A DNA stretch of 64,000 nt from an uncultured Acidimicrobiaceae bacterium (lineage in GTDB: Bacteria > Actinomycetota > Acidimicrobiia > Acidimicrobiales > RAAP-2). Below, piece by piece: positions 1-64,000 of the stretch (position 1 is the stretch's first letter; every line of letters starts with the position of its first letter). The stretch lies in contig CAWGYK010000005.1 in assembly GCA_963826835.1 (NCBI GenBank), positions 3,410 to 67,409 on the forward strand, written 5' to 3'. A program made the position numbers and the translations under genes. The notes under the pieces were generated by a model, which saw nothing but the letters and a program-made list of their open reading frames with translations, ran no database searches and was not told where the DNA came from.

Positions 1-1505
1 ACCCGCTTGCGGGTCATTTCGACCAGCCCCAGCTCGGAGATGTCGAAGACCTGGGTCCGGGTCTTGTCCCGGGCCAGCGCATTGCGCAGGGCCGCCGCCA
101 CCTTGTCGCGGTTCTCGCGGATCTCCATGTCGATGAAGTCGATCACGATGATGCCCCCGATGTCACGCAGGCGGAGCTGGCGGGCCACCTCCTCGGCCGC
201 TTCGAGGTTGTTGCGGTAGACGGTCTCCTCGAGGTTGGTCTTGCCCACGTTCTTGCCGGTGTTCACGTCGATCACGGTGAGCGCCTCCGTGCGCTCAATG
301 ATCAGCGAGCCCCCCGAGGGCAACCAGACCTTGCGGTCCAGCGCCTTGTGGAGCTGCTCGTGCACGTGATAGCGCTCGAAGATGGGGAGGCCCTCCACCT
401 CGGGGTCGTAGTACTCGACCCGGTCGGACAGCTCGGGGCTGACGGCCCGGACGTAGTCGCGCACCTGCTCGAAGAGCGCCACGTCGTCGATCACGACGCC
501 CCGGTACTCCGCGTTCAGCTCCTCGCGCAGGATCCGGACGGACAGCTCCGGCTCACGGTAGAGCAGCCCCGGGGCGTCGGACCGCTTGGCCTCGGCCTCG
601 ATGGTGTTCCACTGGTCGAGCAGCGTGGTCACGTCGCGCTGGAGCTCCTCGGCCGAGACGCCCTCGGCCGCCGTGCGCACGATCATCCCGTGGCCCGCCG
701 GCTTCACCTCGTCGATGATGCGGCGCAACCGGCGGCGCTCGGTGTCGCCCAGGCGCTTGGAGATCCCGAAGGCGCTCGAATTGGGGACGAGGACGGCGAA
801 GCGCCCGGGCAGCGAGACCTCCTGGGTCAGGCGGGCTCCCTTGGCCCCGATGGGGTTCTTGGTGACCTGGCACAGGATGGTCTGGCCGGCCTTGAGGACG
901 TCCTCGATCCGGGCCTGCTGGGACGCCCCGCCCTCGATGTCCTCGCGGTCGTAGCGGACGTCCCCCCGGTAGAGGACGGCGTTCTTGGGGATGCCGATGT
1001 CGATGAAGGCGGCCTCCATGCCCGGCAGGACGTTCTGGACCCGGCCCCGGTAGACGTTGCCGTCGATCTGGTTCGTGTCGTCGGCCGACCGGGAGACGTA
1101 GTGCTCGACCAGCGAGCGCCCCTCGAGCATGGCGATCTGGGTCATGTCGGGCTGCACGTGGACGCAGACCAGGTAGCGGCCGACCTGCTTGGAGCGGCGG
1201 TCCCGCCCACCCGAGCGCCGTCGGCTGCGTGCCCGCTTCCCGGCGGCCTCGTCGGACGTCCCTGCGGGCTCGGCCACGCGGGTTCCGCCAACGCCGGGCG
1301 CGGTGGCCTCCGACCGCTGCAACGGCACCACCGGCGCCGCCGCCTTCGCGGAAGGGGGGACGACCGGCGCCGGCCGTGTGTCCCCGATCTTCGGCTTGCG
1401 GGCGGGCGCGGCCCGCGTCGCGTCAGGGGGGCTAGTGCTGCCGCTGCCCCCCGGTGGCTCCGGGGGGCGACCCTCCGGGCTCTGGCTGATTTCCATCTCG
1501 GACAT
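1..1505 (-). CDS. rne: Ribonuclease E/G family endoribonuclease, N-terminal ~500 codons; the 3' end lies beyond the left window edge
   Basis: Absent from the ORF track because it has no stop in the window. My translation of the minus strand from ATG 1505 (SD GAGGAGGG about 9 nt upstream) gives MSEMEISQSPEG..., then an Arg/Pro-rich linker. Next come S1/catalytic-core strings: GRYLVCVHVQPDMTQIAMLEGR, NVYRGRVQNVLPGMEAAFIDIG, LTVIDVNTGKNVG, DIGGIIVIDFIDM. Confidence 0.85.
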   Translation of the reverse strand, partial: MSEMEISQSPEGRPPEPPGGSGSTSPPDATRAAPARKPKIGDTRPAPVVPPSAKAAAPVVPLQRSEATAPGVGGTRVAEPAGTSDEAAGKRARSRRRSGGRDRRSKQVGRYLVCVHVQPDMTQIAMLEGRSLVEHYVSRSADDTNQIDGNVYRGRVQNVLPGMEAAFIDIGIPKNAVLYRGDVRYDREDIEGGASQQARIEDVLKAGQTILCQVTKNPIGAKGARLTQEVSLPGRFAVLVPNSSAFGISKRLGDTERRRLRRIIDEVKPAGHGMIVRTAAEGVSAEELQRDVTTLLDQWNTIEAEAKRSDAPGLLYREPELSVRILREELNAEYRGVVIDDVALFEQVRDYVRAVSPELSDRVEYYDPEVEGLPIFERYHVHEQLHKALDRKVWLPSGGSLIIERTEALTVIDVNTGKNVGKTNLEETVYRNNLEAAEEVARQLRLRDIGGIIVIDFIDMEIRENRDKVAAALRNALARDKTRTQVFDISELGLVEMTRKR

Positions 1506-2244
1506 GAGGGAAAGCCCTCCTCGCGTACTGGTTCGCGTCGGCATCGGTCCCGGGCCCGCTCACAGGGAGCGGCTCGAACCGTGCGCCGTCGCGTTCGATC
1601 CATTGATGCGTTCGACAGGCCCGTCCGGGCACCGCGGGGGTGCCCAGGGCCGCTATGAGGTCGCCCGGGCGGACACCACGCGGGTGCGTGGCCAGTTCCG
1701 CCTGGAGATGACCGTTGAGGCTGGTCACGGACAATGCTCGAATGGCCGGGCGGATGTCGTCCTCTGCTTGACGACCCTTCCGCTCCCGCCTGACAGTGAG
1801 GATGGGGGCAGCGAGCAACTTCTCGACCCGCTCCGCCAATTCCTCATCCGGCACACCGAGCACCTCCAGCTCCCAATCGCACGATGCTACCTCCTGCTGG
1901 AGCGAACCCTCCCCTTCTCCGATCAGGACCGCCGCCTCGACGTCGATCCCCTCGGGCAGCAGGGTGCTCAGGGCGGCGGGCAGCTCCGCGACGGGGATCT
2001 CCCCCGGCCCGGGCGCCTCCAGGCGCAGGTCGAGGTACTCGCCGCGAGACTCGCACCCTGTGGGCAGGGCCAACCCGAAGCTCACCAGGGGATGGGGCGC
2101 GAAACCCTGGGAGTAGGCCATCGGGAGCTTGCTGCGCCGCAGCGCCCGCTCCCACATCCGGGCCACGTCCCGGTGGCTCGTGAAGCGGATCTTGCCCGCC
2201 TTCGTGAAGCGCAGGCGGAGGCGGCGCCGGTCCTCAGGGGACAC
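1432..2244 (-). CDS. Radical-SAM-linked protein (DUF2344 / TIGR03936-like)
   Basis: RLRLRFTKAGKIRFTSHRDVARMWERALRRSKLPMAYSQGFAPHP string. Likely GTG start at 2244, overlapping the last codons of the upstream radical SAM gene. The first ~64 aa of tracked ORF 1432..2436 are probably not translated. The 3' end overlaps the predicted rne start by 74 nt. Confidence 0.75.
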   Translation of the reverse strand: MSPEDRRRLRLRFTKAGKIRFTSHRDVARMWERALRRSKLPMAYSQGFAPHPLVSFGLALPTGCESRGEYLDLRLEAPGPGEIPVAELPAALSTLLPEGIDVEAAVLIGEGEGSLQQEVASCDWELEVLGVPDEELAERVEKLLAAPILTVRRERKGRQAEDDIRPAIRALSVTSLNGHLQAELATHPRGVRPGDLIAALGTPAVPGRACRTHQWIERDGARFEPLPVSGPGTDADANQYARRAFPHVRDGNQPEPGGSPPGATGGQRQH

Positions 2245-4180
2245 GGCTGACCAGGCGGACCGGGATCCGGTCGCCGGTACTGAGGTCCTGCCCCGTGCCC
2301 TGGCTCCCGCCGGCCGGCGGGACCGGCGAGGCCACCACGTGCTCCAGCCCGAAGCCGGTGCAGGCGCCGCAGTCGTAGCAAGGGGTCCAGCGGCAGTCCT
2401 CGACGCTGACGCGGGCCAGCGCGTCCTGCCAGTCACCCCAGAGGAAGTCCCGGTGCAGCCCCGCCGAGATGTGGTCCCAGGGCAGGGCCTCGTCTCCGTT
2501 CCGGTCCCGGTGGCAGACCTCCTCGACGCTGAGCCCCTCGGCGGCCAGGGCGGACTCCCACAGGGCCAGGTCGAAGCGCTCGGACCACTCCTGGAAGGTG
2601 CCGCCGGCCCGCCAGACCCGCTCGATCACGGCGCCCATCCGCCGGTCACCCCGGCTGGCCAGCCCCTCCGCCACCGACGCCGCCGGCTCGTGCCAGCGCA
2701 CGGTCAGGCCGCGGGTCCGCTTGGCCTCCCCGCGCAGGAGGGCCACCTTGCGCTCGAGCTCGGCCACCGTGTCCTGGCCGAACCACTGGAACGGGGTGTG
2801 CGGCTTGGGCACGAACCCGCCCACCGAGGCGACCACTGTCACCGACTTCTGGTACTGCCGGCCGATCTCGACGCAGCGGGCCCCGAGCCGGGCGATGCCG
2901 AGCACGTCCTCGTCGAGCTCGGTGGGCAGGCCGATCAGGAAATAGAGCTTGATCCGCCGCCAGCCCTGGCTGAAGGCGGCGTCGACGGCGCCGTAGAGGT
3001 CCTCCTCGGTGATCAGCTTGTTGATCACCGTGCGCATCCGCCACGTGCCGCCCTCGGGAGCGAAGGTGAGGCCGGTGCGCCGCACCTTCTGGATCTCCGC
3101 CGCGGTGCCCACCGTGAAGGCGTCGACCCGCAGGGACGGGAGGCTGACCGAGACCCGCCCGCCGTGCTCGGGATCGTCGACGATGTCGCGCACCGTGCCC
3201 TCGATCCCCGAGAAGTCGGCGGAGGAGAGCGACGTGAGCGCCACCTCGTCGTGCCCGCTCCACTCCAGGCCGCGCCGCACCATGGCGCGCACCTGGGCCG
3301 CCGGGCGCTCGCGCACGGGCCGGGTGATCATGCCCGCCTGGCAGAAGCGGCACCCCCGCGTGCAGCCGCGGAACACCTCGACGTTGAGCCGGTCGTGGAC
3401 GACCTCGGTCAGCGGCACCAGCGGCCGGGCCGGATAGGGCCACTCGGCGAGGTCGCCCACGGTCCGTTTGGTCACCTCGAGGGGCACGCCGGGGTCCGTG
3501 GGCAGGGTGGAGACCAGCCGGCCGTCCTCGTAGGTGGCGGCGTAGAGCGATGGCACGTACACGCCCTCGAGCGCCGCCAAGGCCAGCAGGAGCGCGGCGC
3601 GGTCGCGTGCCTCGGGGGGCGACTCGTCCAGCCAGGCGGCCATCACCTCGTTGATCTCCCCCACGACCTCCTCCCCGTCGCCGAGGACGAAGACGTCGAC
3701 GAAGTCGGCCAGTGGCTCGGGGTTGTACACGCAATGGCCGCCCGCCACGACGAGCGCGTCGGCGCCTCCCCGGTCGGCCCCGTGCAGCGGGAGGCCCGCC
3801 AGGTCGATCAGGTTGAGCAGGTTCGTGTAGACGAGCTCCGCCGACAGGTTGAAGGCAAGCACGTCGAAGGCGGCCGCCGGGAGGTGCTGCTCGACGCTGA
3901 AGAGGGGCACGCCCGCCGTGCGCATGGCCGCCTCCATGTCGACCCAGGGGGCGTAGGCCCGCTCCGCCAGCGCGTCGGGGCGCTCGTTGAGGATCTCGTA
4001 GAGGATCTGGAGCCCCTGGTTCGGCAGCCCGATCTCGTAGGTGTCCGGGTACACCAGCAGCCAGGCCACGGTCCCATCCCCGTGCTCGGGGTAGACCGAT
4101 CCCTGCTCACCCCCGATGTAGCGGGCCGGCTTGGACACCGTGGGCAAAAGGCGCTCGATCTGCGGCCACAAGGTCTCCAT
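2234..4180 (-). CDS. B12-binding-domain radical SAM protein (TIGR03960-like)
   Basis: METLWPQIERLLPTVSKPARYIGGE N-terminus at ATG 4180. CxxxCxxC cluster motif in FRGCTRGCRFCQAGMITRP. Sits with the DUF2344 gene and rne, a conserved actinobacterial arrangement. The upstream 127 codons of the tracked ORF look non-coding. Confidence 0.85.
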   Translation of the reverse strand: METLWPQIERLLPTVSKPARYIGGEQGSVYPEHGDGTVAWLLVYPDTYEIGLPNQGLQILYEILNERPDALAERAYAPWVDMEAAMRTAGVPLFSVEQHLPAAAFDVLAFNLSAELVYTNLLNLIDLAGLPLHGADRGGADALVVAGGHCVYNPEPLADFVDVFVLGDGEEVVGEINEVMAAWLDESPPEARDRAALLLALAALEGVYVPSLYAATYEDGRLVSTLPTDPGVPLEVTKRTVGDLAEWPYPARPLVPLTEVVHDRLNVEVFRGCTRGCRFCQAGMITRPVRERPAAQVRAMVRRGLEWSGHDEVALTSLSSADFSGIEGTVRDIVDDPEHGGRVSVSLPSLRVDAFTVGTAAEIQKVRRTGLTFAPEGGTWRMRTVINKLITEEDLYGAVDAAFSQGWRRIKLYFLIGLPTELDEDVLGIARLGARCVEIGRQYQKSVTVVASVGGFVPKPHTPFQWFGQDTVAELERKVALLRGEAKRTRGLTVRWHEPAASVAEGLASRGDRRMGAVIERVWRAGGTFQEWSERFDLALWESALAAEGLSVEEVCHRDRNGDEALPWDHISAGLHRDFLWGDWQDALARVSVEDCRWTPCYDCGACTGFGLEHVVASPVPPAGGSQGTGQDLSTGDRIPVRLVSRVP

Positions 4181-4203
4181 GGCCACCAACCCTACGGGAC
4201 GGC

Positions 4204-6444
4204 TCAACCTCCGCCCGATGTGGTCGAGGTCGTCGTGCCCGATCCCGTGGTGCCCGACGGGGGCGCGGTGGTCGTGGTGGTGGGCGTCCCGAGCGGCGCG
4301 TTGGCCGCCGGCAGTGTCTGGCTGGGCGGGCTGGCGGGGGTCGGCGTCTTGACGGCGCCGTTGAGGGACGGGTTGGCCGCGATGTAGTCGAAGATGTTGC
4401 GCACGAGGGGTGCGGCGGCCTGGGCGCCGTAGCCGCCCTGGTCGATGACGGCCAGCACGAGGTAGGTGGGGTTGGGGTTGGGGCCGAACGCCACGAACCA
4501 GCTGTTGGGCTCGAGCCCCTGCTGGTTCGAGGCGGTGCCCGTCTTGCCGGCGAGGTTCCACGAGGCCGGGAAGCCCTGGAAGTCCGCGTAGGCGGTGCCC
4601 GCACGGCTCGAGATGACGCCCTCGAACCCGGCCAGCATGGCGTTGTAGTTCGCCGGCGAAATCGGCACCTTCCCCGTCACCTGGGGCTCGAGCTTCTTGA
4701 CCACCTTGCCGGTCCGGGGGTCGACGATCTCGGACGCGACCTGCGGCGCGTAGCGGGTCCCGTAGCCGCTGGCAGCCGAATAGTTGGCGAAGGTCGAGTA
4801 GGCGACCGCCTGCTCAATGGGCGTGAGCACCGTCTCGCCCTGCCCGAAGGCCATCTCGATGTTGTCGCCCGTGAACCACGAGGCCGTGTAGGGGAAGGCC
4901 TTGGGCGCCTCCGCATGGAGCTTGCCCCGGAGGAGGTAGCTGTCGACTCGCCCCTGCGCCTCGCCGGGTAGGTCGATGCCGGTGATCGTCCCCTCGCCGT
5001 AGGCGGTGGCCTCGTTCTGGATCGGCGTCGTGCCGAACCGCGACTGCTGCTCCCAGAACATCTCGCCCAGGTTGTAGAAGAAAGAGTCACTCGACGCAGT
5101 GAGCGCGCTGGACACGTCGTAGGTGCCACCGGAGTCGCCCGGGTCGTCATGGAGGGTGCAGCCCGTGTCGTTGTTGACACCCACCGCCGGGCACCCGTCG
5201 ATCTTGAAGGTCCCGGTGTCGACGTAGGGCGTGGTCGGAGCGATGAGGCCGTCCTGGAGCGCGGCCGTCGCCGTGACCAGCTTGAAGGTCGAGCCCGGTG
5301 TGTACTGGCCCTCGATGGCCTCGTCGTTCTCCGCACCGCTGGCCTGCAGCGCCTCGAAGCTCGGCGTGGAGATGCCGCCGACCCACTCGTTGAGGTCGTA
5401 GCTGGGGAAGGAGGCGAGGGCCAGGACCTGGCCGTTCTGGGGGTTCATGACGATGGCGGCGCCATTGGGGGCGGACGGCAGCCGGCCGCCGTCGACCGCG
5501 TCGGGGGTCTGGCGGTCGCTCAGGATCTGCTGCTGGAGGTCGTTCTGCACCACCTGCTGGAGTCCCGTGTCGATGTTGAGCACGACCGTGTCACCGATCT
5601 GCGGCGCGGTGGAGCTGAGGGTGCCGACGACATCGCCCTGGGCGTCGACGGAGAGGGCCTGGCGGCCCGCGGTGCCCTTGAGGTACTGCTCGTACTGGGC
5701 CTCGATCCCCGAGACGCCGATCTGGCTGCCCTGCGTGTAGCCATCGTCGGGATGGGCGGTCAGGTAGGCCGGCGAGATGTCGCCCAGGAAGCCGAGGACG
5801 TGGGTGGCCGTGGTGCCGCCCTGGGGGTAGGTGCGTTGCGCGACGGTCTGCACACTCACCCCGGGGTACTGCGCCTGGTGTGTCTGGAGGAATTGCACGG
5901 TCGAGCTCGAGACACCCACCGCGACCGGCACCGGCTCATACGGGCTGTACTGGTTGTTGTTGACGGACGCCTGGACCTGCTTGGGCGTCTGGCCGACGAG
6001 CGCAGCCACCATGCCGACGATGCCGGGGTTCTGCATCGCCTCGGCCCGTGACAACAGGACCTCCTCCTGGGGGATGTTGGAGACGAGCACCGTCCCGTTC
6101 CGGTCCACGATGTCGCCCCGCGGCGCGGGGACGCTCACGACGCGCACCTGGTTGCGGGTGACGGCGGCGGCGTAGGACTTCCCCTCGACCACTTGGAGCG
6201 TCCACAGCCGAAGGACCAGGACCCCGAAGAGGAGAAGCACCACGATCCCCACGATGCGCAGACGCAGGTTGGGTCGCGCCTCCTCCTCTTCGGGCGAGCC
6301 GACGATGGAGGCGACGTTGACGCTCTTGCGCGGTCGCATGCGCGGCCCGCCGGTGTCACCACGCCACGAGGTCCGCCGCGAGCGGGTGGACGGCTTGGGG
6401 TGGAGCCGGTCGCCGCGGATCGGATGGCGAAGGGTCCGCTTCAC
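4204..6444 (-). CDS. mrdA: Penicillin-binding protein 2 (elongasome transpeptidase)
   Basis: TM anchor LRLRIVGIVVLLLFGVLVLRLW. SxxK in PGSTFKLVTA and KTG in LAGKTGTAS. GTG 6444 forms a GTGA overlap with the mreD stop; the alternative ATG is at 6339. Thr/Pro/Gly-rich low-complexity C-terminal tail. Confidence 0.85.
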   Translation of the reverse strand: MKRTLRHPIRGDRLHPKPSTRSRRTSWRGDTGGPRMRPRKSVNVASIVGSPEEEEARPNLRLRIVGIVVLLLFGVLVLRLWTLQVVEGKSYAAAVTRNQVRVVSVPAPRGDIVDRNGTVLVSNIPQEEVLLSRAEAMQNPGIVGMVAALVGQTPKQVQASVNNNQYSPYEPVPVAVGVSSSTVQFLQTHQAQYPGVSVQTVAQRTYPQGGTTATHVLGFLGDISPAYLTAHPDDGYTQGSQIGVSGIEAQYEQYLKGTAGRQALSVDAQGDVVGTLSSTAPQIGDTVVLNIDTGLQQVVQNDLQQQILSDRQTPDAVDGGRLPSAPNGAAIVMNPQNGQVLALASFPSYDLNEWVGGISTPSFEALQASGAENDEAIEGQYTPGSTFKLVTATAALQDGLIAPTTPYVDTGTFKIDGCPAVGVNNDTGCTLHDDPGDSGGTYDVSSALTASSDSFFYNLGEMFWEQQSRFGTTPIQNEATAYGEGTITGIDLPGEAQGRVDSYLLRGKLHAEAPKAFPYTASWFTGDNIEMAFGQGETVLTPIEQAVAYSTFANYSAASGYGTRYAPQVASEIVDPRTGKVVKKLEPQVTGKVPISPANYNAMLAGFEGVISSRAGTAYADFQGFPASWNLAGKTGTASNQQGLEPNSWFVAFGPNPNPTYLVLAVIDQGGYGAQAAAPLVRNIFDYIAANPSLNGAVKTPTPASPPSQTLPAANAPLGTPTTTTTAPPSGTTGSGTTTSTTSGGG

Positions 6445-6992
6445 CAGATCCTGCTGTCGGCCTGAGCGGGGACGATCGAGCGGCGATTGCTCTCCCCGGC
6501 CAGGGCCCACCGCATCAGCCGGCTGACCGGGAGCACCAGCACCACGCTCGAGATGCCGACGACCAGGAACAGGGCCAGGAAATTGATCTCGACCATCTGG
6601 CCCTGTCCGAGGATTGCGCCGAGCACGGCGAACAGCATGTCCGCTCCGACACTCCCCGCGAGCGCGGCCACCGGCTTGAGCCAGGTGGTCCGGGGGTCCA
6701 TGGCACTGGTCAGGGACCCGGTGGCGTAGCCGAGCAGGCACCCCACCAGGGCCGACAGCCCGAACGGCGTGGGGAGCACGAGATCGAAGGCCAGCCCGGC
6801 CCAAAATCCCACGATCGCGCCCGTCTCGGGCCCGTCGAGCAGGGCGGCCGTGATGGGCAGCAGCCAGAGCAGGTCCGGGTGGGCCCCTCCGATGCGCAGT
6901 GCCACCATGACGGTCTGCTGGGTCATCAGCACGATGAAGATGACCAGCGCCAGACGGAGCATGGAACGGCCGGTCACGTCGGCGGCACCCAC
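6441..6992 (-). CDS. mreD: Rod shape-determining protein MreD
   Basis: Small polytopic membrane protein (LRLALVIFIVLMTQQTVMVAL..., AGLAFDLVLPTPFG) between mreC and mrdA. Start uncertain: GTG 6992 or ATG 6962. Confidence 0.7.
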   Translation of the reverse strand: MGAADVTGRSMLRLALVIFIVLMTQQTVMVALRIGGAHPDLLWLLPITAALLDGPETGAIVGFWAGLAFDLVLPTPFGLSALVGCLLGYATGSLTSAMDPRTTWLKPVAALAGSVGADMLFAVLGAILGQGQMVEINFLALFLVVGISSVVLVLPVSRLMRWALAGESNRRSIVPAQADSRIW

Positions 6993-7810
6993 TGCACCAC
7001 GTCGACGTAGGCGAGCTGGCTCAGGTCGGCCGCCGGATCCACGTCGATGCTCTCTTGGCTCGCCCCCGCCGCGGTGTGGAAGGACCGCACGGTGGCGACG
7101 GGGATGCCGGGCGGGTACGAAGCCGCCTGCAGGCCGCTCGTGTACATCACCTCGCCCTTGGTCACCGGGGTCTGCGGTGCCACGAGATCCGCCGTCATGG
7201 AGCTCCCGGGACCCTGGCCGTCGACGATGCCGCTGTACTGGTTCGCCGGGCCGAACGTCACCCCGACCTTGGACTGGCCGTCGGTGACGAGCTGCACCAC
7301 AGAGGTGTGATGGAACGATTGGATCACCTGCCCCACCAGGCCGCCGGCGCCGACGACCGGATAGCCGACGTCCACGCCGTCGGCCCGGCCCTTGTCGAGC
7401 GTGATCGTCGCGGTGAAGTTCGACGCGTACTCGTCCTGGGTCTGCGCCGTGACCGTCGGGAGCGCCTGGAGGAACGGCAGGTTCTGCAGCGCGGTGATCT
7501 GGCGGAGCTGGTTCTTGTCGAAGCCCTGTTCAAGTTGGGCGGCCCGCAGCTGCCCGATCGTTCTCTGCAGCCGCTCGTTCTCGGACTGCAACGACCCGTA
7601 GTTGAACGCCCCCGCGAAGAAATTGCCGATCGGGCTGATGATGTCGAGGATGCCCTGGCGCAGCGGGGCGTAGACGTCGTTGGCGGCCGACTTCACCCCG
7701 GACGTCAGGCTGTGCGTCCGCCCGTTGAGATCGAGCGAGATGAGTGACAGCGAAAGGACGACGAGGACGATGACCGTCAGCGTGCGGCGCGACCGCCGGG
7801 ACCGGGCCAC
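6974..7810 (-). CDS. mreC: Rod shape-determining protein MreC
   Basis: N-terminal anchor RRTLTVIVLVVLSLSLISL, coiled-coil ENERLQRTIGQLRAAQLE, beta-rich C-terminal domain. Lies directly downstream of mreB. Confidence 0.85.
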   Translation of the reverse strand: MARSRRSRRTLTVIVLVVLSLSLISLDLNGRTHSLTSGVKSAANDVYAPLRQGILDIISPIGNFFAGAFNYGSLQSENERLQRTIGQLRAAQLEQGFDKNQLRQITALQNLPFLQALPTVTAQTQDEYASNFTATITLDKGRADGVDVGYPVVGAGGLVGQVIQSFHHTSVVQLVTDGQSKVGVTFGPANQYSGIVDGQGPGSSMTADLVAPQTPVTKGEVMYTSGLQAASYPPGIPVATVRSFHTAAGASQESIDVDPAADLSQLAYVDVVQWVPPT

Positions 7811-7832
7811 CCAGGAGAAACCGGTCGATCGA

Positions 7833-8864
7833 TCAGCGCGTGGAGGTCGTGATCAGCACCCGCTTCAGCGCTTCAAACTCCTCCAGACACTGGCCGCTGC
7901 CGATGGCGACGCAGTTCAGAGGATCCCTGGCCACCACGATGGGCATGCCCGTCTCGTGCTGGAGGCGCGACTCCAACCCGTGGAGCAACGCTCCACCACC
8001 GGTGAGCACGATGCCCTGTTCCATGATGTCCGCCGCCAGTTCAGGCGGCGTCCGGTCCAGGGTGACCTTGACGGCGTCGATGATGGCGGAGACCGGCTCT
8101 TCGATGGCCCGCCGTATCTCCTCGGTCGAGACGACGATCGTCTTCGGGAGTCCACTCACGAGGTCGCGGCCGCGGATCTCCGCGTGCAGCTCCTGCTCCA
8201 ACGGGTAGGCCGAACCGAGAGTGATCTTGATCTCCTCCGCAGTGCGCTCACCGAGCGCGAGGCTGAACTCCTTCTTCACGAACGAGACGATCGCCTCGTC
8301 GAGTTCGTCGCCGCCGATGCGCACCGACTGGCTCGTCACGATGCCACCGAGCGAGATCACCGCGACCTCGGTCGTCCCTCCACCGATGTCCACCACCATG
8401 TTGCCGGTGGGCTCGTGCACGGGGAGACCCGCACCGATGGCAGCGGCCATCGGCTCCTCGATGATGTAGGCGCGACGGGCCCCGGCGTACTCGGCGGCCT
8501 CCATGACGGCACGACGCTCGACGCCCGTGATGCCCGACGGGACGCAGATGACCATGCGCGGCTTGGCGAAACGGCGCTGGTGCACCCGGTGGATGAAGTA
8601 GCGCAGCATCTTCTCGCAGATTTCGAAGTCGGCGATCACGCCGTCCTTGAGCGGCCGGATGGCCTGGATGTTGGACGGTGTGCGTCCGATCATCCGCTTG
8701 GCTTCGGCCCCCACGGCCAGTGGGCGGCCATCTTTGATGTCGACGGCGACCACGGATGGCTCGTTGAGCACGATGCCCCGGCCGCGGACGTAGACCAACG
8801 TGTTGGCGGTGCCCAGGTCGACAGCCATGTCACGACCAAGCAGGGAAAGGCGATTTTCGGCCAT
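7833..8864 (-). CDS. mreB: Rod shape-determining actin homologue MreB
   Basis: [28 protein letters not shown] and [18 protein letters not shown] actin-fold strings. ATG 8864 is preceded by GGGAGAG. Confidence 0.95.
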
Positions 8865-9028
8865 AGTTGGAGCTCTCCCGAGAGATTCCGGTGGGGTGCC
8901 GAAGAGGATCGGCATCCGTGGTGATGCGTCCACAGGCTATGGGACTGCGCTGTGGTTCACAAGGCGGACGCCCGCGAACGCCCGTCCGGCCTGGGAATAC
9001 ACCGGCGTCGGCCGGCGACGGGCGCGAG

Positions 9029-9445
9029 CTAGGGGGTCGCCAGGCCCGGGAAGAAGAGTGCGATCTCCCTCGCCGCCGACTCGTGCGAATCGGACCCGTG
9101 CACGAGGTTCTCGGTCGTCTCGATGGCCAGGTCGCCGCGAATGGTCCCGGGCGCAGCCTCGGCCGGATTGGTGGTGCCCATCATGAGCCGTACCACGGCG
9201 TAGGTGTCCTTAGGCCCTTCGACCACCATGATCAGGGCGGGCGAGCGGGTGATGAAGGCGACGAGGTCGCCGAAGAAGGGGCGCTCCGCGTGCTCGGCGT
9301 AGTGCGTCTCGGCCACCGCCTTGGTGATGGTCCGGAGCTCGGCCGCCACCAGGCGAAGCTTCTTGCGCTCGAGGCGGCTGAGCACCTCGCCGGCCAAGCC
9401 CCGCTCGACTCCGTCGGGCTTCACGATGACGAGGGTGCGGTCCAC
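9029..9445 (-). CDS. ndk: Nucleoside diphosphate kinase
   Basis: [51 protein letters not shown] (active-site His). GTG start. Confidence 0.95.
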
Positions 9446-9493
9446 GGGAGGTGGACACTACACAACAACCGCCGGAGGTCGGGTTCGGCGCCT

Positions 9494-10852
9494 TCAGCGG
9501 CCGGCGTCCTCCCACGGCACCGCGGCGGCGAGCGCGTCGGCGCGGGCGGTGCCCACCACGTAGAGCGATCCCGCCACGACGACGAGACCGTCGGCGTCGA
9601 CCATCCCGCGTGCGACGCGCAGCGCGTTGCGCACGTCGGGCTCCTCGGAGACGGACAACCCGAGAGCGCGGGCCGCTTCGGAGACCGCGGCGACCGGCAT
9701 CGCGCGGGGCGAGTCTGGTTCGCACGCGACGATGGCAGCGACACCCACCGACGCCAAGGGCGCCAACATCGCCGACGGGTCGCGGCCGGACAGCATCCCC
9801 ACCACCGCGACGGACACACCGTCGACGGCGAACTCCTCCGCGAGCGCATCGGCCAGCGCGGCCATGCCCGCCGCGTTGTGCGCGCCGTCGACCAGGAGCA
9901 GTGGCCGCCGACCCAGCACTTCGAGCCGGCCCGGCACCCGCACCGCGGCCAGCCCCTCCTCCACCACCTCGGCCGAGAGCGGGTCCCCGAAGAAGGCCTC
10001 CACGGCGGCCAGCGCCACCGACGCGTTGCGGCCCTGGTGGGCGCCGTGCAGGGGAACCAGGACCTCCTCGTAGCGCCCGCCCGGGGTCCACAGCGTGACG
10101 ACACGGCCACCGACGGCCACCAGGTTGGACTCGCAACCGAAGTCCCGCCCCGCCACCCACACCGACGACGCTCCCACCTCCGCGGCCCGCCCCGCGACGA
10201 TGTCGACCAGCTCGGGCGGCATCTCCCCCACCACGACCCGGCTGCCCGGCTCGATGATCCCCGCCTTGTCCGTGGCGATCCCCTCGAGCGTGGGGCCCAG
10301 GACGTCGGTGTGGTCGAAGCTCACGTTGGTGACCACCGCCACGTCTCCGTGCACGACGTTGGTGCAATCCCACGTACCGCCGAGACCCACCTCGATGACC
10401 ATGCCGTCGACCACCTCGGAGGCAAACCACGACAGGGCGGCCGCGGTGAGCAGCTCGAAGCGGGTCGGACGCTCGGGCAGCAGGGTCTCGAGGAGGCCCA
10501 GCTCGGTCAGGACCTCGGTCAGGGACGCGTCGTCGATCGGCTCCCCGTTGTGCGCCAGGCGCTCGGCCACGGCGTGCAGGTTGGGGCTGGTGAAGGTGCC
10601 GACCGTGAGGCCCTTGGCCATGAGCAGTGCGGTGGCCATGGCCGACGTGGACCCCTTGCCGTTGGTCCCGGTGATGTGGATGGACGGAATGGAGTCCTGG
10701 GGATCACCGAGCAGGGCGGTCAGTGCCCGCATACGGTCGAGCGACGGCAGGGACCGCCGGCGGGGCATGGTGCTCTCGAAGTCGACATGACCGTCCAGCC
10801 AGGCCAGCGCGTCCTCCACCCCCTCGAAGGGCGGGGCCACCGGCTCGTCCAT
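9494..10852 (-). CDS. folC: Folylpolyglutamate synthase / dihydrofolate synthase
   Basis: Mur-ligase P-loop HITGTNGKGSTSAM, plus DHTDVLG. ATG 10852 lies just downstream of the clpX stop; the upstream 42 codons of the tracked ORF overlap clpX. Confidence 0.9.
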   Translation of the reverse strand: MDEPVAPPFEGVEDALAWLDGHVDFESTMPRRRSLPSLDRMRALTALLGDPQDSIPSIHITGTNGKGSTSAMATALLMAKGLTVGTFTSPNLHAVAERLAHNGEPIDDASLTEVLTELGLLETLLPERPTRFELLTAAALSWFASEVVDGMVIEVGLGGTWDCTNVVHGDVAVVTNVSFDHTDVLGPTLEGIATDKAGIIEPGSRVVVGEMPPELVDIVAGRAAEVGASSVWVAGRDFGCESNLVAVGGRVVTLWTPGGRYEEVLVPLHGAHQGRNASVALAAVEAFFGDPLSAEVVEEGLAAVRVPGRLEVLGRRPLLLVDGAHNAAGMAALADALAEEFAVDGVSVAVVGMLSGRDPSAMLAPLASVGVAAIVACEPDSPRAMPVAAVSEAARALGLSVSEEPDVRNALRVARGMVDADGLVVVAGSLYVVGTARADALAAAVPWEDAGR

Positions 10853-10872
10853 GGGGACCGGCTCCGGATCGG

Positions 10873-12150
10873 TCAGGACGCGGCGCGGCGCGAGCGGGTC
10901 GACTTGACCGGCGCGCCCCCGAGCGGCACCAGCGTCGGCGCGACGCGGTCGAGCACCACGGAGCGGTCCACCACGCACTTGCCCACGTCGGTCCTGCTGG
11001 GCAGGTCGTACATCACGTCGAGCAGAACCTCTTCGAGGATCGCCCGCAGTCCCCGGGCACCCGTGCCCCGCAGCAGCGCCTGCTCCGCTACGGCTTCGAG
11101 CGCGTCGGGCGTGAACTCGAGCTCCACGTTGTCCAGCGCGAACACCCGCTCGTACTGCCGCGTCAGTGCGTTCTTGGGCTCGACGAGGATCTGCACCAGC
11201 GCTTCCTTGAAGAGCGGTGACACGGCGCTCACGACCGGCAGGCGCCCGATGAACTCAGGAATGAGCCCGAACTTGATGAGGTCTTCCGGGAGGACGTGAC
11301 GCAGGATCTCGCCGTCGTCGCGGTCCTTGCGGTGCACCTCGGCCCGGAAGCCGATGCCGCGCTTGCCGATGCGGGACTCGATCAGCTTGTCCAACCCGGC
11401 GAAGGCTCCGCCGCAGATGAAGAGGATGTTGGTGGTGTCGATCTGGATGAACTCCTGATGCGGGTGCTTGCGCCCGCCCTGGGGCGGCACCGAGGCCGTC
11501 GTGCCCTCCAGGATCTTCAGTAGCGCCTGCTGCACGCCCTCACCCGACACGTCCCGCGTGATGGAGGGGTTCTCGCTCTTGCGGGCGATCTTGTCGATCT
11601 CGTCAATGTAGATGATGCCGGTCTCGGCCCGCTTCACGTCGTAGTCGGCGGCCTGGATCAGCTTCAGCAGGATGTTCTCCACGTCCTCGCCCACGTAGCC
11701 CGCCTCGGTCAACGCCGTCGCGTCGGCGATGGCGAAGGGGACGTTGAGCATGCGGGCGAGCGTCTGCGCCAGCAGCGTCTTGCCGCAGCCCGTCGGCCCC
11801 AGGAGGAGGATGTTGGACTTGGCCAGCTCGACGCCGTCCTCGGCGGCGGGCGGCCCGGCCTGCACTCGCTTGTAGTGGTTGTAGACGGCCACCGAGAGAA
11901 TCTTCTTGGCGTACTCCTGCCCGACGACGTAGTCGTTCAGGAAGTCGAAGATCTCGCGCGGCTTGGGGAGATCCTCGAAGCTCAGCTCGGTGGACTCGTC
12001 ACGCTCCTCGGCGATGATGTCGTTGCAGAGGTCGATGCACTCGTCGCAGATGTAGACACCCGGCCCCGCGATCAGCTTCTTGACCTGTTTCTGCGTCTTG
12101 CCGCAGAAACTGCACTTGACGAGATCCCCGCCCTCCCCGAACTTCGCCAC
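10873..12150 (-). CDS. clpX: ATP-dependent Clp protease ATP-binding subunit ClpX
   Basis: Zinc-binding [26 protein letters not shown]. Walker [18 protein letters not shown]. Confidence 0.97.
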
Positions 12151-12183
12151 CAGATCGCCTCTCCCGGTCCGTGCCCGCTCGTC

Positions 12184-12810
12184 CTACGCCGCGCCGATGG
12201 CTTCGAGCGGGGCCACGGTCCGTGCCGTGATGACCTCGTCGATCACGCCATAGGTCACCGCTTCCTCCGCGGTCATGATGAAGTCGCGGTCGGTGTCCTG
12301 TGCGACCTTCTCCTGGGTCTGACCGGTGTCCTCGGCGAGCATCCCCGACAGCAGGTCCCGCATTCGGAGGATCTCCTTGGCCTGCAATTCGATGTCGCTC
12401 GCCTGGCCCTCCACGCCACCCCAGGGCTGGTGCAGCAGCACGCGAGCGTGGGGCAGGGCGAAACGCTTGCCCTTGGCCCCGGCCGCCAGCAGCACGGCCG
12501 CCGCCGAGGCGGCCTGCCCGAAGCAGAAGGTGGACACGTCGGCCTTGATGAACTTGAGCGTGTCGTAGATGGCGAACAAGGCGGTGATCTCACCACCGGG
12601 AGAGTTGATGTAGAGGTGGATGTCCTTGTCGGGCTCCTCGGACTCCAAGAAGAGCATCTGCGCGCAGACGAGGTTGGCCACCGCGTCGTCGACCGGGGTG
12701 CCGAGGAAGATGATGCGCTCGCGCAGCAACCGCGAATAGAGGTCATAGGCGCGCTCGCCACGGTTGGACGACTCGATCACGGTCGGAACCAGATAGTTGT
12801 AGGCCTTCAT
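12184..12810 (-). CDS. clpP: ATP-dependent Clp protease proteolytic subunit ClpP
   Basis: [40 protein letters not shown] 12810 has a GGGGGAA SD. The alternative GTG 12837 forms a GTGA overlap with the tig stop. Confidence 0.95.
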
Positions 12811-12833
12811 CGGTTCCCCCGCTGTCTGCATCT

Positions 12834-14195
12834 TCACTCGCTCTCCTCGCTCTGCTCGACTGCGCCCTCTCCCGAGGCGTCCACCCTGAGGTCCTCCCGT
12901 GACATCGGGTTGCCCTCTTCATCGAAGAGATCCACGTGGTCCAGCAGCCACTCCAACGCCTTGCCCTTACGCAGCTCTGAGCGTACCGCGCCGGTCCGGC
13001 CGGCCGTGTCGAGTTGGCGGCGCAGCTCGGTCGGGGTGGTGCCCATCCGCTCGGCCATGGTGACTATCTCGGCAAGGAGCTCGTCGTCACTGAGCGTCAA
13101 CTCCTCCGCCTCCACCAGGGCCCTGAGCGCCAGGTCGGCCTTGACGGCCGACTGGGCGTCCACCCGGACCGCCGCCAGCAGCTCGTCCGGTGTCGTGCCT
13201 GTGGCCTGGAAGTACTCGGCCAACCCCAGCTTCTGGGCCTCCAGGCGGTGCTGCAGGTCGTGGAGCCGCTCGTTGACCTCCGCGTCGACGAGGACCTCTG
13301 GCACCGCCTCGTCGGTGACCAGCTCCGCCAGCGCCTCGATCGTCTTCTGGCGCAACGCCATCTGACTCTGCATCAGCTTCACGCGGCCGATCCGGGTCTC
13401 GATGTCCGAGCGCAGCTCGGCCACGGTGTCGAACTCGGAGCTCTCGGCGGCCCACTCGTCGTTGGCCTCGGGCAACTTCTTGACCTTGACCTCCTTGACG
13501 AGCACCCGGAATGCGACCTTCTGCTCGGGCTCGTTGGGGTTGGCGGCGTCGAAGGCCAGGATGGCGCCGGCCTTGGCGCCGTGCAGCTCGGCATCGAGCT
13601 CGGGGACCACCGAGGCGGAACCGACTTCGTAGAGGTAGTCGTCGACGCCTACGACCTCGGCGCCGGACGCGTCGTTGCCGTGCAGGTCAATGGTGACGAG
13701 ATCGCCGTCGATGGCGGGACGGTCCACGACGTCGAGTTCGGCGTCGTTCTCGCGCAGCCGGTCGATCTGGCTCTGGATCTCTTCCTCGCTGACGGAGAGA
13801 CCGGGCAGGGTGACCTGCAGGCCGTCGTAGCCGGGAATGGCGACGATCGGACGCACCTGGACCACGGCGTCGAAGGAGACCGCGCCACCGTCCTCGCCAC
13901 CGGTGATGTCGATGTTGGGCTGTGCGATCGGGTCCAGTTCGGTGTCCACGACGGCGCGGGCGTAGAAGTCGGGCAGGGACTCACGGAGCGCCTCGGCGCG
14001 CAACGCGCCGGCGCCACCCATGCGGGCCTCGAGCACCTTGCGCGGCACCTTGCCCGGCCGGAAGCCGGGTACCCGCACCTGTTGGGCCAGGGAGCGCACC
14101 ACGTCGCCGAGGGCCCGGTCGAACTCCGGCTCGTCGATCTCCACGCTCAGGCGGACGAGGTTTCCCTCCATTGGCTCGGCTGTCGCACGCATCAC
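12834..14195 (-). CDS. tig: Trigger factor
   Basis: [17 protein letters not shown]-terminus and [14 protein letters not shown] ribosome-binding motif. Lies upstream of clpP-clpX. Confidence 0.93.
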
Positions 14196-14262
14196 GAGCC
14201 GATCACTCTACCGGTCGCCCCACAACCCGGGCGCACGACCCGCCCGGATGTCGAAGTGCCGA

Positions 14263-15162
14263 TCAGAACATGAAGTTCATGGCGCCCAGGACCGATCGGC
14301 CGACCACGGTGTCGCCCTCCACGGCGACACCGCCCGCCGCCTCCACCTGTGCTGCGGTGGCCCGGCCACAGCCGAGGCGCACGAGATCGATGCTCGAGAG
14401 CGACAGGGTCACCGTCGGCGCCGCATCGTCGCCCACCGGGCGGGCGCGCCCGCCCTCCACCGCGACCGTGAAGGCGCGCGCGTCGTTCCCCGGACCGGCG
14501 ACGTCGAAGCGGACGGCGGTGCCCTCGGTGCACCCCGCCCTCTTCCCCACGACGAAGGGCATCGCGCCCTGCACGCGGTCCAGCGAGATCGCCGAGGCGG
14601 CGTTGCCGCTCCCGCCGGGACGGTCGAGCGCGCGGCGAACGTCCTGCTCGTGCACCCAGCTGTCGAAGACCCGCACCGTCATGAACTCGGCCCGTGGCAC
14701 CTCGCCTACGGGACTCCAACCGGGCGCGGCCCATTCCGCCGCGCTCAGCGCGTCCAACTGGGCCAGGCGGGTCGTGGTCACCTCGACGAACTCTGCGCGC
14801 ACGGACGACCCCGGGAGCGCCCGGCGCACGGCGACGAACGGCTCGTTGGTGGCCGCGAAGTCGTTCTTCACGTGGTCGCCCAGGGGCCCTTCCCACTCGG
14901 GAACCGGCTCCCCCTGGATCGCCCGCTCGACCCCGACGATGTGGGACAGCTGGTCCTTGACGTCCCACCCGGGGCACTCGGTGGGCAGGGCCCACTCGGT
15001 GTTCGAAAGCTCGAAGCAGACCTCCGCCAGCGCCCCCCAGGTCTCCGCCAGAGCGTTTCGGGCCTCCCGCCCCCGCCGGAGCCACTCACCGTCCTGACCT
15101 GCCCCGTTGCCGCTCACGAGGCCGACCCTATCCCCGGATCGTGCCTGGGGTCGCCTGACCAT
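14263..15162 (-). CDS. Maleylpyruvate isomerase family / DinB-like mycothiol-dependent enzyme
   Basis: WALPTECPGWDVKDQLSHIVG and VFDSWVHEQDVRRALDRPG strings typical of the TIGR03083-type N-terminal domain. Start is ATG 15162 or GTG 15117. Confidence 0.7.
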   Translation of the reverse strand: MVRRPQARSGDRVGLVSGNGAGQDGEWLRRGREARNALAETWGALAEVCFELSNTEWALPTECPGWDVKDQLSHIVGVERAIQGEPVPEWEGPLGDHVKNDFAATNEPFVAVRRALPGSSVRAEFVEVTTTRLAQLDALSAAEWAAPGWSPVGEVPRAEFMTVRVFDSWVHEQDVRRALDRPGGSGNAASAISLDRVQGAMPFVVGKRAGCTEGTAVRFDVAGPGNDARAFTVAVEGGRARPVGDDAAPTVTLSLSSIDLVRLGCGRATAAQVEAAGGVAVEGDTVVGRSVLGAMNFMF

Positions 15163-15233
15163 CCCCCATTCCCGGCAACCCCCCCGCTACGTTCGACTCC
15201 CGTCCAAGGCCATCACCGACCGAAGGAGTTGCC

Positions 15234-15389
15234 ATGGCTAACTACGAGGGGTACTGCGTGAAGTGCCGGGAAAAGCGTGAGTTCGACGGCCAGGAAGTCG
15301 AATTGGCGAACGGCCGCCGTGCCGCACAGGGCACCTGCCCGGTCTGCGGCACCAAGATGAACCGGATCCTGGGCAAAGCCAAGGTCTGA
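15234..15389 (+). CDS. Small zinc-ribbon protein (DUF5679-like), 51 aa
   Basis: Below the ORF-track length cutoff. GAAGGAG SD at 15222-15228, then ATG. Translation: MANYEGYCVKCREKREFDGQEVELANGRRAAQGTCPVCGTKMNRILGKAKV, with CxxC...CxxC. High third-position GC. Confidence 0.7.
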   Translation: MANYEGYCVKCREKREFDGQEVELANGRRAAQGTCPVCGTKMNRILGKAKV

Positions 15390-15435
15390 GTCGGCCCACC
15401 ACGCCGGCGGACGAGCACCCCGCCCGCGTGACACG

Positions 15436-17169
15436 ATGCAGGGCATGCACGACCTGAAGATCACGGGGGGGACGCTCGTCGACGGGACCGGCGCGGCGGC
15501 ACGGGAAGCCGATGTCGCAGTCGATTCCGGCCGCATCACCCAGGTGGGCACCGTCCAGGGCGGCGCCACCCGGACCATCGAGGCTGACGGCCTGCTGGTC
15601 ACCCCGGGGTGGGTCGACGTCCACACCCACTACGACGGCCAGGTCACCTGGGACCCGGAGCTCGCCCCGTCGTCGTGGCACGGGGTGACGACGCTCGTGA
15701 TGGGTAACTGCGGCGTGGGGTTCGCCCCGGCCCAGCCCGACCGTCACGACTGGCTCATCGGCCTCATGGAGGGAGTCGAGGACATCCCCGGCACGGCGCT
15801 GGCCGAGGGGATCCGGTGGGAGTGGGAGACCTTCCCCGAGTATCTCGACGCGATCGAGCAGCGGCGCTGGACCGTCGACGTCGGCACCCAGGTGCCGCAT
15901 GCGGCCGTGAGGGCCTACGTGATGGGCGAACGGGGCGCCCGCAACGAGGCCGCCACCGCCGAGGACATCGAGGCAATGCGGGCGATCGTGCTCCAGGCCA
16001 TCCGGGCCGGGGCGCTGGGGTTCTCCACCTCTCGCACCTTGGGGCACCGGGCGATCGACGGCGAGCTGGTGCCCGGGACGTTCGCAGCCGAGGACGAGCT
16101 GTTCGGAATCGGGTCCGCCCTGGGCGAGGCCGGGGCCGGCGTCTTCGAGCTGGCCCCACTGGGCTCGGCGGGCGAGATGCTCGAGGACGCCTGGCAGGAG
16201 GTCGACTGGATGCGGCGGCTCTCGGCCGCCATCGACCGTCCCGTCTCCTACGTGTTGCTCCAGCACGACGACGACCCCGAGCTGTGGCGCAAGCAGCTGG
16301 CGGCGTCGCTCGAGGCCTGCGCGGAGGGCGCCCGGCTCTTCCCCCAGATCGCCGGCCGGCCCACGGGGATCGTCTCGGGACACCACACGACGGTCTGCCT
16401 CTTCAAGGACATGCCGGCCTACCGGGAGCTGCGGGCCCGGTGCTCGTCGGAGGACGAGCTCGCCGCTGCGCTGGCCGACCCCGACGTGCGGCGGTCGATC
16501 GTGTCCTGGACGCCGTCGTCGACGGCCGAGGCCGAGGCCATGGAGAGGGCGTACCAGCGCACGTTCGTGCTGGGGGACCCGCCCGACTACGAGCCGGGGC
16601 CGGAGCGCTCCCTGGCGGGGTTGGCAGCGGCGCGTGGCGTTTCACCGCTGGAGGTCGCCTACGCCGAGATGGCCCGCGACGGCGGGCAGGGACTGCTCTA
16701 CGTCCCGATCCTCAACTACGCCCTCGGGGACCTGGACCACGTGCGCGAGATGATGCTGCACCCCCAGGGGCTGATCGGGCTGGCCGACGGGGGCGCCCAC
16801 TGCGGGACGATCTGCGACGCCTCCATGCCCACCTTCATGCTGACCCACTGGACGCGGGACCGTTCCCGCGGCGAGCGCTTGCCGCTCGAGTACGTGGTGA
16901 AGAAGCAGACGCACGACACGGCCCGCCTGTACGGCCTGGGGGACCGGGGCACGGTGGAGGCCGGCGCACTGGCCGACTTCAACCTCATCGACTACGACGC
17001 GCTCTCACTCGGCGCGCCCTACGTGACGGCCGACCTGCCGGCGGGCGGTCGCCGGCTGCTCCAGAAGGCGTCGGGGTACGTGGCCACCATCAAGGCGGGG
17101 ACCGTGACGTTCGAGCACGGCGAGGCGACCGGTGCGCTGCCGGGCCGCCTGGTGCGCGGCGCCCGCTGA
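15436..17169 (+). CDS. N-acyl-D-amino-acid deacylase (D-aminoacylase) family amidohydrolase
   Basis: LKITGGTLVDGTG, VTPGWVDVHTHYD (HxH), GNCGVGFAP, DGGAHCGTICDAS. Confidence 0.85.
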   Translation: MQGMHDLKITGGTLVDGTGAAAREADVAVDSGRITQVGTVQGGATRTIEADGLLVTPGWVDVHTHYDGQVTWDPELAPSSWHGVTTLVMGNCGVGFAPAQPDRHDWLIGLMEGVEDIPGTALAEGIRWEWETFPEYLDAIEQRRWTVDVGTQVPHAAVRAYVMGERGARNEAATAEDIEAMRAIVLQAIRAGALGFSTSRTLGHRAIDGELVPGTFAAEDELFGIGSALGEAGAGVFELAPLGSAGEMLEDAWQEVDWMRRLSAAIDRPVSYVLLQHDDDPELWRKQLAASLEACAEGARLFPQIAGRPTGIVSGHHTTVCLFKDMPAYRELRARCSSEDELAAALADPDVRRSIVSWTPSSTAEAEAMERAYQRTFVLGDPPDYEPGPERSLAGLAAARGVSPLEVAYAEMARDGGQGLLYVPILNYALGDLDHVREMMLHPQGLIGLADGGAHCGTICDASMPTFMLTHWTRDRSRGERLPLEYVVKKQTHDTARLYGLGDRGTVEAGALADFNLIDYDALSLGAPYVTADLPAGGRRLLQKASGYVATIKAGTVTFEHGEATGALPGRLVRGAR

Positions 17170-17240
17170 GCCCGGCCGCTTCCCGCACACCTCCTCCTCC
17201 CGCTCTGCCGGGCCCTCCGGCACGGCAGACTGCATCCCGT

Positions 17241-18599
17241 ATGGAGGCGCCACTGACCCAGTACGCGCTCCGGGAGGGCGTCCACGTCGGGTACCAGGTC
17301 TGGGGCCGCGAAGCCGGGGAGGACGCCGTCGACGTCCTGGAATTCAACAGCGGGCTCATGATCTCCATCGACGAGACGGTCGACGAGCCGAACTGGCTCC
17401 GCTACACCCAACGGGTCGCCGACTTCTCCCGCTTGATCCGCTTCGATGCCGGCGGCCTCGGCCTGTCCGATCCCCTGCCCACGGGGACCGATCCCTCCAT
17501 CGAGGGCTGGGGGCGCGATGCCCTCGCCGTCATGGAGGCGGCCGGGTGCGCCCGCGCCGTCGTCCTGGCCTCGACCGGAGGGGCCATGGCTGCGCTGTGG
17601 CTGGCGGCGACGCATCCGGAGCGCGTGGTCTCGCTGATCATCGTCAACGGCACGGCCCGGGTCGGCCAGGCCGAGGACTACGGCTTCGGGGTCCCCGAAG
17701 CGGAGATCGCGGCCGGGAACCCCATTCAGGTGGCGCTGACCGAGGACGACGTCCCGCAGGACATCGTGATCTTCGCCCCCAGCCTGGCGCACCGGGTCGG
17801 CTTCCGCGAGTGGTGGGGGCGGGCGGCCCGGCGCGGGGCGAGCCCGGCGACGGCCGTGGCCTTCAACCTCGTGACCTTCTCCGCCGACGTCCGCTGGTGC
17901 CTTCCGGCCATCACCTGCCCCACCCTCGTGTTCGCCCGTCTCGACAGCTACGCCAACCTGAGCGTGCACGGCCGCTACCTGGCCGAGCACATCGCCGGCG
18001 CCCGCCTGGTCACCACGACCGGGCCCGACCTGCTCCCGTGGGCAGGCGAGTTCGACTCCATCGTCGACGAGATGGAGGAGTTCGTCACGGGCTCCCGTGG
18101 CGCGCACGCCGCCACCCGCCTGCTCGCGGCGGTGCTCTTCACCGACATCGTCGACTCGACCGGGCGGGCCGCGGAGGCGGGAGACCGCCAGTGGCGCGCC
18201 GTCCTCGACGAGTTCGACGTCAACGTGGAGCGCCTCCTGGCCCGCCACGACGGCCTCCTCGTCAAATCGACCGGTGACGGGATCCTGGCCCGCTTCGCCG
18301 CCCCGGCCCAGGCGGTGCGCTGCGCCGAGGCCATGGTGGCGACCGCGCGGAGCTTCGGCCTGCAGCTGCGGGCCGGCCTGCACGCGGGCGAGGTGGAGCT
18401 GCGCGGCGACGACATCGGCGGCCTGGCCGTCCACATCGCCTCGCGGGTGAGCGCCATGGCCGGGCCGGGGGAAGTGCTCGTCACGGGCACGGTGCGCGAC
18501 CTGGTGGTCGGCTCGGGCATCGTCTTCGACGACCGCGGCCGGCACAACCTCAAGGGCCTGCCCGACGAGTGGCAGGTGCTGGCGGTGGAGCGGGCCTGA
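17241..18599 (+). CDS. Alpha/beta-hydrolase-fold domain fused to a class III adenylate/guanylate cyclase domain
   Basis: Only the C-terminal 452 codons of tracked ORF 15816..18599 are credible (ATG 17241, MEAPLTQYALREG). Cyclase strings: LLAAVLFTDIVDSTGRA, LVKSTGDGILARF, LRAGLHAGEVELRGDDIGGLAVHIASRV. Confidence 0.85.
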   Translation: MEAPLTQYALREGVHVGYQVWGREAGEDAVDVLEFNSGLMISIDETVDEPNWLRYTQRVADFSRLIRFDAGGLGLSDPLPTGTDPSIEGWGRDALAVMEAAGCARAVVLASTGGAMAALWLAATHPERVVSLIIVNGTARVGQAEDYGFGVPEAEIAAGNPIQVALTEDDVPQDIVIFAPSLAHRVGFREWWGRAARRGASPATAVAFNLVTFSADVRWCLPAITCPTLVFARLDSYANLSVHGRYLAEHIAGARLVTTTGPDLLPWAGEFDSIVDEMEEFVTGSRGAHAATRLLAAVLFTDIVDSTGRAAEAGDRQWRAVLDEFDVNVERLLARHDGLLVKSTGDGILARFAAPAQAVRCAEAMVATARSFGLQLRAGLHAGEVELRGDDIGGLAVHIASRVSAMAGPGEVLVTGTVRDLVVGSGIVFDDRGRHNLKGLPDEWQVLAVERA

Positions 18600-18608
18600 T
18601 CCGGGCCT

Positions 18609-18998
18609 TCAGCCTCCCGGATAGGTGAAGGGGTCCTCCCCCGCGTCGGGGTCGGTCGCCGGTGCCGGCGCAGGAACCGAAGGTGCCGCCGGCGAGGGCG
18701 ACCCGACTGCCGCCGCCGGCTTCGGGGGTGGACCTCCCGCCTGCGCCTGCTCGTGGGCCTGCCGGGCGTTGGCCACCGCGGCGTCGGCCTGCTCCCTCGT
18801 CAGGCTCCCCACGGCACCGCACATGGTGCAGGTCGAGCGGTACTTGCTCCCGAGCGGGATCAGCGGGATGAAGAAGAACGTGAAGAAGGTCTTGACCCGG
18901 ACGACCGCCTGTGCCGCTGGCGTGTGACAGGTCCCGCACAGGGCGAACACGTTGGCCATCCGGTACCCGCGACGGCGCACTCCGAAGATCAGGAACAC
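18609..18998 (-). CDS. Zinc-ribbon domain membrane protein
   Basis: GTG 18998 preceded by AGGAGGAGG. FLIFGVRRRGYRMANVFALCGTCH...FFTFFFIPLIPLGSKYRSTCTMCG (two CxxC pairs around a hydrophobic hairpin). Pro/Ala-rich tail. Confidence 0.6.
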   Translation of the reverse strand: MFLIFGVRRRGYRMANVFALCGTCHTPAAQAVVRVKTFFTFFFIPLIPLGSKYRSTCTMCGAVGSLTREQADAAVANARQAHEQAQAGGPPPKPAAAVGSPSPAAPSVPAPAPATDPDAGEDPFTYPGG

Positions 18999-19276
18999 AT
19001 CCCCTCCTCCTGTGCCTGTGGCCCCCGGCCCGGTCGGCCCGCGTGTGGCCAGGGCAATGTTGGCAGGTCGCCGTCGCCCTCGCGCGGCTTTGGGGCTGTC
19101 CCCACCGGCCGACACAGCGACGCACCGGCCGATATCGGGACCTTCGTCCCTGTCCGACGCGCCCGGGCCCTGTTATTCTCATGTTTGTAACTTGAGGATC
19201 ATCAGAACCCGTGTAGGGCGCAAACGAACGTTGTCCAGGGAGGTCGCCATGTACAGAACAAAGCGGAATCTCGGTC

Positions 19277-19705
19277 TTGACCAAGCGGCCAACTGGCCTC
19301 GCCGGCGCTCTTCGGCGGCCCCGGGCCGGCGCCAGCGCGCTGTTCGAAGGCGACGACGGAGCCGAGGCCGTCGGGGTCGCACGCGTGCTCGACGAAATGG
19401 ACGTCGACACCATGTGGTGCCCCGGCCCGGGTTCTGGGCGTGGCCCCCGCTGTCCCCTGGTCAGCGAGGGGCACTGCGACCTCATGGAAAAGGCCGACTT
19501 CGTGATCAACCACCTGGGGACCCACGACCCCGGCCGGGCTGCTGTTGCGCAGGCGGTCGACCACACCCCTCTCGGCGACAAGCCGGTTGCCGTGGTGACG
19601 GGACACCAGCAGGCCGAGTCGGCCCGGGCTCAGCTACGGAGATGCACCGTGGTCGAAGGACCGCTCACGAGACAGATCATCGAGGACATCGCGCGGGCCG
19701 AGTGA
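19277..19705 (+). CDS. Hypothetical Cys-containing protein; start uncertain
   Basis: High GC3 frame: ALFEGDDGAEAVGVARVLDEMDVDTMWCPGPGSGRGPRCPLVSEGHCDLMEKADFVINHLG. The only in-frame start is TTG 19277. A strong SD plus ATG at 19249 is in another frame. Confidence 0.45.
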   Translation: MTKRPTGLAGALRRPRAGASALFEGDDGAEAVGVARVLDEMDVDTMWCPGPGSGRGPRCPLVSEGHCDLMEKADFVINHLGTHDPGRAAVAQAVDHTPLGDKPVAVVTGHQQAESARAQLRRCTVVEGPLTRQIIEDIARAE

Positions 19706-19726
19706 CACGGAGATCGCCGGGCGGTG

Positions 19727-20218
19727 TCACGGCGAGCGGCGAGCGGAGGAGATCTTCGCCCGACGCCGATGTGCGTCCGCCGGGACGGGAAGCGTGCCGT
19801 CCCGCAGGGCCTTGTCGTCAGCCGCCACGTCGGCCAGGGTCGCCGACTGCAGGCGCTGCCGCAACGCTTCGCGTGCTGACGACCACACCCGGTGCAGGGC
19901 ACACACCTCGTCCCAATGGCACGGTCCGCCGCGCAGCGCGCACGCACCGGCATTGAGCGGTCCCTCGAGTGCCTCGACGACCTCGCACACGGTGATCGCC
20001 TCGGGCGGCCGTGCGAGCGCGTAGCCGCCCTTGGGGCCTGACTTCGACGTGACCAGCTTCGACCGCTGGAGATCCTGAAGGACGATCTGCAGGAACCCGA
20101 CCGGGATCACCATGGCACTGCCGATCTCCGCAGCCTTGGTCCACGGGCCGCTGGCGTTGACCAGGTAGATGAGCGCCCGAAGTCCGTAGTCGGTGCGGTT
20201 CGTCGGGACGAGCTTCAT
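19727..20218 (-). CDS. Rrf2 family transcriptional regulator
   Basis: MKLVPTNRTDYGLRALIYL, SGPKGGYALARPPEAITVCEVVEALEGP, and a Cys cluster CALRGGPCHWDEVC. ATG 20218. Confidence 0.85.
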   Translation of the reverse strand: MKLVPTNRTDYGLRALIYLVNASGPWTKAAEIGSAMVIPVGFLQIVLQDLQRSKLVTSKSGPKGGYALARPPEAITVCEVVEALEGPLNAGACALRGGPCHWDEVCALHRVWSSAREALRQRLQSATLADVAADDKALRDGTLPVPADAHRRRAKISSARRSP

Positions 20219-20287
20219 GGAGCACCATCCTAAAGCGGCGTGCTGGAGGTTCTCCGGAGTGTCGTGCGGGCAACTCCCCCGACGGAG

Positions 20288-20318
20288 TATGCTTACATAA
20301 CTCCAGTTCAGAAGCATA
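20288..20318. promoter_or_regulatory. AT-rich inverted repeat TATGCTT-N17-AAGCATA between the rrf2 start and tRNA-Pro
   Basis: Read directly from the sequence. It is the only AT-rich patch in this intergenic region. It could be an Rrf2 operator or part of the tRNA-Pro promoter. Confidence 0.3.
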
Positions 20319-20323
20319 TTTCA

Positions 20324-20400
20324 CGGGATGTAGCGCAGCTTGGCAGCGCGCCTGCTTTGGGAGCAGGAGGTCCGGGGTTCAAATCCCCGCATCCCGACCA
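20324..20400 (+). tRNA. tRNA-Pro (anticodon TGG), CCA encoded
   Basis: Manual cloverleaf: CGGGATG/CATCCCG acceptor, GCGC/GCGC D stem, CCTGC-TTTGGGA-GCAGG anticodon arm, CGGGG-TTCAAAT-CCCCG T arm. Confidence 0.9.
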
Positions 20401-20464
20401 TCGCCGCGTCGGCTCGCGCGTCCCATCGCTCCGGTCCCGTGACGCCCTGGGCAACAATGCCGCC

Positions 20465-22123
20465 GTGACCGACGCGGGGACGACGGGGCCCAGCCCCTCC
20501 ACTGGTGGCCGGATCGTTCTCCTCACCCTGGCCTCGGCCCAGTTCCTCATGACCCTGGACAGCTCGGTCATGAATGTCTCCATCGCCACGGTGGCCAAGG
20601 ACGTCGGGACGACGGTCACCGGGATCCAGTTGGCCATCACGCTCTACACGCTCGTCATGGCGGCCTTCATGATCACGGGCGGCAAGGTGGGCCAGATCCT
20701 CGGCCGCAAGCGCGCCTTCATGATCGGCTGCGTCGTCTACGGCTGCGGGTCCTCCATCACGGCGCTCGCCAAATCGCTCCCCGTCCTCATCGTCGGGTGG
20801 TCCGTGCTGGAGGGGCTGGGCGCCGCGTTGATCATGCCCGCCGTGGTGGCTCTGGTGGCGACGAACTTCGGTCCGACCGAACGCCCGCGGGCCTACGGCC
20901 TGGTGGCCTCGGCGGGCGCCGTGGCGGTCGCGCTGGGCCCGCTGGTCGGCGGGCTCTTCACCACCTACCTCAGCTGGCGCTGGGTCTTCGTCGGCGAGGT
21001 CGTCATCGTGATCGGCATCCTCGCCCTCTCCAGGCGCATGGCCGACTCGCCCGCCGTCCCCGGTGTCCGCCTCGACCCGGTCGGCACCCTCCTGTCCGCC
21101 GCCGGGCTCGGCATGGTCGTCTACGGCGTCATCCGCTCGGGCACCTGGGGTTTCGTGCAGCCGAAGCCGGACGCCCCCCAGTGGCTCGGCCTCTCCCCCG
21201 TCGTTTGGTTGCTGCTCGGGGGCGGCGGCGTCCTGGCCCTGTTCGTGCTGTGGGAGAGCCGCCAGCGGCGCCTGCGGCGCGCCGCGCTGGTCGACCCCCG
21301 CATGCTGCGCGTCCCCCGCCTCCAGGCCGGCCTCACCTCCTTCTTCTTCCAGTTCCTGCTGCAGGCGGGGCTCTTCTTCGTGATCCCGCTCTTCCTGTCC
21401 GTGGCCCTCGGACTGTCGGCCGTGGCCACCGGAGTGCGCCTGCTGCCCCTTTCGGTGACCCTCCTGGCCGCGGCGATCGGCGTGCCCCGACTCTTCCCCC
21501 ATGGCTCCCCCCGCAGGATCGTGCGCGTCGGCTTCAGCCTCCTCCTCCTCGGCATCGTGACGCTGCTGGCAGCGCTCGACGCCGGCGCGGGCGCCGATGT
21601 CGTGACGGGGCCGCTCCTCCTCGCCGGGCTCGGTATCGGCACCCTCGCCTCGCAGCTGGGTGCCGTGACCGTCTCGGCCGTGCCCGACTCCCAGAGCGGT
21701 GAGGTCGGCGGCGTCCAGAACACCGTCACCAACCTCGGCGCCTCCATCGGCACCGCCCTGTCGGGGGCCATCCTCATCGCCGTGTTGACGACGACCTTCC
21801 TCGGATCGGTGGCGGCGAACCCGGCCGTGCCGGAGGAGCTGTCCTCCCGGGCGCAGGTCGAGCTCTCCGCGGGCATCCCCTTCGTCAGCGACGCCGACCT
21901 CGACGCGGCCCTCGAGAAGGCCGACGTGCCGCCGGCGACGGCACAGGCCATCGTGGACGCCAACGCATCGAGCCGGATCAACGGGCTACGGGCTGCGCTG
22001 GCGGTGCTCGCCCTCATCGCCCTGGTCGCCGTGGCGCTCACCCGCCGCCTCCCGACCGTCCAACCCGGGGACGAAGAGGGCGAGGTGCCCGAGGAAGAGG
22101 CGCTCAGCTCCTCCGGAGGGTGA
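20465..22123 (+). CDS. MFS transporter, DHA2 (EmrB/QacA-like) type
   Basis: LDSSVMNVSIATVAKD, GKVGQILGRKRAF, many TM segments. GTG 20465 is the first start after tRNA-Pro. The tracked ORF start at 20240 overlaps the tRNA. Confidence 0.85.
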   Translation: MTDAGTTGPSPSTGGRIVLLTLASAQFLMTLDSSVMNVSIATVAKDVGTTVTGIQLAITLYTLVMAAFMITGGKVGQILGRKRAFMIGCVVYGCGSSITALAKSLPVLIVGWSVLEGLGAALIMPAVVALVATNFGPTERPRAYGLVASAGAVAVALGPLVGGLFTTYLSWRWVFVGEVVIVIGILALSRRMADSPAVPGVRLDPVGTLLSAAGLGMVVYGVIRSGTWGFVQPKPDAPQWLGLSPVVWLLLGGGGVLALFVLWESRQRRLRRAALVDPRMLRVPRLQAGLTSFFFQFLLQAGLFFVIPLFLSVALGLSAVATGVRLLPLSVTLLAAAIGVPRLFPHGSPRRIVRVGFSLLLLGIVTLLAALDAGAGADVVTGPLLLAGLGIGTLASQLGAVTVSAVPDSQSGEVGGVQNTVTNLGASIGTALSGAILIAVLTTTFLGSVAANPAVPEELSSRAQVELSAGIPFVSDADLDAALEKADVPPATAQAIVDANASSRINGLRAALAVLALIALVAVALTRRLPTVQPGDEEGEVPEEEALSSSGG

Positions 22124-22484
22124 CGCTGCACCAGGCGCGGGAGCGGCACGAGGGACAGGTCATGCGGTGGTCGAAGCGGCGGCGGGGCAGCCAGACCCCG
22201 ATCGGGAACTGGAAGATCAACAGGTCGAGCACCCCGATACGCGAGGTCTGGCCGCACCGTGCGCACCCGACGCTGAAGGAGCCCCGCTCGTCGAGCGGAT
22301 TGCCCGAGGTCGTGGCCAGGCTGTCCCGCTCCGGGCGGGCGCCCGAGTAGAGGGCACGCTTGCCCACCGGCAACGCCACCGCCACTCCCCCGGTGGCGGC
22401 GTCGGCCTCTCCGGGCGACGGGACCCAGAAGAGGGCTCGCTTGCCCAGCGGGTCGGGCGCCCTGTCGCTGCGCGATGCGGCCAC
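22104..22484 (-). CDS. Hypothetical protein with duplicated GKRAL[FY] motif and a C4 zinc ribbon, 126 aa
   Basis: GTG 22484 lies 5 nt after the parA-like stop. Very high GC3. PLGKRALFW...PVGKRALYS...VGCARCGQ...MTCPSCR. The rest of tracked ORF 22104..23381 is an out-of-frame shadow of the parA-like gene. Confidence 0.55.
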   Translation of the reverse strand: MAASRSDRAPDPLGKRALFWVPSPGEADAATGGVAVALPVGKRALYSGARPERDSLATTSGNPLDERGSFSVGCARCGQTSRIGVLDLLIFQFPIGVWLPRRRFDHRMTCPSCRSRAWCSVTLRRS

Positions 22485-22489
22485 GTCGC

Positions 22490-23263
22490 TCAGGCGGTCT
22501 GCATGGCGTCGTAGACGCGGGTCGAGAGGGCCCGGTAGGCCACCGCTCCCGGCGACGTCGGCGCGTGCTGCAGCACCGAGCGGCCGAGGCCCGGCGCCTC
22601 GGCGAACCGCACCGACTTGGGGACGGAAGGCTGGAAGAGCGGCAGGCCGTACCGATCCTCGACCTCGGACAGCACCTGGCGGGAGTGGGTCGTGCGTGCG
22701 TCGAACATGGTCGGGATCACCCCGAGCACCCGCAACTTCTCGTTGGCAAACTGCCGGACGTCCTCGATCGTCTCGAGGAGCTGGCCGACACCCCGGTGGC
22801 TGAGCGCCTCGCACTGCAGCGGCACGATGACCGCCTCCGCCGCCGTCAGCCCGTTGATGGTGAGCACACCGAGCGAGGGCGGGCAGTCGATCAGAACCGC
22901 GTGGTAGTCGGGAAGCACGGGGAGCAAGGCCTGGGCCAGGACGTGCTCGCGTCCCGTGCGGCTCAGCAGGTGCACCTCGGCCCCGGCGAGGTCGATGGTC
23001 GCCGGCACCAACGCCAGACCGGGCACCTCGGGAACGGGCCGGACGACGTCCCGCAGCTGGGCCCGGCGCACGAGGACGTCGTGCAGCGACGAGTCCAGCT
23101 CGTCGGGATCGAAGCCCAGGGAGTAGGTCAGGCAGGCCTGCGGGTCGAGGTCCACCATGAGCACGCGATGTCCCTGTTGGGCCAGGGCGACCCCCAGCGA
23201 CTGCACGGTGGTCGTCTTGGCCACCCCGCCCTTCTGGTTGGCGACGGCGATGACCTTGAGCAT
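22490..23263 (-). CDS. ParA/Soj-family ATPase (orphan; no parB or parS seen)
   Basis: Deviant Walker A VANQKGGVAKTTT, then LMVDLDPQA, LIDCPPSLG. Confidence 0.9.
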   Translation of the reverse strand: MLKVIAVANQKGGVAKTTTVQSLGVALAQQGHRVLMVDLDPQACLTYSLGFDPDELDSSLHDVLVRRAQLRDVVRPVPEVPGLALVPATIDLAGAEVHLLSRTGREHVLAQALLPVLPDYHAVLIDCPPSLGVLTINGLTAAEAVIVPLQCEALSHRGVGQLLETIEDVRQFANEKLRVLGVIPTMFDARTTHSRQVLSEVEDRYGLPLFQPSVPKSVRFAEAPGLGRSVLQHAPTSPGAVAYRALSTRVYDAMQTA

Positions 23264-23476
23264 CGGCAGAGTCTAGGACCGACGCGGGTCTCGTTCTCGG
23301 GGCGATCCGGCGACCCCGTGGCCCGGGGTCCACGAAGGCGCCACGCAGGCACGGCCGGGGCCGGAGAGGGAACGGGGGCACGAGCGCATAGGGTCGTGGG
23401 CGCAGCCGGGCGGAGCGGTCACTCGCCGCGACCTTCCGCCCCGCGCCGCCCGCAGACCGTCGAACCGAGAGAAAAC

Positions 23477-24955
23477 GTGGCCGTCGCCCGCATGAACCAG
23501 AAGACCGCCGTCGCCATCGTCTTCGTGTCGGCGATGTTCATGAACATCATGGACATCACGATCGTGAACGTCGCGCTCCCCACCATCGGACGCGACTTCC
23601 ACATCGCGCCGACCGCCGTCGACGGCGTCGTGATCGCCTACCTGGTCAGCCTCGCCGTGTTCATCCCGGCATCGGGCTGGTTGGGCGACCGCTTCGGTGG
23701 CAAGCGGGTCCTCCTGATCGCCATCGTCGTCTTCACTCTCGGCTCGGCGCTGTGCGGCCTGGCCCAGAACATGACCGAGCTGGTGCTCTTCCGGGTCGTC
23801 CAGGGAGCCGGTGGCGGCATGATGGCTCCCGTCGGCATGGCGATGCTCTACCGGGTCTTCCCTCCGGCCGAACGGATACGGGCAGCCAGCCTCATCACCC
23901 TGGGGACCACGCTGGCGCCCGCCGTCGGACCCGTGCTCGGCGGATTCCTCGTCACCAACTTCTCCTGGCGCTGGGTGTTCTTCGTCAACCTGCCCATCGG
24001 CATCGTGGCGGTGGTCTTCGGCTCCCTCTTCTTGGAGCGGACGGAGGCGATCGACGCCGGGCGCTTCGACGTGCCCGGGTTCGTGCTCGGCGGCGCCGGG
24101 CTCGGACTGCTGATGTACGGCGTCTCCGAAGGCCCGCTTCAGTCGTGGTCTTCGCCGACGGTGATCGCCACCTGCGTCAGTGGAGCCGTGCTCCTCCTCG
24201 TGTTCACCCTGGTGGAACTGCGGACCAGCCGGCCCATGGTGGACCTGCACCTCCTGCGGGGCCGGCTCTTCCGCGCGACGAACTGCGTGATGTTCCTCGC
24301 TGCCGCCGCGTTCCTGGGCATGCTCTACCTCATCCCGCTGTACTTCCAGGACGCCCGCGGCCTCTCCGCGCTGCAATCGGGGCTCTCCACGTTCCCGGAG
24401 GCGATCGGCGTCATGCTCGGCGCGCAATTCGCCAGCCGCTTCCTCTACCCGCGCATCGGGCCCCGGCGCCACATCACCGGCGGGCTGCTCGGGCTCGCCC
24501 TCTCCCTGCTCGTCCTGACCCAGATCAGCGTGACCACCAATCTGTGGCTCATCCGGGGCCTCATGTTCGTGCTCGGCTGGATGATGGCGCAGGTGATGGT
24601 GCCGAACCAGGCCGCGTCGTTCGCCATGATCACGCCCGAATCCATGGGACGGGCATCGACCTTCTTCAACACCATGCGCCAGGTCGGCAGCGCGACAGGC
24701 GTGGCCGTCCTCTCCACCGTGTTGATCGGGGTGGGCTCGGCACAGGCCAGCGGGGGTACGTCGACACCCGACATCACGGCCTACCGCCTCGCCTTCCTGA
24801 CGGCGGCGGTCTTCGCCCTGGCCGCCGCGGCCTTCTCCATCACCATCCACGACAGCGACGCGGCCGAGACCATCGTGCGGCGTGTCCGCCGCCGGTCCGC
24901 CCCCGCTCCCCGCGCCGCCATGCCGCTTCCCGTCCCCGAGGGAAGCCCGGCGTGA
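23477..24955 (+). CDS. MFS transporter, DHA2 type (second copy)
   Basis: MNIMDITIVNVALPTIGRDF, GWLGDRFGGKRVLL, FRVVQGAGGGMMAP. Start is GTG 23477 or ATG 23492. Confidence 0.85.
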   Translation: MAVARMNQKTAVAIVFVSAMFMNIMDITIVNVALPTIGRDFHIAPTAVDGVVIAYLVSLAVFIPASGWLGDRFGGKRVLLIAIVVFTLGSALCGLAQNMTELVLFRVVQGAGGGMMAPVGMAMLYRVFPPAERIRAASLITLGTTLAPAVGPVLGGFLVTNFSWRWVFFVNLPIGIVAVVFGSLFLERTEAIDAGRFDVPGFVLGGAGLGLLMYGVSEGPLQSWSSPTVIATCVSGAVLLLVFTLVELRTSRPMVDLHLLRGRLFRATNCVMFLAAAAFLGMLYLIPLYFQDARGLSALQSGLSTFPEAIGVMLGAQFASRFLYPRIGPRRHITGGLLGLALSLLVLTQISVTTNLWLIRGLMFVLGWMMAQVMVPNQAASFAMITPESMGRASTFFNTMRQVGSATGVAVLSTVLIGVGSAQASGGTSTPDITAYRLAFLTAAVFALAAAAFSITIHDSDAAETIVRRVRRRSAPAPRAAMPLPVPEGSPA

Positions 24956-25524
24956 CCACGGTCGAGACCGTCTGCGTCTTCTGCGGCTCCAGCCCGGGGA
25001 CCGACCCGTCCTTCACGGAGGCGGCCGAGCGCTTCGGTGCCGGCGTGGCCGGGCGGGGGATCGAACTGGTCTACGGCGGCGCCTCGGTCGGGCTGATGGG
25101 CGTGGTGGCCGATGCCGCCTTGGCGGCGGGCGGGCGGGCCACCGGCGTGATCACCGAGTCACTGGCGGGCCACGAGATCGCGCACGGTACCCTGAGCGAC
25201 CTCCACGTGGTGAGCACCATGCACGAGCGCAAGGCGCTCATGTCCGAATTGTCGGACGCATTCGTGATGCTGCCGGGCGGGTTCGGCACCTACGAGGAGT
25301 TCATGGAGTCAGTCACCTGGGCGCAGCTCGGCATCCACGACAAGCCCTGCGGCATCCTCAACGTCGATGGCTTCTTCGACGATCTCCTCGTCTTCGTGCG
25401 CCACGCCGTCGACCGGGGGTTCATACGTGACCACCAGGTCGAGGCGCTCGTGATCTCCCACGATGTCGACGAGCTGCTCGATGCGCTCGTGGGAACGACC
25501 CGCGATCAGGTCCCGGCCCGGTAG
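24952..25524 (+). CDS. LOG family (TIGR00730) nucleotide 5'-monophosphate nucleosidase
   Basis: VCVFCGSS, VYGGASVGLMG, PGGFGTYEE. GTGA start/stop overlap with the MFS gene. Confidence 0.9.
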   Translation: MTTVETVCVFCGSSPGTDPSFTEAAERFGAGVAGRGIELVYGGASVGLMGVVADAALAAGGRATGVITESLAGHEIAHGTLSDLHVVSTMHERKALMSELSDAFVMLPGGFGTYEEFMESVTWAQLGIHDKPCGILNVDGFFDDLLVFVRHAVDRGFIRDHQVEALVISHDVDELLDALVGTTRDQVPAR

Positions 25525-25545
25525 GCGCCCCGACGCAGACCGCGC

Positions 25546-26586
25546 TCAGGCCCGGCCGGGGAGCAGCAGCACGTCCCGGAGCTCGTCGGTCTCGCCCCAG
25601 TCGGCCACGAGCTCGGCCACGGACGGGTAGGGCTTCTCCACGCCGGTCGCCTTCTCCAGGACCGACGGCGTGTAGCCCAGCTTCTCGAAGTACCCGAGGT
25701 AGTCCGCCACGGTGGTGCCCGAGACGCGGCGCAGCATCTCGTCCTTGAGCTCGGTGGTGACGATGGGCCGGTCGCGCTCGATGATCCGCTTGGCGCCCCG
25801 CACCACCCGACCCTCCGCTCCTTCGACGTCCATCTTCAAGAACCCGACCGGACCCTCCACGAGGTCGTCCAGCCGGAAGGTCGCGACGACGTTGCCCGGG
25901 TGGGACAGGAGATCCCCGTCCTCGATCAGGCCGCCGTTGGAACCGACGTGGGTGGAGTAGTAGGCCCACCCCGTCGCCGTGTCCGCCGCCACCGGCAACA
26001 GCGCGACGTTCGTGATCTCGTGCAGTCGCAGCGATGACAGCAGAAGGCGGCAATTCTCGGAGTTGGGCTCCAGGGCGATGACCCGCCCCGTCGGTCCCAC
26101 CAGTCTCGACGCGAGCAGCGAGTAGTAACCGAGGTTCGCTCCGACGTCGATCACCGTCATCCCGGCGCTGCAGTACCGCTCGAACACGGCCGTCAGGTGC
26201 GACTCGTACTGGCCGGAGAGCAGCCCCGGAGTGACCGCGGCGTCGGCGGCGTCGCAGAACAGCTCCACCCCGCCCACCGTGCAACGCACGGCGTCATCCT
26301 CCGCCAGCTGCACCGAGAAGGCAGTCGGCGCGACCTGATGCTCAATCGTCCCGAGCATCCGCCGGATGGTCGACACCCGCGCCAGGTCACCTGCGGCGGC
26401 CTCGTCGACGTCAGGCCGGAGCTCGTCCGGCAGCGTCGGGTAGAGCAGGTCCACCAGTTGGTCGTAGGTGATGACGCGCGGCGGTGGCTCCGGCATCGTG
26501 CCGCCGAGCCCGTACACGAGCCGGTCGCGCAGGGGCCTCAGGGTGTTCTTGACGCCGTGCAGCCAGTTGTCGTGCGCCTCGCCCAT
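25546..26586 (-). CDS. FkbM family methyltransferase with N-terminal extension
   Basis: VIDVGANLGYYS, FLKMDVEGAEGRVV. ATG 26586 (MGEAHDNW). Confidence 0.8.
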   Translation of the reverse strand: MGEAHDNWLHGVKNTLRPLRDRLVYGLGGTMPEPPPRVITYDQLVDLLYPTLPDELRPDVDEAAAGDLARVSTIRRMLGTIEHQVAPTAFSVQLAEDDAVRCTVGGVELFCDAADAAVTPGLLSGQYESHLTAVFERYCSAGMTVIDVGANLGYYSLLASRLVGPTGRVIALEPNSENCRLLLSSLRLHEITNVALLPVAADTATGWAYYSTHVGSNGGLIEDGDLLSHPGNVVATFRLDDLVEGPVGFLKMDVEGAEGRVVRGAKRIIERDRPIVTTELKDEMLRRVSGTTVADYLGYFEKLGYTPSVLEKATGVEKPYPSVAELVADWGETDELRDVLLLPGRA

Positions 26587-26683
26587 TTCGGCCAACGGTA
26601 TCTGCAATTCGGATCCGGAGAGGCAGGGTGGAGAACACCGGGTCGGTAGTCTCTCGATGAAGCGAGTCACGGGAGGAAGCATC

Positions 26684-27160
26684 GTGTCCACCGCAGATCG
26701 GATCGCCGCCACCCGGACGGTGACGGCCACTCCAGCCGAGGTCTTCCTGATCGTCACGGACCCCGCCATGCACGTCGAGATCGACGGGTCGGGCATGCTC
26801 GAGGCGGCGCCGGGCGCACTCCGCCTGGAGGCACCCGGTGACACGTTCGAGATGGACATGGACAGGGAGGCCCTGGGTGACCGCCCCATGGGCAAGTACA
26901 AGTCGCTCAACACCGTGACGAGGATCGTCCCCGACGCACTCCTCGAGTGGAACGTCGGCTCTCGTGAGCGGGGCCCGTACGGTCACGTCTACGGCTGGGA
27001 GATTACCGCCGTGGGCCCGGGCGAGACCGAGGTCACCAACTATTGCGAATGGCCCGACATCCCGGAGGAGGCGCGTCCGTACTTCCCCATCGTCCCCCTG
27101 GCCCTGCTGGAGAAGTCGGTCGAGAACCTCGCCGCGCTCGTGTCCCGCGGACCGCGGTGA
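26684..27160 (+). CDS. SRPBCC (polyketide cyclase/dehydrase-like) family protein
   Basis: GGGAGGAAG SD then GTG 26684. IAATRTVTATPAEVFLIVTDPAMHVEIDGSG. Confidence 0.7.
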   Translation: MSTADRIAATRTVTATPAEVFLIVTDPAMHVEIDGSGMLEAAPGALRLEAPGDTFEMDMDREALGDRPMGKYKSLNTVTRIVPDALLEWNVGSRERGPYGHVYGWEITAVGPGETEVTNYCEWPDIPEEARPYFPIVPLALLEKSVENLAALVSRGPR

Positions 27161-27215
27161 CCAGCGGAGCGATCTTCGTGACGCCTGGGGTCGGGTTCCC
27201 GATCCGGCCTCCGCT

Positions 27216-27485
27216 GGGATAGGAGATAAAAGGGTCGGAACTCCTTACCACCGCCGCCGCCGCACGCGATTCGGAAAACACGCCTCGCATCCCCTTCCCC
27301 AAAGCCCCATGTGATATCCACCGCCCCGCAAGCCGGGAGGAGGGGCGTCGGCCGCCATCCCCCGCCAGCCCTCTGGCAGAGCGTCCCGGCGCCGCTCGGG
27401 AGCCGGGTCGGTCGGGGTGCTCCGTGGGCCCGGTCTTGGTGGAAGTGGTCGAGCGCGGCCCTGCCCTACCGCACCAATGGGGATA
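27216..27485 (+). repeat. Copy C1 (diverged) of a ~270-bp non-coding repeat family
   Basis: Aligns block-wise with 33177-33456 and the reverse complement of 49909-50184. Shared blocks: GGGATAGGAGATAA, TTCGGAAAACACGCCTCGC, CCCGGCGCCGCTCGGGA, TCTTGGTGGAAGTGGTCGAGC, GGCCCTGCCC..CGCACCAATGGGGATA. Confidence 0.8.
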
Positions 27486-27710
27486 GTCCTGTGAGCCACT
27501 GGAGTCCCTCTCGGTAACCGGCATTTCAGGGCGGTGTCTCGGTCAGGTCCATGAGGTGCCCAGCGCAAGGGAGCCAGTGGGCACGCCACAACAACCGACC
27601 TCCGCCGGGATGAATTGTGCAAGTGACAGGTCCGTCACACGGGATCAGGATCCAGGGAGCCGATGAGGGGCCCACCGCTGTACTCTCTATGCCTTAGCCG
27701 GAGGGACCAC

Positions 27711-29645
27711 ATGGGCGATCGAATCGACGAGCTCAGCGACGCTCGATCGGCTTACGACCGCCGGGATTGGCGTGGGGCGTTCGACCTGCTGACGTCGGCC
27801 GAGAGGCGCTCGCCGCTGGCGCCGGAAGATATCGAACTGCTGGCAGAGGCGGCACGGTGGGCACGTGAGTACGGCGCGATGATCGACGCCCTGGAGCAGG
27901 CCGAGGCTCGCTACGAACGAATCGGTAAACGAGGCCTCGCGGCGGGAGTCGCATTGTCGCTGTGCCGTGAACACTTCGTCCGCAACAGCCTCTCTGAGGC
28001 CGGAGGCTGGCTGGGCCGTGCCTCTCGCTTGCTCGAAGACGAGCCCGAATGCTCTGCCCACGGCCACCTGCAGTGGGCCCTCGGCCGAGTCGCATGGGCC
28101 GACGAAGATTCAGCGTCCGCCCTGGACCACGCCCGCGAGGCGAGCGCGATCGGCCGTCGGCTGGGTGATATCGATCTGGAAGCTTTCGGTTTGCACGACG
28201 AGGGGCATGTGTTGATCGCTCGGGGCGACGTCGACGCAGGTCGTGCCTTGGTCGACGAGGCTGCTGCCATGAGCGGTGCCGCCAGCAACCCGTACACCAC
28301 CGGAATGGTCTATTGCGGCGCGATCTGGGCCTACCGCAACATGGCCGACTGGCGACGGGCTGGCGAGTGGACCGACGCGTCTTTGCGATGGTGCGAGCGA
28401 GAATCGTTGAGTGGATTTCCCGGTCTCTGTCGGTTCCATCGCGCTGAGGTCCGCCGTCTTCGCGGGGAGCTCGACAACGCCGAGCGAGACGCCCTCGATG
28501 CCATCGAAGAGTTGCTGCCGGCCAACCTGATCGCGACGGGATGGGCCCTGACCGAGCTCGGTGAGATCCGGCGGCGAAGGGGTGACCAGTCAGGGGCCCG
28601 AGACGCCTTTCGACGTGCCCAGGAGCTGGGCGGACTGCCCCAGCCAGGACTGGCGCTGCTGCTGTTGGACGAAGGCAAGCCGGACGCTGCTCTGGCCAGC
28701 ATTACCGACGCGTTGGCCCAGATGGTCGGCGTCCACCAAGAGGACCGCGGCTCGGTTCTACCCGCAGCGGTGACGATCGCCTTGGCAGCCGGTCGGGTCG
28801 ACCGAGCCCGTAATGCTCTGGCCGAGCTGGAGTCTTGGGGGAAGGCGGTCCACACCACTGCTGCCCTCGCCTCTGTCGCCGAAGCGCGCGGCCAGGTCCA
28901 AATGGCCAATGGCGACGCAGAGGCCGCGATCACCTCGATGCGGGAGGCATGCCGCCTGTGGTGCGAGGTCGACGCGCCATTCGAGGCGGCTCGTGCTCGG
29001 CTCATCATCGCCGGAGGACTACGAGTCGATGGCCATCAGTCCAACGCCACGGAAGAGCTCGAGGCGGCGCTCAGCTCGTTCGAACGTCTCGGCGCTGTCC
29101 GAGAGGCAGAGCGGGTGCGCTCGATGCTCCACACGGCCCGGCGGAGCCGGGCTACCTGCACCCTGATGTTCACCGACATTGTCGACTCGACCAGGCTCGT
29201 CGAGGTCCTCGGAGATGACGCGTGGGGAAACCTCCTGGACTGGCACGACCGTACCCTGCGTCAGTGTTTTCATGCGCACAACGGTCGGGAGATCAACCAT
29301 GAAGGAGATGGGTTCTTCGTATCGTTCACCAATTCCCTTGACGCCGTCGAGTGCGCCATTGCGATCGAGCGCACCCTGGCCGATCACCGCCGTGAGCATG
29401 GCTTCGCTCCGCAGGTGCGCATTGGTGTCCACGCCACCGAAGCTGTTGACCTTGGCGATGACTACCTGGGCAAGGGGGTCCACGAAGCCGCCCGTGTCGG
29501 TGCCGCCGCCGGTACTGGAGAGATCCTTGTGACCGCGGCCGTCATCGATTCGGTCACCGACCACTTCCACGTCCGTAACCGCCGTGCACTCGATCTAAAG
29601 GGGCTCTCGGTCGCCCTCGACGTCGCAAGCGTCGAGTGGCAATAG
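27711..29645 (+). CDS. TPR/MalT-like helical-repeat sensor domain fused to a C-terminal class III adenylate/guanylate cyclase
   Basis: GGAGGGA SD then ATG 27711. About 470 aa of helical repeats, then CTLMFTDIVDSTRL, INHEGDGFFVSF, VRIGVHATEAVDLGDDYLGKGVHEAARV. Confidence 0.8.
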   Translation: MGDRIDELSDARSAYDRRDWRGAFDLLTSAERRSPLAPEDIELLAEAARWAREYGAMIDALEQAEARYERIGKRGLAAGVALSLCREHFVRNSLSEAGGWLGRASRLLEDEPECSAHGHLQWALGRVAWADEDSASALDHAREASAIGRRLGDIDLEAFGLHDEGHVLIARGDVDAGRALVDEAAAMSGAASNPYTTGMVYCGAIWAYRNMADWRRAGEWTDASLRWCERESLSGFPGLCRFHRAEVRRLRGELDNAERDALDAIEELLPANLIATGWALTELGEIRRRRGDQSGARDAFRRAQELGGLPQPGLALLLLDEGKPDAALASITDALAQMVGVHQEDRGSVLPAAVTIALAAGRVDRARNALAELESWGKAVHTTAALASVAEARGQVQMANGDAEAAITSMREACRLWCEVDAPFEAARARLIIAGGLRVDGHQSNATEELEAALSSFERLGAVREAERVRSMLHTARRSRATCTLMFTDIVDSTRLVEVLGDDAWGNLLDWHDRTLRQCFHAHNGREINHEGDGFFVSFTNSLDAVECAIAIERTLADHRREHGFAPQVRIGVHATEAVDLGDDYLGKGVHEAARVGAAAGTGEILVTAAVIDSVTDHFHVRNRRALDLKGLSVALDVASVEWQ

Positions 29646-29756
29646 TCACTTCCGAGCGCCGTCCGGCTACGCCGTTGCCATCAAACCGGTTGGGAGCGAT
29701 CGTTGGATCGGACAGATCGGCGGGAGATGTGCCGATACGGGGCGGGCTCTGGGAAT

Positions 29757-29783
29757 CCCCTGCCGCCGGGAAGGCGGCAGGGG
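29757..29783 (+). terminator. Perfect 11-bp GC hairpin (CCCCTGCCGCC-GGGAA-GGCGGCAGGGG), possible terminator without a U tract
   Basis: Read from the sequence, 112 nt downstream of the cyclase stop. Confidence 0.35.
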
Positions 29784-30004
29784 GACATTACGGGCTGAGA
29801 GCATGACGTCGGTGGAAAGGATGGTGATAGACCTTCTTGCACCCGACGCCGCGCCAGACCTGGACGCTGATGGCGACCGCCTCCACGGTTGATGCCGAGG
29901 GCGCTCGGTCTCGCACTGGACGACGGGTGTCACAAGACCGCCCGACATGGATCACGTGGCCGAACAAGTGAAGGGGCGTCACACTTGCCACAGAGGATGA
30001 AGTC

Positions 30005-31138
30005 ATGGATACGACGTCGTTGTTGGTAGTGGGCGCCGGGCCATACGGCTTGGCGGTTGCGGCTCGAGCCCGCGAACGCGGGATCGACACCGTCGTCGTG
30101 GGCCACCCCTTGGGTTTCTGGACCGACCATATGCCCGCTGGCATGTTCCTTCGATCAGGAGTCGATTGGCATCTCGATGCGTCGGGCATACATACCCTCG
30201 AGGCATTCGTCGAGGAGCGAGGGCTCCTTCCCACCGAATTGGATCCGATTCCAATTGGCGTCTTCCTCGAGTATGCAAAGTGGTTTCAGGTGCAAAAGCA
30301 GCTCACCATTCGTGATCAGTTCGTGTCAGCCCTGGAACAGTGCGATGCACAGTTCGTGGCGTCTTTCGAAGACGGATCGCAGATGCGCGCTGAACGAGTC
30401 GTCGCAGCGGCGGGTAACGGGTACTTCGCTCACCTTCCGGAATGGGCCGCAACACTCCCCGCGGGCCTTGGCTCGCATACCAGCGACTTCGTTCGATTTG
30501 ACCAGGTTGCTGGAGAGCGAGTGTTGATCATTGGCGGCCGCCAGAGCGCCTATGAGTGGGCTGCACTTCTCGGCGAGCACAACGTCGAGCGCGTTGACAT
30601 CGTTCACCGTCACGACATCCCGCGCTTCAAGCGGGTGAGCTGGCGTTTCGTTGACGACTACATAGACGCCACAATCAGGATCCCTGGTTGGTGGCGATCA
30701 ATCTCGCGGACCGACCAGGAGCAAATCGCGCGAAGGTTCTGGGAAGTCGGTCGCTTGACGCTCGAGTGGTGGCTCCTTCCCCGCTTGATCGGTGACCGCT
30801 TCCACCTCTGGCCCAACACACAGGTTATTGGAGCAGTCGGTGAGCCCGGAGCCACGGTGGTGACACTTTCGAACGGTGAGCGGCTCAGCGTGGACCGGGT
30901 GATCTTTGCCACCGGGTACAAAGCCGAACTTGCGAATGTTCCCTACCTACGTCCCGTCATGCCGGACATTGCAGTTGTCGATGGGTTCCCAGCGCTCGAC
31001 GAGAACTTCGAGTCGTCCGTGCCGGGCCTCTACTTCCCCGGTTTCGCGGCCTCCCGTGACTTTGGTCCCTTCTTCGGATTCACAAAGGCCTGTCCGGCGG
31101 CAGCCACGCTGATCGTCGACAGATTGAACGCCGGATAG
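30005..31138 (+). CDS. FAD/NAD(P)-binding oxidoreductase (flavin monooxygenase-like)
   Basis: LLVVGAGPYGLAVAARA dinucleotide fold. Second fold VLIIGGRQSAYEWAALL. ATGY near the C-terminus. Confidence 0.8.
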   Translation: MDTTSLLVVGAGPYGLAVAARARERGIDTVVVGHPLGFWTDHMPAGMFLRSGVDWHLDASGIHTLEAFVEERGLLPTELDPIPIGVFLEYAKWFQVQKQLTIRDQFVSALEQCDAQFVASFEDGSQMRAERVVAAAGNGYFAHLPEWAATLPAGLGSHTSDFVRFDQVAGERVLIIGGRQSAYEWAALLGEHNVERVDIVHRHDIPRFKRVSWRFVDDYIDATIRIPGWWRSISRTDQEQIARRFWEVGRLTLEWWLLPRLIGDRFHLWPNTQVIGAVGEPGATVVTLSNGERLSVDRVIFATGYKAELANVPYLRPVMPDIAVVDGFPALDENFESSVPGLYFPGFAASRDFGPFFGFTKACPAAATLIVDRLNAG

Positions 31139-31348
31139 GCGTCTTGCGACCCGTGGGCACCCCCTGAACGCCTGGCTTCTGAGACCACCATCGAGTTGTA
31201 CGGTTCCTCTTTCTCCGGGGCTGGCCGAGGTGTCCCAGTTTCGCAGGCACTGGGGCGTCGCGGTCCTGGGTGCCATAGTCGGACGCCGATGTGATGACGC
31301 ATCGTCCGGATGAACCGCGGCATTGGCGGCCGTGCGAACATATCGTTG

Positions 31349-32557
31349 ATGGTTGTTGACCCGCTCGATGCCTCAGCGGGCGTGCCTTATGACGCCTTGG
31401 CTGTGTTACGCCACGAGTGCCCCGTCTCACGGACCCCCTCGGGCACCTACTTCCTGGCCCGTCATGACGATGTGCTCGCGGCCACGAAGAACGTCGAGAC
31501 GTTCCACGCAAGTTTCCGGGCCGCTGGTGTGGTGGTGCCCATGGAGGAGCAACTCATCAGCGAGATCCCCGAACCGCGCCACGGCAAGATCCGCCGGATC
31601 GTCAACTCGGCGATCGCACAACATCGCATCAGCCGGGTAGAGCCATTCGTCCGGGAGTTGTGCCACGAACTACTGGATCGGATCGTCGCACGAGGTGGCG
31701 GCGATCTCTTGGCCGACTACGTCACACCCATTCCGGCCACCGTGATCGCTCATCTCCTCGGCGTCAATCCTGCGGATCACGCCCGCTTTGCCGAGTGGTC
31801 CGACATCGTCGTGCAATCCGCGTACGCAACGATGAACCGCCGAGAGGACGGAGTTGACGGCGAGGGTCTCGCCGGCGTAGCGCCAGACTTCACTGCGTAC
31901 CTCGACGCGATGATTGCCGAACGCAAGGCTTCGACGGATCCACCCGATGACTTCGTCACTCGGCTCATCACTACCGACGTCGATGGCGAGCGTCTCACCG
32001 ATCTCGAGATGCGCACGCAACTGGCGTTTTTGCTCATGTCCGGCAACGAGACCACGCGACATCTGATCGCAAACTTGCTCGAAACCGTGTGCACAGATGC
32101 CGCCCTCCTCGCACGATTGCATATGGAGCGGGACCTGGTGCCGATCGTGGTCGAGGAGTCACTCCGACATGATTCGCCGATCCACGCATTGATGCGCGAT
32201 TGCCTCGCGGACATTACGATCGACGGTGTCACGATCCCGGCCGGCGTCAAGGTCGGCTTTGGACTTGCCTCCGCAAATCGCGACGAACGAACCTATGACG
32301 CCCCCGACGAGTTCCGGCTCGATCGCCCGAACGCGAAAGGCCACCTCGCCTTCGGGGGCGGGCCCCACGTCTGTCCCGGCGCGGCACTGGCGCGACTCGA
32401 AGGCCGAGTAGCCCTCGATGTGTTCATCGATCTGGTCGATCGAGCCCGTGTCGAGAGCGGCTACCGACGCGAACCCGTACCTGTGTTCTGGGCCAATGGC
32501 CCCCGCCGACTCCCCGTCAACCTGACCGGAGTCGCCCCCGACGCATCGCGCGCCTAG
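31349..32557 (+). CDS. Cytochrome P450
   Basis: I-helix FLLMSGNETT, ExxR in VEESLRHDSP, heme loop FGGGPHVCPGAALAR. Confidence 0.9.
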   Translation: MVVDPLDASAGVPYDALAVLRHECPVSRTPSGTYFLARHDDVLAATKNVETFHASFRAAGVVVPMEEQLISEIPEPRHGKIRRIVNSAIAQHRISRVEPFVRELCHELLDRIVARGGGDLLADYVTPIPATVIAHLLGVNPADHARFAEWSDIVVQSAYATMNRREDGVDGEGLAGVAPDFTAYLDAMIAERKASTDPPDDFVTRLITTDVDGERLTDLEMRTQLAFLLMSGNETTRHLIANLLETVCTDAALLARLHMERDLVPIVVEESLRHDSPIHALMRDCLADITIDGVTIPAGVKVGFGLASANRDERTYDAPDEFRLDRPNAKGHLAFGGGPHVCPGAALARLEGRVALDVFIDLVDRARVESGYRREPVPVFWANGPRRLPVNLTGVAPDASRA

Positions 32558-32592
32558 ACAACAACCAAGACGCCGACAACAGGCCTACCCTT

Positions 32593-32657
32593 CGTCACAT
32601 GTGACAGAACGGGCATCCCCGAACCTGGGCGTGGCCGAACGGCACATTGGGGATAGG
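32593..32657 (+). repeat. Short motif copy b (GTCACATGTGAC...CCTGGGC...CACATTGGGGATA)
   Basis: Aligns by eye with 42988-43039 and more weakly with 45248-45300. Its 3' half resembles the 3' end of the 270-bp repeats. Confidence 0.45.
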
Positions 32658-32704
32658 GGCGAAGGTCCGAATGGGACGGCGGGGCTCACAGAGACCCCGG
32701 GGGC

Positions 32705-33037
32705 CTAGGACGGGGCGTCTGGAGGCGGCTCGTGCACGGCGGCCTCCCAGACCTTGCCGGACAGGCGCACGGCCACCACTCGGGAGACGGCGATGCCCAC
32801 GGCCATGGAGGTGGCCCAGGTGAGGGCGGCGGCCCAGGTAACTCTGCGGTCCGCCGGGCCGCTCGGAGGGGGCTCGTGGCGCACCAGGCGCCAGGCCATG
32901 GTGAGCAAGCGCTGGGTCACGATGGCAGCCACGGCCACCGAGGCGGCGTTGACCACCTTCCAGCCCAAGTTCTTCTGCTCGGGGCTGGCGTTGAGGGGCT
33001 TGTGAGGCCTCCAGGTGTGGTGGTAGCGAGGCTCCAT
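32705..33037 (-). CDS. DUF4235-like small membrane-associated protein
   Basis: KVVNAASVAVAAIVTQRLLTMAWRLV...AAALTWATSMAVGIAVSRVVAVRLSGKVWE pattern. Confidence 0.55.
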   Translation of the reverse strand: MEPRYHHTWRPHKPLNASPEQKNLGWKVVNAASVAVAAIVTQRLLTMAWRLVRHEPPPSGPADRRVTWAAALTWATSMAVGIAVSRVVAVRLSGKVWEAAVHEPPPDAPS

Positions 33038-33144
33038 GTGCCTGCAATGATGCCCCCCCTACCACCGGGTTTCAACTGACGTTCCACAACCGATCGGGGG
33101 CCATAGCGCCGGCGCGACCGAACAGGCCCTGTTCGCCTTGGGCA

Positions 33145-33169
33145 CGCCGGTGCTCGATGTCATGAGACA
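33145..33169 (+). mobile_element. Solo IS481-type terminal inverted repeat remnant
   Basis: CGCCGGTGCTCGATGTCATGAGACA matches the right end of the intact IS481 (CGTCGGTGCTCGATGTCTTGAGACA at 51475-51499), with 2 mismatches. Confidence 0.6.
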
Positions 33170-33176
33170 TCACAAC

Positions 33177-33456
33177 GGGATAGGAGATAAGGGGTCTCGA
33201 AACGCCGCACCCCCGCACCCGCGCCACCGCCCCAAATTCGAAAAACACACCTCGCCCCCCTCCCCCCAGAGTCCCCATTTTGCGCCCACCGGCCACCGCC
33301 CACCGGAGGCGGGCAGATAGGCGTCCCATCCAACGCCAGCCGTCTAGCGCATCAGCCCGGCGCCGCCCGGGAACGGGGTTCAGACGGGGCACTCCGGGGC
33401 GTGATCTTGGTGGACGAGGTCGAGCGAGGCCCTGCCCCATACCGGCACTTCGGGGC
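33177..33456 (+). repeat. Copy C2 of the ~270-bp non-coding repeat family
   Basis: Roughly 90% identical (by eye) to the reverse complement of 49909-50184. It differs by about 20 substitutions and indels of 1 and 6 nt. Confidence 0.85.
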
Positions 33457-33685
33457 GGGTCTGCGGCCCCTGGTCCGGGTTGTTGGGGCAGGGACTCAGA
33501 AGCGCCAGCCTCGACGACACGAGCGCCGAACGCCGGATATTTCCGCCTAGGACGAATCATCCATCACCTCGCGGCGCTCCTTGGCTGCATTTTGCCAGAA
33601 GGATCTCGCCAGACGTATTTGGTGCCCGGGCGGTTGGGAGTGCCCGCCACTCGAACTTTCTGGGGGTCCGCGGACACTATTAGGT

Positions 33686-34261
33686 ATGCCCACGCTCTCC
33701 GAAGATGCCGACAGCGACCTGCTGGCGATGGCTGGGAGCGAACCAGAGGCCTTCGGTGAACTGTTTAGGCGATATTCGCGCTCCGTCTATGCCTACTGCG
33801 CCCGGCGGACTGGCAACCTCGATCTTGCCGAGGATCTAACCAGCGTCGTGTTTATGGAGGCGTTCCGACGCCGACGCAAGCTGCAGCTCTCGAACGCGAG
33901 CGCACTGCCCTGGTTAATCGGTGTGGCCAACAACGTCGTTCGAAACGCTGATCGCTCGCTCCGACGTTATCGATCGGCGCTCGATCGCATTCCTGTCCCG
34001 GCGGACGGTGCGAGTTCCGAAGAGAACACGATGGAACGCCTCGGGGCACAAGAGGCACTTGCCGGCGCCCTGGAAGCGATATCGGCACTCACCCAAGGAG
34101 AACAGGACGTCGTCCTCCTCGTCCTGTGGAGCGAGTTCACGTACGCAGACACGGCAACGGTGCTCGGTATCCCGGTCGGCACCGTCCGCTCTCGTCTGGC
34201 CAGCGCCCGTGCCAAGTTCAAGGACTCTGCCCCGATCACCTCGACGACCCTGACTCAATAA
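33686..34261 (+). CDS. ECF-type RNA polymerase sigma-70 family factor
   Basis: Region 2 DLAEDLTSVVFMEAFRR. Region 4 EFTYADTATVLGIPVGTVRSRLASARAKF. Confidence 0.85.
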   Translation: MPTLSEDADSDLLAMAGSEPEAFGELFRRYSRSVYAYCARRTGNLDLAEDLTSVVFMEAFRRRRKLQLSNASALPWLIGVANNVVRNADRSLRRYRSALDRIPVPADGASSEENTMERLGAQEALAGALEAISALTQGEQDVVLLVLWSEFTYADTATVLGIPVGTVRSRLASARAKFKDSAPITSTTLTQ

Positions 34262-34275
34262 GAAAAGGAGTACTT

Positions 34276-35067
34276 ATGAACGTTCTCGACACCCCACTCG
34301 TCCCCACCCTTAGTGATTTCCGACTGTCAACTCGGCAGGAGCACCTCGTGCAGGAGATCGCGGGGCGCCGCCGAAATCGACGGAGAGGTGGCCTGGCGCT
34401 AGGCGGCGGTGCCTTCGTCGCGGGTGGCGTCACGACGGCCTTGCTCGTCCTGGCCGGTCCGGGCACCGCGAACGCGTTTGCGGCCTGGACGGCTGCGCCG
34501 ACGACGCCCGCGCCCGGCCAGGTATCGAGCGCCGAGGCGACCTGCGAAGCCGCGGCGGCCACACCGCCACCTGACAAGACGGCGGGATTGGCCACGGGAG
34601 CAACCCAAGTGTCGCTCGTCGACACTCGCGGACCCTTTACACTGGTCTTGTTCGGGGCAAACACGTCTACCACCCTCTTCTGCGTGAGCGGCCCGTCGAT
34701 CAATTCCAGCGCCCAAGCCAATTCGCAAATGACGGCAATCGGCGGCCAGCCGGTATTACCCGAGGCTGGCCAGATTGCCGTCGACCGGCTACAAGCCGAT
34801 TCTGCCAACGGCCAGGCCTACACGATCGCCGAAGGCTCGGTGGGCCCAGGCGTAACGGCCGCGACGTTGGTGCTGAGCGATGGCTCGGATGTCGTCACCA
34901 CAGCTGGCAACGGCCTCTTCCTCGCCTGGTGGCCTGGTAGTGCGGTCGTCACGTCAGCGACAGTAACCACTGCTGCAGGAACGACTACTCAGCCGATCAG
35001 CTCTTCGACACCGGATACCGGCGGTTCTGGCAACACTGTCAAGCGATCCCTCGACATCGGCCAGTGA
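34276..35067 (+). CDS. Single-pass membrane protein downstream of the ECF sigma (candidate anti-sigma/partner)
   Basis: AAAGGAG SD, starting 14 nt after the sigma stop. Short cytoplasmic N-terminus, TM segment GGLALGGGAFVAGGVTTALLVLAG, Ala/Thr-rich extracytoplasmic domain. No canonical zinc anti-sigma motif seen. Confidence 0.55.
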   Translation: MNVLDTPLVPTLSDFRLSTRQEHLVQEIAGRRRNRRRGGLALGGGAFVAGGVTTALLVLAGPGTANAFAAWTAAPTTPAPGQVSSAEATCEAAAATPPPDKTAGLATGATQVSLVDTRGPFTLVLFGANTSTTLFCVSGPSINSSAQANSQMTAIGGQPVLPEAGQIAVDRLQADSANGQAYTIAEGSVGPGVTAATLVLSDGSDVVTTAGNGLFLAWWPGSAVVTSATVTTAAGTTTQPISSSTPDTGGSGNTVKRSLDIGQ

Positions 35068-35199
35068 CAGGCGAGGTCGTTCTCTTGTCAGCCGCCCAAA
35101 CGACGGTTACCTCGCTTCAGAGTCTCCACCCCTAGGGCCGCCGGGTCGCCCCAAAGGTGCCCCCGTACGCCTGTGGTGTGGGACAGACTCGACGTGCAC

Positions 35200-35700
35200 C
35201 TATGAGGTCCGCAGCGTCGCGTCGGTCTCAAGGAGTGTTTTGAGACTGGAAAGGACAGCCGGCCAGCCTTCCGAGATGCCTTGGAGAACGGCGCTACCGG
35301 TCTCGAACCCGTCGTGGACGACCGTGAGCTTCACGGTCCCGTGCCCGACCTCCTCGATGTCAAAGGCCACCCTGGAGCGGGGTTCAGCACGCCAGACTTC
35401 GGCGGTGGCATCGTCCATGCCAACCTCGGCGGCCCACTCGGGCGTGATCGTGTGCCAGGTATAGGACAGCCGGCGATAGGGATCAGACTCGAGGATCACC
35501 TGTTCGGGGTCGCTCACGACCAGCCCGACTTCCTCATGCAACATGTCGTATGTCGAGCCCTGTTTCCAGTCCGAAATGAAGGTCTTCTCACCAGCCCTCT
35601 GATGGCGCCAGTAGCGTTTCATCAGCGAGGGGTCAGTGAGTCCCTTCCAGACCTGCTCGGGAGTCGCCTGGATGTAGATCGGGTAAGCGAAGCTCGTCAT
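35200..35700 (-). CDS. SRPBCC / Aha1-domain protein
   Basis: IYIQATPEQVWKGLTDPSLMKRYW, LTVVHDGFETGSAVLQGISEGWPAVLSSLKTLLE. Confidence 0.8.
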   Translation of the reverse strand: MTSFAYPIYIQATPEQVWKGLTDPSLMKRYWRHQRAGEKTFISDWKQGSTYDMLHEEVGLVVSDPEQVILESDPYRRLSYTWHTITPEWAAEVGMDDATAEVWRAEPRSRVAFDIEEVGHGTVKLTVVHDGFETGSAVLQGISEGWPAVLSSLKTLLETDATLRTS

Positions 35701-35871
35701 TTGGTTCTGCTCCAGTCGTCGAGTTCCTGTTGAGAAACACTGCCATGGGTCTCATGGTCCATGGCAGTGCGAGGTGGAACCTCGGGGAGGACGTAGCCCC
35801 GTCCGCCGGACTCGAGCGCGGCTGATCGGCACGAGTAGGGCAGACGTCGAATCACTAGGTATGGACCCGTA

Positions 35872-35920
35872 GTGTCGGGCCGCCTGGTCGATGATCGACT
35901 AGTCATCAGCGGCCCGACAC
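35872..35920. other. Hairpin with a perfect 12-bp stem (GTGTCGGGCCGC ... GCGGCCCGACAC) and a 25-nt loop
   Basis: Read from the sequence. It abuts the 3' side of the tRNA-like element. Confidence 0.5.
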
Positions 35921-35925
35921 CCGGG

Positions 35926-36000
35926 TGGGCGCCCCGGCCGGGAATCGAACCCGGAGCATCCGCTTAGTCAGGGCAGAGCTGTCATCCAGACCCAGGGCGC
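35926..36000 (-). other. tRNA-like element / probable tRNA pseudogene
   Basis: Canonical T arm CCGGG-TTCGATT-CCCGG and terminal CCA. A 7-bp acceptor (CGCCCTG/CGGGGCG) forms only if one extra C is tolerated. The D arm is weak and the anticodon loop has 8-9 nt around CTGACTAA. About 60% similar to the tRNA-Arg at 51506-51581. Confidence 0.35.
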
Positions 36001-36076
36001 TTGAAGGACCGTATCGAGGCGATGTGACACTTCGTCCTGATAATCTGAAGTCAGTCAGGGCAGAGCTGTTGTCGTG

Positions 36077-36102
36077 CGAAGGGGCTCCACGGAGCCCCTT
36101 CG
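36077..36102. other. Perfect GC-rich hairpin (CGAAGGGGCTCC-AC-GGAGCCCCTTCG)
   Basis: Read from the sequence. No U tract on either strand. Confidence 0.45.
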
Positions 36103-36229
36103 GCGCGTCCAGCCACAACAAATCAGAAGTCCGTGGTGTCCCCTACCGCCGGGGACGGTCACACATTTTGGGTCGGGCTAACGCACCCTCTCAGGGCGTC
36201 GAGGCGCCAGTCGCGTCAGGATGTGGGAC

Positions 36230-37563
36230 ATGGAGGACCTACCGCAAACCAGGTATGCCGCGGTTGCCGACGCGGACGTTGCGTATCAGCTCTTCGGGTC
36301 GGGTCCGGTGAAGTTGATGTACTTCTGGGGGCTGGGCACCCATGTCGAGCTGAACTGGGATACCCCGGCCGACGCCGATTTTCTTCGGCGTCTGGGTTCT
36401 ATTGGTCGGGTCGTCGCATTCGACCGGCGAGGAACGGGGGCATCAGATGGGGTGGCCCGTTCAGGTATGCCGACCTGGGAAGACTGGGCCGAGGACATTC
36501 GGGCGGTCCTAGACGCCATCGGCTGGGAGCGGGTGGCGATCGTCGCCGAGGGTGACGCGGGTCAATAGCGATTCTGTTCGCGGCGATCCATCCCGAACGG
36601 GTGAGCGCATTGTTGCTTTCGAACACCACGGCCCGAGTTTTGGCCGCCCCCGACTATCCCGCTGGCCTGGATTCCGAAGTCGCAGAGGCCGGCGTCATGG
36701 TCCTTTCCAGCCTGTGGGGCACCACGGATCTGGTTCGTCTGCTCTTTCCAAGCCTGGCCAGCGACGAGGCATCGCTCCGTTCCGTCGCCCGCTGCCAGCG
36801 CGCCTCTGCGACACCTCGGACTGCCGAAGCTCAATTTCGCTACATCATGGGTGTCGATGTTCGCAATGCGTTGTCCTTGGTTCAGGTCCCGACTCTCGTA
36901 GTTCATAACGACGACAATCAGGCTTTCCCCTTAGCTCAAGGGCGCTACCTCGCTGAACATATCCCGGGCGCCAAGATGGTCACCCTGTCGGGATCGGACA
37001 CGACAGGATCACAGGTAACCGATCAGTATCTCGACGCGATCGGCGAGTTCCTCACTGGCCAAAAGCCCGCTCCTCAACCCAACCGTGTGTTGGCAAGCGT
37101 TCTCTTCACCGACATTGTGAAATCTACGGAGACGGCGGCAGCGATGGGCGACAGTCGATGGCGCCACCTTCTCGATGTGCACGACCGGGTCGTTCGTCAA
37201 GAACTCGATCGGTTCCAAGGTCGGGAAGTCAATACCACCGGAGACGGGTTCGTCGTGGCCTTCGATGGCCCCGCCTCAGGTATCCGTTGCGGTGAGGCAA
37301 TCATTGGCGCTCTGAGTGGCCGAGGCATTGGAGTCCGAGTTGGTTTGCACACCGGCGAATGTGAACGTCGGGACGATGACCTCGCCGGTCTGGCCGTCCA
37401 CATCGCAGCAAGAGTGGCCGGCCTCGCGGAACCGAGCCAAATGTTGGTCACCTCTACCGTGAAGGATCTTGTTCTCGGCAGTGGCATCCAATTCTCCGAC
37501 GCTGGCCTCCACGACCTGAAGGGTGTGCCCGGGTCGTGGCATCTCTACCGGGCGATAATGTGA
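36230..37563 (+). pseudogene. Alpha/beta-hydrolase-class III cyclase fusion, paralog of 17241..18599, interrupted by a frameshift at 36556-36565
   Basis: Tracked ORFs 36221..36568 and 36601..37563 are two halves. Frame 1 ends ...VAIVAEGDAGQ*. Frame 3 continues GSIAILFAAIHPERVSALLLSNTTARV, which parallels GGAMAALWLAATHPERVVSLIIVNGTARV in the intact paralog. Cyclase strings: VLFTDIVKSTE, TTGDGFVVAF, VRVGLHTGECERRDDDLAGLAVHIAARV. Confidence 0.75.
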
Positions 37564-37710
37564 TCTCCGTCCCCGTACACCGGGAATGGGTGCGGCCCTT
37601 GGGCACATGGTGGGAAAACCCTCAGCTAATCGTTGGAGTTCCGTTGAGTACCGGAGCCAGCCGGATAGAGGCGGCTGTGTGGGTCGATCCATGCCTAAAA
37701 TTGCCCCACG

Positions 37711-38103
37711 ATGCGGCCCTCCCGAATCATTATCGCTGCGGTCACGGCTGCAGTTCTCGGACTGGGACTAACGGCGTTATTCAGTGCGGGTGGCGGCACA
37801 ACGCAGACCAATTCTGTGGCCACGGTGGAAGTCGGCGTAGCAAAGCCGTCCATCCAGTCAGAGATAACGGTTCCCAACGTCAGGGGAGAAACCGGGGTTC
37901 AGGCCTCCCAAGCGTTCTTCGCGCTCGGGCTCCAGGCGGTCTACGCCGCAGACATCACTCAGCCGGGAGCAAAGGCAGGCACGGTCTTGGAGCAATTGCC
38001 CGCAGCGGGGTCGAGGGTCGCCTTGGATGACACCACAATTCATCTGACGATTGCCGCATCGGGTCCCAGTAGCGTTCGATTCGTCCCTCATCGCAGGGGT
38101 TGA
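37711..38103 (+). CDS. Membrane-anchored PASTA domain protein
   Basis: Anchor IIIAAVTAAVLGLGLTALF. PASTA-like VPNVRGETGVQASQAFFALGLQAVYAADITQPGAKAGTVLEQLPAAGSRVALDDTTIHLTIA. Confidence 0.6.
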   Translation: MRPSRIIIAAVTAAVLGLGLTALFSAGGGTTQTNSVATVEVGVAKPSIQSEITVPNVRGETGVQASQAFFALGLQAVYAADITQPGAKAGTVLEQLPAAGSRVALDDTTIHLTIAASGPSSVRFVPHRRG

Positions 38104-38329
38104 CCGCCGTCGCAACGGAGACTGTCCCTGTACGCCGGAACCTGGGCGCCTATGCGAGTGCCCCCCCTAGCCCCGAACGCCGGACTGGAGACCTGGTGGT
38201 CTGACAACGGTGCGGAATGATGCTGGACTTCGCGACCCCACCGAAGGAGTGACCGTCGGGCACCCGAATCATCCCATGGGCGTAGGAATGGCTCTTGGTC
38301 TCTTGAAAGGCGATCTGTAAGTTTAGGGA

Positions 38330-39622
38330 GTGGGGCCCGGCCGCCAGTTCGCTGACGATGCCCTCGATTCCGGCGCCTCAGTCGATCGAGCGAGTCCTTC
38401 TCGGGATCCGGAAATCCCAGAGGGAGATCTCGTCCCGGCACAGAGGCGGAGGCGGCGACGAAGGCGGAGGCTCACTCGCCGGAGCAGACTCGTACGTTCG
38501 TTCATGGTGGCACCGCTTGTCGTCGTGCTGTTGTGGGCGACCATTTCGTACACGGTCTGGATGCTGCGGCCCACGAGCCTCTCATGGAGCGTGAACACGG
38601 TTGAATGGGTGCGGTATGAAGTGCCTTTCGGCATCGGCAATTGGGCCGCCGACCACGTTGAGCAGATCTACTACAGCAGCCAAGCGCCCAAGAAGGGTGG
38701 GCCGCAGTTGAAGAGTCTGCCGAAGGTGGGAGTGCCACACCCCACGGCACCGGCTGCACCTGCGACGACTGCATGGCCGCCGGCGATCACACCCGTCTTC
38801 TCCAGCCCGCTTCCCGGTGAAGGGGTCTGGCAGCCAACCGGACCATCGGTCGATGGGGGTCCACCCATACTGGTCACGACCTATCGTCCTGACCCCACCT
38901 ACCCACAGATCGTGGCCTACGTCGCCTGGTTCGACCATTCGCGGACAGAGCTCGGCTATTACCCGGGCCGCTATGAGCCGCCGAACGCGGCCGTGCGCGG
39001 ACCGGCGATGGTTCCCTACAGCCAGCGGTCTCGTCTGCTTGCGACCTTCAACGGCGGGTTTACCTATGTCGATGGCCAGAACGGGTCCGCGGACAACGGC
39101 CAAACAAACGAACCGCTAAAGGACGGCAACGCGACACTCATTGGTTATACGGATGGCCGCGTGGACATTGTGAACTGGAGCGGCGGCCCGAACCCCGGCC
39201 CCGGCGTCGCGTGGGCTCGGCAGAGCTTGGCTCCGATCGTCTGGAACAGCCAGCTGAATCCCGCTTTGAACACCGATCCCAACAGCCCCCAGTGGGGATA
39301 TACGCTCGGCGGAGTTACTCGCGTCTGGCGCACCGGTGTTGGGATCGACGCTCGAGGCAACCTCATCTACGTCGCCGCTGATTATCAGACAGTGGTCAGC
39401 ATCGCGCAGATCCTTCAGCACGCCGGAGCAGTGCGGGCCATGGAGTTCGACATCAATCCCGAATGGCATTCGCTCAACACCTACAACCCCCCCGGTCTCA
39501 ACCCGACGCAGGTGGGACCCAACCCGAATCAGTCACCCGATCGCTACCTCGTCCCCGACGACCGTGACTTCTTTGCCGTCTACCGACCGATCCCCGGTCC
39601 GGTGACTGTCCCCTTCGGGTGA
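38330..39622 (+). CDS. Phosphodiester glycosidase (DUF2233) family protein with N-terminal TM anchor
   Basis: Poly-Arg then TM segment MVAPLVVVLLWATISYTVWML. C-terminal ATFNGGF, RTGVGIDARGNLIYVAAD, AVRAMEFDINPEW. Start uncertain: GTG 38330 or ATG 38504. Confidence 0.65.
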   Translation: MGPGRQFADDALDSGASVDRASPSRDPEIPEGDLVPAQRRRRRRRRRLTRRSRLVRSFMVAPLVVVLLWATISYTVWMLRPTSLSWSVNTVEWVRYEVPFGIGNWAADHVEQIYYSSQAPKKGGPQLKSLPKVGVPHPTAPAAPATTAWPPAITPVFSSPLPGEGVWQPTGPSVDGGPPILVTTYRPDPTYPQIVAYVAWFDHSRTELGYYPGRYEPPNAAVRGPAMVPYSQRSRLLATFNGGFTYVDGQNGSADNGQTNEPLKDGNATLIGYTDGRVDIVNWSGGPNPGPGVAWARQSLAPIVWNSQLNPALNTDPNSPQWGYTLGGVTRVWRTGVGIDARGNLIYVAADYQTVVSIAQILQHAGAVRAMEFDINPEWHSLNTYNPPGLNPTQVGPNPNQSPDRYLVPDDRDFFAVYRPIPGPVTVPFG

Positions 39623-39663
39623 GGATCGGTCCGCAACTCGACCCCACCTTCACGCCGACCTAT

Positions 39664-40069
39664 CCCCGTACATTGATACTTCTCTGAGGGTCCACCGCTT
39701 GATTGCTGGTCCCAAATAGCTTCGGGAGTGCTGGCAGGTTCGGTCTGACTTGGAGTTTCGTGACGTTGCAAGACGTCGTCGACCGAGCCAACCAGCGGCA
39801 CTTTGACAGCGGCACGTCCCGTCTCCGAGTTGGGGTGATTGGCCCGGGTTGCTACCAACAACCTGGACCGCCCGTCGCTCCGATCCGGAACGGCCGTGCC
39901 ATCCCTCACACCAAAGGGAGAAGGGATGACCATGACCATCGTAGAAGCTGCGCGTGGTGTGACTGGTGGCGTCGGTACTCACCGACGTCCACGTCGCTGC
40001 CGCGCCCGATCCGCTTGGCGGGCTGCTCGGCACGGAGCGCTTTGCGACCGACTCCGCTGGCTACAAGGC
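39664..40069 (+). mobile_element. IS110-family left end fragment A: 262-nt non-coding leader plus the first ~48 transposase codons (frameshifted, truncated)
   Basis: 404/406 nt identical to the reverse complement of 46089-46494. MTMTIVEAARGVTGGVGTH, then out of frame TDVHVAAAPDPLGGLLGTERFATDSAGYKA (IS110 N-terminal GVDTH..D.HVAA signature). Confidence 0.8.
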
Positions 40070-40158
40070 CCGAACGCCGGCTCGGTGGGGCCCCTGGCGG
40101 CGACTCGAGCGACAGGCTTCCGTGATCTCAAACTGCCCCACTCCCAAGCGAGCAGACT

Positions 40159-40764
40159 GTGGCCGTGGACGAAGCGTCCGTCGATCCCAATCCGATGACC
40201 CAACTTTCCTGGTGGCTCGAGGTTGCGCGAACAGCTGGCGAGCCCATGCCCGAGGCGATGGCAGTTGCCACAGCCACGACCGAGGGGCGCCCGTCCTCGA
40301 GAATGGTGCTGCTCCGAGGCCTCGACCGCCGAGGTCTCGTCTTCTACACCGACCAGGAAAGCGACAAGGGCCGGGAGCTGAGGGCGAATCCATTCGCCGC
40401 TGCCCTCTTCCATTGGTTCCTCCCAGTGCACCGACAGGTCCGGGTGACTGGAGCAGTGGAGGAGGTCGATGACGATCAGTCGGACGCCTACTGGCAGTCG
40501 CGGCCGCCAGGGGCACGTCGTAGCGCCGTCGCCAGCCACCAGAGCAAGGTGGTCGTCACTCGAGCGGTGCTCGAACAGCGGGTGGCCGAACTGGCTGAAG
40601 CGTTTCCCGAGGAAACGGGGCCACCCCGCCCTCCTCGATGGGGCGGTTACCGGATCCGGCCTGAAGTTGTCGAATTGTGGGAGGAGGGAGCGGATCGCCT
40701 GCACGATCGGCTCCGCTACGAGGCTCAGGAGGGAAGCTGGAGGATTGAGCGGTTATCACCCTGA
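40159..40764 (+). CDS. pdxH: Pyridoxamine 5'-phosphate oxidase, probably 5'-truncated
   Basis: EPMPEAMAVATATTEGRPSSRMVLLRGLDRRGLVFYT, WQSRP, WGGYRIRPEVVELWE. Only about 12 aa precede the conserved core. The ORF opens 56 nt after the IS110 fragment. Confidence 0.75.
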   Translation: MAVDEASVDPNPMTQLSWWLEVARTAGEPMPEAMAVATATTEGRPSSRMVLLRGLDRRGLVFYTDQESDKGRELRANPFAAALFHWFLPVHRQVRVTGAVEEVDDDQSDAYWQSRPPGARRSAVASHQSKVVVTRAVLEQRVAELAEAFPEETGPPRPPRWGGYRIRPEVVELWEEGADRLHDRLRYEAQEGSWRIERLSP

Positions 40765-40915
40765 CAACCTGGGGGTAGGCACACGCATCGCGTAGTGCAG
40801 TGTCGGAGAGCGGTTCAAGCTGCCCCGTCGCCGGCTTTGTGTTGCCAGCACCTTGTTCTTGTCGAGGGGTGACGGCTAGGCGTTCCGCGGGGTGAATCTC
40901 TGAGGAACAGTCTTC

Positions 40916-41311
40916 TCACCCGAGCGCCACGGCATGGACCGGTCGCAGTGTCACGGTCACCCGTCCTTCGAGGGGCGCGTCGAAGCTTGCCAAGTCCATC
41001 CCGTAGGCACTGAGCACTTTCACCAGGGTGGTGAGTTCCGGATCGGACTCAATCGTGACGTCGCAGCGCACCTCGAGTGTTCGATAGGGATTGGCGGGGT
41101 CGATGACGAACACAGTCGCCAGGGGACGCTCCGTCAGGTTCTTCAGCTTCTGTCGGATGCCGGCGAGCGACGTTACGATCACATCGCCTTCGAGCACGAC
41201 CCACACCGCGGTGAGTTGCGGGTGGCCAGTAGGTCCAACGGTGGCCAAAGTCACCGGGATCGACCCTTCGAGCAGATCGCGATGCGATGTCGGGATGGCA
41301 ATTGAACTCAT
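40916..41311 (-). CDS. PPOX-class (pyridoxamine 5'-phosphate oxidase-like, probably F420/FMN-dependent) protein
   Basis: HRDLLEGSIPVTLATVGPTGHPQLTAVWVVLEGDVIVTS. ATG 41311. Confidence 0.7.
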   Translation of the reverse strand: MSSIAIPTSHRDLLEGSIPVTLATVGPTGHPQLTAVWVVLEGDVIVTSLAGIRQKLKNLTERPLATVFVIDPANPYRTLEVRCDVTIESDPELTTLVKVLSAYGMDLASFDAPLEGRVTVTLRPVHAVALG

Positions 41312-41530
41312 TGAGGCAGGGTACCAACACCCACTTAACCGGCCCGCAGGTCTGCCCGCCAATCCCGGCATCGCCGGCGGGCGATCCCGGCTTGCGAGTG
41401 AATCCTGACGCATCACCGAAACAAGGCCAATCGTGCTTAGGTGTCTCCTATCGCCGGCTTTGGGCATGTCTATTCCGGCGAGCCTGGATCCGGCTTTATC
41501 ACCGAGCCTGGCCTTTGCCTTGGGTGTGCT

Positions 41531-41842
41531 TCAGGCCTGAGCCGCAGCACGGTTAAGTCCTACGAACTCAGCGACATCCCACTGGGGCTCGATCTCAACG
41601 TACTCAAGAGTTCCAAGGGCCAGGATCTCGGCGACAGTGTTCATGGCTGACCGCTGGTCGGGATACTCGATCACCGAGGTCAAGGCAATACGGCTCGGTG
41701 AGTACGTGACGGCCTTGACATCTCCGCCATTCTTGGCGATGACCGCGTAGATCGCCGCAGTCTGTGCATCGTTCTGCTCGTCGCTGAGGTTCTCCCAGGC
41801 CGATGGAACCGGCCGGGTGCGGGAAAGCTCGGTGTAACTCAT
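41531..41842 (-). CDS. Hypothetical protein (103 aa; possibly GYD-like fold)
   Basis: AAAGGAG SD then ATG 41842. MSYTELSRTRPVPSAWENLSDEQNDAQTAAIYAVIAKNGGDVKAV. Confidence 0.45.
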   Translation of the reverse strand: MSYTELSRTRPVPSAWENLSDEQNDAQTAAIYAVIAKNGGDVKAVTYSPSRIALTSVIEYPDQRSAMNTVAEILALGTLEYVEIEPQWDVAEFVGLNRAAAQA

Positions 41843-42083
41843 GAAACACTCCTTTCGTGGGTGCCATCGGAGGCACGCAACGAGCATTGCGCGAGTAGCA
41901 GGTTCTGTCCACCGCGCCAGTGAGGAGTGCACTCACGCGTTTGACAGAGTGCCGCAGTACGCCGGGACTGGGGCCTCGGTTAGCGCGGCGACTGGTGCTG
42001 CCAGATAGCTATTACTCCCCGAGAGTTGCCCGCCAAAGAGGTAGCATTCGCTGCGTCCACGAGGTGCGAAGGGGAGAAAAGAG

Positions 42084-42476
42084 ATGCCTGAGTTCCCTGC
42101 GATTACTCACGTGGCGCTAACGGTTACGAGCCTTGAACGGAGTGTGCCTTGGTACAAGGATCTGTTCGGCTCGGACCCAATCCTTGACGAGGACACAGGT
42201 CCGTTCCAGCGCGTCGCTTGGCTTACTGGCGGCACAATCGTTGGCGTAACTCAGTTCCCTGACTTGGACAGCACTGAGCCGTTCAACGAGCGGCGGCCGG
42301 GGCTCGATCATTTGGCTTTCGGCTGTGCCAACCGCGATGAGTTAAAGGCATGGGAAATCCGTCTGAACGAACTCGGCATCCCCAACGGGGGCATCGTGGA
42401 CACGCCTTACTACTCGGCATTGTCGTTTCGAGATCCCGACAACATCGCACTTGAGTTCTTCGCACCCCGGGGCTGA
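42084..42476 (+). CDS. VOC (glyoxalase/bleomycin resistance/dioxygenase) family protein
   Basis: ITHVALTVTSLERSVPWYKDLFG, PGLDHLAFGC, ALSFRDPDNIALEFF. Confidence 0.8.
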   Translation: MPEFPAITHVALTVTSLERSVPWYKDLFGSDPILDEDTGPFQRVAWLTGGTIVGVTQFPDLDSTEPFNERRPGLDHLAFGCANRDELKAWEIRLNELGIPNGGIVDTPYYSALSFRDPDNIALEFFAPRG

Positions 42477-42686
42477 GGCCGGCACAGTATCCGACTGCTT
42501 ATAGACCATCCCCTAACGCATCGGGACGGTGGGGCAGCTCTGCCCGCATTCCGGGAACGGCGCCGAGTCCTCTCTAAAATCGAAGGGCATGCCACCGGAA
42601 GAGATCGAGGTTCCCGGTGGCTCGATCTCCATCGACCCGTATAAAGACGGTCGGCCATCCTGGTCTGGTCCAAGGCTCTGCTCTCC

Positions 42687-42974
42687 GTGTTTTGGCGCTC
42701 CTACTTCGCGGCCGAGCGGTTGAAGAGGGACATCGTCATCCGTGATGAGACTCGGCAATGGGTGCTCTATCGAGAGGGTCCGTATGACGGCATTACGGTC
42801 GCTCAACCATTGGAGCGCCTCCTAAGTGAAGTTCGGTCGAAAGGGCTGGATACTTTCTTGCGCACCCGCCAGGTCGCGGCCTCACAAGTTGGCCCGCTGG
42901 ATGTCCCGAGCAGGGTCGGTCTCTGGGGGCAGGTGTCGCCCTACTTGCCTGGCGCTAAGAAGGGTCACAAGTAG
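42687..42974 (+). CDS. Hypothetical ORF, weak support (may be the distal half of a frameshifted gene starting at ATG 42586)
   Basis: Open frame only, with moderate GC3. No recognisable motif. Confidence 0.2.
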   Translation: MFWRSYFAAERLKRDIVIRDETRQWVLYREGPYDGITVAQPLERLLSEVRSKGLDTFLRTRQVAASQVGPLDVPSRVGLWGQVSPYLPGAKKGHK

Positions 42975-42987
42975 CCGTCAAGGGCGC

Positions 42988-43039
42988 CCCCGTACATTGA
43001 CGCCGGACCTGGGCCCACCGTGCGAACACATAGGGGATA
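42988..43039 (+). repeat. Short motif copy c: CCCCGTACATTGA-CGCCGGACCTGGGC...CACATAGGGGATA
   Basis: The first 13 nt are identical to the first 13 nt of both IS110 fragments (39664-39676; reverse complement of 46482-46494). The 3' half resembles motif b and the 3' ends of the 270-bp repeats. Confidence 0.5.
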
Positions 43040-43131
43040 CGGAACAACCGTGAGTACGCGGCACCTGTGGCAGGTCCGGTAGGCAGCCTGCGCACCCGCC
43101 GGGCGCCAGCGGATCTCCCGGACACGCCCCT

Positions 43132-43824
43132 TCAGTGAGCTTCGACGTCAATGGACTTCGGGCGAATATCGGAAGCGAACATCGCTATGAGAACGACCAG
43201 CCACGCGCCGACGAAGATCATGCTTGCGATGACGTCGGTGGTCCAATGCACACCCAGCTCAATCCGTGAGAATGCCACAGCCGCCACTGCCAATGTCGCC
43301 AGTACCCATGCCAGGGTTCGGTAGCCCGATCTTGGGGCGATAGCCGCCACCACAAGCGCCAAGGTGGTGAACACCAGGAGGGCGACAGCAGTGTGACCCG
43401 ACGGCCACGACCAGCCATGCGCCGAGACGAGCCTGACATCCTGCGGTGGGCGGTCACGCTCGACTACGTGTTTGGCCAATGTCACGCCGCCGTTCTCCCC
43501 CGCCCAGGCGACGCCCGCCAGAACCACGGCGGCTATCGGGAGGCGCCGGCGGAGGGCCAGGACCACCAAGAGGATTCCGGTCGCCACGAGCGCGACCCAC
43601 GAACCGAGCCACGTCACAGTTTTCATCACCGCGTTGAGCGCCGGGGTCCGGTGAGCGACAACAACGGACGTTACGTGGCGGTCGAATGCGTTGACCGAGC
43701 TGGAATGCGTGACGCCCACGCCGGCCGCGATCAGGAGTCCGGTCAGGGCGACCCAGGCCAGGATGAGTACCAGGACTCGTATCGAGCGGCTGGGAGGCCG
43801 CCCGCCCTTATGTGTCGAGTCCAT
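43132..43824 (-). CDS. PAP2 superfamily phosphatase (membrane)
   Basis: KHVVERDRP (KxxxxxxRP), WPSGH, SRIELGVHWTTD. ATG 43824. Confidence 0.8.
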   Translation of the reverse strand: MDSTHKGGRPPSRSIRVLVLILAWVALTGLLIAAGVGVTHSSSVNAFDRHVTSVVVAHRTPALNAVMKTVTWLGSWVALVATGILLVVLALRRRLPIAAVVLAGVAWAGENGGVTLAKHVVERDRPPQDVRLVSAHGWSWPSGHTAVALLVFTTLALVVAAIAPRSGYRTLAWVLATLAVAAVAFSRIELGVHWTTDVIASMIFVGAWLVVLIAMFASDIRPKSIDVEAH

Positions 43825-43987
43825 GACGACGCCGGTCACTTCCGGCGGTCGACGGAGTTCGGTTCCTGCCATTCGGACGGGACCCCATCGCTGGTGTGAG
43901 CGATCAGCACCGCCCCATCCTCTCAGCGTCAGCGCCATACCGGTGATCCCAGTCGCCGCCGGGCCGGAGCTACTGATCTAGCCAGCC

Positions 43988-44302
43988 CTATTCAGAGCCC
44001 CAACCGCTGTCACGCTTCTGGTCCCGCCTCTTTTGCCGGTCCAGCTGGCGGATCTGCCGGATGCTCGCCAAATAGCCCCGTTCATGTTTGACGCTGGAAA
44101 TGTGCTCGACTTCTTCGGCGACGCCCTCTGTCTTCAGGGTTTCGAGGTTCGCCTGGAGCTTGCGGAGCTCTCGATCGCATTCCCGTTTCCGGTCATAAGC
44201 GGCAATCGTGACATTGCGGCGCTCATTCCTCTCAGGGTCGAACCGGAACCACTGCAAGATCCACCGGGTCCGACTGTCGTCGCTCGGGTCAACTTCAGCC
44301 AC
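43988..44302 (-). CDS. Hypothetical charged protein (104 aa)
   Basis: Open frame RWILQWFRFDPERNERRNVTIAAYDRKRECDRELRKLQANLETLK. No family recognised. Confidence 0.4.
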   Translation of the reverse strand: MAEVDPSDDSRTRWILQWFRFDPERNERRNVTIAAYDRKRECDRELRKLQANLETLKTEGVAEEVEHISSVKHERGYLASIRQIRQLDRQKRRDQKRDSGWGSE

Positions 44303-44370
44303 CGGTCAAGTCTGTCAAAGCCGAATACAGCGAGCTGACTGACTGCCCCCGTTCGCCGGGACGGTGGCGT

Positions 44371-44781
44371 TCAGGTCGTGATTTCACCAGTCGTCGCAGT
44401 AGGCGGGTCAGCAGGACTCGTCAGGGCAGCATCTGCGCGGTTCGCATCGCCATGGAACCGCCGGTGAATCCAAACCATCTCGCCATTCAGCTCGGTCTTT
44501 GACCAGATCCCTTTCACTGGGCCGAACCTTGTATTCCGAGGGAGGCGCCCGAGGACTTCTTTGGGAGTGGCCGTGAATTTACTCTGTCGCAGCACAACGA
44601 CGGAACGATCGGTGACCACGACATCGCGAGGCTTTCCCAGTATCAACATCAAGAGCCCTCCCCCCAGACCGACCATCCAGGGGTTTCCGGCCTGAGCAGG
44701 AAACACCTCGTGGATCGTCTCTCCTTGCTGCAAGAACGGCTCCGACCTGCTGCGGAGCTTGTCGCGTAGTGCCATGGCCAT
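44371..44781 (-). CDS. Hypothetical protein, bacterial PH-domain-like
   Basis: WMVGLGGGLLMLILGKPRDVVVTDRSVVVLRQSKF pattern. Confidence 0.45.
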   Translation of the reverse strand: MAMALRDKLRSRSEPFLQQGETIHEVFPAQAGNPWMVGLGGGLLMLILGKPRDVVVTDRSVVVLRQSKFTATPKEVLGRLPRNTRFGPVKGIWSKTELNGEMVWIHRRFHGDANRADAALTSPADPPTATTGEITT

Positions 44782-44790
44782 CCCCTTCGG

Positions 44791-45183
44791 TCACGTGGAA
44801 CATCCCTTCCCTGCAACCACCGTAATACCAGGTCCGCCGGCTGAAAATGGGAAATGCGGCCAGATCCAGAGGGAGGTCAGAGGGACGTCGCCTCCGATGG
44901 CTTCTGCAAGAACCCAAATCCTCAATTCGCAACTGCCGGGGTGCCCCCGTCCGCCGGGAGCAGGGCGCTTTCGTCCGGGGCGCTTGCGGATGCCTAACTG
45001 CCTCGACCGGCACCATGGTGCTAGTCGTCCGAACCGGGATTTCAACTCCGGGGTGAGACAATCGCTCGCCGCCGTGGGAGGGTCCGAGGCCGACAGACAC
45101 CATGGCGCGACGATACGCTCTCCGACCACGTCCTCTACAAAGCCATCGAGAGATGTGATCGCTGAATAGATCAGTTTGCCCAT
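44791..45183 (-). pseudogene. Dihydrofolate reductase-family (RibD C-terminal domain) gene, apparently decayed
   Basis: N-terminus MGKLIYSAITSLDGFVEDV is typical of the family, but the middle is Arg/Pro-rich nonsense and the product is about 50 aa too short. Confidence 0.35.
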
Positions 45184-45247
45184 GGCTGGACGCAACTCCT
45201 CGGTTTGGATCTTGGAACTCATCCTGCGACCTGAGAACCACCGACTG

Positions 45248-45300
45248 CCCCAGTACATTGCCGCCGGGAGGGTGGGACACTTCCACAATTGTGAGGGCAG
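45248..45300 (+). repeat. Short motif copy f (degenerate): CCCCAGTACATTGCCGCCGGG...
   Basis: Similarity to 42988-43039 read by eye. Weaker in the 3' half. Confidence 0.3.
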
Positions 45301-45368
45301 TCATCAGGTGCCCGAGTGGCCCTAGTTCGCGGAAGCGACACGTGCGAACGTCCCCGCGCTAGAACGAC

Positions 45369-45809
45369 TTGATGGCCTACCATCTGATGACTAACCACGA
45401 AGTGAATACCTTTCTTGCGTCTAATCCAGCTCGCCCTGGGACGCTCGCCACCACCCGAGTCGATGGGCGGCCACACGTCGCTCCAGTTTGGTTTGTGACC
45501 GACGACAACGGGGACATCGTCTTCAATACAGGCAGAGATACCGTGAAGGGTCGAAACCTCGCCCGAACGCTCTTTGCTGCTCTTTGCGTCCAAGATGATC
45601 GAGCTCCGTATTCGTTCGTAACGATCGAAGGGTCTGTAGTTCTTTCCGAAAACCTGGAAGAGGTTGGCAGGTGGGCCACAATTATCGGCGGCCGCTACAT
45701 GGGAAAGAGTCGGGCCGAAGAATTCGGCGCACGGAACGGGGTCAAGGGAGAGCTTCTCGTCCGACTCCACCCAGATCGGATCGTGTCAGCGGCAAATGTC
45801 GCAAGTTGA
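45369..45809 (+). CDS. PPOX-class (pyridoxamine 5'-phosphate oxidase-like) protein
   Basis: ARPGTLATTRVDGRPHVAPVWFVTDDNGDIVFNTGRDTVKGRNL. Confidence 0.7.
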   Translation: MMAYHLMTNHEVNTFLASNPARPGTLATTRVDGRPHVAPVWFVTDDNGDIVFNTGRDTVKGRNLARTLFAALCVQDDRAPYSFVTIEGSVVLSENLEEVGRWATIIGGRYMGKSRAEEFGARNGVKGELLVRLHPDRIVSAANVAS

Positions 45810-45869
45810 TGGATTCGGTAGCCCCGAACGCTGCCGGGTCCGGGGTCATACCGGCGGATGCTCGTCGAT

Positions 45870-46494
45870 CTAGCGTTGGGGCCATGGCCCGCAAGAATGG
45901 CCCGAGCGACGAGGACTACGACAGTGCCGCCCGCCTCAGTCTGCTCGGTCTGACCGCAGGCAAGGAAGCGGACGTGGACTCCATCATGGAGACGGCGCAG
46001 GTAGCGGGTCAGTCCCGACCCGTACGAGCCCGTGCCCTCGATGCCGACCTTGGTCACGTCGCCGAAGGACTCGAGCCAGGCCAGTAGCGCCTTGTAGCCA
46101 GCGGAGTCGGTCGCAAAGCGCTCCGTGCCGAGCAGCCCGCCAAGCGGATCGGGCGCGGCAGCGACGTGGACGTCGGTGAGTATCGACGCCACCAGTCACA
46201 CCACGCGCAGCTTCTACGATGGTCATGGTCATCGCTTCTCCCTTTGGTGTGAGGGATGGCACGGCCGTTCCGGATCGGAGCGACGGGCGGTCCAGGTTGT
46301 TGGTAGCAACCCGGGCCAATCACCCCAACTCGGAGACGGGACGTGCCGCTGTCAAAGTGCCGCTGGTTGGCTCGGTCGACGACGTCTTGCAACGTCACGA
46401 AACTCCAAGTCAGACCGAACCTGCCAGCACTCCCGAAGCTATTTGGGACCAGCAATCAAGCGGTGGACCCTCAGAGAAGTATCAATGTACGGGG
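45870..46494 (-). mobile_element. IS110-family left end fragment B: same leader, about 105 degraded transposase codons, inverted relative to fragment A
   Basis: 46089-46494 is the reverse complement of 39664-40069 with 2 mismatches. It continues LLAWLESFGDVTKVGIEGTGSYGSGLTRYLR...ARAILAG with extra frameshifts. The lower boundary is approximate. Confidence 0.75.
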
Positions 46495-46594
46495 CAACTC
46501 CGAGTCAGCCGTCGTTACCACCAGAATCGAGGGGTTCGGCGAGGTGTCGCCACCGTCTCCATTCCGCTTCGGGACCTGAATCCGATAGCCGGGT

Positions 46595-46957
46595 TCAGGC
46601 TGGGACGACACCGCGCAGCTCCCAGCGGTTGCCCGCGGGATCCTGACAGAACACAACACGGAGACCGACTCCGTCGAATGCCGAGTGTTCGAGTCCCGTC
46701 TGCTCCAGCCTCGCCTCCAAGGCCGGGAGGTCGCCTGCGACTTCGACCGCGACATGTGCCCGGGCCGCCGGTCGGTGGTCTGGATCCTCGCTGAGGTGGA
46801 TTTGCGTGCCGTCCTCGCTCTCGAACCACCGGGCCTGGAGTGCGAGTTCAGGGGGCGCGGCCACGCGTCGGTAGCCGAGGACCTCCAGGAGGAATGCCTC
46901 CTCGGCCTCCGCCCCTCCAACAGGCACCCCGAGGTTCACGTGATGCAAGCGCAGCAC
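46595..46957 (-). CDS. VOC family protein
   Basis: LHHVNLGVPVGGAEAEEAFLLEVLGY, HVAVEV, FCQDPAGNRWEL. Confidence 0.75.
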   Translation of the reverse strand: MLRLHHVNLGVPVGGAEAEEAFLLEVLGYRRVAAPPELALQARWFESEDGTQIHLSEDPDHRPAARAHVAVEVAGDLPALEARLEQTGLEHSAFDGVGLRVVFCQDPAGNRWELRGVVPA

Positions 46958-47216
46958 GCCGCGAGCTTACCAAGGGGCCCGAGGAGAACAACGTTTGTGG
47001 CATCGGGCGGGTAGTACTCCCGTCGCCGTCAATGTGCCACTGGGCGGCACTCCGGTCCGGCGTACGAGGGCAGCCTGGTCCGTAGATAAGGCATGGCCTC
47101 AAGGAACGGATCGCGAAGAATCCCGCTCTCTTTTGGCACTGCAATGTCCTGGCTGATGTTGTCGCGACAAGTGCGCTAAAGAGAGTCCTACCTGAGACCA
47201 GTGGCGAGGAGGGTGG

Positions 47217-47951
47217 GTGGAGAACCAAGACCCAGTCGGTCCTGCGAACATTCCATACCAAAGTAACTATCGAATCGTCAGATGGATCGGCGGAACCCAC
47301 GACGCCCATCCGTCCTTTGGGCCTGCCATCTTCACGGCCGCAGCGCTCTACTTCGTGATTCAGATCATCGTGGCTTGGGTGTTCATTCCCAGCTACAGCT
47401 TGGTCTCGAACTCGATCAGCGATCTGGGCGAAACCAGCTGCGGTGGCTATGGCTCTCCGGGGATGTGCTCACCTCGTTGGTGGCTGATGGACTACGCCGG
47501 CTTCCTCTTGCTCGGCTTGATCATGGTGATCGGCTCGGCTCTGCTCTACCACGAGTTCACCGAGAGATCTTCTCGCGAGCGGCGCGCCGCGATGTTCGGA
47601 TTCGGCTTGATGGCATTGGCTGGCCTCGGTTCAATCCTCGTCGGATTCTTTCCCGAGAACGAGAATCGGACGATGCACATCATTGGAGCTTTTCTCGCGA
47701 TCGCGATTGGCAACGTCGCGATCCTCGTGCTTGGGGGCGTACTCACCCTGCCAGAGTCCATGCGGCGCTCCATGCTGATCTTCAGCAGCCTGGCGCTGGC
47801 CGCACTGTTGTGTTTCGCTTCGCATAAGTCGTTTGGCATTGGTCGCGGAATGATGGAGCGGATCGCTGCGTACCCGGTGACGATTTGGTTGATCACCTTC
47901 GGTCTGTACATCTCGCGATTCCACCCGAAGACGTCCAACAAATATACCTAG
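47217..47951 (+). CDS. DUF998-like polytopic membrane protein
   Basis: Six or more hydrophobic segments. SNSISDLGE and HIIGAFLAIAIGNVAIL strings. Start uncertain. Confidence 0.55.
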   Translation: MENQDPVGPANIPYQSNYRIVRWIGGTHDAHPSFGPAIFTAAALYFVIQIIVAWVFIPSYSLVSNSISDLGETSCGGYGSPGMCSPRWWLMDYAGFLLLGLIMVIGSALLYHEFTERSSRERRAAMFGFGLMALAGLGSILVGFFPENENRTMHIIGAFLAIAIGNVAILVLGGVLTLPESMRRSMLIFSSLALAALLCFASHKSFGIGRGMMERIAAYPVTIWLITFGLYISRFHPKTSNKYT

Positions 47952-48082
47952 CACGATGTCAGGTGACTATTGGTCAATCGCTCGGTACGGGGGTGCAAAC
48001 TATGGGTTTACGGATCCCAGAATCGGTGGCGATCAGTGCCCACATCCCGGCATACTGGCCAGCCCCCCGCACCGGGTCAGCC

Positions 48083-48871
48083 TCAAGCGAGGGTGGCAGT
48101 CGTAAGCGTCACGACGAGCGGCCTCGTGACGATGCCGCCAAACTCGGTCCGTATGAGGGACTCCAGCTCGTCGAGGAGACCCGCTCGGGCAGGATCTTCC
48201 ATCATCTGGGTGCCAGAGTACGAGAGCATCAAGTTTCGGTAGTCCGTTGCGCTGTATGTCTGGTTCCAGTCGTACCGACGGACGGCAACAGAGTCGAAAC
48301 GGCGATCTGCGTCCAGCACTGCACGGATCGCTGGATCAACGCTTCCACGAGGCGGGGCAGGGGGTCCCGTGTGTCCCTGTCCATACCGCTCGTATATCGG
48401 CTGACCAGCGGCGAAGAAGCCCGCATCGTCGGGCGAGTCGACTTGGATGAGGTCGACGACCGCCACGAGGCCGCCCGGTCGCAGGATTGCAGCGGGCCGG
48501 TCGGTCTGTGCCTCCTGGGGAATCCAGTGGTAGGCAGTGGCGGAGAACACGGCGTCGGCCTCACCGGCCTTGATCTCCATGACTTCGAAGTCACCGACTT
48601 CTATGCGTAGCCGATCCGAAAAGAGGTTCGAGCGCAACTTAGCGGCCATCTCAGGACCGATCTCGATGGCGAGCACCGACGCTTCTCGGGCAAGGAGATC
48701 CTTCGTGGCCTGGCCCGTTCCGGGACCGACCTCCACGATTTCCGGCTGAGACGGCAGCATCTGAAAGAGGGCGTCGAAGAGGTCGGTGGGATAGGAAGGC
48801 CGCACCTTGTCGTAGATCTCAGCGGCCTCGTTGAACGAAAGTCTGATGTCGTCTGGTCGCACTCTCACCAT
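48083..48871 (-). CDS. Class I SAM-dependent methyltransferase
   Basis: Motif I IVEVGPGTGQAT. LRPGGLVAVV. ATG 48871. Confidence 0.8.
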   Translation of the reverse strand: MVRVRPDDIRLSFNEAAEIYDKVRPSYPTDLFDALFQMLPSQPEIVEVGPGTGQATKDLLAREASVLAIEIGPEMAAKLRSNLFSDRLRIEVGDFEVMEIKAGEADAVFSATAYHWIPQEAQTDRPAAILRPGGLVAVVDLIQVDSPDDAGFFAAGQPIYERYGQGHTGPPAPPRGSVDPAIRAVLDADRRFDSVAVRRYDWNQTYSATDYRNLMLSYSGTQMMEDPARAGLLDELESLIRTEFGGIVTRPLVVTLTTATLA

Positions 48872-48964
48872 CTTGCCCGAGTCGGACCCACTGCCCCCAT
48901 GGTGCCGCATGGTGGCACCCAGTCCCTGCGTTCGGAGACAGACAACTACTCGGTCTACGCACTT

Positions 48965-49579
48965 TCAACACTCGATAGGTCCAAGACCCATGCATATGTG
49001 GTACCTATTCAGAGCACCACACATGCATGTTTCATAGTCGTCGTCGTTGATCGGTGAGTTCCACTGACACGTATTGGCTTCCGAGTTATAGATCATTTCA
49101 CACTCTGTTTCGGAGAAGTCCGGCGTCATCATTGCGCTCCTGAATGCTGCTCGCGACCGTCCAATAGTGGGCGAACCCCCAATCCGCCTTCGTGCGGCCA
49201 ACTCGGGATACATGCGCAGAGGCCTATTTGACGATGCGCTGGTTGCGGAAATGGAGGCCGTCGGCCGTGGCGTCCGGGCGGCCAGCTGAGCAAGGATGTC
49301 GTTGATCTTCCCGTAGCCGGAGGTCTCATCAAACTCCGGCTCGACGACCTTCAGTGCCTTTCCACAGCAGTAATGAGTCTCCCCTGTCAATCTGACAGAT
49401 TTGATCGCGCTCTTAGGCAGGCGTAAAGCCGCGGAGCACAAGCAGCCCCCGACACGGTTGTACGGAGTGACTCGAACTGAGTCCTCGTCACCCTCAATGC
49501 GTTCAATAGTCACCTGAGTGCTGACTTCAGTCTCCGCTGCTAAAAGTTCTTCAAGGTCGATGATGTTCTCGTCCTTCAT
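48965..49579 (-). CDS. Cys-rich orphan protein (204 aa) in the lowest-GC stretch of the window
   Basis: GGAGGGTGCA then ATG 49579. N-terminal acidic domain with GGCLCS and HYCCGK. C-terminal ECEMIYNSEANTCQWNSPINDDDYETCMCGALNRYHICMGLGPIEC. No family recognised. Confidence 0.55.
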   Translation of the reverse strand: MKDENIIDLEELLAAETEVSTQVTIERIEGDEDSVRVTPYNRVGGCLCSAALRLPKSAIKSVRLTGETHYCCGKALKVVEPEFDETSGYGKINDILAQLAARTPRPTASISATSASSNRPLRMYPELAARRRIGGSPTIGRSRAAFRSAMMTPDFSETECEMIYNSEANTCQWNSPINDDDYETCMCGALNRYHICMGLGPIEC

Positions 49580-49908
49580 TGCACCCTCCAGTCCTCTGAG
49601 CCTGTTCGTCGGTAACTCCCAGCAAATTGTAGACCGATCCGTTCGTTAGGCGGCAGGGGTCTCGAATCGCTCAGAAGTCCTCCGCCGACCTACGGGCACC
49701 TGACGCGAAACGACCCGCCGAAGCTGCCCAAGATCGCCGTCGCCTGCCGCTGTGCACAAGCGATCCGCGAGTTCGTGCCCTACCCGACCGTCTTACCGAG
49801 GGCCCCCCACGGCCAGTTCATGCCCACGGCTCCCGAACGGAACAGCAAGACCAGGCATCGCAAGGCTCTCCAGACACTCACTGTTGGCCACAAGGATCCG
49901 AAATTTAG

Positions 49909-50192
49909 TATCCCCGTTGTGCGATATGGGGCAGGGCCTCTGCTCGACCTCGTCCACCAAGATCACGCCCCGGAGTGCCCCGTCTGAACCCGCTTCCCGG
50001 GCGGCGCCGGACTGATGCGCTAGACGGCTGGCGGTGGATCGGACGCCTATCTCCCCGCTACCGGTGGGCAGTGGCCGGTGGGTGCTAAATGGGGAGTCTG
50101 GGGGGGCGAGGTGGGTTTTCGAACCTGGGGCGGTGGCGCGGGTGCAGGGGGTGCGGCGTTTCGAGACCCCTTATCTCCTATCGCTTGAGAAC
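49909..50192 (-). repeat. Copy C3 of the ~270-bp repeat family (reverse orientation) with an IS481-IR-like terminus
   Basis: Its reverse complement aligns with 33177-33456. The outer terminus, AGTTCTCAAGCGATAG on the minus strand, matches 11 of the first 16 nt of the IS481 terminal repeat ATGTCTCAAGACATCG. Confidence 0.85.
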
Positions 50193-50213
50193 TCAAACTG
50201 GCGCCCCCGGCAG
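50193..50213 (+). repeat. Left copy of a perfect 21-bp direct repeat TCAAACTGGCGCCCCCGGCAG (partial tRNA-Arg 3' end)
   Basis: Identical to 51500-51520, which comprises 6 nt of 3' flank plus the last 15 nt of tRNA-Arg. Confidence 0.9.
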
Positions 50214-51499
50214 TGTGTGAATCCAGGACATAGGACACCGTCTCTGGGGATGTGTCAAGACATAGGACACCACCAGTGAAGGGGTGCTCCTGTGGACATG
50301 GGCAGGTTTCTGATCGAGACGCATCTACGGACCGGGCGGCCGATCAAGGAGTTGGCGGCAGCCCATGACGTGAGTGCCCGCTGGCTCTTCAAGCTCCTGC
50401 GTCGCTACCGCCTCGAAGGACCCGCCGGCCTCGAGCCACGTTCCCGGCGGCCGCATCGGTCCCCGACCCGAATCGCCGATCTCTACGAGGACGAGATCGT
50501 GGCGGTGCACAAGGCGCTGGCCGACGACGGACTCGATGCCGGTGCGGCGACCATCCAATGCCACCTGGCCCAGCGCTACAGCCGACCTCCTTCGGTCTCG
50601 ACGATCTTTCGGGTGCTCAAGGCCCGCGGCTTCGTCACCTTCTCACCCCAGAAGCGTCCGAAGAGCTCGTTCACACGCTTCGCGGCCGATCTGCCCAACG
50701 AGTGCTGGCAGGCCGACATGACCCACGTGGAGTTCGGGAGTGGCCAGGTCTACGAGGTGCTCAACATGATCGACGACCACTCGAGGCTGTGCGTGGCCTC
50801 GAGGGCCATGAAGGTGGTCAAGGCCAACGACGTCGTCCGCGTCCTGCACAAAGCGGCCGAGAGCTGGGGCTATCCGGCTTCGTTCCTCAGCGACAACGGG
50901 CTGATCTTTTCCACCGAGCGCCACCACCACGTGGCTGGGGTGACCGAACAAGAGCTGTTCGCGCTCGGCATCGAGGCGAAGCACTCTCGGCCCTACCACC
51001 CCCAGACGTGTGGAAAGGTCGAGCGCTTCCACCAGACCATGAAGAAGTTCTTGGCCAAACAAGACATCAACAGCCCCAAGCAACTCCAGCGCCAGCTCGA
51101 TCGCTTCGGCGAGTACTACAACGAGGAGCGACCGCACCGGGGCATCGGGCGAAAGACACCGGCAGCGGTCTATGGCGCACGGGAGAAGGCGCTGCCCTCT
51201 CCGTCATTCGTCAATGTGGGCGAGAGACGGCTGCGTTTTGACCGGGTGGATAAAGCCGGCCGGATCACGCTTCGCCACCGCGGACGCCTTCACCACATCG
51301 GGATCGGGAACGCCTATGCGGGCTGGCGCGTCGTCATGCTCATCGACGGTCTCGACATCGAGATCGTGGGATTCGACGGCTCGCCCCTGCGTCGCCTCGT
51401 CCTCGACCCGACCAAGAACTATCAGCGCATCCCCTGAGCACCAGCAACGGCCCAGGTCTACGATGTGTCCCAGACGTCGGTGCTCGATGTCTTGAGACA
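50214..51499 (+). mobile_element. IS481-family insertion sequence (1286 bp), apparently intact
   Basis: Termini are TGTGTGAA...GACATAGGACACCG (left) and CGGTGCTCGATGTCTTGAGACA (right), which are imperfect inverted repeats of TGT/ACA type. A second IR-like copy TGTGTCAAGACATAGGACACC lies inside the left end. It carries a single DDE transposase gene. Confidence 0.85.
50292..51437 (+). CDS. IS481-family DDE transposase (HTH plus rve integrase core)
   Basis: WQADMTHV, FLSDNGLIF, SRPYHPQTCGKVERFHQTMKKFL, YNEERPHRGIG. Confidence 0.9.
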   Translation: MDMGRFLIETHLRTGRPIKELAAAHDVSARWLFKLLRRYRLEGPAGLEPRSRRPHRSPTRIADLYEDEIVAVHKALADDGLDAGAATIQCHLAQRYSRPPSVSTIFRVLKARGFVTFSPQKRPKSSFTRFAADLPNECWQADMTHVEFGSGQVYEVLNMIDDHSRLCVASRAMKVVKANDVVRVLHKAAESWGYPASFLSDNGLIFSTERHHHVAGVTEQELFALGIEAKHSRPYHPQTCGKVERFHQTMKKFLAKQDINSPKQLQRQLDRFGEYYNEERPHRGIGRKTPAAVYGAREKALPSPSFVNVGERRLRFDRVDKAGRITLRHRGRLHHIGIGNAYAGWRVVMLIDGLDIEIVGFDGSPLRRLVLDPTKNYQRIP

Positions 51500-51520
51500 T
51501 CAAACTGGCGCCCCCGGCAG
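51500..51520 (+). repeat. Right copy of the 21-bp direct repeat (within and next to the intact tRNA-Arg)
   Basis: Identical to 50193-50213. Confidence 0.9.
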
Positions 51521-51581
51521 GAATCGAACCTGCGACCATTGGATTAGAAGTCCACTGCTCTTTCCGCTGAGCTACGGGGGC
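51506..51581 (-). tRNA. tRNA-Arg (anticodon TCT), CCA encoded
   Basis: Manual fold of the reverse complement: GCCCCCG/CGGGGGC acceptor, GCTC/GAGC D stem, anticodon loop CTTCTAA, GCAGG-TTCGATT-CCTGC T arm. Confidence 0.9.
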
Positions 51582-51704
51582 CTGACCCGCAACACAGCCT
51601 GACATAGCCGCCCGGAGGCACGTGAGCATCCGCCAGCGCAGCGTCGGATGCCTTCGGGACGCGTTCTTTCGACCGCCGGGAGGTGTGCCACACTTGTGCC
51701 CCTC

Positions 51705-51779
51705 GGTGGGCGTAGCTCAGTTGGTTAGAGCGCCAGGTTGTGGTCCTGGAGGTCGGGGGTTCGAGACCCCTCGCTCACC
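51705..51779 (+). tRNA. tRNA-His (anticodon GTG) with encoded G-1; no encoded CCA
   Basis: G-1 plus GTGGGCG/CGCTCAC acceptor, CCAGG-TTGTGGT-CCTGG anticodon arm, GGGGG-TTCGAGA-CCCCT T arm. Confidence 0.9.
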
Positions 51780-51853
51780 CCGATGGTGCCGTGGTGCCCT
51801 CCCGTGGAGGGTCCCGGCACAGACAAGTCGCATGGCCCGGGGGAGGTTCGAGG

Positions 51854-52654
51854 GTGAGTGCTGCGCAGGCTGGCCGGACGGTCCTCGTCACGGGCGCGTC
51901 CTCCGGCATCGGCGCCGCCCTGGCCCGCGCTCTGGCCCACCGCGGTGACACCGTCGCACTGGTGGCCCGGCGCGCCGACAGGCTCGATGCGGTCTTGGCC
52001 GACTGCCGCGCCACCGCACCGGACTCGGCCCGTTGGGCCGCCGACCTCTCGAACCCCGATGCCGCGGCGAACCTGGCCCGCGAGATCTGGGACCACTACG
52101 ACGGGCTCGACGTCGTCGTCAACAACGCCGCCGTCCCGATGCGGCGCCATGTCACCCGCCTGACCATGGCCGAGGTCGAGCGCACGATGCGCATCAACTA
52201 CTTCTCCCCCGTCGCCATCTCGCTGGCCCTCCTGCCCCGCATGCTCGAGCGCGGCACGGGGACGATCGTCAACGTGTCGAGCCTGGGCGGGCGCCTGGGC
52301 ATCACGGCCGAGGCGGCCTACTCCGGCTCAAAGTTCGCCCTAGCCGGCTGGAGCGAGTCCATAGCCGTCGACCTCGACCGGTCCGGCGTCTCTGTGAAGC
52401 TGATCCTCCCCGGTGCCATCGACACCGAGATCTGGGACCAACCCGACAACGACGCGCCGCTCTACGACGGGCCCAAGGAGTCCCCCGACGAGATCGCCGC
52501 CGCCATGATCGATGCCATAGAGAGCGACCGCTTCGAGCACTACCTGCCCGACATGAAGGCCGTCGTAGAGATGAAGACGTCGGACGTCGACGCCTTCCTC
52601 GTCGGCATGCGCGCCCTGAGCGACCCCGACCCGGCGGGCGGAGGGGGTCGGTGA
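51854..52654 (+). CDS. Short-chain dehydrogenase/reductase (SDR)
   Basis: TGASSGIGAALA, NNAA, YSGSKFA. GGGAGG SD before GTG 51854. Confidence 0.85.
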   Translation: MSAAQAGRTVLVTGASSGIGAALARALAHRGDTVALVARRADRLDAVLADCRATAPDSARWAADLSNPDAAANLAREIWDHYDGLDVVVNNAAVPMRRHVTRLTMAEVERTMRINYFSPVAISLALLPRMLERGTGTIVNVSSLGGRLGITAEAAYSGSKFALAGWSESIAVDLDRSGVSVKLILPGAIDTEIWDQPDNDAPLYDGPKESPDEIAAAMIDAIESDRFEHYLPDMKAVVEMKTSDVDAFLVGMRALSDPDPAGGGGR

Positions 52655-53889
52655 AGGCACTGGTTTTCGGCGCCCCGCCGGACAAGGACGAGGTGCGGCC
52701 CACGCCGGAGGACGAGCTCGAGACGATGCTCGCCGGCATCCCCTTCGGCCTGCACGACATCGACGACGCCCGCCTCGTCCGCCCCGACTGGGTGCTGACC
52801 CGGCCGATCCTCGCGGGCATTTGCGGCTCCGACGCCAAGCTCGTCCTGGGCGACTTCAACACCGGCGACATCGACAACCCGATGGCGGCCTTCTCCTCGC
52901 TCCCCCACGTGCCGGGCCACGAGGTGGTGGCCGAAGTCGTCGCGCTCGGGCCCGCGGCCCGCCGCCTGGACGTCGGGCAGCGGGTGGTGCTCAACCCGTG
53001 GCTGACCTGTGGTCCGCGCGGCGTCGACCCACCCTGCCCCCCCTGTCAGGCCGGTGACCTGAGCCTGTGCTGGAGCTTCACCAAGGGCGATCTGGGCCCC
53101 GGCGTCCACGTCGGTGTCATCACCACCGCGCCGGGGGCCTGGGCCGAGCAGCTGGCGGCCCACGACTCCATGCTGATCCCGGTGCCGGACGGCATCTCCG
53201 ACGAGGCGGCGGTCCTGGCCGACCCCTTCTCCGTCTCCTTCCACGCCATCGTCCGCCACCCGCCGCCGCCCGGCGGGCGCGTGCTGGTCTACGGCGCCGG
53301 CGCCCTCGGTCTCACCAGCCTCGCCATTCTGCGCTCCCTCTACCCGGGGGTGGAGGTCGGGGTGGTGGCGCGCTTCGAGGCCCAGCGCGCGATGGCGTCG
53401 GCCTTCGGGGCTTCAGCCGTCTTCGCCCACGAGCCGCGGCTCGCCCTCGTCGAGGCACTGGCCGAGTGGTCCGGGGCGGTCCTGCACGCCCCTCTCGACG
53501 GCCTCCCCGTGACCCACCCGGGTCACATCGACGTCATCTACGACTCCATCGCCAAGGGCGAGACACTCGAGGTCGGAGTACGGGTGCTGGCCGAGCGTGG
53601 ACGTCTCGTCTACACCGGCGTCGCCACCCCGGAACGGTGGGAGTCGACACCCATCTACTTCAAGGAGATCACCATCGCCGGGTCGAACGCGTTCGGGATG
53701 GAGGACTTCGAGGGCCGGCGCCAGCACGCCATCGCCCACTACCTTCAGCTGGTCGACGAGGGCAGGCTCGACATCACCCCCATGCTCACGCACCGCTTCG
53801 CCCTCGAGGAGTGGTGGCCCGCGCTCAAGGCGCTGGCCCGGCAGGACCTGAGCGGGGCGCTGAAGGTGGCCTTCACCCCGAACGGGTAG
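52651..53889 (+). CDS. Zinc-binding alcohol dehydrogenase family (MDR) protein
   Basis: GICGSDAK, PGHEVVAEVVALG, VYGAGALGL. GTGA overlap with the SDR stop. Confidence 0.85.
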   Translation: MKALVFGAPPDKDEVRPTPEDELETMLAGIPFGLHDIDDARLVRPDWVLTRPILAGICGSDAKLVLGDFNTGDIDNPMAAFSSLPHVPGHEVVAEVVALGPAARRLDVGQRVVLNPWLTCGPRGVDPPCPPCQAGDLSLCWSFTKGDLGPGVHVGVITTAPGAWAEQLAAHDSMLIPVPDGISDEAAVLADPFSVSFHAIVRHPPPPGGRVLVYGAGALGLTSLAILRSLYPGVEVGVVARFEAQRAMASAFGASAVFAHEPRLALVEALAEWSGAVLHAPLDGLPVTHPGHIDVIYDSIAKGETLEVGVRVLAERGRLVYTGVATPERWESTPIYFKEITIAGSNAFGMEDFEGRRQHAIAHYLQLVDEGRLDITPMLTHRFALEEWWPALKALARQDLSGALKVAFTPNG

Positions 53890-55294
53890 GGCGCGACGCG
53901 CCCGTTCCGAGGTCGCTGAACTGCTGGTAGCGCGCGGCGGCCGCTTCCACCCAGGCCGGGTCGGGTTCGATCCGGCGGCCCACGGCGGACCAGCGCGTCG
54001 ACTCGTCGAGCGACGTCTCGAGCCCGGCCGCCATGCGGGCGAAGTAGGCCGCGCCCAGCGCGGCGCCCTCCGGGACGGCGACCGTGTCCACCGGGAGGTT
54101 GGTGGCATCGGCCACCGCCGCCATCCACGCCGTCACGCGCGAGCCACCGCCGCTGGCGACGATGCGGGTCGACGTGACCCCGGATCGGTCGAGCATGCGG
54201 CGGACCACGAACCCGCTCGCCTCGTACGCAGCGCGCTCGAGCGCCTCCGCCCCAGATCCGATGTCGAGCCCGTAGACGTTGGAGCGCAGCGTGTGGTCCT
54301 CGAAAGGCGTCCGCTCGCCCCGGACGTAGGGCAGCCAGACGGGGACACGGCCGGGGTTGCCCAGGCGCGGCTCGAGCCGCTCGCGCTCGGGACCGGGGCG
54401 AGGTGTGCCGCGCAGCAGCCGCCGGGCCCAGTCCACGAAGAGGGCGCCTGCGTTGCTCGGACCGCCGATGAGGAAGAGCCCGGGGGTGGTGTGCGGAAAG
54501 CTGATGAGGCCGGGGGCCACGATCCACTCCTCACACACCACCCAGCAGATCAGGGTCGCCCCGAAGATCACGAGGACGTCGCCGGGATGGGTGGCCCCCG
54601 CCACGATCTGGTCGCACAGGGCGTCGATGGTGCCCCCGGTGATGACGGCGTCGCTTCCCGGCAGCGTGCCGGCCGCCTGGCCCATGGGCACCACCAACGG
54701 CATCTGCTCCTCGGAGGCGCCCAGGGCGCCCAGCAACTCCGTGTTCCAGCACCCGCGGGTGTGGAGCAGGCCGAGTGAGGTCGTGACGCCGGTGTCGACG
54801 GCCGGCACGCCCGACAGGGCGTGGGTGGCCACGGCCTGGCAGGGCCAGTAGCCCCGAGCACCGGGCGCCGACGTGGCGGCCCAGCGGAGGAACCCCTCGG
54901 CGTCGGGCATCGTCCCGGGCAGCATCACCCCGTCGTCGGGCGCCGGCTCGCTCGGCTTCCGGCCCTCCCGGTCCCCGTAGAGCAGGCCGGGCAGCACGGG
55001 CACACCCCGCCGGTTGACGGCGGTGAGCGACGGGACCATGGAGGCCACCGCCACCCCGGCCAGTGTGCTTCCCTCCGCATCGAGCTGCGCGGTCACCTGC
55101 TCGAACGCCTTGCGCGGTCCGGCGTGCCAGGCCCGTTTGGCGTCGTGGCGCAGGATGTCGGGCTCGGGCGCCACGACACTGTGGGCCACCCTGCTGCGCG
55201 CCACCACCCGGCCCTCTTCGTCCACGGCCAGCGCTTTCACCGACGTGGTGCCCACGTCGACGCCGACGGTCACCGGTCGCCCGGACGACTTCAT
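53873..55294 (-). CDS. FGGY-family carbohydrate kinase (xylulokinase-like)
   Basis: VGVDVGTTSVKALAVDEEGRVV, GGPSNAG, ASGGGSR. Confidence 0.85.
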   Translation of the reverse strand: MKSSGRPVTVGVDVGTTSVKALAVDEEGRVVARSRVAHSVVAPEPDILRHDAKRAWHAGPRKAFEQVTAQLDAEGSTLAGVAVASMVPSLTAVNRRGVPVLPGLLYGDREGRKPSEPAPDDGVMLPGTMPDAEGFLRWAATSAPGARGYWPCQAVATHALSGVPAVDTGVTTSLGLLHTRGCWNTELLGALGASEEQMPLVVPMGQAAGTLPGSDAVITGGTIDALCDQIVAGATHPGDVLVIFGATLICWVVCEEWIVAPGLISFPHTTPGLFLIGGPSNAGALFVDWARRLLRGTPRPGPERERLEPRLGNPGRVPVWLPYVRGERTPFEDHTLRSNVYGLDIGSGAEALERAAYEASGFVVRRMLDRSGVTSTRIVASGGGSRVTAWMAAVADATNLPVDTVAVPEGAALGAAYFARMAAGLETSLDESTRWSAVGRRIEPDPAWVEAAAARYQQFSDLGTGASRPTRSG

Positions 55295-55364
55295 GAATCT
55301 GACACGCGTGTCATGATGCCGTCATTATGGACGACGCCCGCCGCAAGAGGAGAGTTTCCCCGAC

Positions 55365-56348
55365 ATGACAGGTTCCCGCCCGAAGGCGCTGGTGACCGCC
55401 GCCGTGAATGGGCCCGGTCTCGACCTGCTCCACCAGCTGGCCGATCTCGTGCTCGATTCGTGGTTGGACCAGCCCACTCTGCGCATCTACAACTCCGCCC
55501 AGCTGGCCGAACGGGCGGCCGCCGAGGGTGCGTCGATCGTGATCGTCGAGGGCGACGTCTGTGGCGCCGAGCTCTACGAGCAGCCCATCGTCGCCGTCTG
55601 CAGCTGCCGCGGTGACCCCACCAACGTGGACGTGCCGGCCGCCACCGCGGCGGGGGTGCCCGTCCTGCGCGCGCCCGGCCGCAATGCGGACGCCGTCGCC
55701 GAGCTCGCCGTCGCCCTGCTCTTCGCCGCCGCCCGGGGCGTGGTTCAGGCCGACCGCGACGTGCGGGAGGGCGAGATCTACCGCGATGGGAAGATCCCCT
55801 ACCAGCGCTATCGCGCCTGGGAGCTCGCCGGCCAGACCGTCGGCCTGGTCGGGCTGGGGGCGGTGGGGCGCGCGCTGCGCTGGCGGCTGCGCGGCCTCGG
55901 CATGGAGGTCCTCTCCTACGACCCCTACGCTCCGGACGCCACCAGCTCGTTCGACGACCTCCTGGCCCGGTCGGACGTCGTCTCCATCCACGCTCCGGTG
56001 ACGCCGGAGACGACCGGCCTGATCGGCGCCGACGCCTTCGCCAAGATGCGCGACGGCGTGGTCTACCTCAACACCGCCCGGGCCAAGATCCACGACACCG
56101 ACGCCCTGGTGGCCGCGCTGGCGTCGGGGAAGGTCGCGGCGGCGGGCCTGGACCACTTCGAGGGTGAGATCCTGGCGACGGACCACCCGCTCACGACCTT
56201 CCCCAATGTCGTCCTCACGCCGCACATCGGCGGCGCGACCTACGACACCGAGTCCAACCACACCCGGACCATCGCCGAGGATCTCTGCCGGCTCATGGCG
56301 GGAGCACGGCCGCTGCACATCGTGAACCCCGAGGTCCTCTCCACCTGA
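55365..56348 (+). CDS. D-isomer-specific 2-hydroxyacid dehydrogenase family, NAD-binding
   Basis: GQTVGLVGLGAVGRALRWRL, NTARAKIHD, LTPHIGGAT. Confidence 0.85.
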   Translation: MTGSRPKALVTAAVNGPGLDLLHQLADLVLDSWLDQPTLRIYNSAQLAERAAAEGASIVIVEGDVCGAELYEQPIVAVCSCRGDPTNVDVPAATAAGVPVLRAPGRNADAVAELAVALLFAAARGVVQADRDVREGEIYRDGKIPYQRYRAWELAGQTVGLVGLGAVGRALRWRLRGLGMEVLSYDPYAPDATSSFDDLLARSDVVSIHAPVTPETTGLIGADAFAKMRDGVVYLNTARAKIHDTDALVAALASGKVAAAGLDHFEGEILATDHPLTTFPNVVLTPHIGGATYDTESNHTRTIAEDLCRLMAGARPLHIVNPEVLST

Positions 56349-56349
56349 G

Positions 56350-57078
56350 GTGGCAGCGCGCCAGCCGACAATTGTCGCCACCTCGATCGGCTTCCAGGCC
56401 GAAGGCCCCGACCCGGCCAACGTGCGGCCCGGGCCGTCCTACCGCCTGGCCGCCGACCTGGCCCGGGCGGGCGAGCACCCCCGCATCTGCATCATCGCCA
56501 CCGCGGTGGGCGACGACGCGGCGCGGTTGGCGGCGGCGCACAACGCCTTCGCCAAGCTGGGCTTCATCAGCTCCCACCTCACGCTCTTCCCGATGCCCAA
56601 CGTGCCCGACCCGCGCGCCCACCTGCTGGCCCAGGACGTCATCTGGGTAGGCGGCGGCAGCACCGCCAACCTCCTGGCCCTGTGGCGCCTCCACGGGCTC
56701 CATCTCGTGTTGCGCGAATGCTGGGAGGCCGGCGTCGTCCTGAAGGGGGTCTCCGCCGGCTCACTGTGCTGGCACGTGGGCGGCACCACCGACTCCTTCG
56801 GCCCCACCCTGGTCCCGGTCACCAATGGTCTGGCCTTCCTCCCCTGGTCCAACAGCCCACACCATGATGCGGAGGAGCAACGACGCCCGCTCATCCACCG
56901 CCTCATCGCCGAGGGGACGTTGCCCGACGGCTACGCAACGGAGAACGGAACCGGGCTGGTCTTCTACGGCACCGAGCTGCAGGACGCCTTCACCGAGGTC
57001 GAGGGCAAGGTGGCGTACGCCTTGACCCGCGACGGTGAGAGCACGCGCGAAACCTCGCTGGACACCCGCTTTCTCTGA
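56350..57078 (+). CDS. Peptidase S51 (peptidase E / cyanophycinase-like) family
   Basis: VIWVGGGSTANLLALW, LKGVSAGSLCW (GxSAG nucleophile elbow). Confidence 0.7.
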   Translation: MAARQPTIVATSIGFQAEGPDPANVRPGPSYRLAADLARAGEHPRICIIATAVGDDAARLAAAHNAFAKLGFISSHLTLFPMPNVPDPRAHLLAQDVIWVGGGSTANLLALWRLHGLHLVLRECWEAGVVLKGVSAGSLCWHVGGTTDSFGPTLVPVTNGLAFLPWSNSPHHDAEEQRRPLIHRLIAEGTLPDGYATENGTGLVFYGTELQDAFTEVEGKVAYALTRDGESTRETSLDTRFL

Positions 57079-57117
57079 GCGCCGGCCGCGCCACGGCCCC
57101 CGCGAGCTCCCGCCGCG

Positions 57118-58863
57118 TCAGGCGACGGCGCCCGCCCAGTCCGACCCGGCATGCACCGTGTCGGTGTCGTGTCCCGAGCGCAGGACGCGCCCGGGGACGG
57201 CGCCGGTGAACTCGCCGTCGCGCACGATCTCGGTCCCGTTCACCAGCACGTGCCCGATGCCCATTGCCTCCGCGTAAAGGCGGCTCGCGCCGCCGGGAAG
57301 ATCGTCACGGGTCCGCACGGCGCCGTGGCCGATGGTCCGCGGGTCGAGGACCACCACGTCGGCGAACCCGCCGGCCACGAGCCGGCCGCGGTCGCGCAAT
57401 CCGTAGAGCCGTGCCGGCACGTCGGTCAGGAGCTGCACCGCCCGCTCCCAACTGAGGAGCCCGCGGGCCCGGACCCCGTCACCCAGCATGGAGGTCGAAT
57501 AGATGGCGCCACACATCGTGTCGAGGTGGGCGCCGGCGTCGGAACCCCCCACGATCGCCCGTGGGTCCTGCCAGGTCTGCGCCCGCAGCACCCAGTCCTC
57601 CTCGGACTCCCCGATGGGCGGGCGCAGCCCCGTGCGGAGGCCGTCGGCCACCACGATGTCGAGCAGCGCGTCGAAGGGTGTGCGGCCGCACTCCCCGGCC
57701 ACCGCACCGATGCTGCGCCCCTCGAGGCCGGCATTCTCGGGGGCGAACGTCTCCTCAATGATGAGGCGGTCCCACACGGCGAGATGCCGGAGGATGCCGG
57801 CCTCGTCCGACTGCGCGCCGGCGTCGAGCCGGCGGCGGGTCTCGGGGTCCGACAGGGCCGTGATGCGCTCCGGGACGGGGAGCGCGAAGACCTCGCGCCA
57901 CCCGGGGAGGCCGTCGAGGATGGCACCGTGCTCGAAGCTGAGCCGCAACTGCATGGTGTGGGGCAGCGTCAGCGCCAGCACCGTGGCCCCGCGGCTGGCG
58001 GCGACGGTGCCTGCGTCGAGCTGGCTCCGGGCGCCCTCGGGGTTCATGGCCGAGACGCCGAGCACGTTCCAGTTGACGGGACGGTCCGCCAGCAGGGACA
58101 TGGTGGCCAGGAAGTCGACCTCGTCCTCGGTGAAGCCGTTGAGGCAGCCCGGCACGATCAGCTCGACCGTGGTGCCCTCGTGCTGGCGCACGGCGGCCGC
58201 CAGGCGCTCCAGCTCCTCCCGGCCGGCGGCGCGCGAGGGGACCGGCTGCCCGTCGCCGTCGTTGTGGGTGTGCACCTGGGAGGTCGAGAAGCCCAGCGCG
58301 CCCTCGGACAGCGCTGCGTGGAGCGCCGCCTCCATGGCGTCGGTGTCGGACGCCGTGGCCGATCCACCGACGGCGCGCTCCCCCATCACCAGCCGGCGCA
58401 AGGTCGAGTGCCCGACCAGGAAGCCGGCATTGACGGCGATGCGGCCGTCGAGGCGGCCCAGCCACTCGCCGAAGGAGCCCCAATCCCAGGGCAGGCCCGC
58501 CCGGAGCGCGCCGAGCGGCATCCCCTCGACGCGCGCCATCATCCGCGAGATGTAGTCGACGTGCTCCGGCGCCATGGGCGCCAGCGAGAACCCACAGTTG
58601 CCGCCGAGCACCGTCGTCACACCGTGCAGCGGGGAGGGGCTGGCATTGGCGTCCCAGAAGAGCTGCGCGTCGTAGTGGGTGTGCAGGTCGACGAAGCCGG
58701 GCGTGACGAGCATTCCGCTGGCGTCGATCACCGTGTCGGCACCCGCGGTGTCGGCGCCCGGCCCGATGCTGGTGATGCGTTCACCCTCGATCACCACGTC
58801 GGCTCGGACTGGCGACGCGCCGGTCCCGTCGACGACGGTGCCGCCCCGGATGGCGACGGTCAT
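57118..58863 (-). CDS. D-aminoacylase family amidohydrolase (second paralog)
   Basis: MTVAIRGGTVVDGTG, VTPGFVDLHTHYD, GGNCGFSLAP, GGSDAGAHLDTMC. ATGA overlap with the ALDH stop. The upstream 522 codons of tracked ORF 57118..60429 are a shadow frame over ALDH. Confidence 0.85.
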   Translation of the reverse strand: MTVAIRGGTVVDGTGASPVRADVVIEGERITSIGPGADTAGADTVIDASGMLVTPGFVDLHTHYDAQLFWDANASPSPLHGVTTVLGGNCGFSLAPMAPEHVDYISRMMARVEGMPLGALRAGLPWDWGSFGEWLGRLDGRIAVNAGFLVGHSTLRRLVMGERAVGGSATASDTDAMEAALHAALSEGALGFSTSQVHTHNDGDGQPVPSRAAGREELERLAAAVRQHEGTTVELIVPGCLNGFTEDEVDFLATMSLLADRPVNWNVLGVSAMNPEGARSQLDAGTVAASRGATVLALTLPHTMQLRLSFEHGAILDGLPGWREVFALPVPERITALSDPETRRRLDAGAQSDEAGILRHLAVWDRLIIEETFAPENAGLEGRSIGAVAGECGRTPFDALLDIVVADGLRTGLRPPIGESEEDWVLRAQTWQDPRAIVGGSDAGAHLDTMCGAIYSTSMLGDGVRARGLLSWERAVQLLTDVPARLYGLRDRGRLVAGGFADVVVLDPRTIGHGAVRTRDDLPGGASRLYAEAMGIGHVLVNGTEIVRDGEFTGAVPGRVLRSGHDTDTVHAGSDWAGAVA

Positions 58864-60353
58864 GTCGGTACCCCCTGCTCTTGCGGGCCGGGACGCCGCA
58901 CCCGAACGCGCTGACGGGCGAAGGCCTGCATGCCCTCGGTGCCGAGCTCCACGCCGAAGCCGGATTGCTTCCAGCCGCCCATGGGCGCGTACATGTCGAT
59001 GGCAGAGAGGCCGTGCGCGTTCACGAACACGGTGCCCGCCGAGAGGCGGGACGCCACGTCCGCCGCCAGCGCGTCGTCGTTGCTCCATACCGACGCGCAC
59101 AGCCCGAAGGAGGTGTCGTTGGCCGCCTCGACCGCATCGGCGAGGTCGTCGTAGGGGATCACCGGCAGGGCCGGGGCGAATTGCTCGTGGCGCACGATGC
59201 CGCTTTCGGGGGGCGGGGCCATCACCAGCGCCGGGGACACGAAGTACCCGCCCGACCCCTCGTCCTCGCCGCGGATCCGGCCGGGCCGCAGCACGGTGGC
59301 CCCCGCCGCCGCGGCCTCGGCCACCAGCGCCTCCACCCGATCGCAGGCGGCGGCGGTGTGCACCGGGCCCATGGTCACCCCGTCGGCCAACCCGTCGCCG
59401 ACCACCTCGGCCGCCAGCCGTCCGGCCAACGCGTCCACCGTCTGGTCCATCCGCTCCCGCTGCACGTAGAGCCGCTTGATCGCCATGCAGACCTGCCCAC
59501 TGGTGACGAAGGCGGCTTCCACGATCCGCTCGGCCAGGGCGGCATCGCCGGCCACGTCGGGGGCCAGGATGGCGGCGTCGTTGCCACCGAGCTCGAGCAC
59601 GACCGGCCGGGTCGTGACGGCGGCGGCCGCCATGACCGCCTGGCCGGTACCGACGCCGCCGGTGAAGGAGACCATGTCGACGTCGGGGTGGCCCACGAGT
59701 GCGGCGCCGAGGGCGGCCCCCGGACCGTTGACCACGTTCAGGACGCCGGCCGGCAGCATCTCGGCCATGGCCGCGGCCACCAGGAGCACGGTGCCGGGAC
59801 AGGTGGGTGGCGCCTTGACCACGACCGTGTCGCCGGCCAGGAGCGCGGGGAGCACCTTGTTGCCCATGACCGAGACGGGCCAATTGAAGGGCAGGACGGC
59901 GGCCACGACGCCGTGGGGCACCCACTCGATGTGCGTCGCCCCACCGCCGAGGTCGCGGGCGGCCAGAGCGTCGGCGACCAGGGGCGCGAAGGCGGACGCC
60001 ATGCCGCCCATGGTGGCGGTGTCGAAGATCGACTCCAGATGGGTCTTGCCGTGCTCGCGGGTGAGCAGCCGGGCCAGGTCCCGCGACTCCGCGGCCGCCA
60101 CACCCGCCTCGGCCGCGGCGACGACCCGGGCCGCCCGCTCGTCGGGCGCCAGCGCCGCCCAGGCCGGCTGTGAACGGCGGGCGGCGGCCACCGCCAGGTC
60201 GAGTTGCGCCGGCGAGGTGGAGGGGGCGTCGAGCACGACCTCGGCCGGCCGGGCCGGGTTCGTCACCGGATAGGTGCCCGCGCCCCCGGCCACCACGTCG
60301 CCGTCGATGAGCAGCCCGACGCGGGTGATGACGTCTTCGACGTGTGTGGTCAT
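58860..60353 (-). CDS. NAD(P)-dependent aldehyde dehydrogenase
   Basis: FNWPVSVM, SFTGGVGTG, VLELGGNDA, SGQVCMAIKR (catalytic Cys), EQFAP. ATG 60353. Confidence 0.9.
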   Translation of the reverse strand: MTTHVEDVITRVGLLIDGDVVAGGAGTYPVTNPARPAEVVLDAPSTSPAQLDLAVAAARRSQPAWAALAPDERAARVVAAAEAGVAAAESRDLARLLTREHGKTHLESIFDTATMGGMASAFAPLVADALAARDLGGGATHIEWVPHGVVAAVLPFNWPVSVMGNKVLPALLAGDTVVVKAPPTCPGTVLLVAAAMAEMLPAGVLNVVNGPGAALGAALVGHPDVDMVSFTGGVGTGQAVMAAAAVTTRPVVLELGGNDAAILAPDVAGDAALAERIVEAAFVTSGQVCMAIKRLYVQRERMDQTVDALAGRLAAEVVGDGLADGVTMGPVHTAAACDRVEALVAEAAAAGATVLRPGRIRGEDEGSGGYFVSPALVMAPPPESGIVRHEQFAPALPVIPYDDLADAVEAANDTSFGLCASVWSNDDALAADVASRLSAGTVFVNAHGLSAIDMYAPMGGWKQSGFGVELGTEGMQAFARQRVRVRRPGPQEQGVPT

Positions 60354-60401
60354 GCGCACCCCCAGGCCGGACGACTTTGCTGACGATAGTGTCACCTTCT
60401 C

Positions 60402-61640
60402 GTGGGAGCCGTCGAGACAGGGCCAGCACCCGGCCGGGCCACCCTGTTGCCCGACCCCGAGCCGCGACCGATCCGGGTGCCGGTGATCTCGGTGGACGAC
60501 CACCTCATTGAGCCGCCCGACCTCTTCGAGGGCCGCCTGCCCACCGCACTGGCCGAGGGGGCGCCGCGGGTGGTCGAGCAGGAGGACGGGACCCAGAGTT
60601 GGGTCTTCGAAGGGAGGCACTACCCCAACGTCGGGCTCAACGCCGTGGTGGGCCGGCCACGCCGGGAATGGAGCATGGATCCGGCGCGCTTCGATGAGAT
60701 GCGCCCCGGCTGCTTCGACATCGAGGCCCGGATCCCCGACATGGACCGGGCCGGCATCTGGGCCTCCCTGTGCTTCCCCTCGCTCGTGTCGGGCTTCTGC
60801 GGCGCCGTCTACTCGCGGGCGACGGACCCGGACCTCGGGCTGGCCTGCCTGCGCGCCTTCAACGACTGGCACCTGGAGGTGTGGGCCGGCAGCCACCCGG
60901 AGCGCATCATCCCGCTGCAGCTGCCCTGGCTGGCCGACCTCGAGGTCGCCGCCACCGAGGTGCGGGCCAATGCGGCCCGGGGGTTCAAGGCGGTCAGCTT
61001 CCCCGAGTTCCCCTCCCAGCTGCAGCTGCCCTCCATCTTCAGCGGGCGCTGGGACCCCTTCTTCGCCGCCTGCGAGGAGACCGGCACGGTCGTGTGCCTG
61101 CACACCGGCGCGTCAGGCTGGGCGCCGCTCCCCTCGCCCGACCCGCCCTTCGAGCTGCTCCCCACCGTCTTCCCGGTCAACGCGCTCCTGGCGGCCGGCG
61201 AGTGGCTGTGGTCGGGCGTGCCGCTGCGCTTCCCCGCGCTGGCGGTCGCCATGTCCGAGGGCGGCATCGGGTGGGTGCCCATGCTGATGGACAGGGCCGA
61301 CTACGTGCTGGGGCACTCGGCGTCGGGCACGGAGAGTACGGCCTGGCCGTCGGACCTGCTGCCGAGCGAGGTGCTCCGGCGCAACTTCTGGTTCTGCTCC
61401 ATCGACGATCCCTCCGCCGTCGCGCAGCGCCACGTGATCGGCCTCGAACACATCATGGTGGAGAGCGACTACCCGCATGCCGACTCGTCGTGGCCCGACA
61501 CGCAGCGCGTGCTCGCCGAGACCTGGGGGGCGCTCCCCGACGACGAGTTGCGCGCCGTGGCCGGGGGCAACGCGGCACGCCTCTTCCGCCATGCGCTCCC
61601 CGCAGTGGACGACTGGCGCACGCAGGTGCCGGTCTCCTGA
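60402..61640 (+). CDS. Amidohydrolase_2 (ACMSD-like metal-dependent hydrolase) family protein
   Basis: VISVDDHLIEPPDLF, VESDYPHADSSWP. Start is GTG 60402 or a later GTG near 60477. Confidence 0.8.
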   Translation: MGAVETGPAPGRATLLPDPEPRPIRVPVISVDDHLIEPPDLFEGRLPTALAEGAPRVVEQEDGTQSWVFEGRHYPNVGLNAVVGRPRREWSMDPARFDEMRPGCFDIEARIPDMDRAGIWASLCFPSLVSGFCGAVYSRATDPDLGLACLRAFNDWHLEVWAGSHPERIIPLQLPWLADLEVAATEVRANAARGFKAVSFPEFPSQLQLPSIFSGRWDPFFAACEETGTVVCLHTGASGWAPLPSPDPPFELLPTVFPVNALLAAGEWLWSGVPLRFPALAVAMSEGGIGWVPMLMDRADYVLGHSASGTESTAWPSDLLPSEVLRRNFWFCSIDDPSAVAQRHVIGLEHIMVESDYPHADSSWPDTQRVLAETWGALPDDELRAVAGGNAARLFRHALPAVDDWRTQVPVS

Positions 61641-61641
61641 C

Positions 61642-63144
61642 ATGAAGGCGGGCGGGCCGCAGTCGTTGCCGTTGCCGCCAGGGGCCGGGCCGGTCGTCGA
61701 CGCCGACGGCCACGTCGTCGAGCCCTTGGCCGCCTGGAGGGACCTGCCCGATGCGCACCGGCCCGTGATCACCGTCGACGGGCACGGCTACGAGCACGTG
61801 ACCGTGGGCGGCACGGAGATCCTGGCCGTCCCCCTGGGGACCCTGGCCCGGCCCGGTTCGGCCTTCGACGACCCGGCGGCCTTCCGCCCGCTGGCCGACG
61901 CCCTGCCCGGCGGCAGCGACCCGTCGGCCCGCCTGGCCGACATGGACACGGAGGGCATCGACCAGGCCGTGCTCTTCCCGACCATCGGGCTGTACTTCTC
62001 CGTCGTCGAGGACCCCGAGGCGGCGGTCGGGCTGGCCGTCGCCTACAACGACTGGCTGGCGGGGTACTGCGCCGCCGACGGGGCCCGCCTCTTCGGCGCC
62101 GCCATGTTGCCGCTGCAGGACCCGGCCGCGGCTGCCCACGAGCTGCGTCGGGCGGTAACCCAGCTCGGCTTCGTGGCCGGCTTCGTCCGTCCCAACCCCT
62201 GCCTCGGCCGCTCGCTCTCCGACCGCGCCTACGACCCCCTGTGGACCGTGGCCGAGGAGCTCGCGGTGCCGATCGCCGTGCACGAGGGCAGCTCGGTCAT
62301 TGTGCCGACCCTGGGCGCGGATCGCCCCTTCAACCCGCTGATCCTCCACGCCGTATCCCACGCGTTCGAATCGATGCTCGCCTGCGCGCAGCTCATCGCT
62401 TTCGGCGTGCTCGAGCGCCACCCGGGGCTGCGCGCCGTCTTCTTGGAGTCCTCGGGAGGCTGGGCGCCGTTCTGGCTCGAGCGCCTGGACGAGCAGGCGG
62501 GCTCCTTCGGTGGTTTCTGCCCCGACCTCACGCTGGCCCCGTCGGCCTACTTCGCCCGCCAGTGCGCCATCAGCTTCGAGGTCGACGAGCGCACCCTGCC
62601 CGCCCTCGTGCCCTTCGTGGGCCGGGACAACATCGTGTGGGGCAGCGACTACCCGCACCACGACGCCACCTTCCCCGGGGCAGTCACCGCACTGCGGGCC
62701 ACCCTCGCTCCGTGCGCCACCGCGGTCCAGGCCAAGGTCCTCGGGGTCAACGCTCGGCGGATCTACCGCCTCCCGTCGCGTCGCCCGGTCCCGGCGGGGA
62801 TCATCGATGACTACTTCGCGGCCGTCACCGCGCACGACGTCGACATGCTGCGCGGCCTGTTCGCCCCCGACGCGACGTTCGACGTCGACGGCGACTGTCG
62901 CCGCGGGCACGACGCCATCCTGGCCTATTACACCGAGCACACCTTCGTGCACGAGGACTTCCGCCCCACCCCCGGGCCCCTGCAGATGGATGGCACGACC
63001 GTCACCGTGGACCTCGTAGTGGATCTCGGGGGCGCCACCTCCGCAGTGCGCGACGTCTTCGAGACCGACGGCCACCAGATCACCTCGCTCCGCGTCCGGG
63101 GCTTCGCCGACGCCTTGCGGGCCGCCGGGCCCGCCCTGGCTTGA
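61642..63144 (+). CDS. Amidohydrolase_2 domain fused to a C-terminal SnoaL/NTF2-like domain
   Basis: VVDADGHVVEP, WGSDYPHHDATFPG. The last ~115 aa are IIDDYFAAVTAHDVDMLRGLFAPDATFDVDGDCRRGHDAILAYY... Confidence 0.8.
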   Translation: MKAGGPQSLPLPPGAGPVVDADGHVVEPLAAWRDLPDAHRPVITVDGHGYEHVTVGGTEILAVPLGTLARPGSAFDDPAAFRPLADALPGGSDPSARLADMDTEGIDQAVLFPTIGLYFSVVEDPEAAVGLAVAYNDWLAGYCAADGARLFGAAMLPLQDPAAAAHELRRAVTQLGFVAGFVRPNPCLGRSLSDRAYDPLWTVAEELAVPIAVHEGSSVIVPTLGADRPFNPLILHAVSHAFESMLACAQLIAFGVLERHPGLRAVFLESSGGWAPFWLERLDEQAGSFGGFCPDLTLAPSAYFARQCAISFEVDERTLPALVPFVGRDNIVWGSDYPHHDATFPGAVTALRATLAPCATAVQAKVLGVNARRIYRLPSRRPVPAGIIDDYFAAVTAHDVDMLRGLFAPDATFDVDGDCRRGHDAILAYYTEHTFVHEDFRPTPGPLQMDGTTVTVDLVVDLGGATSAVRDVFETDGHQITSLRVRGFADALRAAGPALA

Positions 63145-63157
63145 TCCCGGGGACCGG

Positions 63158-64000
63158 CTACGCCGGTTGGGCCTGGGGGCCGCGCAGCAGGCGGCCCGGT
63201 CGCTCCCCGGTCGCCTCGTCGTGCTCGCGCACCACGGCGCCCGACTTCACGGTCGCCACGTAGCCCCGGGCGCGCTGGACGAGGCGCTTGCCCGACGCCG
63301 GGAGGTCGTAGACCATCTCGGGCGACTCGAGCGCGAGCGCGCCGTGATCGATCACGTTGAGGTCCGCCAGGTGGCCGGGCGCCAGCAGGCCTCGGTCGCG
63401 GAACCCGTACAGCTCGGCCGTGCGGCGGGTTTGCAGCTGCACCGCGGTCTCGACCGGGAGCTGCTCGCCCCGGCTGCGGTCACGGGCCCAGTGGGCGAGC
63501 ATGAAGGTCGGCAGGCTGGCGTCGCACAGCACGCCGCAGTGGGCACCGCCGTCGCCCAGACCGAGCACGGTGGCGGGGTGCACGAGCATCTCGCGCACCG
63601 CGTCGAGGTTGCCCGCCGAGTAATCGAGCAGCGGGAGGTAGAGCAGCTCCTTGCCGTCGCGCTGGAGCATGAGGTCGTAGAGGACCTCGTCGGTCGTCCT
63701 GCCCTGGGCCGCCGCCTGGGCGGTCACGCTGCGCTCGGGCGGCGGTTCGTAGTCGGGCGGGTCGCCGAGGGGGAACAGCTTGTGCAGGTGGGCCCGCAGC
63801 AACCCGACGAAGCCGCCGGGACTGGGCTCCTCGGACAGGATGGCGGCGCGCACCTCGGGCGTCCGGAGCCGGGCCACCCGCTCCGGGAGCGGCAGGTCGG
63901 CGATCTCCTGGTAGGCGCGGTGGTGGGCGAAGGGGTGGGTGACGGACTGGAAGCCGACCATCAGCGACGTCGGTTTCCCCGCCACCTGGGGCACCAGCCA
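63158..64000 (-). CDS. D-aminoacylase family amidohydrolase (third paralog), C-terminal part; the 5' end lies beyond the right window edge
   Basis: GDPPDYEPPPERS, LGLGDGGAHCGVLCDASLPTFMLAHWARDRSRGEQLP. Closely parallels the C-terminal half of 15436..17169. Confidence 0.8.
   Translation of the reverse strand, partial: WLVPQVAGKPTSLMVGFQSVTHPFAHHRAYQEIADLPLPERVARLRTPEVRAAILSEEPSPGGFVGLLRAHLHKLFPLGDPPDYEPPPERSVTAQAAAQGRTTDEVLYDLMLQRDGKELLYLPLLDYSAGNLDAVREMLVHPATVLGLGDGGAHCGVLCDASLPTFMLAHWARDRSRGEQLPVETAVQLQTRRTAELYGFRDRGLLAPGHLADLNVIDHGALALESPEMVYDLPASGKRLVQRARGYVATVKSGAVVREHDEATGERPGRLLRGPQAQPA

Follow-up and report, generated by a model that had tools for sequence, protein, structure and literature searches.

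A lower-GC island beside tRNA-Arg carries three copies of a repeat

The window, meaning the whole stretch of 64,000 nucleotides analysed here from an uncultured Acidimicrobiaceae bacterium, carries housekeeping genes (MreB/C, PBP2, ClpX, trigger factor) outside an island at 27-51.5 kb, with a GC content of 58-66% inside the island versus 70-74% outside. The island contains three copies of a repeat of about 270 nt, named C1, C2 and C3, and ends at a tRNA-Arg gene:

27216-27487, plus strand: C1, nhmmer profile match with E=9e-54 (profile end 27486)
33177-33456, plus strand: C2, putative left terminal inverted repeat (TIR) of a 17-kb unit; nhmmer E=1e-66; tip GGGATAGGAGATAAG at 33177
33177-50184, unstranded: C2..C3 cargo unit of 17,008 bp, from composition and Pfam scans
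49908-50184, minus strand: C3, putative right TIR of the 17-kb unit; nhmmer E=1.8e-65; minus-strand tip GCGATAGGAG at 50184
51506-51581, minus strand: tRNA-Arg(tct), called by ARAGORN and Rfam; its 3' end defines the insertion hotspot

An earlier reading, made from the sequence alone (the sequence-only reading), had placed three copies at essentially these positions, and profile searching recovered all of them, with the last 8 nt once counted to C3 (50185-50192) now assigned to a flanking duplication. The profile hit for C3 covers 50182-49908 on the minus strand, and alignment puts its tip at 50184. C2 and C3 are inverted relative to each other and 88% identical overall, rising to 93% over a 164-nt ungapped core that the repeat finder pairs as 33262-33425 with 49942-50105, in keeping with the original estimate of roughly 90%. 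C1 is the diverged copy, as first described, at an identity to C2 and C3 (73-74%) slightly higher than the two thirds judged by eye; the repeat finder pairs its positions 27355-27408 with 33326-33379 of C2. In a three-way alignment, similarity sets in abruptly at GGGATAGGAGATAA and ends near ...CCTGCCCC.TA.CG.ACAA.GGGGATA.

The element is confined to four related genomes

Genome scans for copy number and flanks brought the total to eight full copies and one partial copy, in four related Acidimicrobiaceae genomes including that of the window, and the ordered blocks of conservation first described in the window recur in the five further full copies. Locus L020 holds two inverted copies that are 91% identical (L020a and L020b), L029 holds two that are 53% identical (L029a and L029b), and L014 holds one full copy on the same contig as L005, where only the 3' 115 nt are present. 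Pairs within a genome are more alike than pairs between genomes.

With TCTTGGTGGANGNGGTCGAGC as query, a scan covering one genome per species returned 27 loci, of which only those from two Acidimicrobiaceae MAGs, namely L014, L005 and L020, were homologous. Among the approximately 40 related contigs retrieved with the SRPBCC gene upstream of C1 as anchor, the element occurs in L029 only, whose SRPBCC gene is 93% identical. Profile searches with the whole element, its 5' part or its 3' part over 67 loci gave no further copies, scans of viral contig, plasmid and phage collections gave none, and a search of JGI metagenomes with the conserved 3' block yielded only a chance match in a coding region. 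A concatenated six-frame translation, aimed as a protein query at the spurious ORFs called over the element, had no hit among at least 8000 candidates. Copy number is very low, at 2-3 per genome within the scanned sequence, which is unusual for an active non-autonomous element.

The element has discrete ends, is non-coding and gives little sign of RNA structure

The outer boundary of the element is sharp: GATAGGAG is kept in 8/8 full copies in the alignment, and the conserved outer tip reads GGGATAGGAG. The inner boundary is likewise discrete, with L029b fused to a truncated PASTA gene whose version in the window is intact. The motif G[G/A]GATA stands as a tandem pair at the 5' end of the element and again at its 3' end. 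Conservation reaches its maximum in a subterminal block at about +195 to +255, rather than at the tip; this block is near-invariant, with 0 mismatches between C2 and C3 and 0 between L020a and L020b. Because the subterminal block and not the tip is the most conserved part, transposase binding alone is an insufficient explanation for the pattern. Nucleotides ~30-120 are strongly C-rich and G-poor and nucleotides ~180-240 are G-rich, with C/G counts in the C-rich tract reaching 19/5 and 17/2 per 30 nt, which accounts for the G-runs that had been noticed on the opposite strand. The C-rich tract and the subterminal block could be bound by the enzyme or by an accessory protein, or could act as an insulator.

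A protein-coding or pseudogene fragment is rejected; the sequence-only reading had likewise called the repeat non-coding. C2 and C3 differ by frame-breaking indels of 1, 1, 6, 1 and 1 nt, their mismatches have no period-3 bias (9/7/7), and the antisense ORFs of 162-163 aa over C1 and C2 are mutually unrelated.

The ordered conserved blocks amid drifting sequence would suit a structured ncRNA gene or a riboswitch-like leader in a small paralogous family, one of the roles proposed at the outset. A 5' hairpin whose pairs seem to change in compensation when the alignment is judged by eye (GGGGT/ACCCC, GTGGT/ACCAC and GGGC/GCCC) points the same way, and the three copies that lie directly 3' of a tRNA or tRNA-like end could draw a promoter and a processing site from it. 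Rfam searches at gathering thresholds and at E<=10 over the window, the copies and the related loci returned only tRNAs and noise, with three tRNAs as the only matches within the window and none on the copies even at E=10; in the sequence-only reading, too, the repeat had not been recognised as a known RNA family. Folding energies (MFE) relative to dinucleotide shuffles gave z-scores of -0.7 to +1.9 on both strands of 8/8 full copies, RNAalifold returned a positive covariation term (+0.94) with 1 compensatory pair among 31, and no sigma-70-type promoter or intrinsic terminator was found in or beside the copies. Together with a very narrow distribution, in which close relatives lack the element, these results leave a structured RNA with hardly any likelihood.

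Copies form inward-facing pairs around accessory genes

In all four genomes, copies stand as inverted pairs that face inward, with variable cargo of lower GC content between them (C2/C3, L020a/b, L029a/b and L014/L005). Their 5' tips point outward and their bodies inward, and they bound the island in the window, in L029 and on the L014...L005 contig. The C2..C3 unit has a GC content of ~58-66% versus 70-74% in its flanks. From Pfam scans, its cargo includes genes for an ECF sigma factor with a putative anti-sigma factor, two PNPOx proteins, glyoxalases, a methyltransferase, and AHSA1, cyclase, PASTA, NAGPA, PAP2 and DUF998 proteins, besides an IS110 pseudogene and an orphan gene. The L020 unit (3866-7411, 3,546 bp) carries an LCM methyltransferase and a beta-propeller protein.

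Pfam scans and gene lists revealed no Cas1, PolB, intact transposase or recombinase/integrase in any unit. Specifically, no Cas1 domain was detected among the unit ORFs or the main ORFs elsewhere in the window, and the units of L020 and L029, like the listed genes of related loci, contained neither Cas1 nor PolB. With no mobilising enzyme inside them, the units are non-autonomous. Nor does any copy have a linked transposase, which speaks against the repeat being an internal piece of a transposase-bearing IS, an outcome that the sequence-only reading had named as its refutation.

That reading had each copy aimed at an unrelated downstream gene at a set distance from its start codon. The distances in the window were computed correctly (225, 229 and 330 nt) and turn out not to be set, with values of ~155, 200 and 316 nt in other genomes; the apparent aim arises because the copies are the terminal inverted repeats of inward-facing pairs, and L029a faces a convergent gene. 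The same geometry bears on the proposal of a mobile promoter or 5'-leader cassette, for example one whose target genes would make up the regulon of the ECF sigma factor encoded behind C2. Co-orientation with the next gene in 7/9 copies, a conserved GGGAAC motif and blocks in the 3' half, and the position of C2 ahead of the ECF sigma gene would all be expected of such a cassette. However, there is no sigma-70-like promoter, GGGAAC (GGGAGC in C1) lacks a suitably spaced -10 element on inspection of the sequence, and the downstream genes are unrelated and lie 155-330 nt off across unconserved DNA. L029a and its convergent gene do not fit, L029b abuts a truncated gene, and TIR geometry fully accounts for the orientation, which makes a promoter cassette decidedly improbable.

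Two further observations concern the interior of the island. A perfect 406-bp inverted repeat (39664-40069 and 46089-46494) comprises the start (~100 nt) of a transposase gene of the IS110 family (DEDD), together with ~300 nt of sequence upstream of it; the gene at 46192-45219 (minus strand) appears frameshifted. The arms bracket 6 kb of cargo (PNPOx, glyoxalase, PAP2), and the absence of any difference between them implies that the event, an inverted duplication or an inversion, is very recent. A DUF4235 gene (32705-33037, minus strand) within the lower-GC island has a GC3 of 0.92 versus ~0.70-0.78 in its neighbours, which suggests a core-genome fragment trapped between two generations of inserted units.

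The island occupies a hypervariable hotspot

The interval from the SRPBCC gene to tRNA-Arg/tRNA-His is a hypervariable hotspot in this Acidimicrobiales clade (26468-27160 to 51506 in the window; ~40 loci, L029-L064), with contents spanning 17 nt to >24 kb. L040 is empty, its 17 nt being all that separates the SRPBCC stop from the tRNA-Arg 3' end. At this position a single small gene is found in L031, other small inserts in L030 and L032, a prophage-like island in L050-L053, and an ECF sigma gene with two IS481 transposases in L064. C1 marks the left island edge, 55 nt past the SRPBCC gene stop, and is orthologous to the L014 copy. A candidate tRNA-like flank upstream of C1 was discarded as an orthologous intergenic hairpin common to L029. 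Across the genomes, 5 copies lie directly downstream of a co-oriented gene or tRNA.

Two units are flanked by 15-bp duplications

The L020 unit is flanked by AACAAAATCCCTGGC and AACAAAGTCCCTGGC, which match at 14/15 positions, sit exactly at both tips and read AACAAA[A/G]TCCCTGGC. Contig L066 is homologous to both sides of this unit and consists there of a tRNA-like sequence ending ...CTTCCGCTCC, one 15-nt spacer and then the sequence found to the right of the L020 unit, with no unit present; it represents the unoccupied site. A degenerate older TIR to the right of the L020 unit was also considered and is unsupported by profile search.

In the window, the corresponding flanks of the C2..C3 unit are the following, with TSD denoting a proposed target-site duplication:

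33149-33161, plus strand: remnant of the body of an IS481-family IS, GGTGCTCGATGTC; identical to 51479-51491 of the intact IS
33162-33176, plus strand: putative left TSD copy (~15 bp), ATGAGACATCACAAC; matches the tip of the IS481-family IS right end
50185-50199, plus strand: putative right TSD copy (~15 bp), TTGAGAACTCAAACT; 13/15 identical to the native IS tip at 51492-51506

Both flanks are copies of the last 15 nt of the IS right end, the left one leading into the IS body and the right one running on into a copy of the tRNA-Arg 3' end, GGCGCCCCCGGCAG, at 50200-50213. The intact neighbouring IS ends ...GGTGCTCGATGTC-TTGAGACATCAAACT and abuts GGCGCCCCCGGCAGG, the tRNA-Arg 3' end (51479-51520). 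The duplication in the window is imperfect, the left and right copies matching at 12/15 positions with one indel. Continuation into the IS body on the left and into the tRNA on the right is what a 15-bp stagger at the junction between IS tip and tRNA-Arg would predict; the alternative needs two independent truncations, each happening to leave exactly 15 nt.

The intact IS481-family IS itself (50214-51506; rve transposase at 50292-51437; ends TGTGTGAATCC... and ...GAGACATCAAAC(T)) sits in the tRNA-Arg(tct) 3' end, where a 14-15-bp duplication, (T)GGCGCCCCCGGCAG, rebuilds the tRNA (flanks 50200-50213 and 51507-51520). The same IS end abuts tRNA-Arg in contig L030, and the IS thus looks tRNA-Arg-specific.

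All three tRNA-proximal ends (C3, L029b and L020a) share a spacing of exactly 15 nt from the ...GC[G/T]CC of a tRNA or tRNA-like 3' end to the tip. No two of these 15-mers are related, and they are therefore duplications of whatever sequence occupies the site, not a common att core. The pairs C1/C3 (73%) and L029a/b (53%) lack a flanking duplication and have to be accounted for as mixed ends of different or older units.

These junctions also bear on whether the repeats could be the arms of a tyrosine or serine integrase island, with the flanking direct repeats as att cores and the element as arm-type binding sites. Such an origin would suit a hotspot at a tRNA 3' end, the classic integrase target, and the prophage-like island that occupies the hotspot in L050-L053; the L066 island lies between ~175-nt tRNA-like direct repeats, and G[G/A]GATA is common to both ends of the element, with two tandem occurrences at the 5' end. 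Yet the 15-nt flanks of L020, the window and L029b are unrelated at the same relative position, leaving no shared attP/attB core, integrative elements do not carry ~270-bp inverted ends, and no unit encodes an integrase. An integrase island is hence very unlikely.

The ~175-nt sequence, which ends in a T-arm and an acceptor-like 3' strand (...GCGGGTTCGAATCCCGTCTTCCGCTCC), is found at 5600-5771 and 8220-8378 of L066 and at 3680-3853 of L020. In L066 it forms the direct repeat around a 2.4-kb island; L020 has a single copy. Neither ARAGORN nor Rfam called a tRNA or tmRNA in it (best match tRNA-Sec, 14.5 bits), and it may represent the 3' portion of a tRNA-like RNA gene so far unrecognised, serving as an attachment site. 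L066 additionally contains a perfect 12-nt inverted repeat at 8581-8620, CGTCCTATCCCC and GGGGATAGGACG, with arms 16 nt apart and the tip motif GGGATAGGA in both. Elsewhere in the bacterial loci fetched, GGGATAGGA occurs only at genuine TIR tips, and one more match lies on an unrelated viral contig, L057. The 12-nt repeat may have been left by two unit ends that stood back to back and had one duplication in common; profile search detected no TIR bodies beside it.

Recombination has reworked the island

Core homology between the window and L029 (90%) extends ~50 nt into C1 and L029a and then ends, and C1 and L029a have only these first ~50 nt in common, implying that homologous exchange worked through the conserved 5' block. 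The window has the complete form of a gene for a small, membrane-anchored PASTA-domain protein (37711-38103, plus strand), of which L029 (13018-13283) retains only the C-terminal two-thirds just inside L029b: the first ~52 codons are missing because L029b joins the gene directly behind a GAGATAA-like site. The homology of this segment (92%) starts right after GGGGATTG of L029b, and its orientation is inverted between window and L029.

Such events raise the question of passive island-boundary repeats, which would never transpose and would instead provide portable homology for island exchange and inversion, perhaps doubling as Rho-type insulators. The break of window-L029 homology ~50 nt into the element indicates that a crossover fell within the conserved 5' block, the PASTA segment has changed orientation, and the greater likeness of pairs within a genome is what gene conversion would yield. 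The insulator variant draws on the 90-nt tract of low structure with C/G up to 17/2 per 30 nt and on the 5 copies just past a co-oriented gene or tRNA: behind SRPBCC or tRNA-Arg, a C-rich, G-poor, unstructured tract would perhaps stop read-through into the island. This account nevertheless fails to explain 15-bp duplications exactly at the tips of two independent units, the pair of empty and filled sites, the constant 15-nt tRNA spacing and the invariant tip. Homologous exchange is moreover compatible with transposition, so the two readings are not exclusive, and we consider purely passive repeats unlikely.

The junctions in the window would fit an order of events in which an IS481-family IS first lay against tRNA-Arg, the C2..C3 unit then entered the last 15 bp of that IS, a second IS copy entered the tRNA 3' end, and most of the first IS was finally lost by deletion. 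We take C1, a solo end, to be what survives of an older unit at this hotspot; its partner was probably lost along with most of the older IS.

The repeats are probably the ends of non-autonomous cargo units

Collectively, these findings indicate that the repeats are probably the long inverted ends (TIRs) of undescribed non-autonomous, cargo-carrying transposon-like units. Of the roles originally suggested, the non-coding end of a mobile element is the one that the data favour, through the inverted pairs, the 15-bp duplications that flank two of these pairs, an empty/filled site and a conserved tip. The units have the features by which non-autonomous TIR transposons are recognised, namely TIRs with a TSD, no transposase and presence/absence polymorphism. 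On this reading each unit consists of an inward-pointing TIR at either end of accessory genes, with the tip 5'-GGGATAGGAGATAAG outermost and transferred 3' ends ...CTCCTATCCC-3'. As the junctions show, insertion takes place directly downstream of a tRNA or tRNA-like 3' end, by a 15-bp staggered cut whose repair leaves a 15-bp direct duplication. Given that the duplication arises at the tRNA end, the tRNA-proximal tip always comes to lie 15 nt from the tRNA. The mobilising enzyme presumably acts in trans.

This account replaces a gene-aimed repeat with an assembly mechanism for a hypervariable accessory island beside tRNA-Arg in soil Acidimicrobiia, an island that carries sigma factors, cyclases, P450 and methyltransferases. 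The conserved tip and the 15-nt spacing rule, with ends of the form GGGATAGGAGATA...(N~200)...TCTTGGTGGA, provide a search key for the autonomous element.

Comparison with known systems

Several classes of element were rejected: IS200/IS605-type (PATE/omega-RNA), IS91/ISCR, an IS110 bridge-RNA end, a Tn3-type TIME, a linear-replicon telomere and oriT/clt. Depending on the class, what spoke against it was the lack of a conserved tetranucleotide in the flanks, of hairpins at or near the ends or of a linked gene, a TSD of the wrong length, or poor foldability.

The eukaryotic Mutator system of maize has a 9-bp TSD and a MURA (IS256-related) transposase and does not target tRNAs. Its non-autonomous members and Pack-MULEs resemble the units by analogy, with shared ~200-bp TIRs around unrelated cargo, mobilisation in trans and a fixed-length TSD; the likeness is one of how the elements work, and no homology is claimed. 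Among bacteria, composite MITE units (IMU, TIMEs/MICs and 439-bp MITE pairs around integrons) have their own short Tn3- or IS-derived TIRs and a 5-bp TSD. In these, too, two non-coding elements of 250-440 bp bracket cargo and the transposase is supplied in trans, but a single copy of our element has no TIR of its own and forms an end only at its outer tip, and its TSD measures 15 bp.

IS481-family elements are listed in ISfinder with direct repeats of 4-15 bp. The member at 50214-51506 shares with the units a TSD of ~15 bp, insertion at the tRNA-Arg 3' end and the same hotspot. It differs in having TGT... tips, TIRs of ~27 bp and its own rve transposase, a gene that the units lack; its tip is unrelated to the element tip GGGATAGG..., and the TSD of the element lies 15 nt further from the T-loop. 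Because this IS also duplicates 14-15 bp at tRNA-Arg, the combination of 15 bp and a tRNA is not unique to Cas1 in the lineage.

The closest casposons are those of bacterial family 3 and the tRNA-targeting members of A. boonei and M. mazei. Casposon TIRs measure 25-602 nt with a median TSD of 15, and family 3 includes an actinobacterium, Streptomyces albulus (PMC4046053). The target of the A. boonei casposase is the 15-bp TSD segment together with the adjacent 18 bp of the T-psi-C/3' end of tRNA-Pro, giving the layout tRNA-TSD-TIR (PMC5137440), and only the five 3'-terminal residues of a casposon end are critical (PMC6614799). The units agree in their inverted, outward-tipped TIRs (C2/C3 88%, L020a/b 91%), whose ~270 nt fall within the range of 25-602 nt, and in a TSD of ~15 bp (14/15 in L020, the IS-tip copies in the window, the empty site in L066). 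The TSD segment again lies beside the T-arm/3' end of a tRNA (C3, L029b, L020a) in the layout tRNA-TSD-TIR, and one site is reused to build islands of diverse accessory cargo (PMC4046053, PMC5137440, PMC4779613).

In contrast to casposons, the units have no cas1, polB or HNH gene inside or nearby, their TIRs have no detectable homology to published casposon TIRs beyond short purine-rich motifs, and their TSD lies wholly downstream of the tRNA versus a 5-bp overlap. The TIR tips described for bacterial casposons are rich in G and in purines (GGGGTATG..., GAGGGGGAGTAGAGAGAG..., ...GGGGATAAGGG...), which gives them no more than a loose resemblance to the element tip GGGATAGGAGATAAGGGG. With the defining genes absent, we do not class the units as casposons. 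Our literature searches turned up neither casposons from Acidimicrobiia nor non-autonomous ones.

If the repeats are transposon ends, a casposase (Cas1) is the best fit for the enzyme, an assignment we make only tentatively, and the main alternative is a DDE transposase with a 15-bp stagger, which is possible. It is conceivable, if somewhat doubtful, that the island was built by repeated insertion at one tRNA and that its units are either natural, cargo-only casposon derivatives of Actinobacteria, reduced to their ~270-bp TIRs and moved to the 15 bp behind tRNA 3' ends by a Cas1 encoded elsewhere in the genome, or the footprint of an undescribed tRNA-end-targeting integrase with a 15-bp stagger. 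Were the enzyme not a casposase, the units would point to a new tRNA-end-targeting transposase with that stagger. Were it a casposase, they would be the first natural mini-casposons and would show Cas1-type integration able to move arbitrary cargo in trans, with a bearing on the origin of CRISPR adaptation from casposons and on Cas1-based insertion tools.

Follow-up and report, generated by a model that had tools for sequence, protein, structure and literature searches.

Relics of an IS110-group insertion sequence at the borders of a 6-kb segment in an uncultured Acidimicrobiaceae genome

The window, a 64,000-nucleotide stretch of DNA from an uncultured Acidimicrobiaceae bacterium, contains two inverted stubs. 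We interpret them, with a probability of about 0.85, as the decayed remains of two copies of a single insertion sequence (IS) of the IS110 group that no longer work as transposons. Both stubs have lost the enzyme gene and the right end of the element, which argues for ordinary decay of mobile DNA and not for a working gene-capturing transposon. The one activity that they might plausibly retain is RecA-dependent flipping of the 6 kb that the 406-bp arms enclose.

Two truncated copies with a common frameshift

Positions 39664-40069 and the reverse complement of 46089-46494 form the 406-nt inverted repeat of the original prediction, recovered at exactly the same coordinates. The arms mismatch at 2 of 406 positions (G/C at 39924 and G/A at 39975), are spaced 6019 nt apart, and lose their identity sharply at either end. 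The predicted 262-nt non-coding leader and the transposase start behind it were also re-found, with an ATG located 262 nt downstream of 39664 and the N-terminus MTMTIVEAARGVTGGV(G/D)TH.

Copy A retains the first 48 codons of the recombinase gene (39926-40069, forward strand) and is cut at element position ~406; both this length and the distance of 89 nt from its end to the start of pdxH agree with the original description. It carries an Asp-to-Gly change at the first catalytic Asp (39975) and a 2-nt deletion after 39983. Copy B has the same 2-nt deletion (after 46175) and retains the first ~80 codons (45993-46232, reverse strand), with ~90% identity to intact copies. It had been credited with ~105 degraded codons, but only the ~80 codons ending at 45993 are IS-derived; past element position ~505 the copy is fused to unrelated DNA, which makes up the remainder of its open frame. 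PF01548, the DEDD (RuvC-like) domain of the N-terminus, matches copy B in the shifted frame (E 3.4e-7, profile positions 9-68). Neither window copy has PF02371, the C-terminal Tnp domain with the catalytic Ser, and it is missing from the entire assembly as well; intact relatives carry both PF01548 (E 1e-17 to 4e-21) and PF02371. Where intact relatives read ..DTH(L/R)D(V/L)HVAA.., the window copies are each 2 nt short behind the His codon; the two deleted letters are present at 46174 in contigs of relatives from a public run. The common frameshift is therefore real when judged against intact relatives and against these contigs. Both arms are, as proposed, 5' fragments of IS110-family elements from one already frameshifted lineage, and the window copies are relics of IS110 members, not complete members.

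The intact element and its palindromic target

IS110 elements have no inverted ends, target REP sequences, transpose through a circle and have a left end that encodes a bridge RNA (PMC11208160, PMC11208158). The expectation that intact relatives exist and define the ends of the element was borne out in congener genomes. Pairs of copies within the same genome delimited a unit of ~1535 bp, comprising a structured left end of ~260 nt, a 347-aa DEDD/Tnp recombinase and a right end of ~215 nt. No inverted pair links the termini of an intact relative, in agreement with the earlier remark that IS110 elements lack classical inverted repeats. The element is present in 22 of the 24 sampled congeners, in many of them as multiple copies, and its recombinase has more than 543 relatives among species representatives; no prior description of this uncultured Acidimicrobiaceae IS110 lineage was found. 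The intact copy anticipated elsewhere in the same genome was missing from its 67%-complete assembly, although relatives hold such copies. Neither the window nor the assembled genome contains right-end DNA or DNA coding for the recombinase C-terminus, and the 3.06-Mb assembly holds no further IS110 recombinase (PF01548). Since 67% of the genome is assembled, an intact copy or a recombinase could sit in the unassembled part.

The specific target of this IS110 lineage is a REP-like palindrome with the consensus CCC[AC]GT[AT]CGCCGGGAC. In 70+ copies the left junctions are identical, as are the right ones, and every copy lies inside this one palindrome type, with palindrome halves outside the junctions; the left flanks of 70+ copies have TGCCCC..GT[AT]C in common, and sister subfamilies insert 3 nt apart within the same palindrome. 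Each stub starts with the element's true left end, within the left half of such a palindrome. Left half and core read ..TATCCCCGT-AC at site A (39656-39671, forward strand) and ..GTTGCCCCGT-AC at site B (46487-46502, reverse strand). In the closest relative, G011, the site A palindrome is unoccupied and located downstream of the same gene; in another relative, G053, site A is occupied by an internally deleted remnant that retains both ends. Empty palindromes are seen in relatives as well as in the window, which has an unoccupied one at 38115-38147 (forward strand) and further REP-like copies at 41942-41974, 44336-44368, 44934-44966 and, on the reverse strand, 47053-47077. A loose regular expression for the palindrome gave 162 matches genome-wide against 131 in shuffled sequence, mostly chance; only the good matches (<=3 mismatches) cluster, in the window region and at 539-553 kb of contig C6.

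Two REP-like copies on the forward strand contain 6-nt inserts, ATTGAC at 42981-43015 and ATTGCC at 45243-45278, and are possible footprints of lost IS copies. In ATTGAC, a core-like dinucleotide follows the four letters with which the IS left end begins. Three palindromes of this genome contain inserts of this form, the initial 4 nt of the left end with a second core-like dinucleotide behind them. None was found in palindrome context in the five relatives searched, so that the excess of CATTG.CGCCGG noted earlier is not in palindrome context outside this genome.

The stubs probably arose in two steps. A frameshifted lineage would have given two copies through trans mobilisation, or gene conversion would have homogenised them; both of these, as well as some other duplication, are possible sources of the second frameshifted copy. 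Illegitimate deletions would later have stripped copy A of all sequence 3' of element position ~406 and copy B of all sequence 3' of ~505, recombinase gene and right end included. One of the joints, that of copy A, lies at the edge of the neighbouring palindrome upstream of pdxH (40070-40105, forward strand), whose left edge is joined to the truncated IS with the short microhomology AAGG/GC.

The present order might instead have been produced by inversion between inverted IS copies, with the 406-bp arms still flipping the segment by homologous recombination. Inverted arms of 406 bp at 99.5% identity are an adequate RecA substrate, and relatives differ strongly in how genes are ordered around the locus; G053, for example, has the DUF998 gene on the opposite side of the NAGPA gene, with its orientation reversed. 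An inversion, however, leaves the truncations and the duplication unexplained, and we consider it an unlikely account of the locus.

The leader as a candidate bridge RNA gene

A conserved structured RNA in relatives is homologous to the 254-nt leader, which is therefore most likely the bridge RNA gene of this IS110 lineage. The window has two copies of this bridge-RNA-like gene. The copy A leader (39672-39925, forward strand) is intact in sequence but misses the junction promoter; the copy B leader (46233-46486, reverse strand) differs by one private change, located at 46234 within the ribosome-binding region. RNAalifold predicted 56 pairs from leader alignments A1 and A3, 13-15 of them with compensatory changes. 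Pairing was possible in 97% of cells, compared with 32-48% in controls with slid partners, and the sense strand folds at -58.7 kcal/mol versus -43.6 for the antisense. Every position invariant across 25 relatives is retained in both window leaders, and the copy A leader deviates at only two positions where all 13 family-A relatives agree. The long leader of the original prediction corresponds to the conserved, structured, non-coding left end, the part that encodes the bridge RNA in the IS110 family. A scan of the leader against Rfam with E up to 10 gave 0 matches.

In a bridge RNA, the strands of two internal loops pair with the left and right target and the left and right donor, core included. 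Such guide segments were sought by gapless wobble pairing scans, by visual comparison of subfamilies A, A2, B and C, and by mutual information of leader columns with donor ends. The resulting signals mainly reflected phylogeny, the palindromic target and the right donor's overlap with the -10 box. Because no guide segment has a convincing target or donor match, the name bridge RNA rests on homology of position, structure and family-level knowledge. Several short leader motifs resemble the IS termini or target. CAUUGA is the reverse complement of TCAATG (core plus right donor), with a perfect match in subfamily C and 5/6 in the window's subfamily; GGAG-UC resembles the left donor GGAGC-TC, and YCCCGU the left target CCCCGT. 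All three are candidate guide strands only: the target is palindromic and near-invariant, and neither the scans nor mutual information were decisive.

Reconstruction yielded a junction promoter in 71 of 73 relatives, the right end supplying TTGACA and the left end nAnnnT, with a spacer of 17-18 nt. In intact relatives this promoter would be rebuilt only in the excised circle, across the junction of right and left ends (RE-LE); the window copies therefore have neither promoter nor enzyme nor donor junction. The suggestion that the leaders may still specify such an RNA stands as far as their intact sequence is concerned, but falls short at the promoter. Its -35 box lies in the right end, which the window copies miss, so the junction promoter cannot form there, and no sigma-70-like replacement was found upstream of the window leaders.

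It is quite improbable that the leaders function in trans as read-through bridge RNA serving an intact recombinase in the unassembled third of the genome. The bridge RNA of IS621 does act in trans (PMC11208160), and retention of all the invariant positions would fit such a role. Against this stand the absent promoter-like site, the count of 0 IS110 recombinases in 3.06 Mb and the consideration that nothing selects for such an RNA once the element is gone.

The segment between the stubs and comparison with known systems

The 6 kb between the stubs begins with pdxH (PNP/PMP oxidase; 40159-40764, forward strand; PF01243 and PF10590). The gene had been described as 5'-short but is full length: in G003, which has no IS at this place, the orthologue shares both its start and the palindrome upstream. 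The rest of the mosaic (40916-45809) contains PNPOx-fold genes at 40916-41467 (reverse strand) and 45369-45809 (forward strand), a VOC gene at 42084-42476 (forward strand) and a PAP2 gene at 43132-43938 (reverse strand), all assigned by Pfam, together with a GYD-like gene (41531-41932, reverse strand; sub-threshold GYD match) and unassigned small ORFs. Of the cargo originally listed, pdxH, the two PNPOx-fold genes, VOC and PAP2 hold, but the DHFR-like gene was not found: the search used PF01872, whose matches lie only on contigs C2 and C6, and Pfam gave no match for it on the local ORFs. No conserved order was seen at 35-51 kb among 40 congeners, and therefore no ancestral arrangement can be reconstructed.

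Genes bracketed by inverted IS copies, as well as the recent report of expanded cargo-carrying IS110 loci (bioRxiv 10.64898/2026.08.14.744561), invite the reading that the stubs delimit, or once delimited, a composite or cargo-carrying IS110 unit, one which took up the 6 kb and can move it. This is very improbable. For an IS110 element to move, a left and a right end must lie in direct order and make up the RE-LE donor junction; the stubs instead present two left ends facing each other, and right end, recombinase and donor junction are absent from the window and the assembled genome. Moreover, pdxH has retained its ancestral upstream palindrome, and pieces of the 6 kb map to different contigs in the 40 congeners. 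As the mosaic does not move as one block among relatives, we reject the composite-transposon-like capture of the original prediction; paired IS copies with a transposase, functional ends and cargo moving as a unit, which characterise a composite transposon, were not found here. An assembly artefact, with one IS fragment placed twice or the segment mis-joined, is scarcely credible even for a metagenome-assembled genome, in which repeats are error-prone: the arms differ in private substitutions and truncation points, each outer flank has orthologues in relatives that stop at the junction, and contigs from two unrelated public runs, of two other studies, span both outer junctions with 0 differences, a support that applies to the outer junctions only and not to the inner ones at 40069/40070 and 45992/45993. 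Among the public sequencing runs searched, none holds the stretch (best share 0.17 of sampled words, contigs only).

Two decayed IS110-group copies thus remain the best explanation, and the finding is an ordinary one: site-specific IS relics in a rearranged, repeat-rich stretch, not gene capture. Its value is modest: it draws attention to an IS110 lineage that is abundant in soil and bog Acidimicrobiaceae and has yet to be characterised. The ends of this lineage are clearly delimited, its palindromic target is defined, its junction promoter is conserved and its leader RNA of ~245 nt covaries, and it could be of use to bridge-recombinase mining. It also includes members with an intact recombinase that lack an entire RNA domain. 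We suggest only tentatively, and with low confidence, that 3-nt-offset subfamilies, RNAs short of one domain and possible excision footprints make the lineage a natural experiment in bridge-RNA design. If so, the 6-nt inserts would be off-register, half-match excision footprints of an enzyme otherwise described as scarless.

Composite transposons such as Tn10 and IS26 units likewise have inverted IS-derived repeats around unrelated genes. In contrast to these, the window has no transposase and no outer and inner functional ends, and the IS110 mechanism uses no paired inverted ends. The leader resembles the bridge RNA (seekRNA) in being encoded by the left end's sense strand, in the stretch from the tip of the element to the start of the recombinase, and in having ~245 nt with a 5' hairpin and two stem/internal-loop/hairpin domains with covarying stems; it differs in that some relatives with an intact recombinase lack the entire first domain. 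Like the IS110 group (IS621 of E. coli; ISPpu9 and ISPpu10 of Pseudomonas putida), the relatives encode a DEDD RuvC-like and Tnp (PF02371) recombinase, have no inverted ends, are site-specific in a REP-like palindrome with a 2-nt core, and carry a long structured left end before the gene and a sigma-70-type promoter split between right and left ends. Unlike those elements, they reside in uncultured Acidimicrobiaceae, their core is apparently [A/T]C instead of CT and their right end is also long (~215 nt); the window copies are truncated, frameshifted relics.

Two truncated copies of a widespread IS110-group element

Re-examination of the repeat confirmed the originally predicted pair of inverted IS110 fragments. 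The arms (39664-40069 and 46089-46494) are 406 nt each with a spacer of 6019 nt, and mismatches occur only at positions 39924 and 39975; identity is lost sharply at all four borders. The arms are the sole copies in the assembly (3.06 Mb, 11 contigs, 67% complete). Contigs from one bog run and one soil run span both outer junctions without differences, and none of the public runs searched contains the whole stretch. With its frameshift bypassed, copy B (45993-46494, minus strand) matched the Pfam family DEDD_Tnp_IS110 over profile positions 9-68 (E 3.4e-7).

Of 24 congeneric genomes sampled, 22 carry the element by DNA search, frequently in multiple copies. A protein-based scan of species-representative genomes recovered 543 or more relatives; the 80 highest-ranking come nearly all from metagenome-assembled genomes of uncultured Acidimicrobiaceae/Acidimicrobiales. 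Intragenomic copies are 99.2-99.9% identical across ~1530-1537 bp and unrelated beyond, which sets the element boundaries. The protein of intact copies is 347 aa long and contains both PF01548 and PF02371, and no inverted repeat connects the two termini. Targeting of REP sequences, absence of inverted ends and movement via circles are well-established traits of the IS110 family (PMC11208160). Two arrangements were observed at left ends in relatives. In one genome (L016-L018; G001:C2 near 226, 423 and 645 kb), three copies of another ~1.28-kb element, one of them inverted, lie within the IS left end at position ~30-35. In another (L086/L028; G022:C1 near 1.11 Mb), the left flank of one copy reads ..GATAGGAG-AT, a right-end-like tip resembling what a circle junction or tandem would give.

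Both window copies are damaged. Intact relatives carry the motif ..GGVDTH(L/R)D(V/L)HVAA... Copies A (39664-40069, plus strand) and B are both 2 nt short following the His codon of this motif, and relatives' contigs from a public run have two additional letters at exactly this site. Copy A has also changed its first catalytic Asp to Gly, and a change unique to copy B lies in its ribosome-binding region. The two copies follow the IS for different lengths, A as far as element position ~406 (40069) and B as far as ~505 (45993). The 3.06-Mb, 67% complete assembly contains neither a right end nor C-terminal coding DNA, and PF01548 has no further match there.

Insertion ends and the palindromic target

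On the left, insertions in relatives join CCC[CA]GT[AT]C to ATTGATACTTC; on the right, GATAGGAGC(G)TC is joined to GCCGGGAC... Joining the flanks restores a palindrome, CCC[AC]GT[AT]CGCCGGGAC, unoccupied examples of which exist in relatives and in the window. Read most simply, these junctions suggest a core of two nucleotides, [A/T]C on the target side and TC on the donor side. Both window stubs start at the left junction. The palindrome of site A is empty in the closest relative (adjacent NAGPA-domain gene 95% identical), and a more distant one (G053, L031:6800-7450) has an internally deleted remnant there that keeps both ends. Joint A, the inner border of copy A, adjoins the left edge of a palindrome 5' of pdxH. 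In one relative the palindrome and the start of pdxH are the same but the IS is absent, so that pdxH is complete and not 5'-short as had been proposed; the same comparison marks joint A, judged from its sequence, as an illegitimate joint with short microhomology, 8-9 nt from the recombinase core.

A sister subfamily of 1558 bp (L039-L043, L050, L051) inserts 3 nt deeper in the same palindrome, with junctions ..GT[AT]CG-CC-AATGATG on the left and GGAGCA-TC-GGGACGG on the right, so that target register has shifted naturally between leaders that are homologous. Close matches to the REP-like palindrome are clustered rather than genome-wide, at 35-47 kb of the window and at C6:539-553 kb of the same genome; the two clusters share a 516-bp segment of 93% identity (window 41449-41964, C6:544602-545114). 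Three palindromes (window 42981-43015 and 45243-45278; C4 of the same genome near 760-800) carry a 6-nt insert, ATTG[A/C]C, right after GTAC, which matches the four outermost nucleotides of the IS left end and a second dinucleotide resembling the core. These look like footprints of lost IS copies. IS110 excision is described as scarless, and five relatives showed no such insert within a palindrome.

The leader and its fit to a bridge RNA

The non-coding leaders (39672-39925 in A, 46233-46486 in B) were compared with those of relatives in two alignments, A1 and A3, of 20 and 27 leaders from four subfamilies. The aligned leaders share a predicted fold with an enclosing helix GAGGG/CCCUC and a 5' hairpin. 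In the predicted first domain, a closing stem is accompanied by a long loop strand on the 5' side and by a hairpin that covaries. A conserved linker, GCACAUUGA, leads to a predicted second domain, which has an inner as well as a closing stem, a pair of loop strands and again a covarying hairpin. RNAalifold returned 56 pairs, 13 with compensatory changes. A separate count on the same structure gave 97% paired cells and 15 covarying pairs, versus 32-48% and 3-7 for slid partners, and the antisense strand folds worse than the sense strand. When the right end is joined to the left end, TTGACA, a 17-18-nt spacer and nAnnnT appear in 71 of 73 relatives having both ends, the -10 box lying at the very start of the left end. 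This arrangement matches that of IS621, whose bridge RNA is expressed from the same kind of junction promoter (PMC11208158). Thus, the position, size, architecture and promoter logic of the leader fit a bridge RNA. Rfam contains no model matching it. A bridge RNA is defined by loops that pair with target and donor; the leader has candidate segments for this, but the target is palindromic and near-invariant and the right donor is also the -10 box.

The suggestion that the window leaders may still specify a guide RNA is partly upheld: they fit a bridge RNA and retain all positions invariant among 25 relatives, but the -35 box is missing from them, and the search for a replacement promoter was negative.

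Some relatives (L121, L124, L128 and the G053 site-A remnant) have a short hairpin in place of the entire first leader domain (~50 nt). They represent a subfamily with an intact 347-aa recombinase, of which certain genomes hold several copies; either the first domain is dispensable or such copies borrow the RNA of others. In one relative, 14 nt of the second leader hairpin (L014:798-811) are 93% complementary to a stretch just past the recombinase stop codon (1925-1938), a possible long-range pairing of the left and right non-coding ends.

The 6-kb segment and the history of the locus

The segment between the stubs holds pdxH, two more PNPOx-fold genes, a GYD-like ORF, VOC, PAP2 and ORFs of no assigned family. 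The gene content predicted earlier largely stands, its PPOX-class genes being the PNPOx-fold pair, except for the DHFR-like gene: no RibD_C-type gene was found in the 6 kb. Its proposed capture as a unit is rejected, as its pieces lie on separate contigs in 40 congeners. Some of these pieces occur repeatedly or show unusual conservation, 41449-41964 has its 93% copy on contig C6, and an IS481 element lies in the neighbourhood. The stretch is prone to rearrangement and rich in palindromes, and the 6-kb segment within it is a mosaic. A VOC-containing block (41950-42536, ~590 bp) starts at a palindrome, is 93-97% identical in many congeneric species, far above neighbouring genes (~80-90%), and occurs twice in some genomes; it may be a mobile cassette. 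A methyltransferase gene (48037-48918, minus strand, 275 aa) has 99% and 97% copies on C8 and C1, three in the genome.

The original interpretation thus holds for the IS110 5' fragments and their shared frameshift, but not for transfer of the 6 kb. We infer two insertions in opposite orientation into two palindromes from an already frameshifted source lineage; the copies would have been mobilised in trans, or homogenised later via gene conversion. Each has gained one private change since, and deletion would then have removed the 3' part of each. Recent work describes IS110 loci that are expanded and rearranged, with inversions among the changes (bioRxiv 10.64898/2026.08.14.744561). Those loci depend on donor boundaries and the enzyme, whereas the window locus has neither, and its stubs are two orphaned relics of an already known element type.
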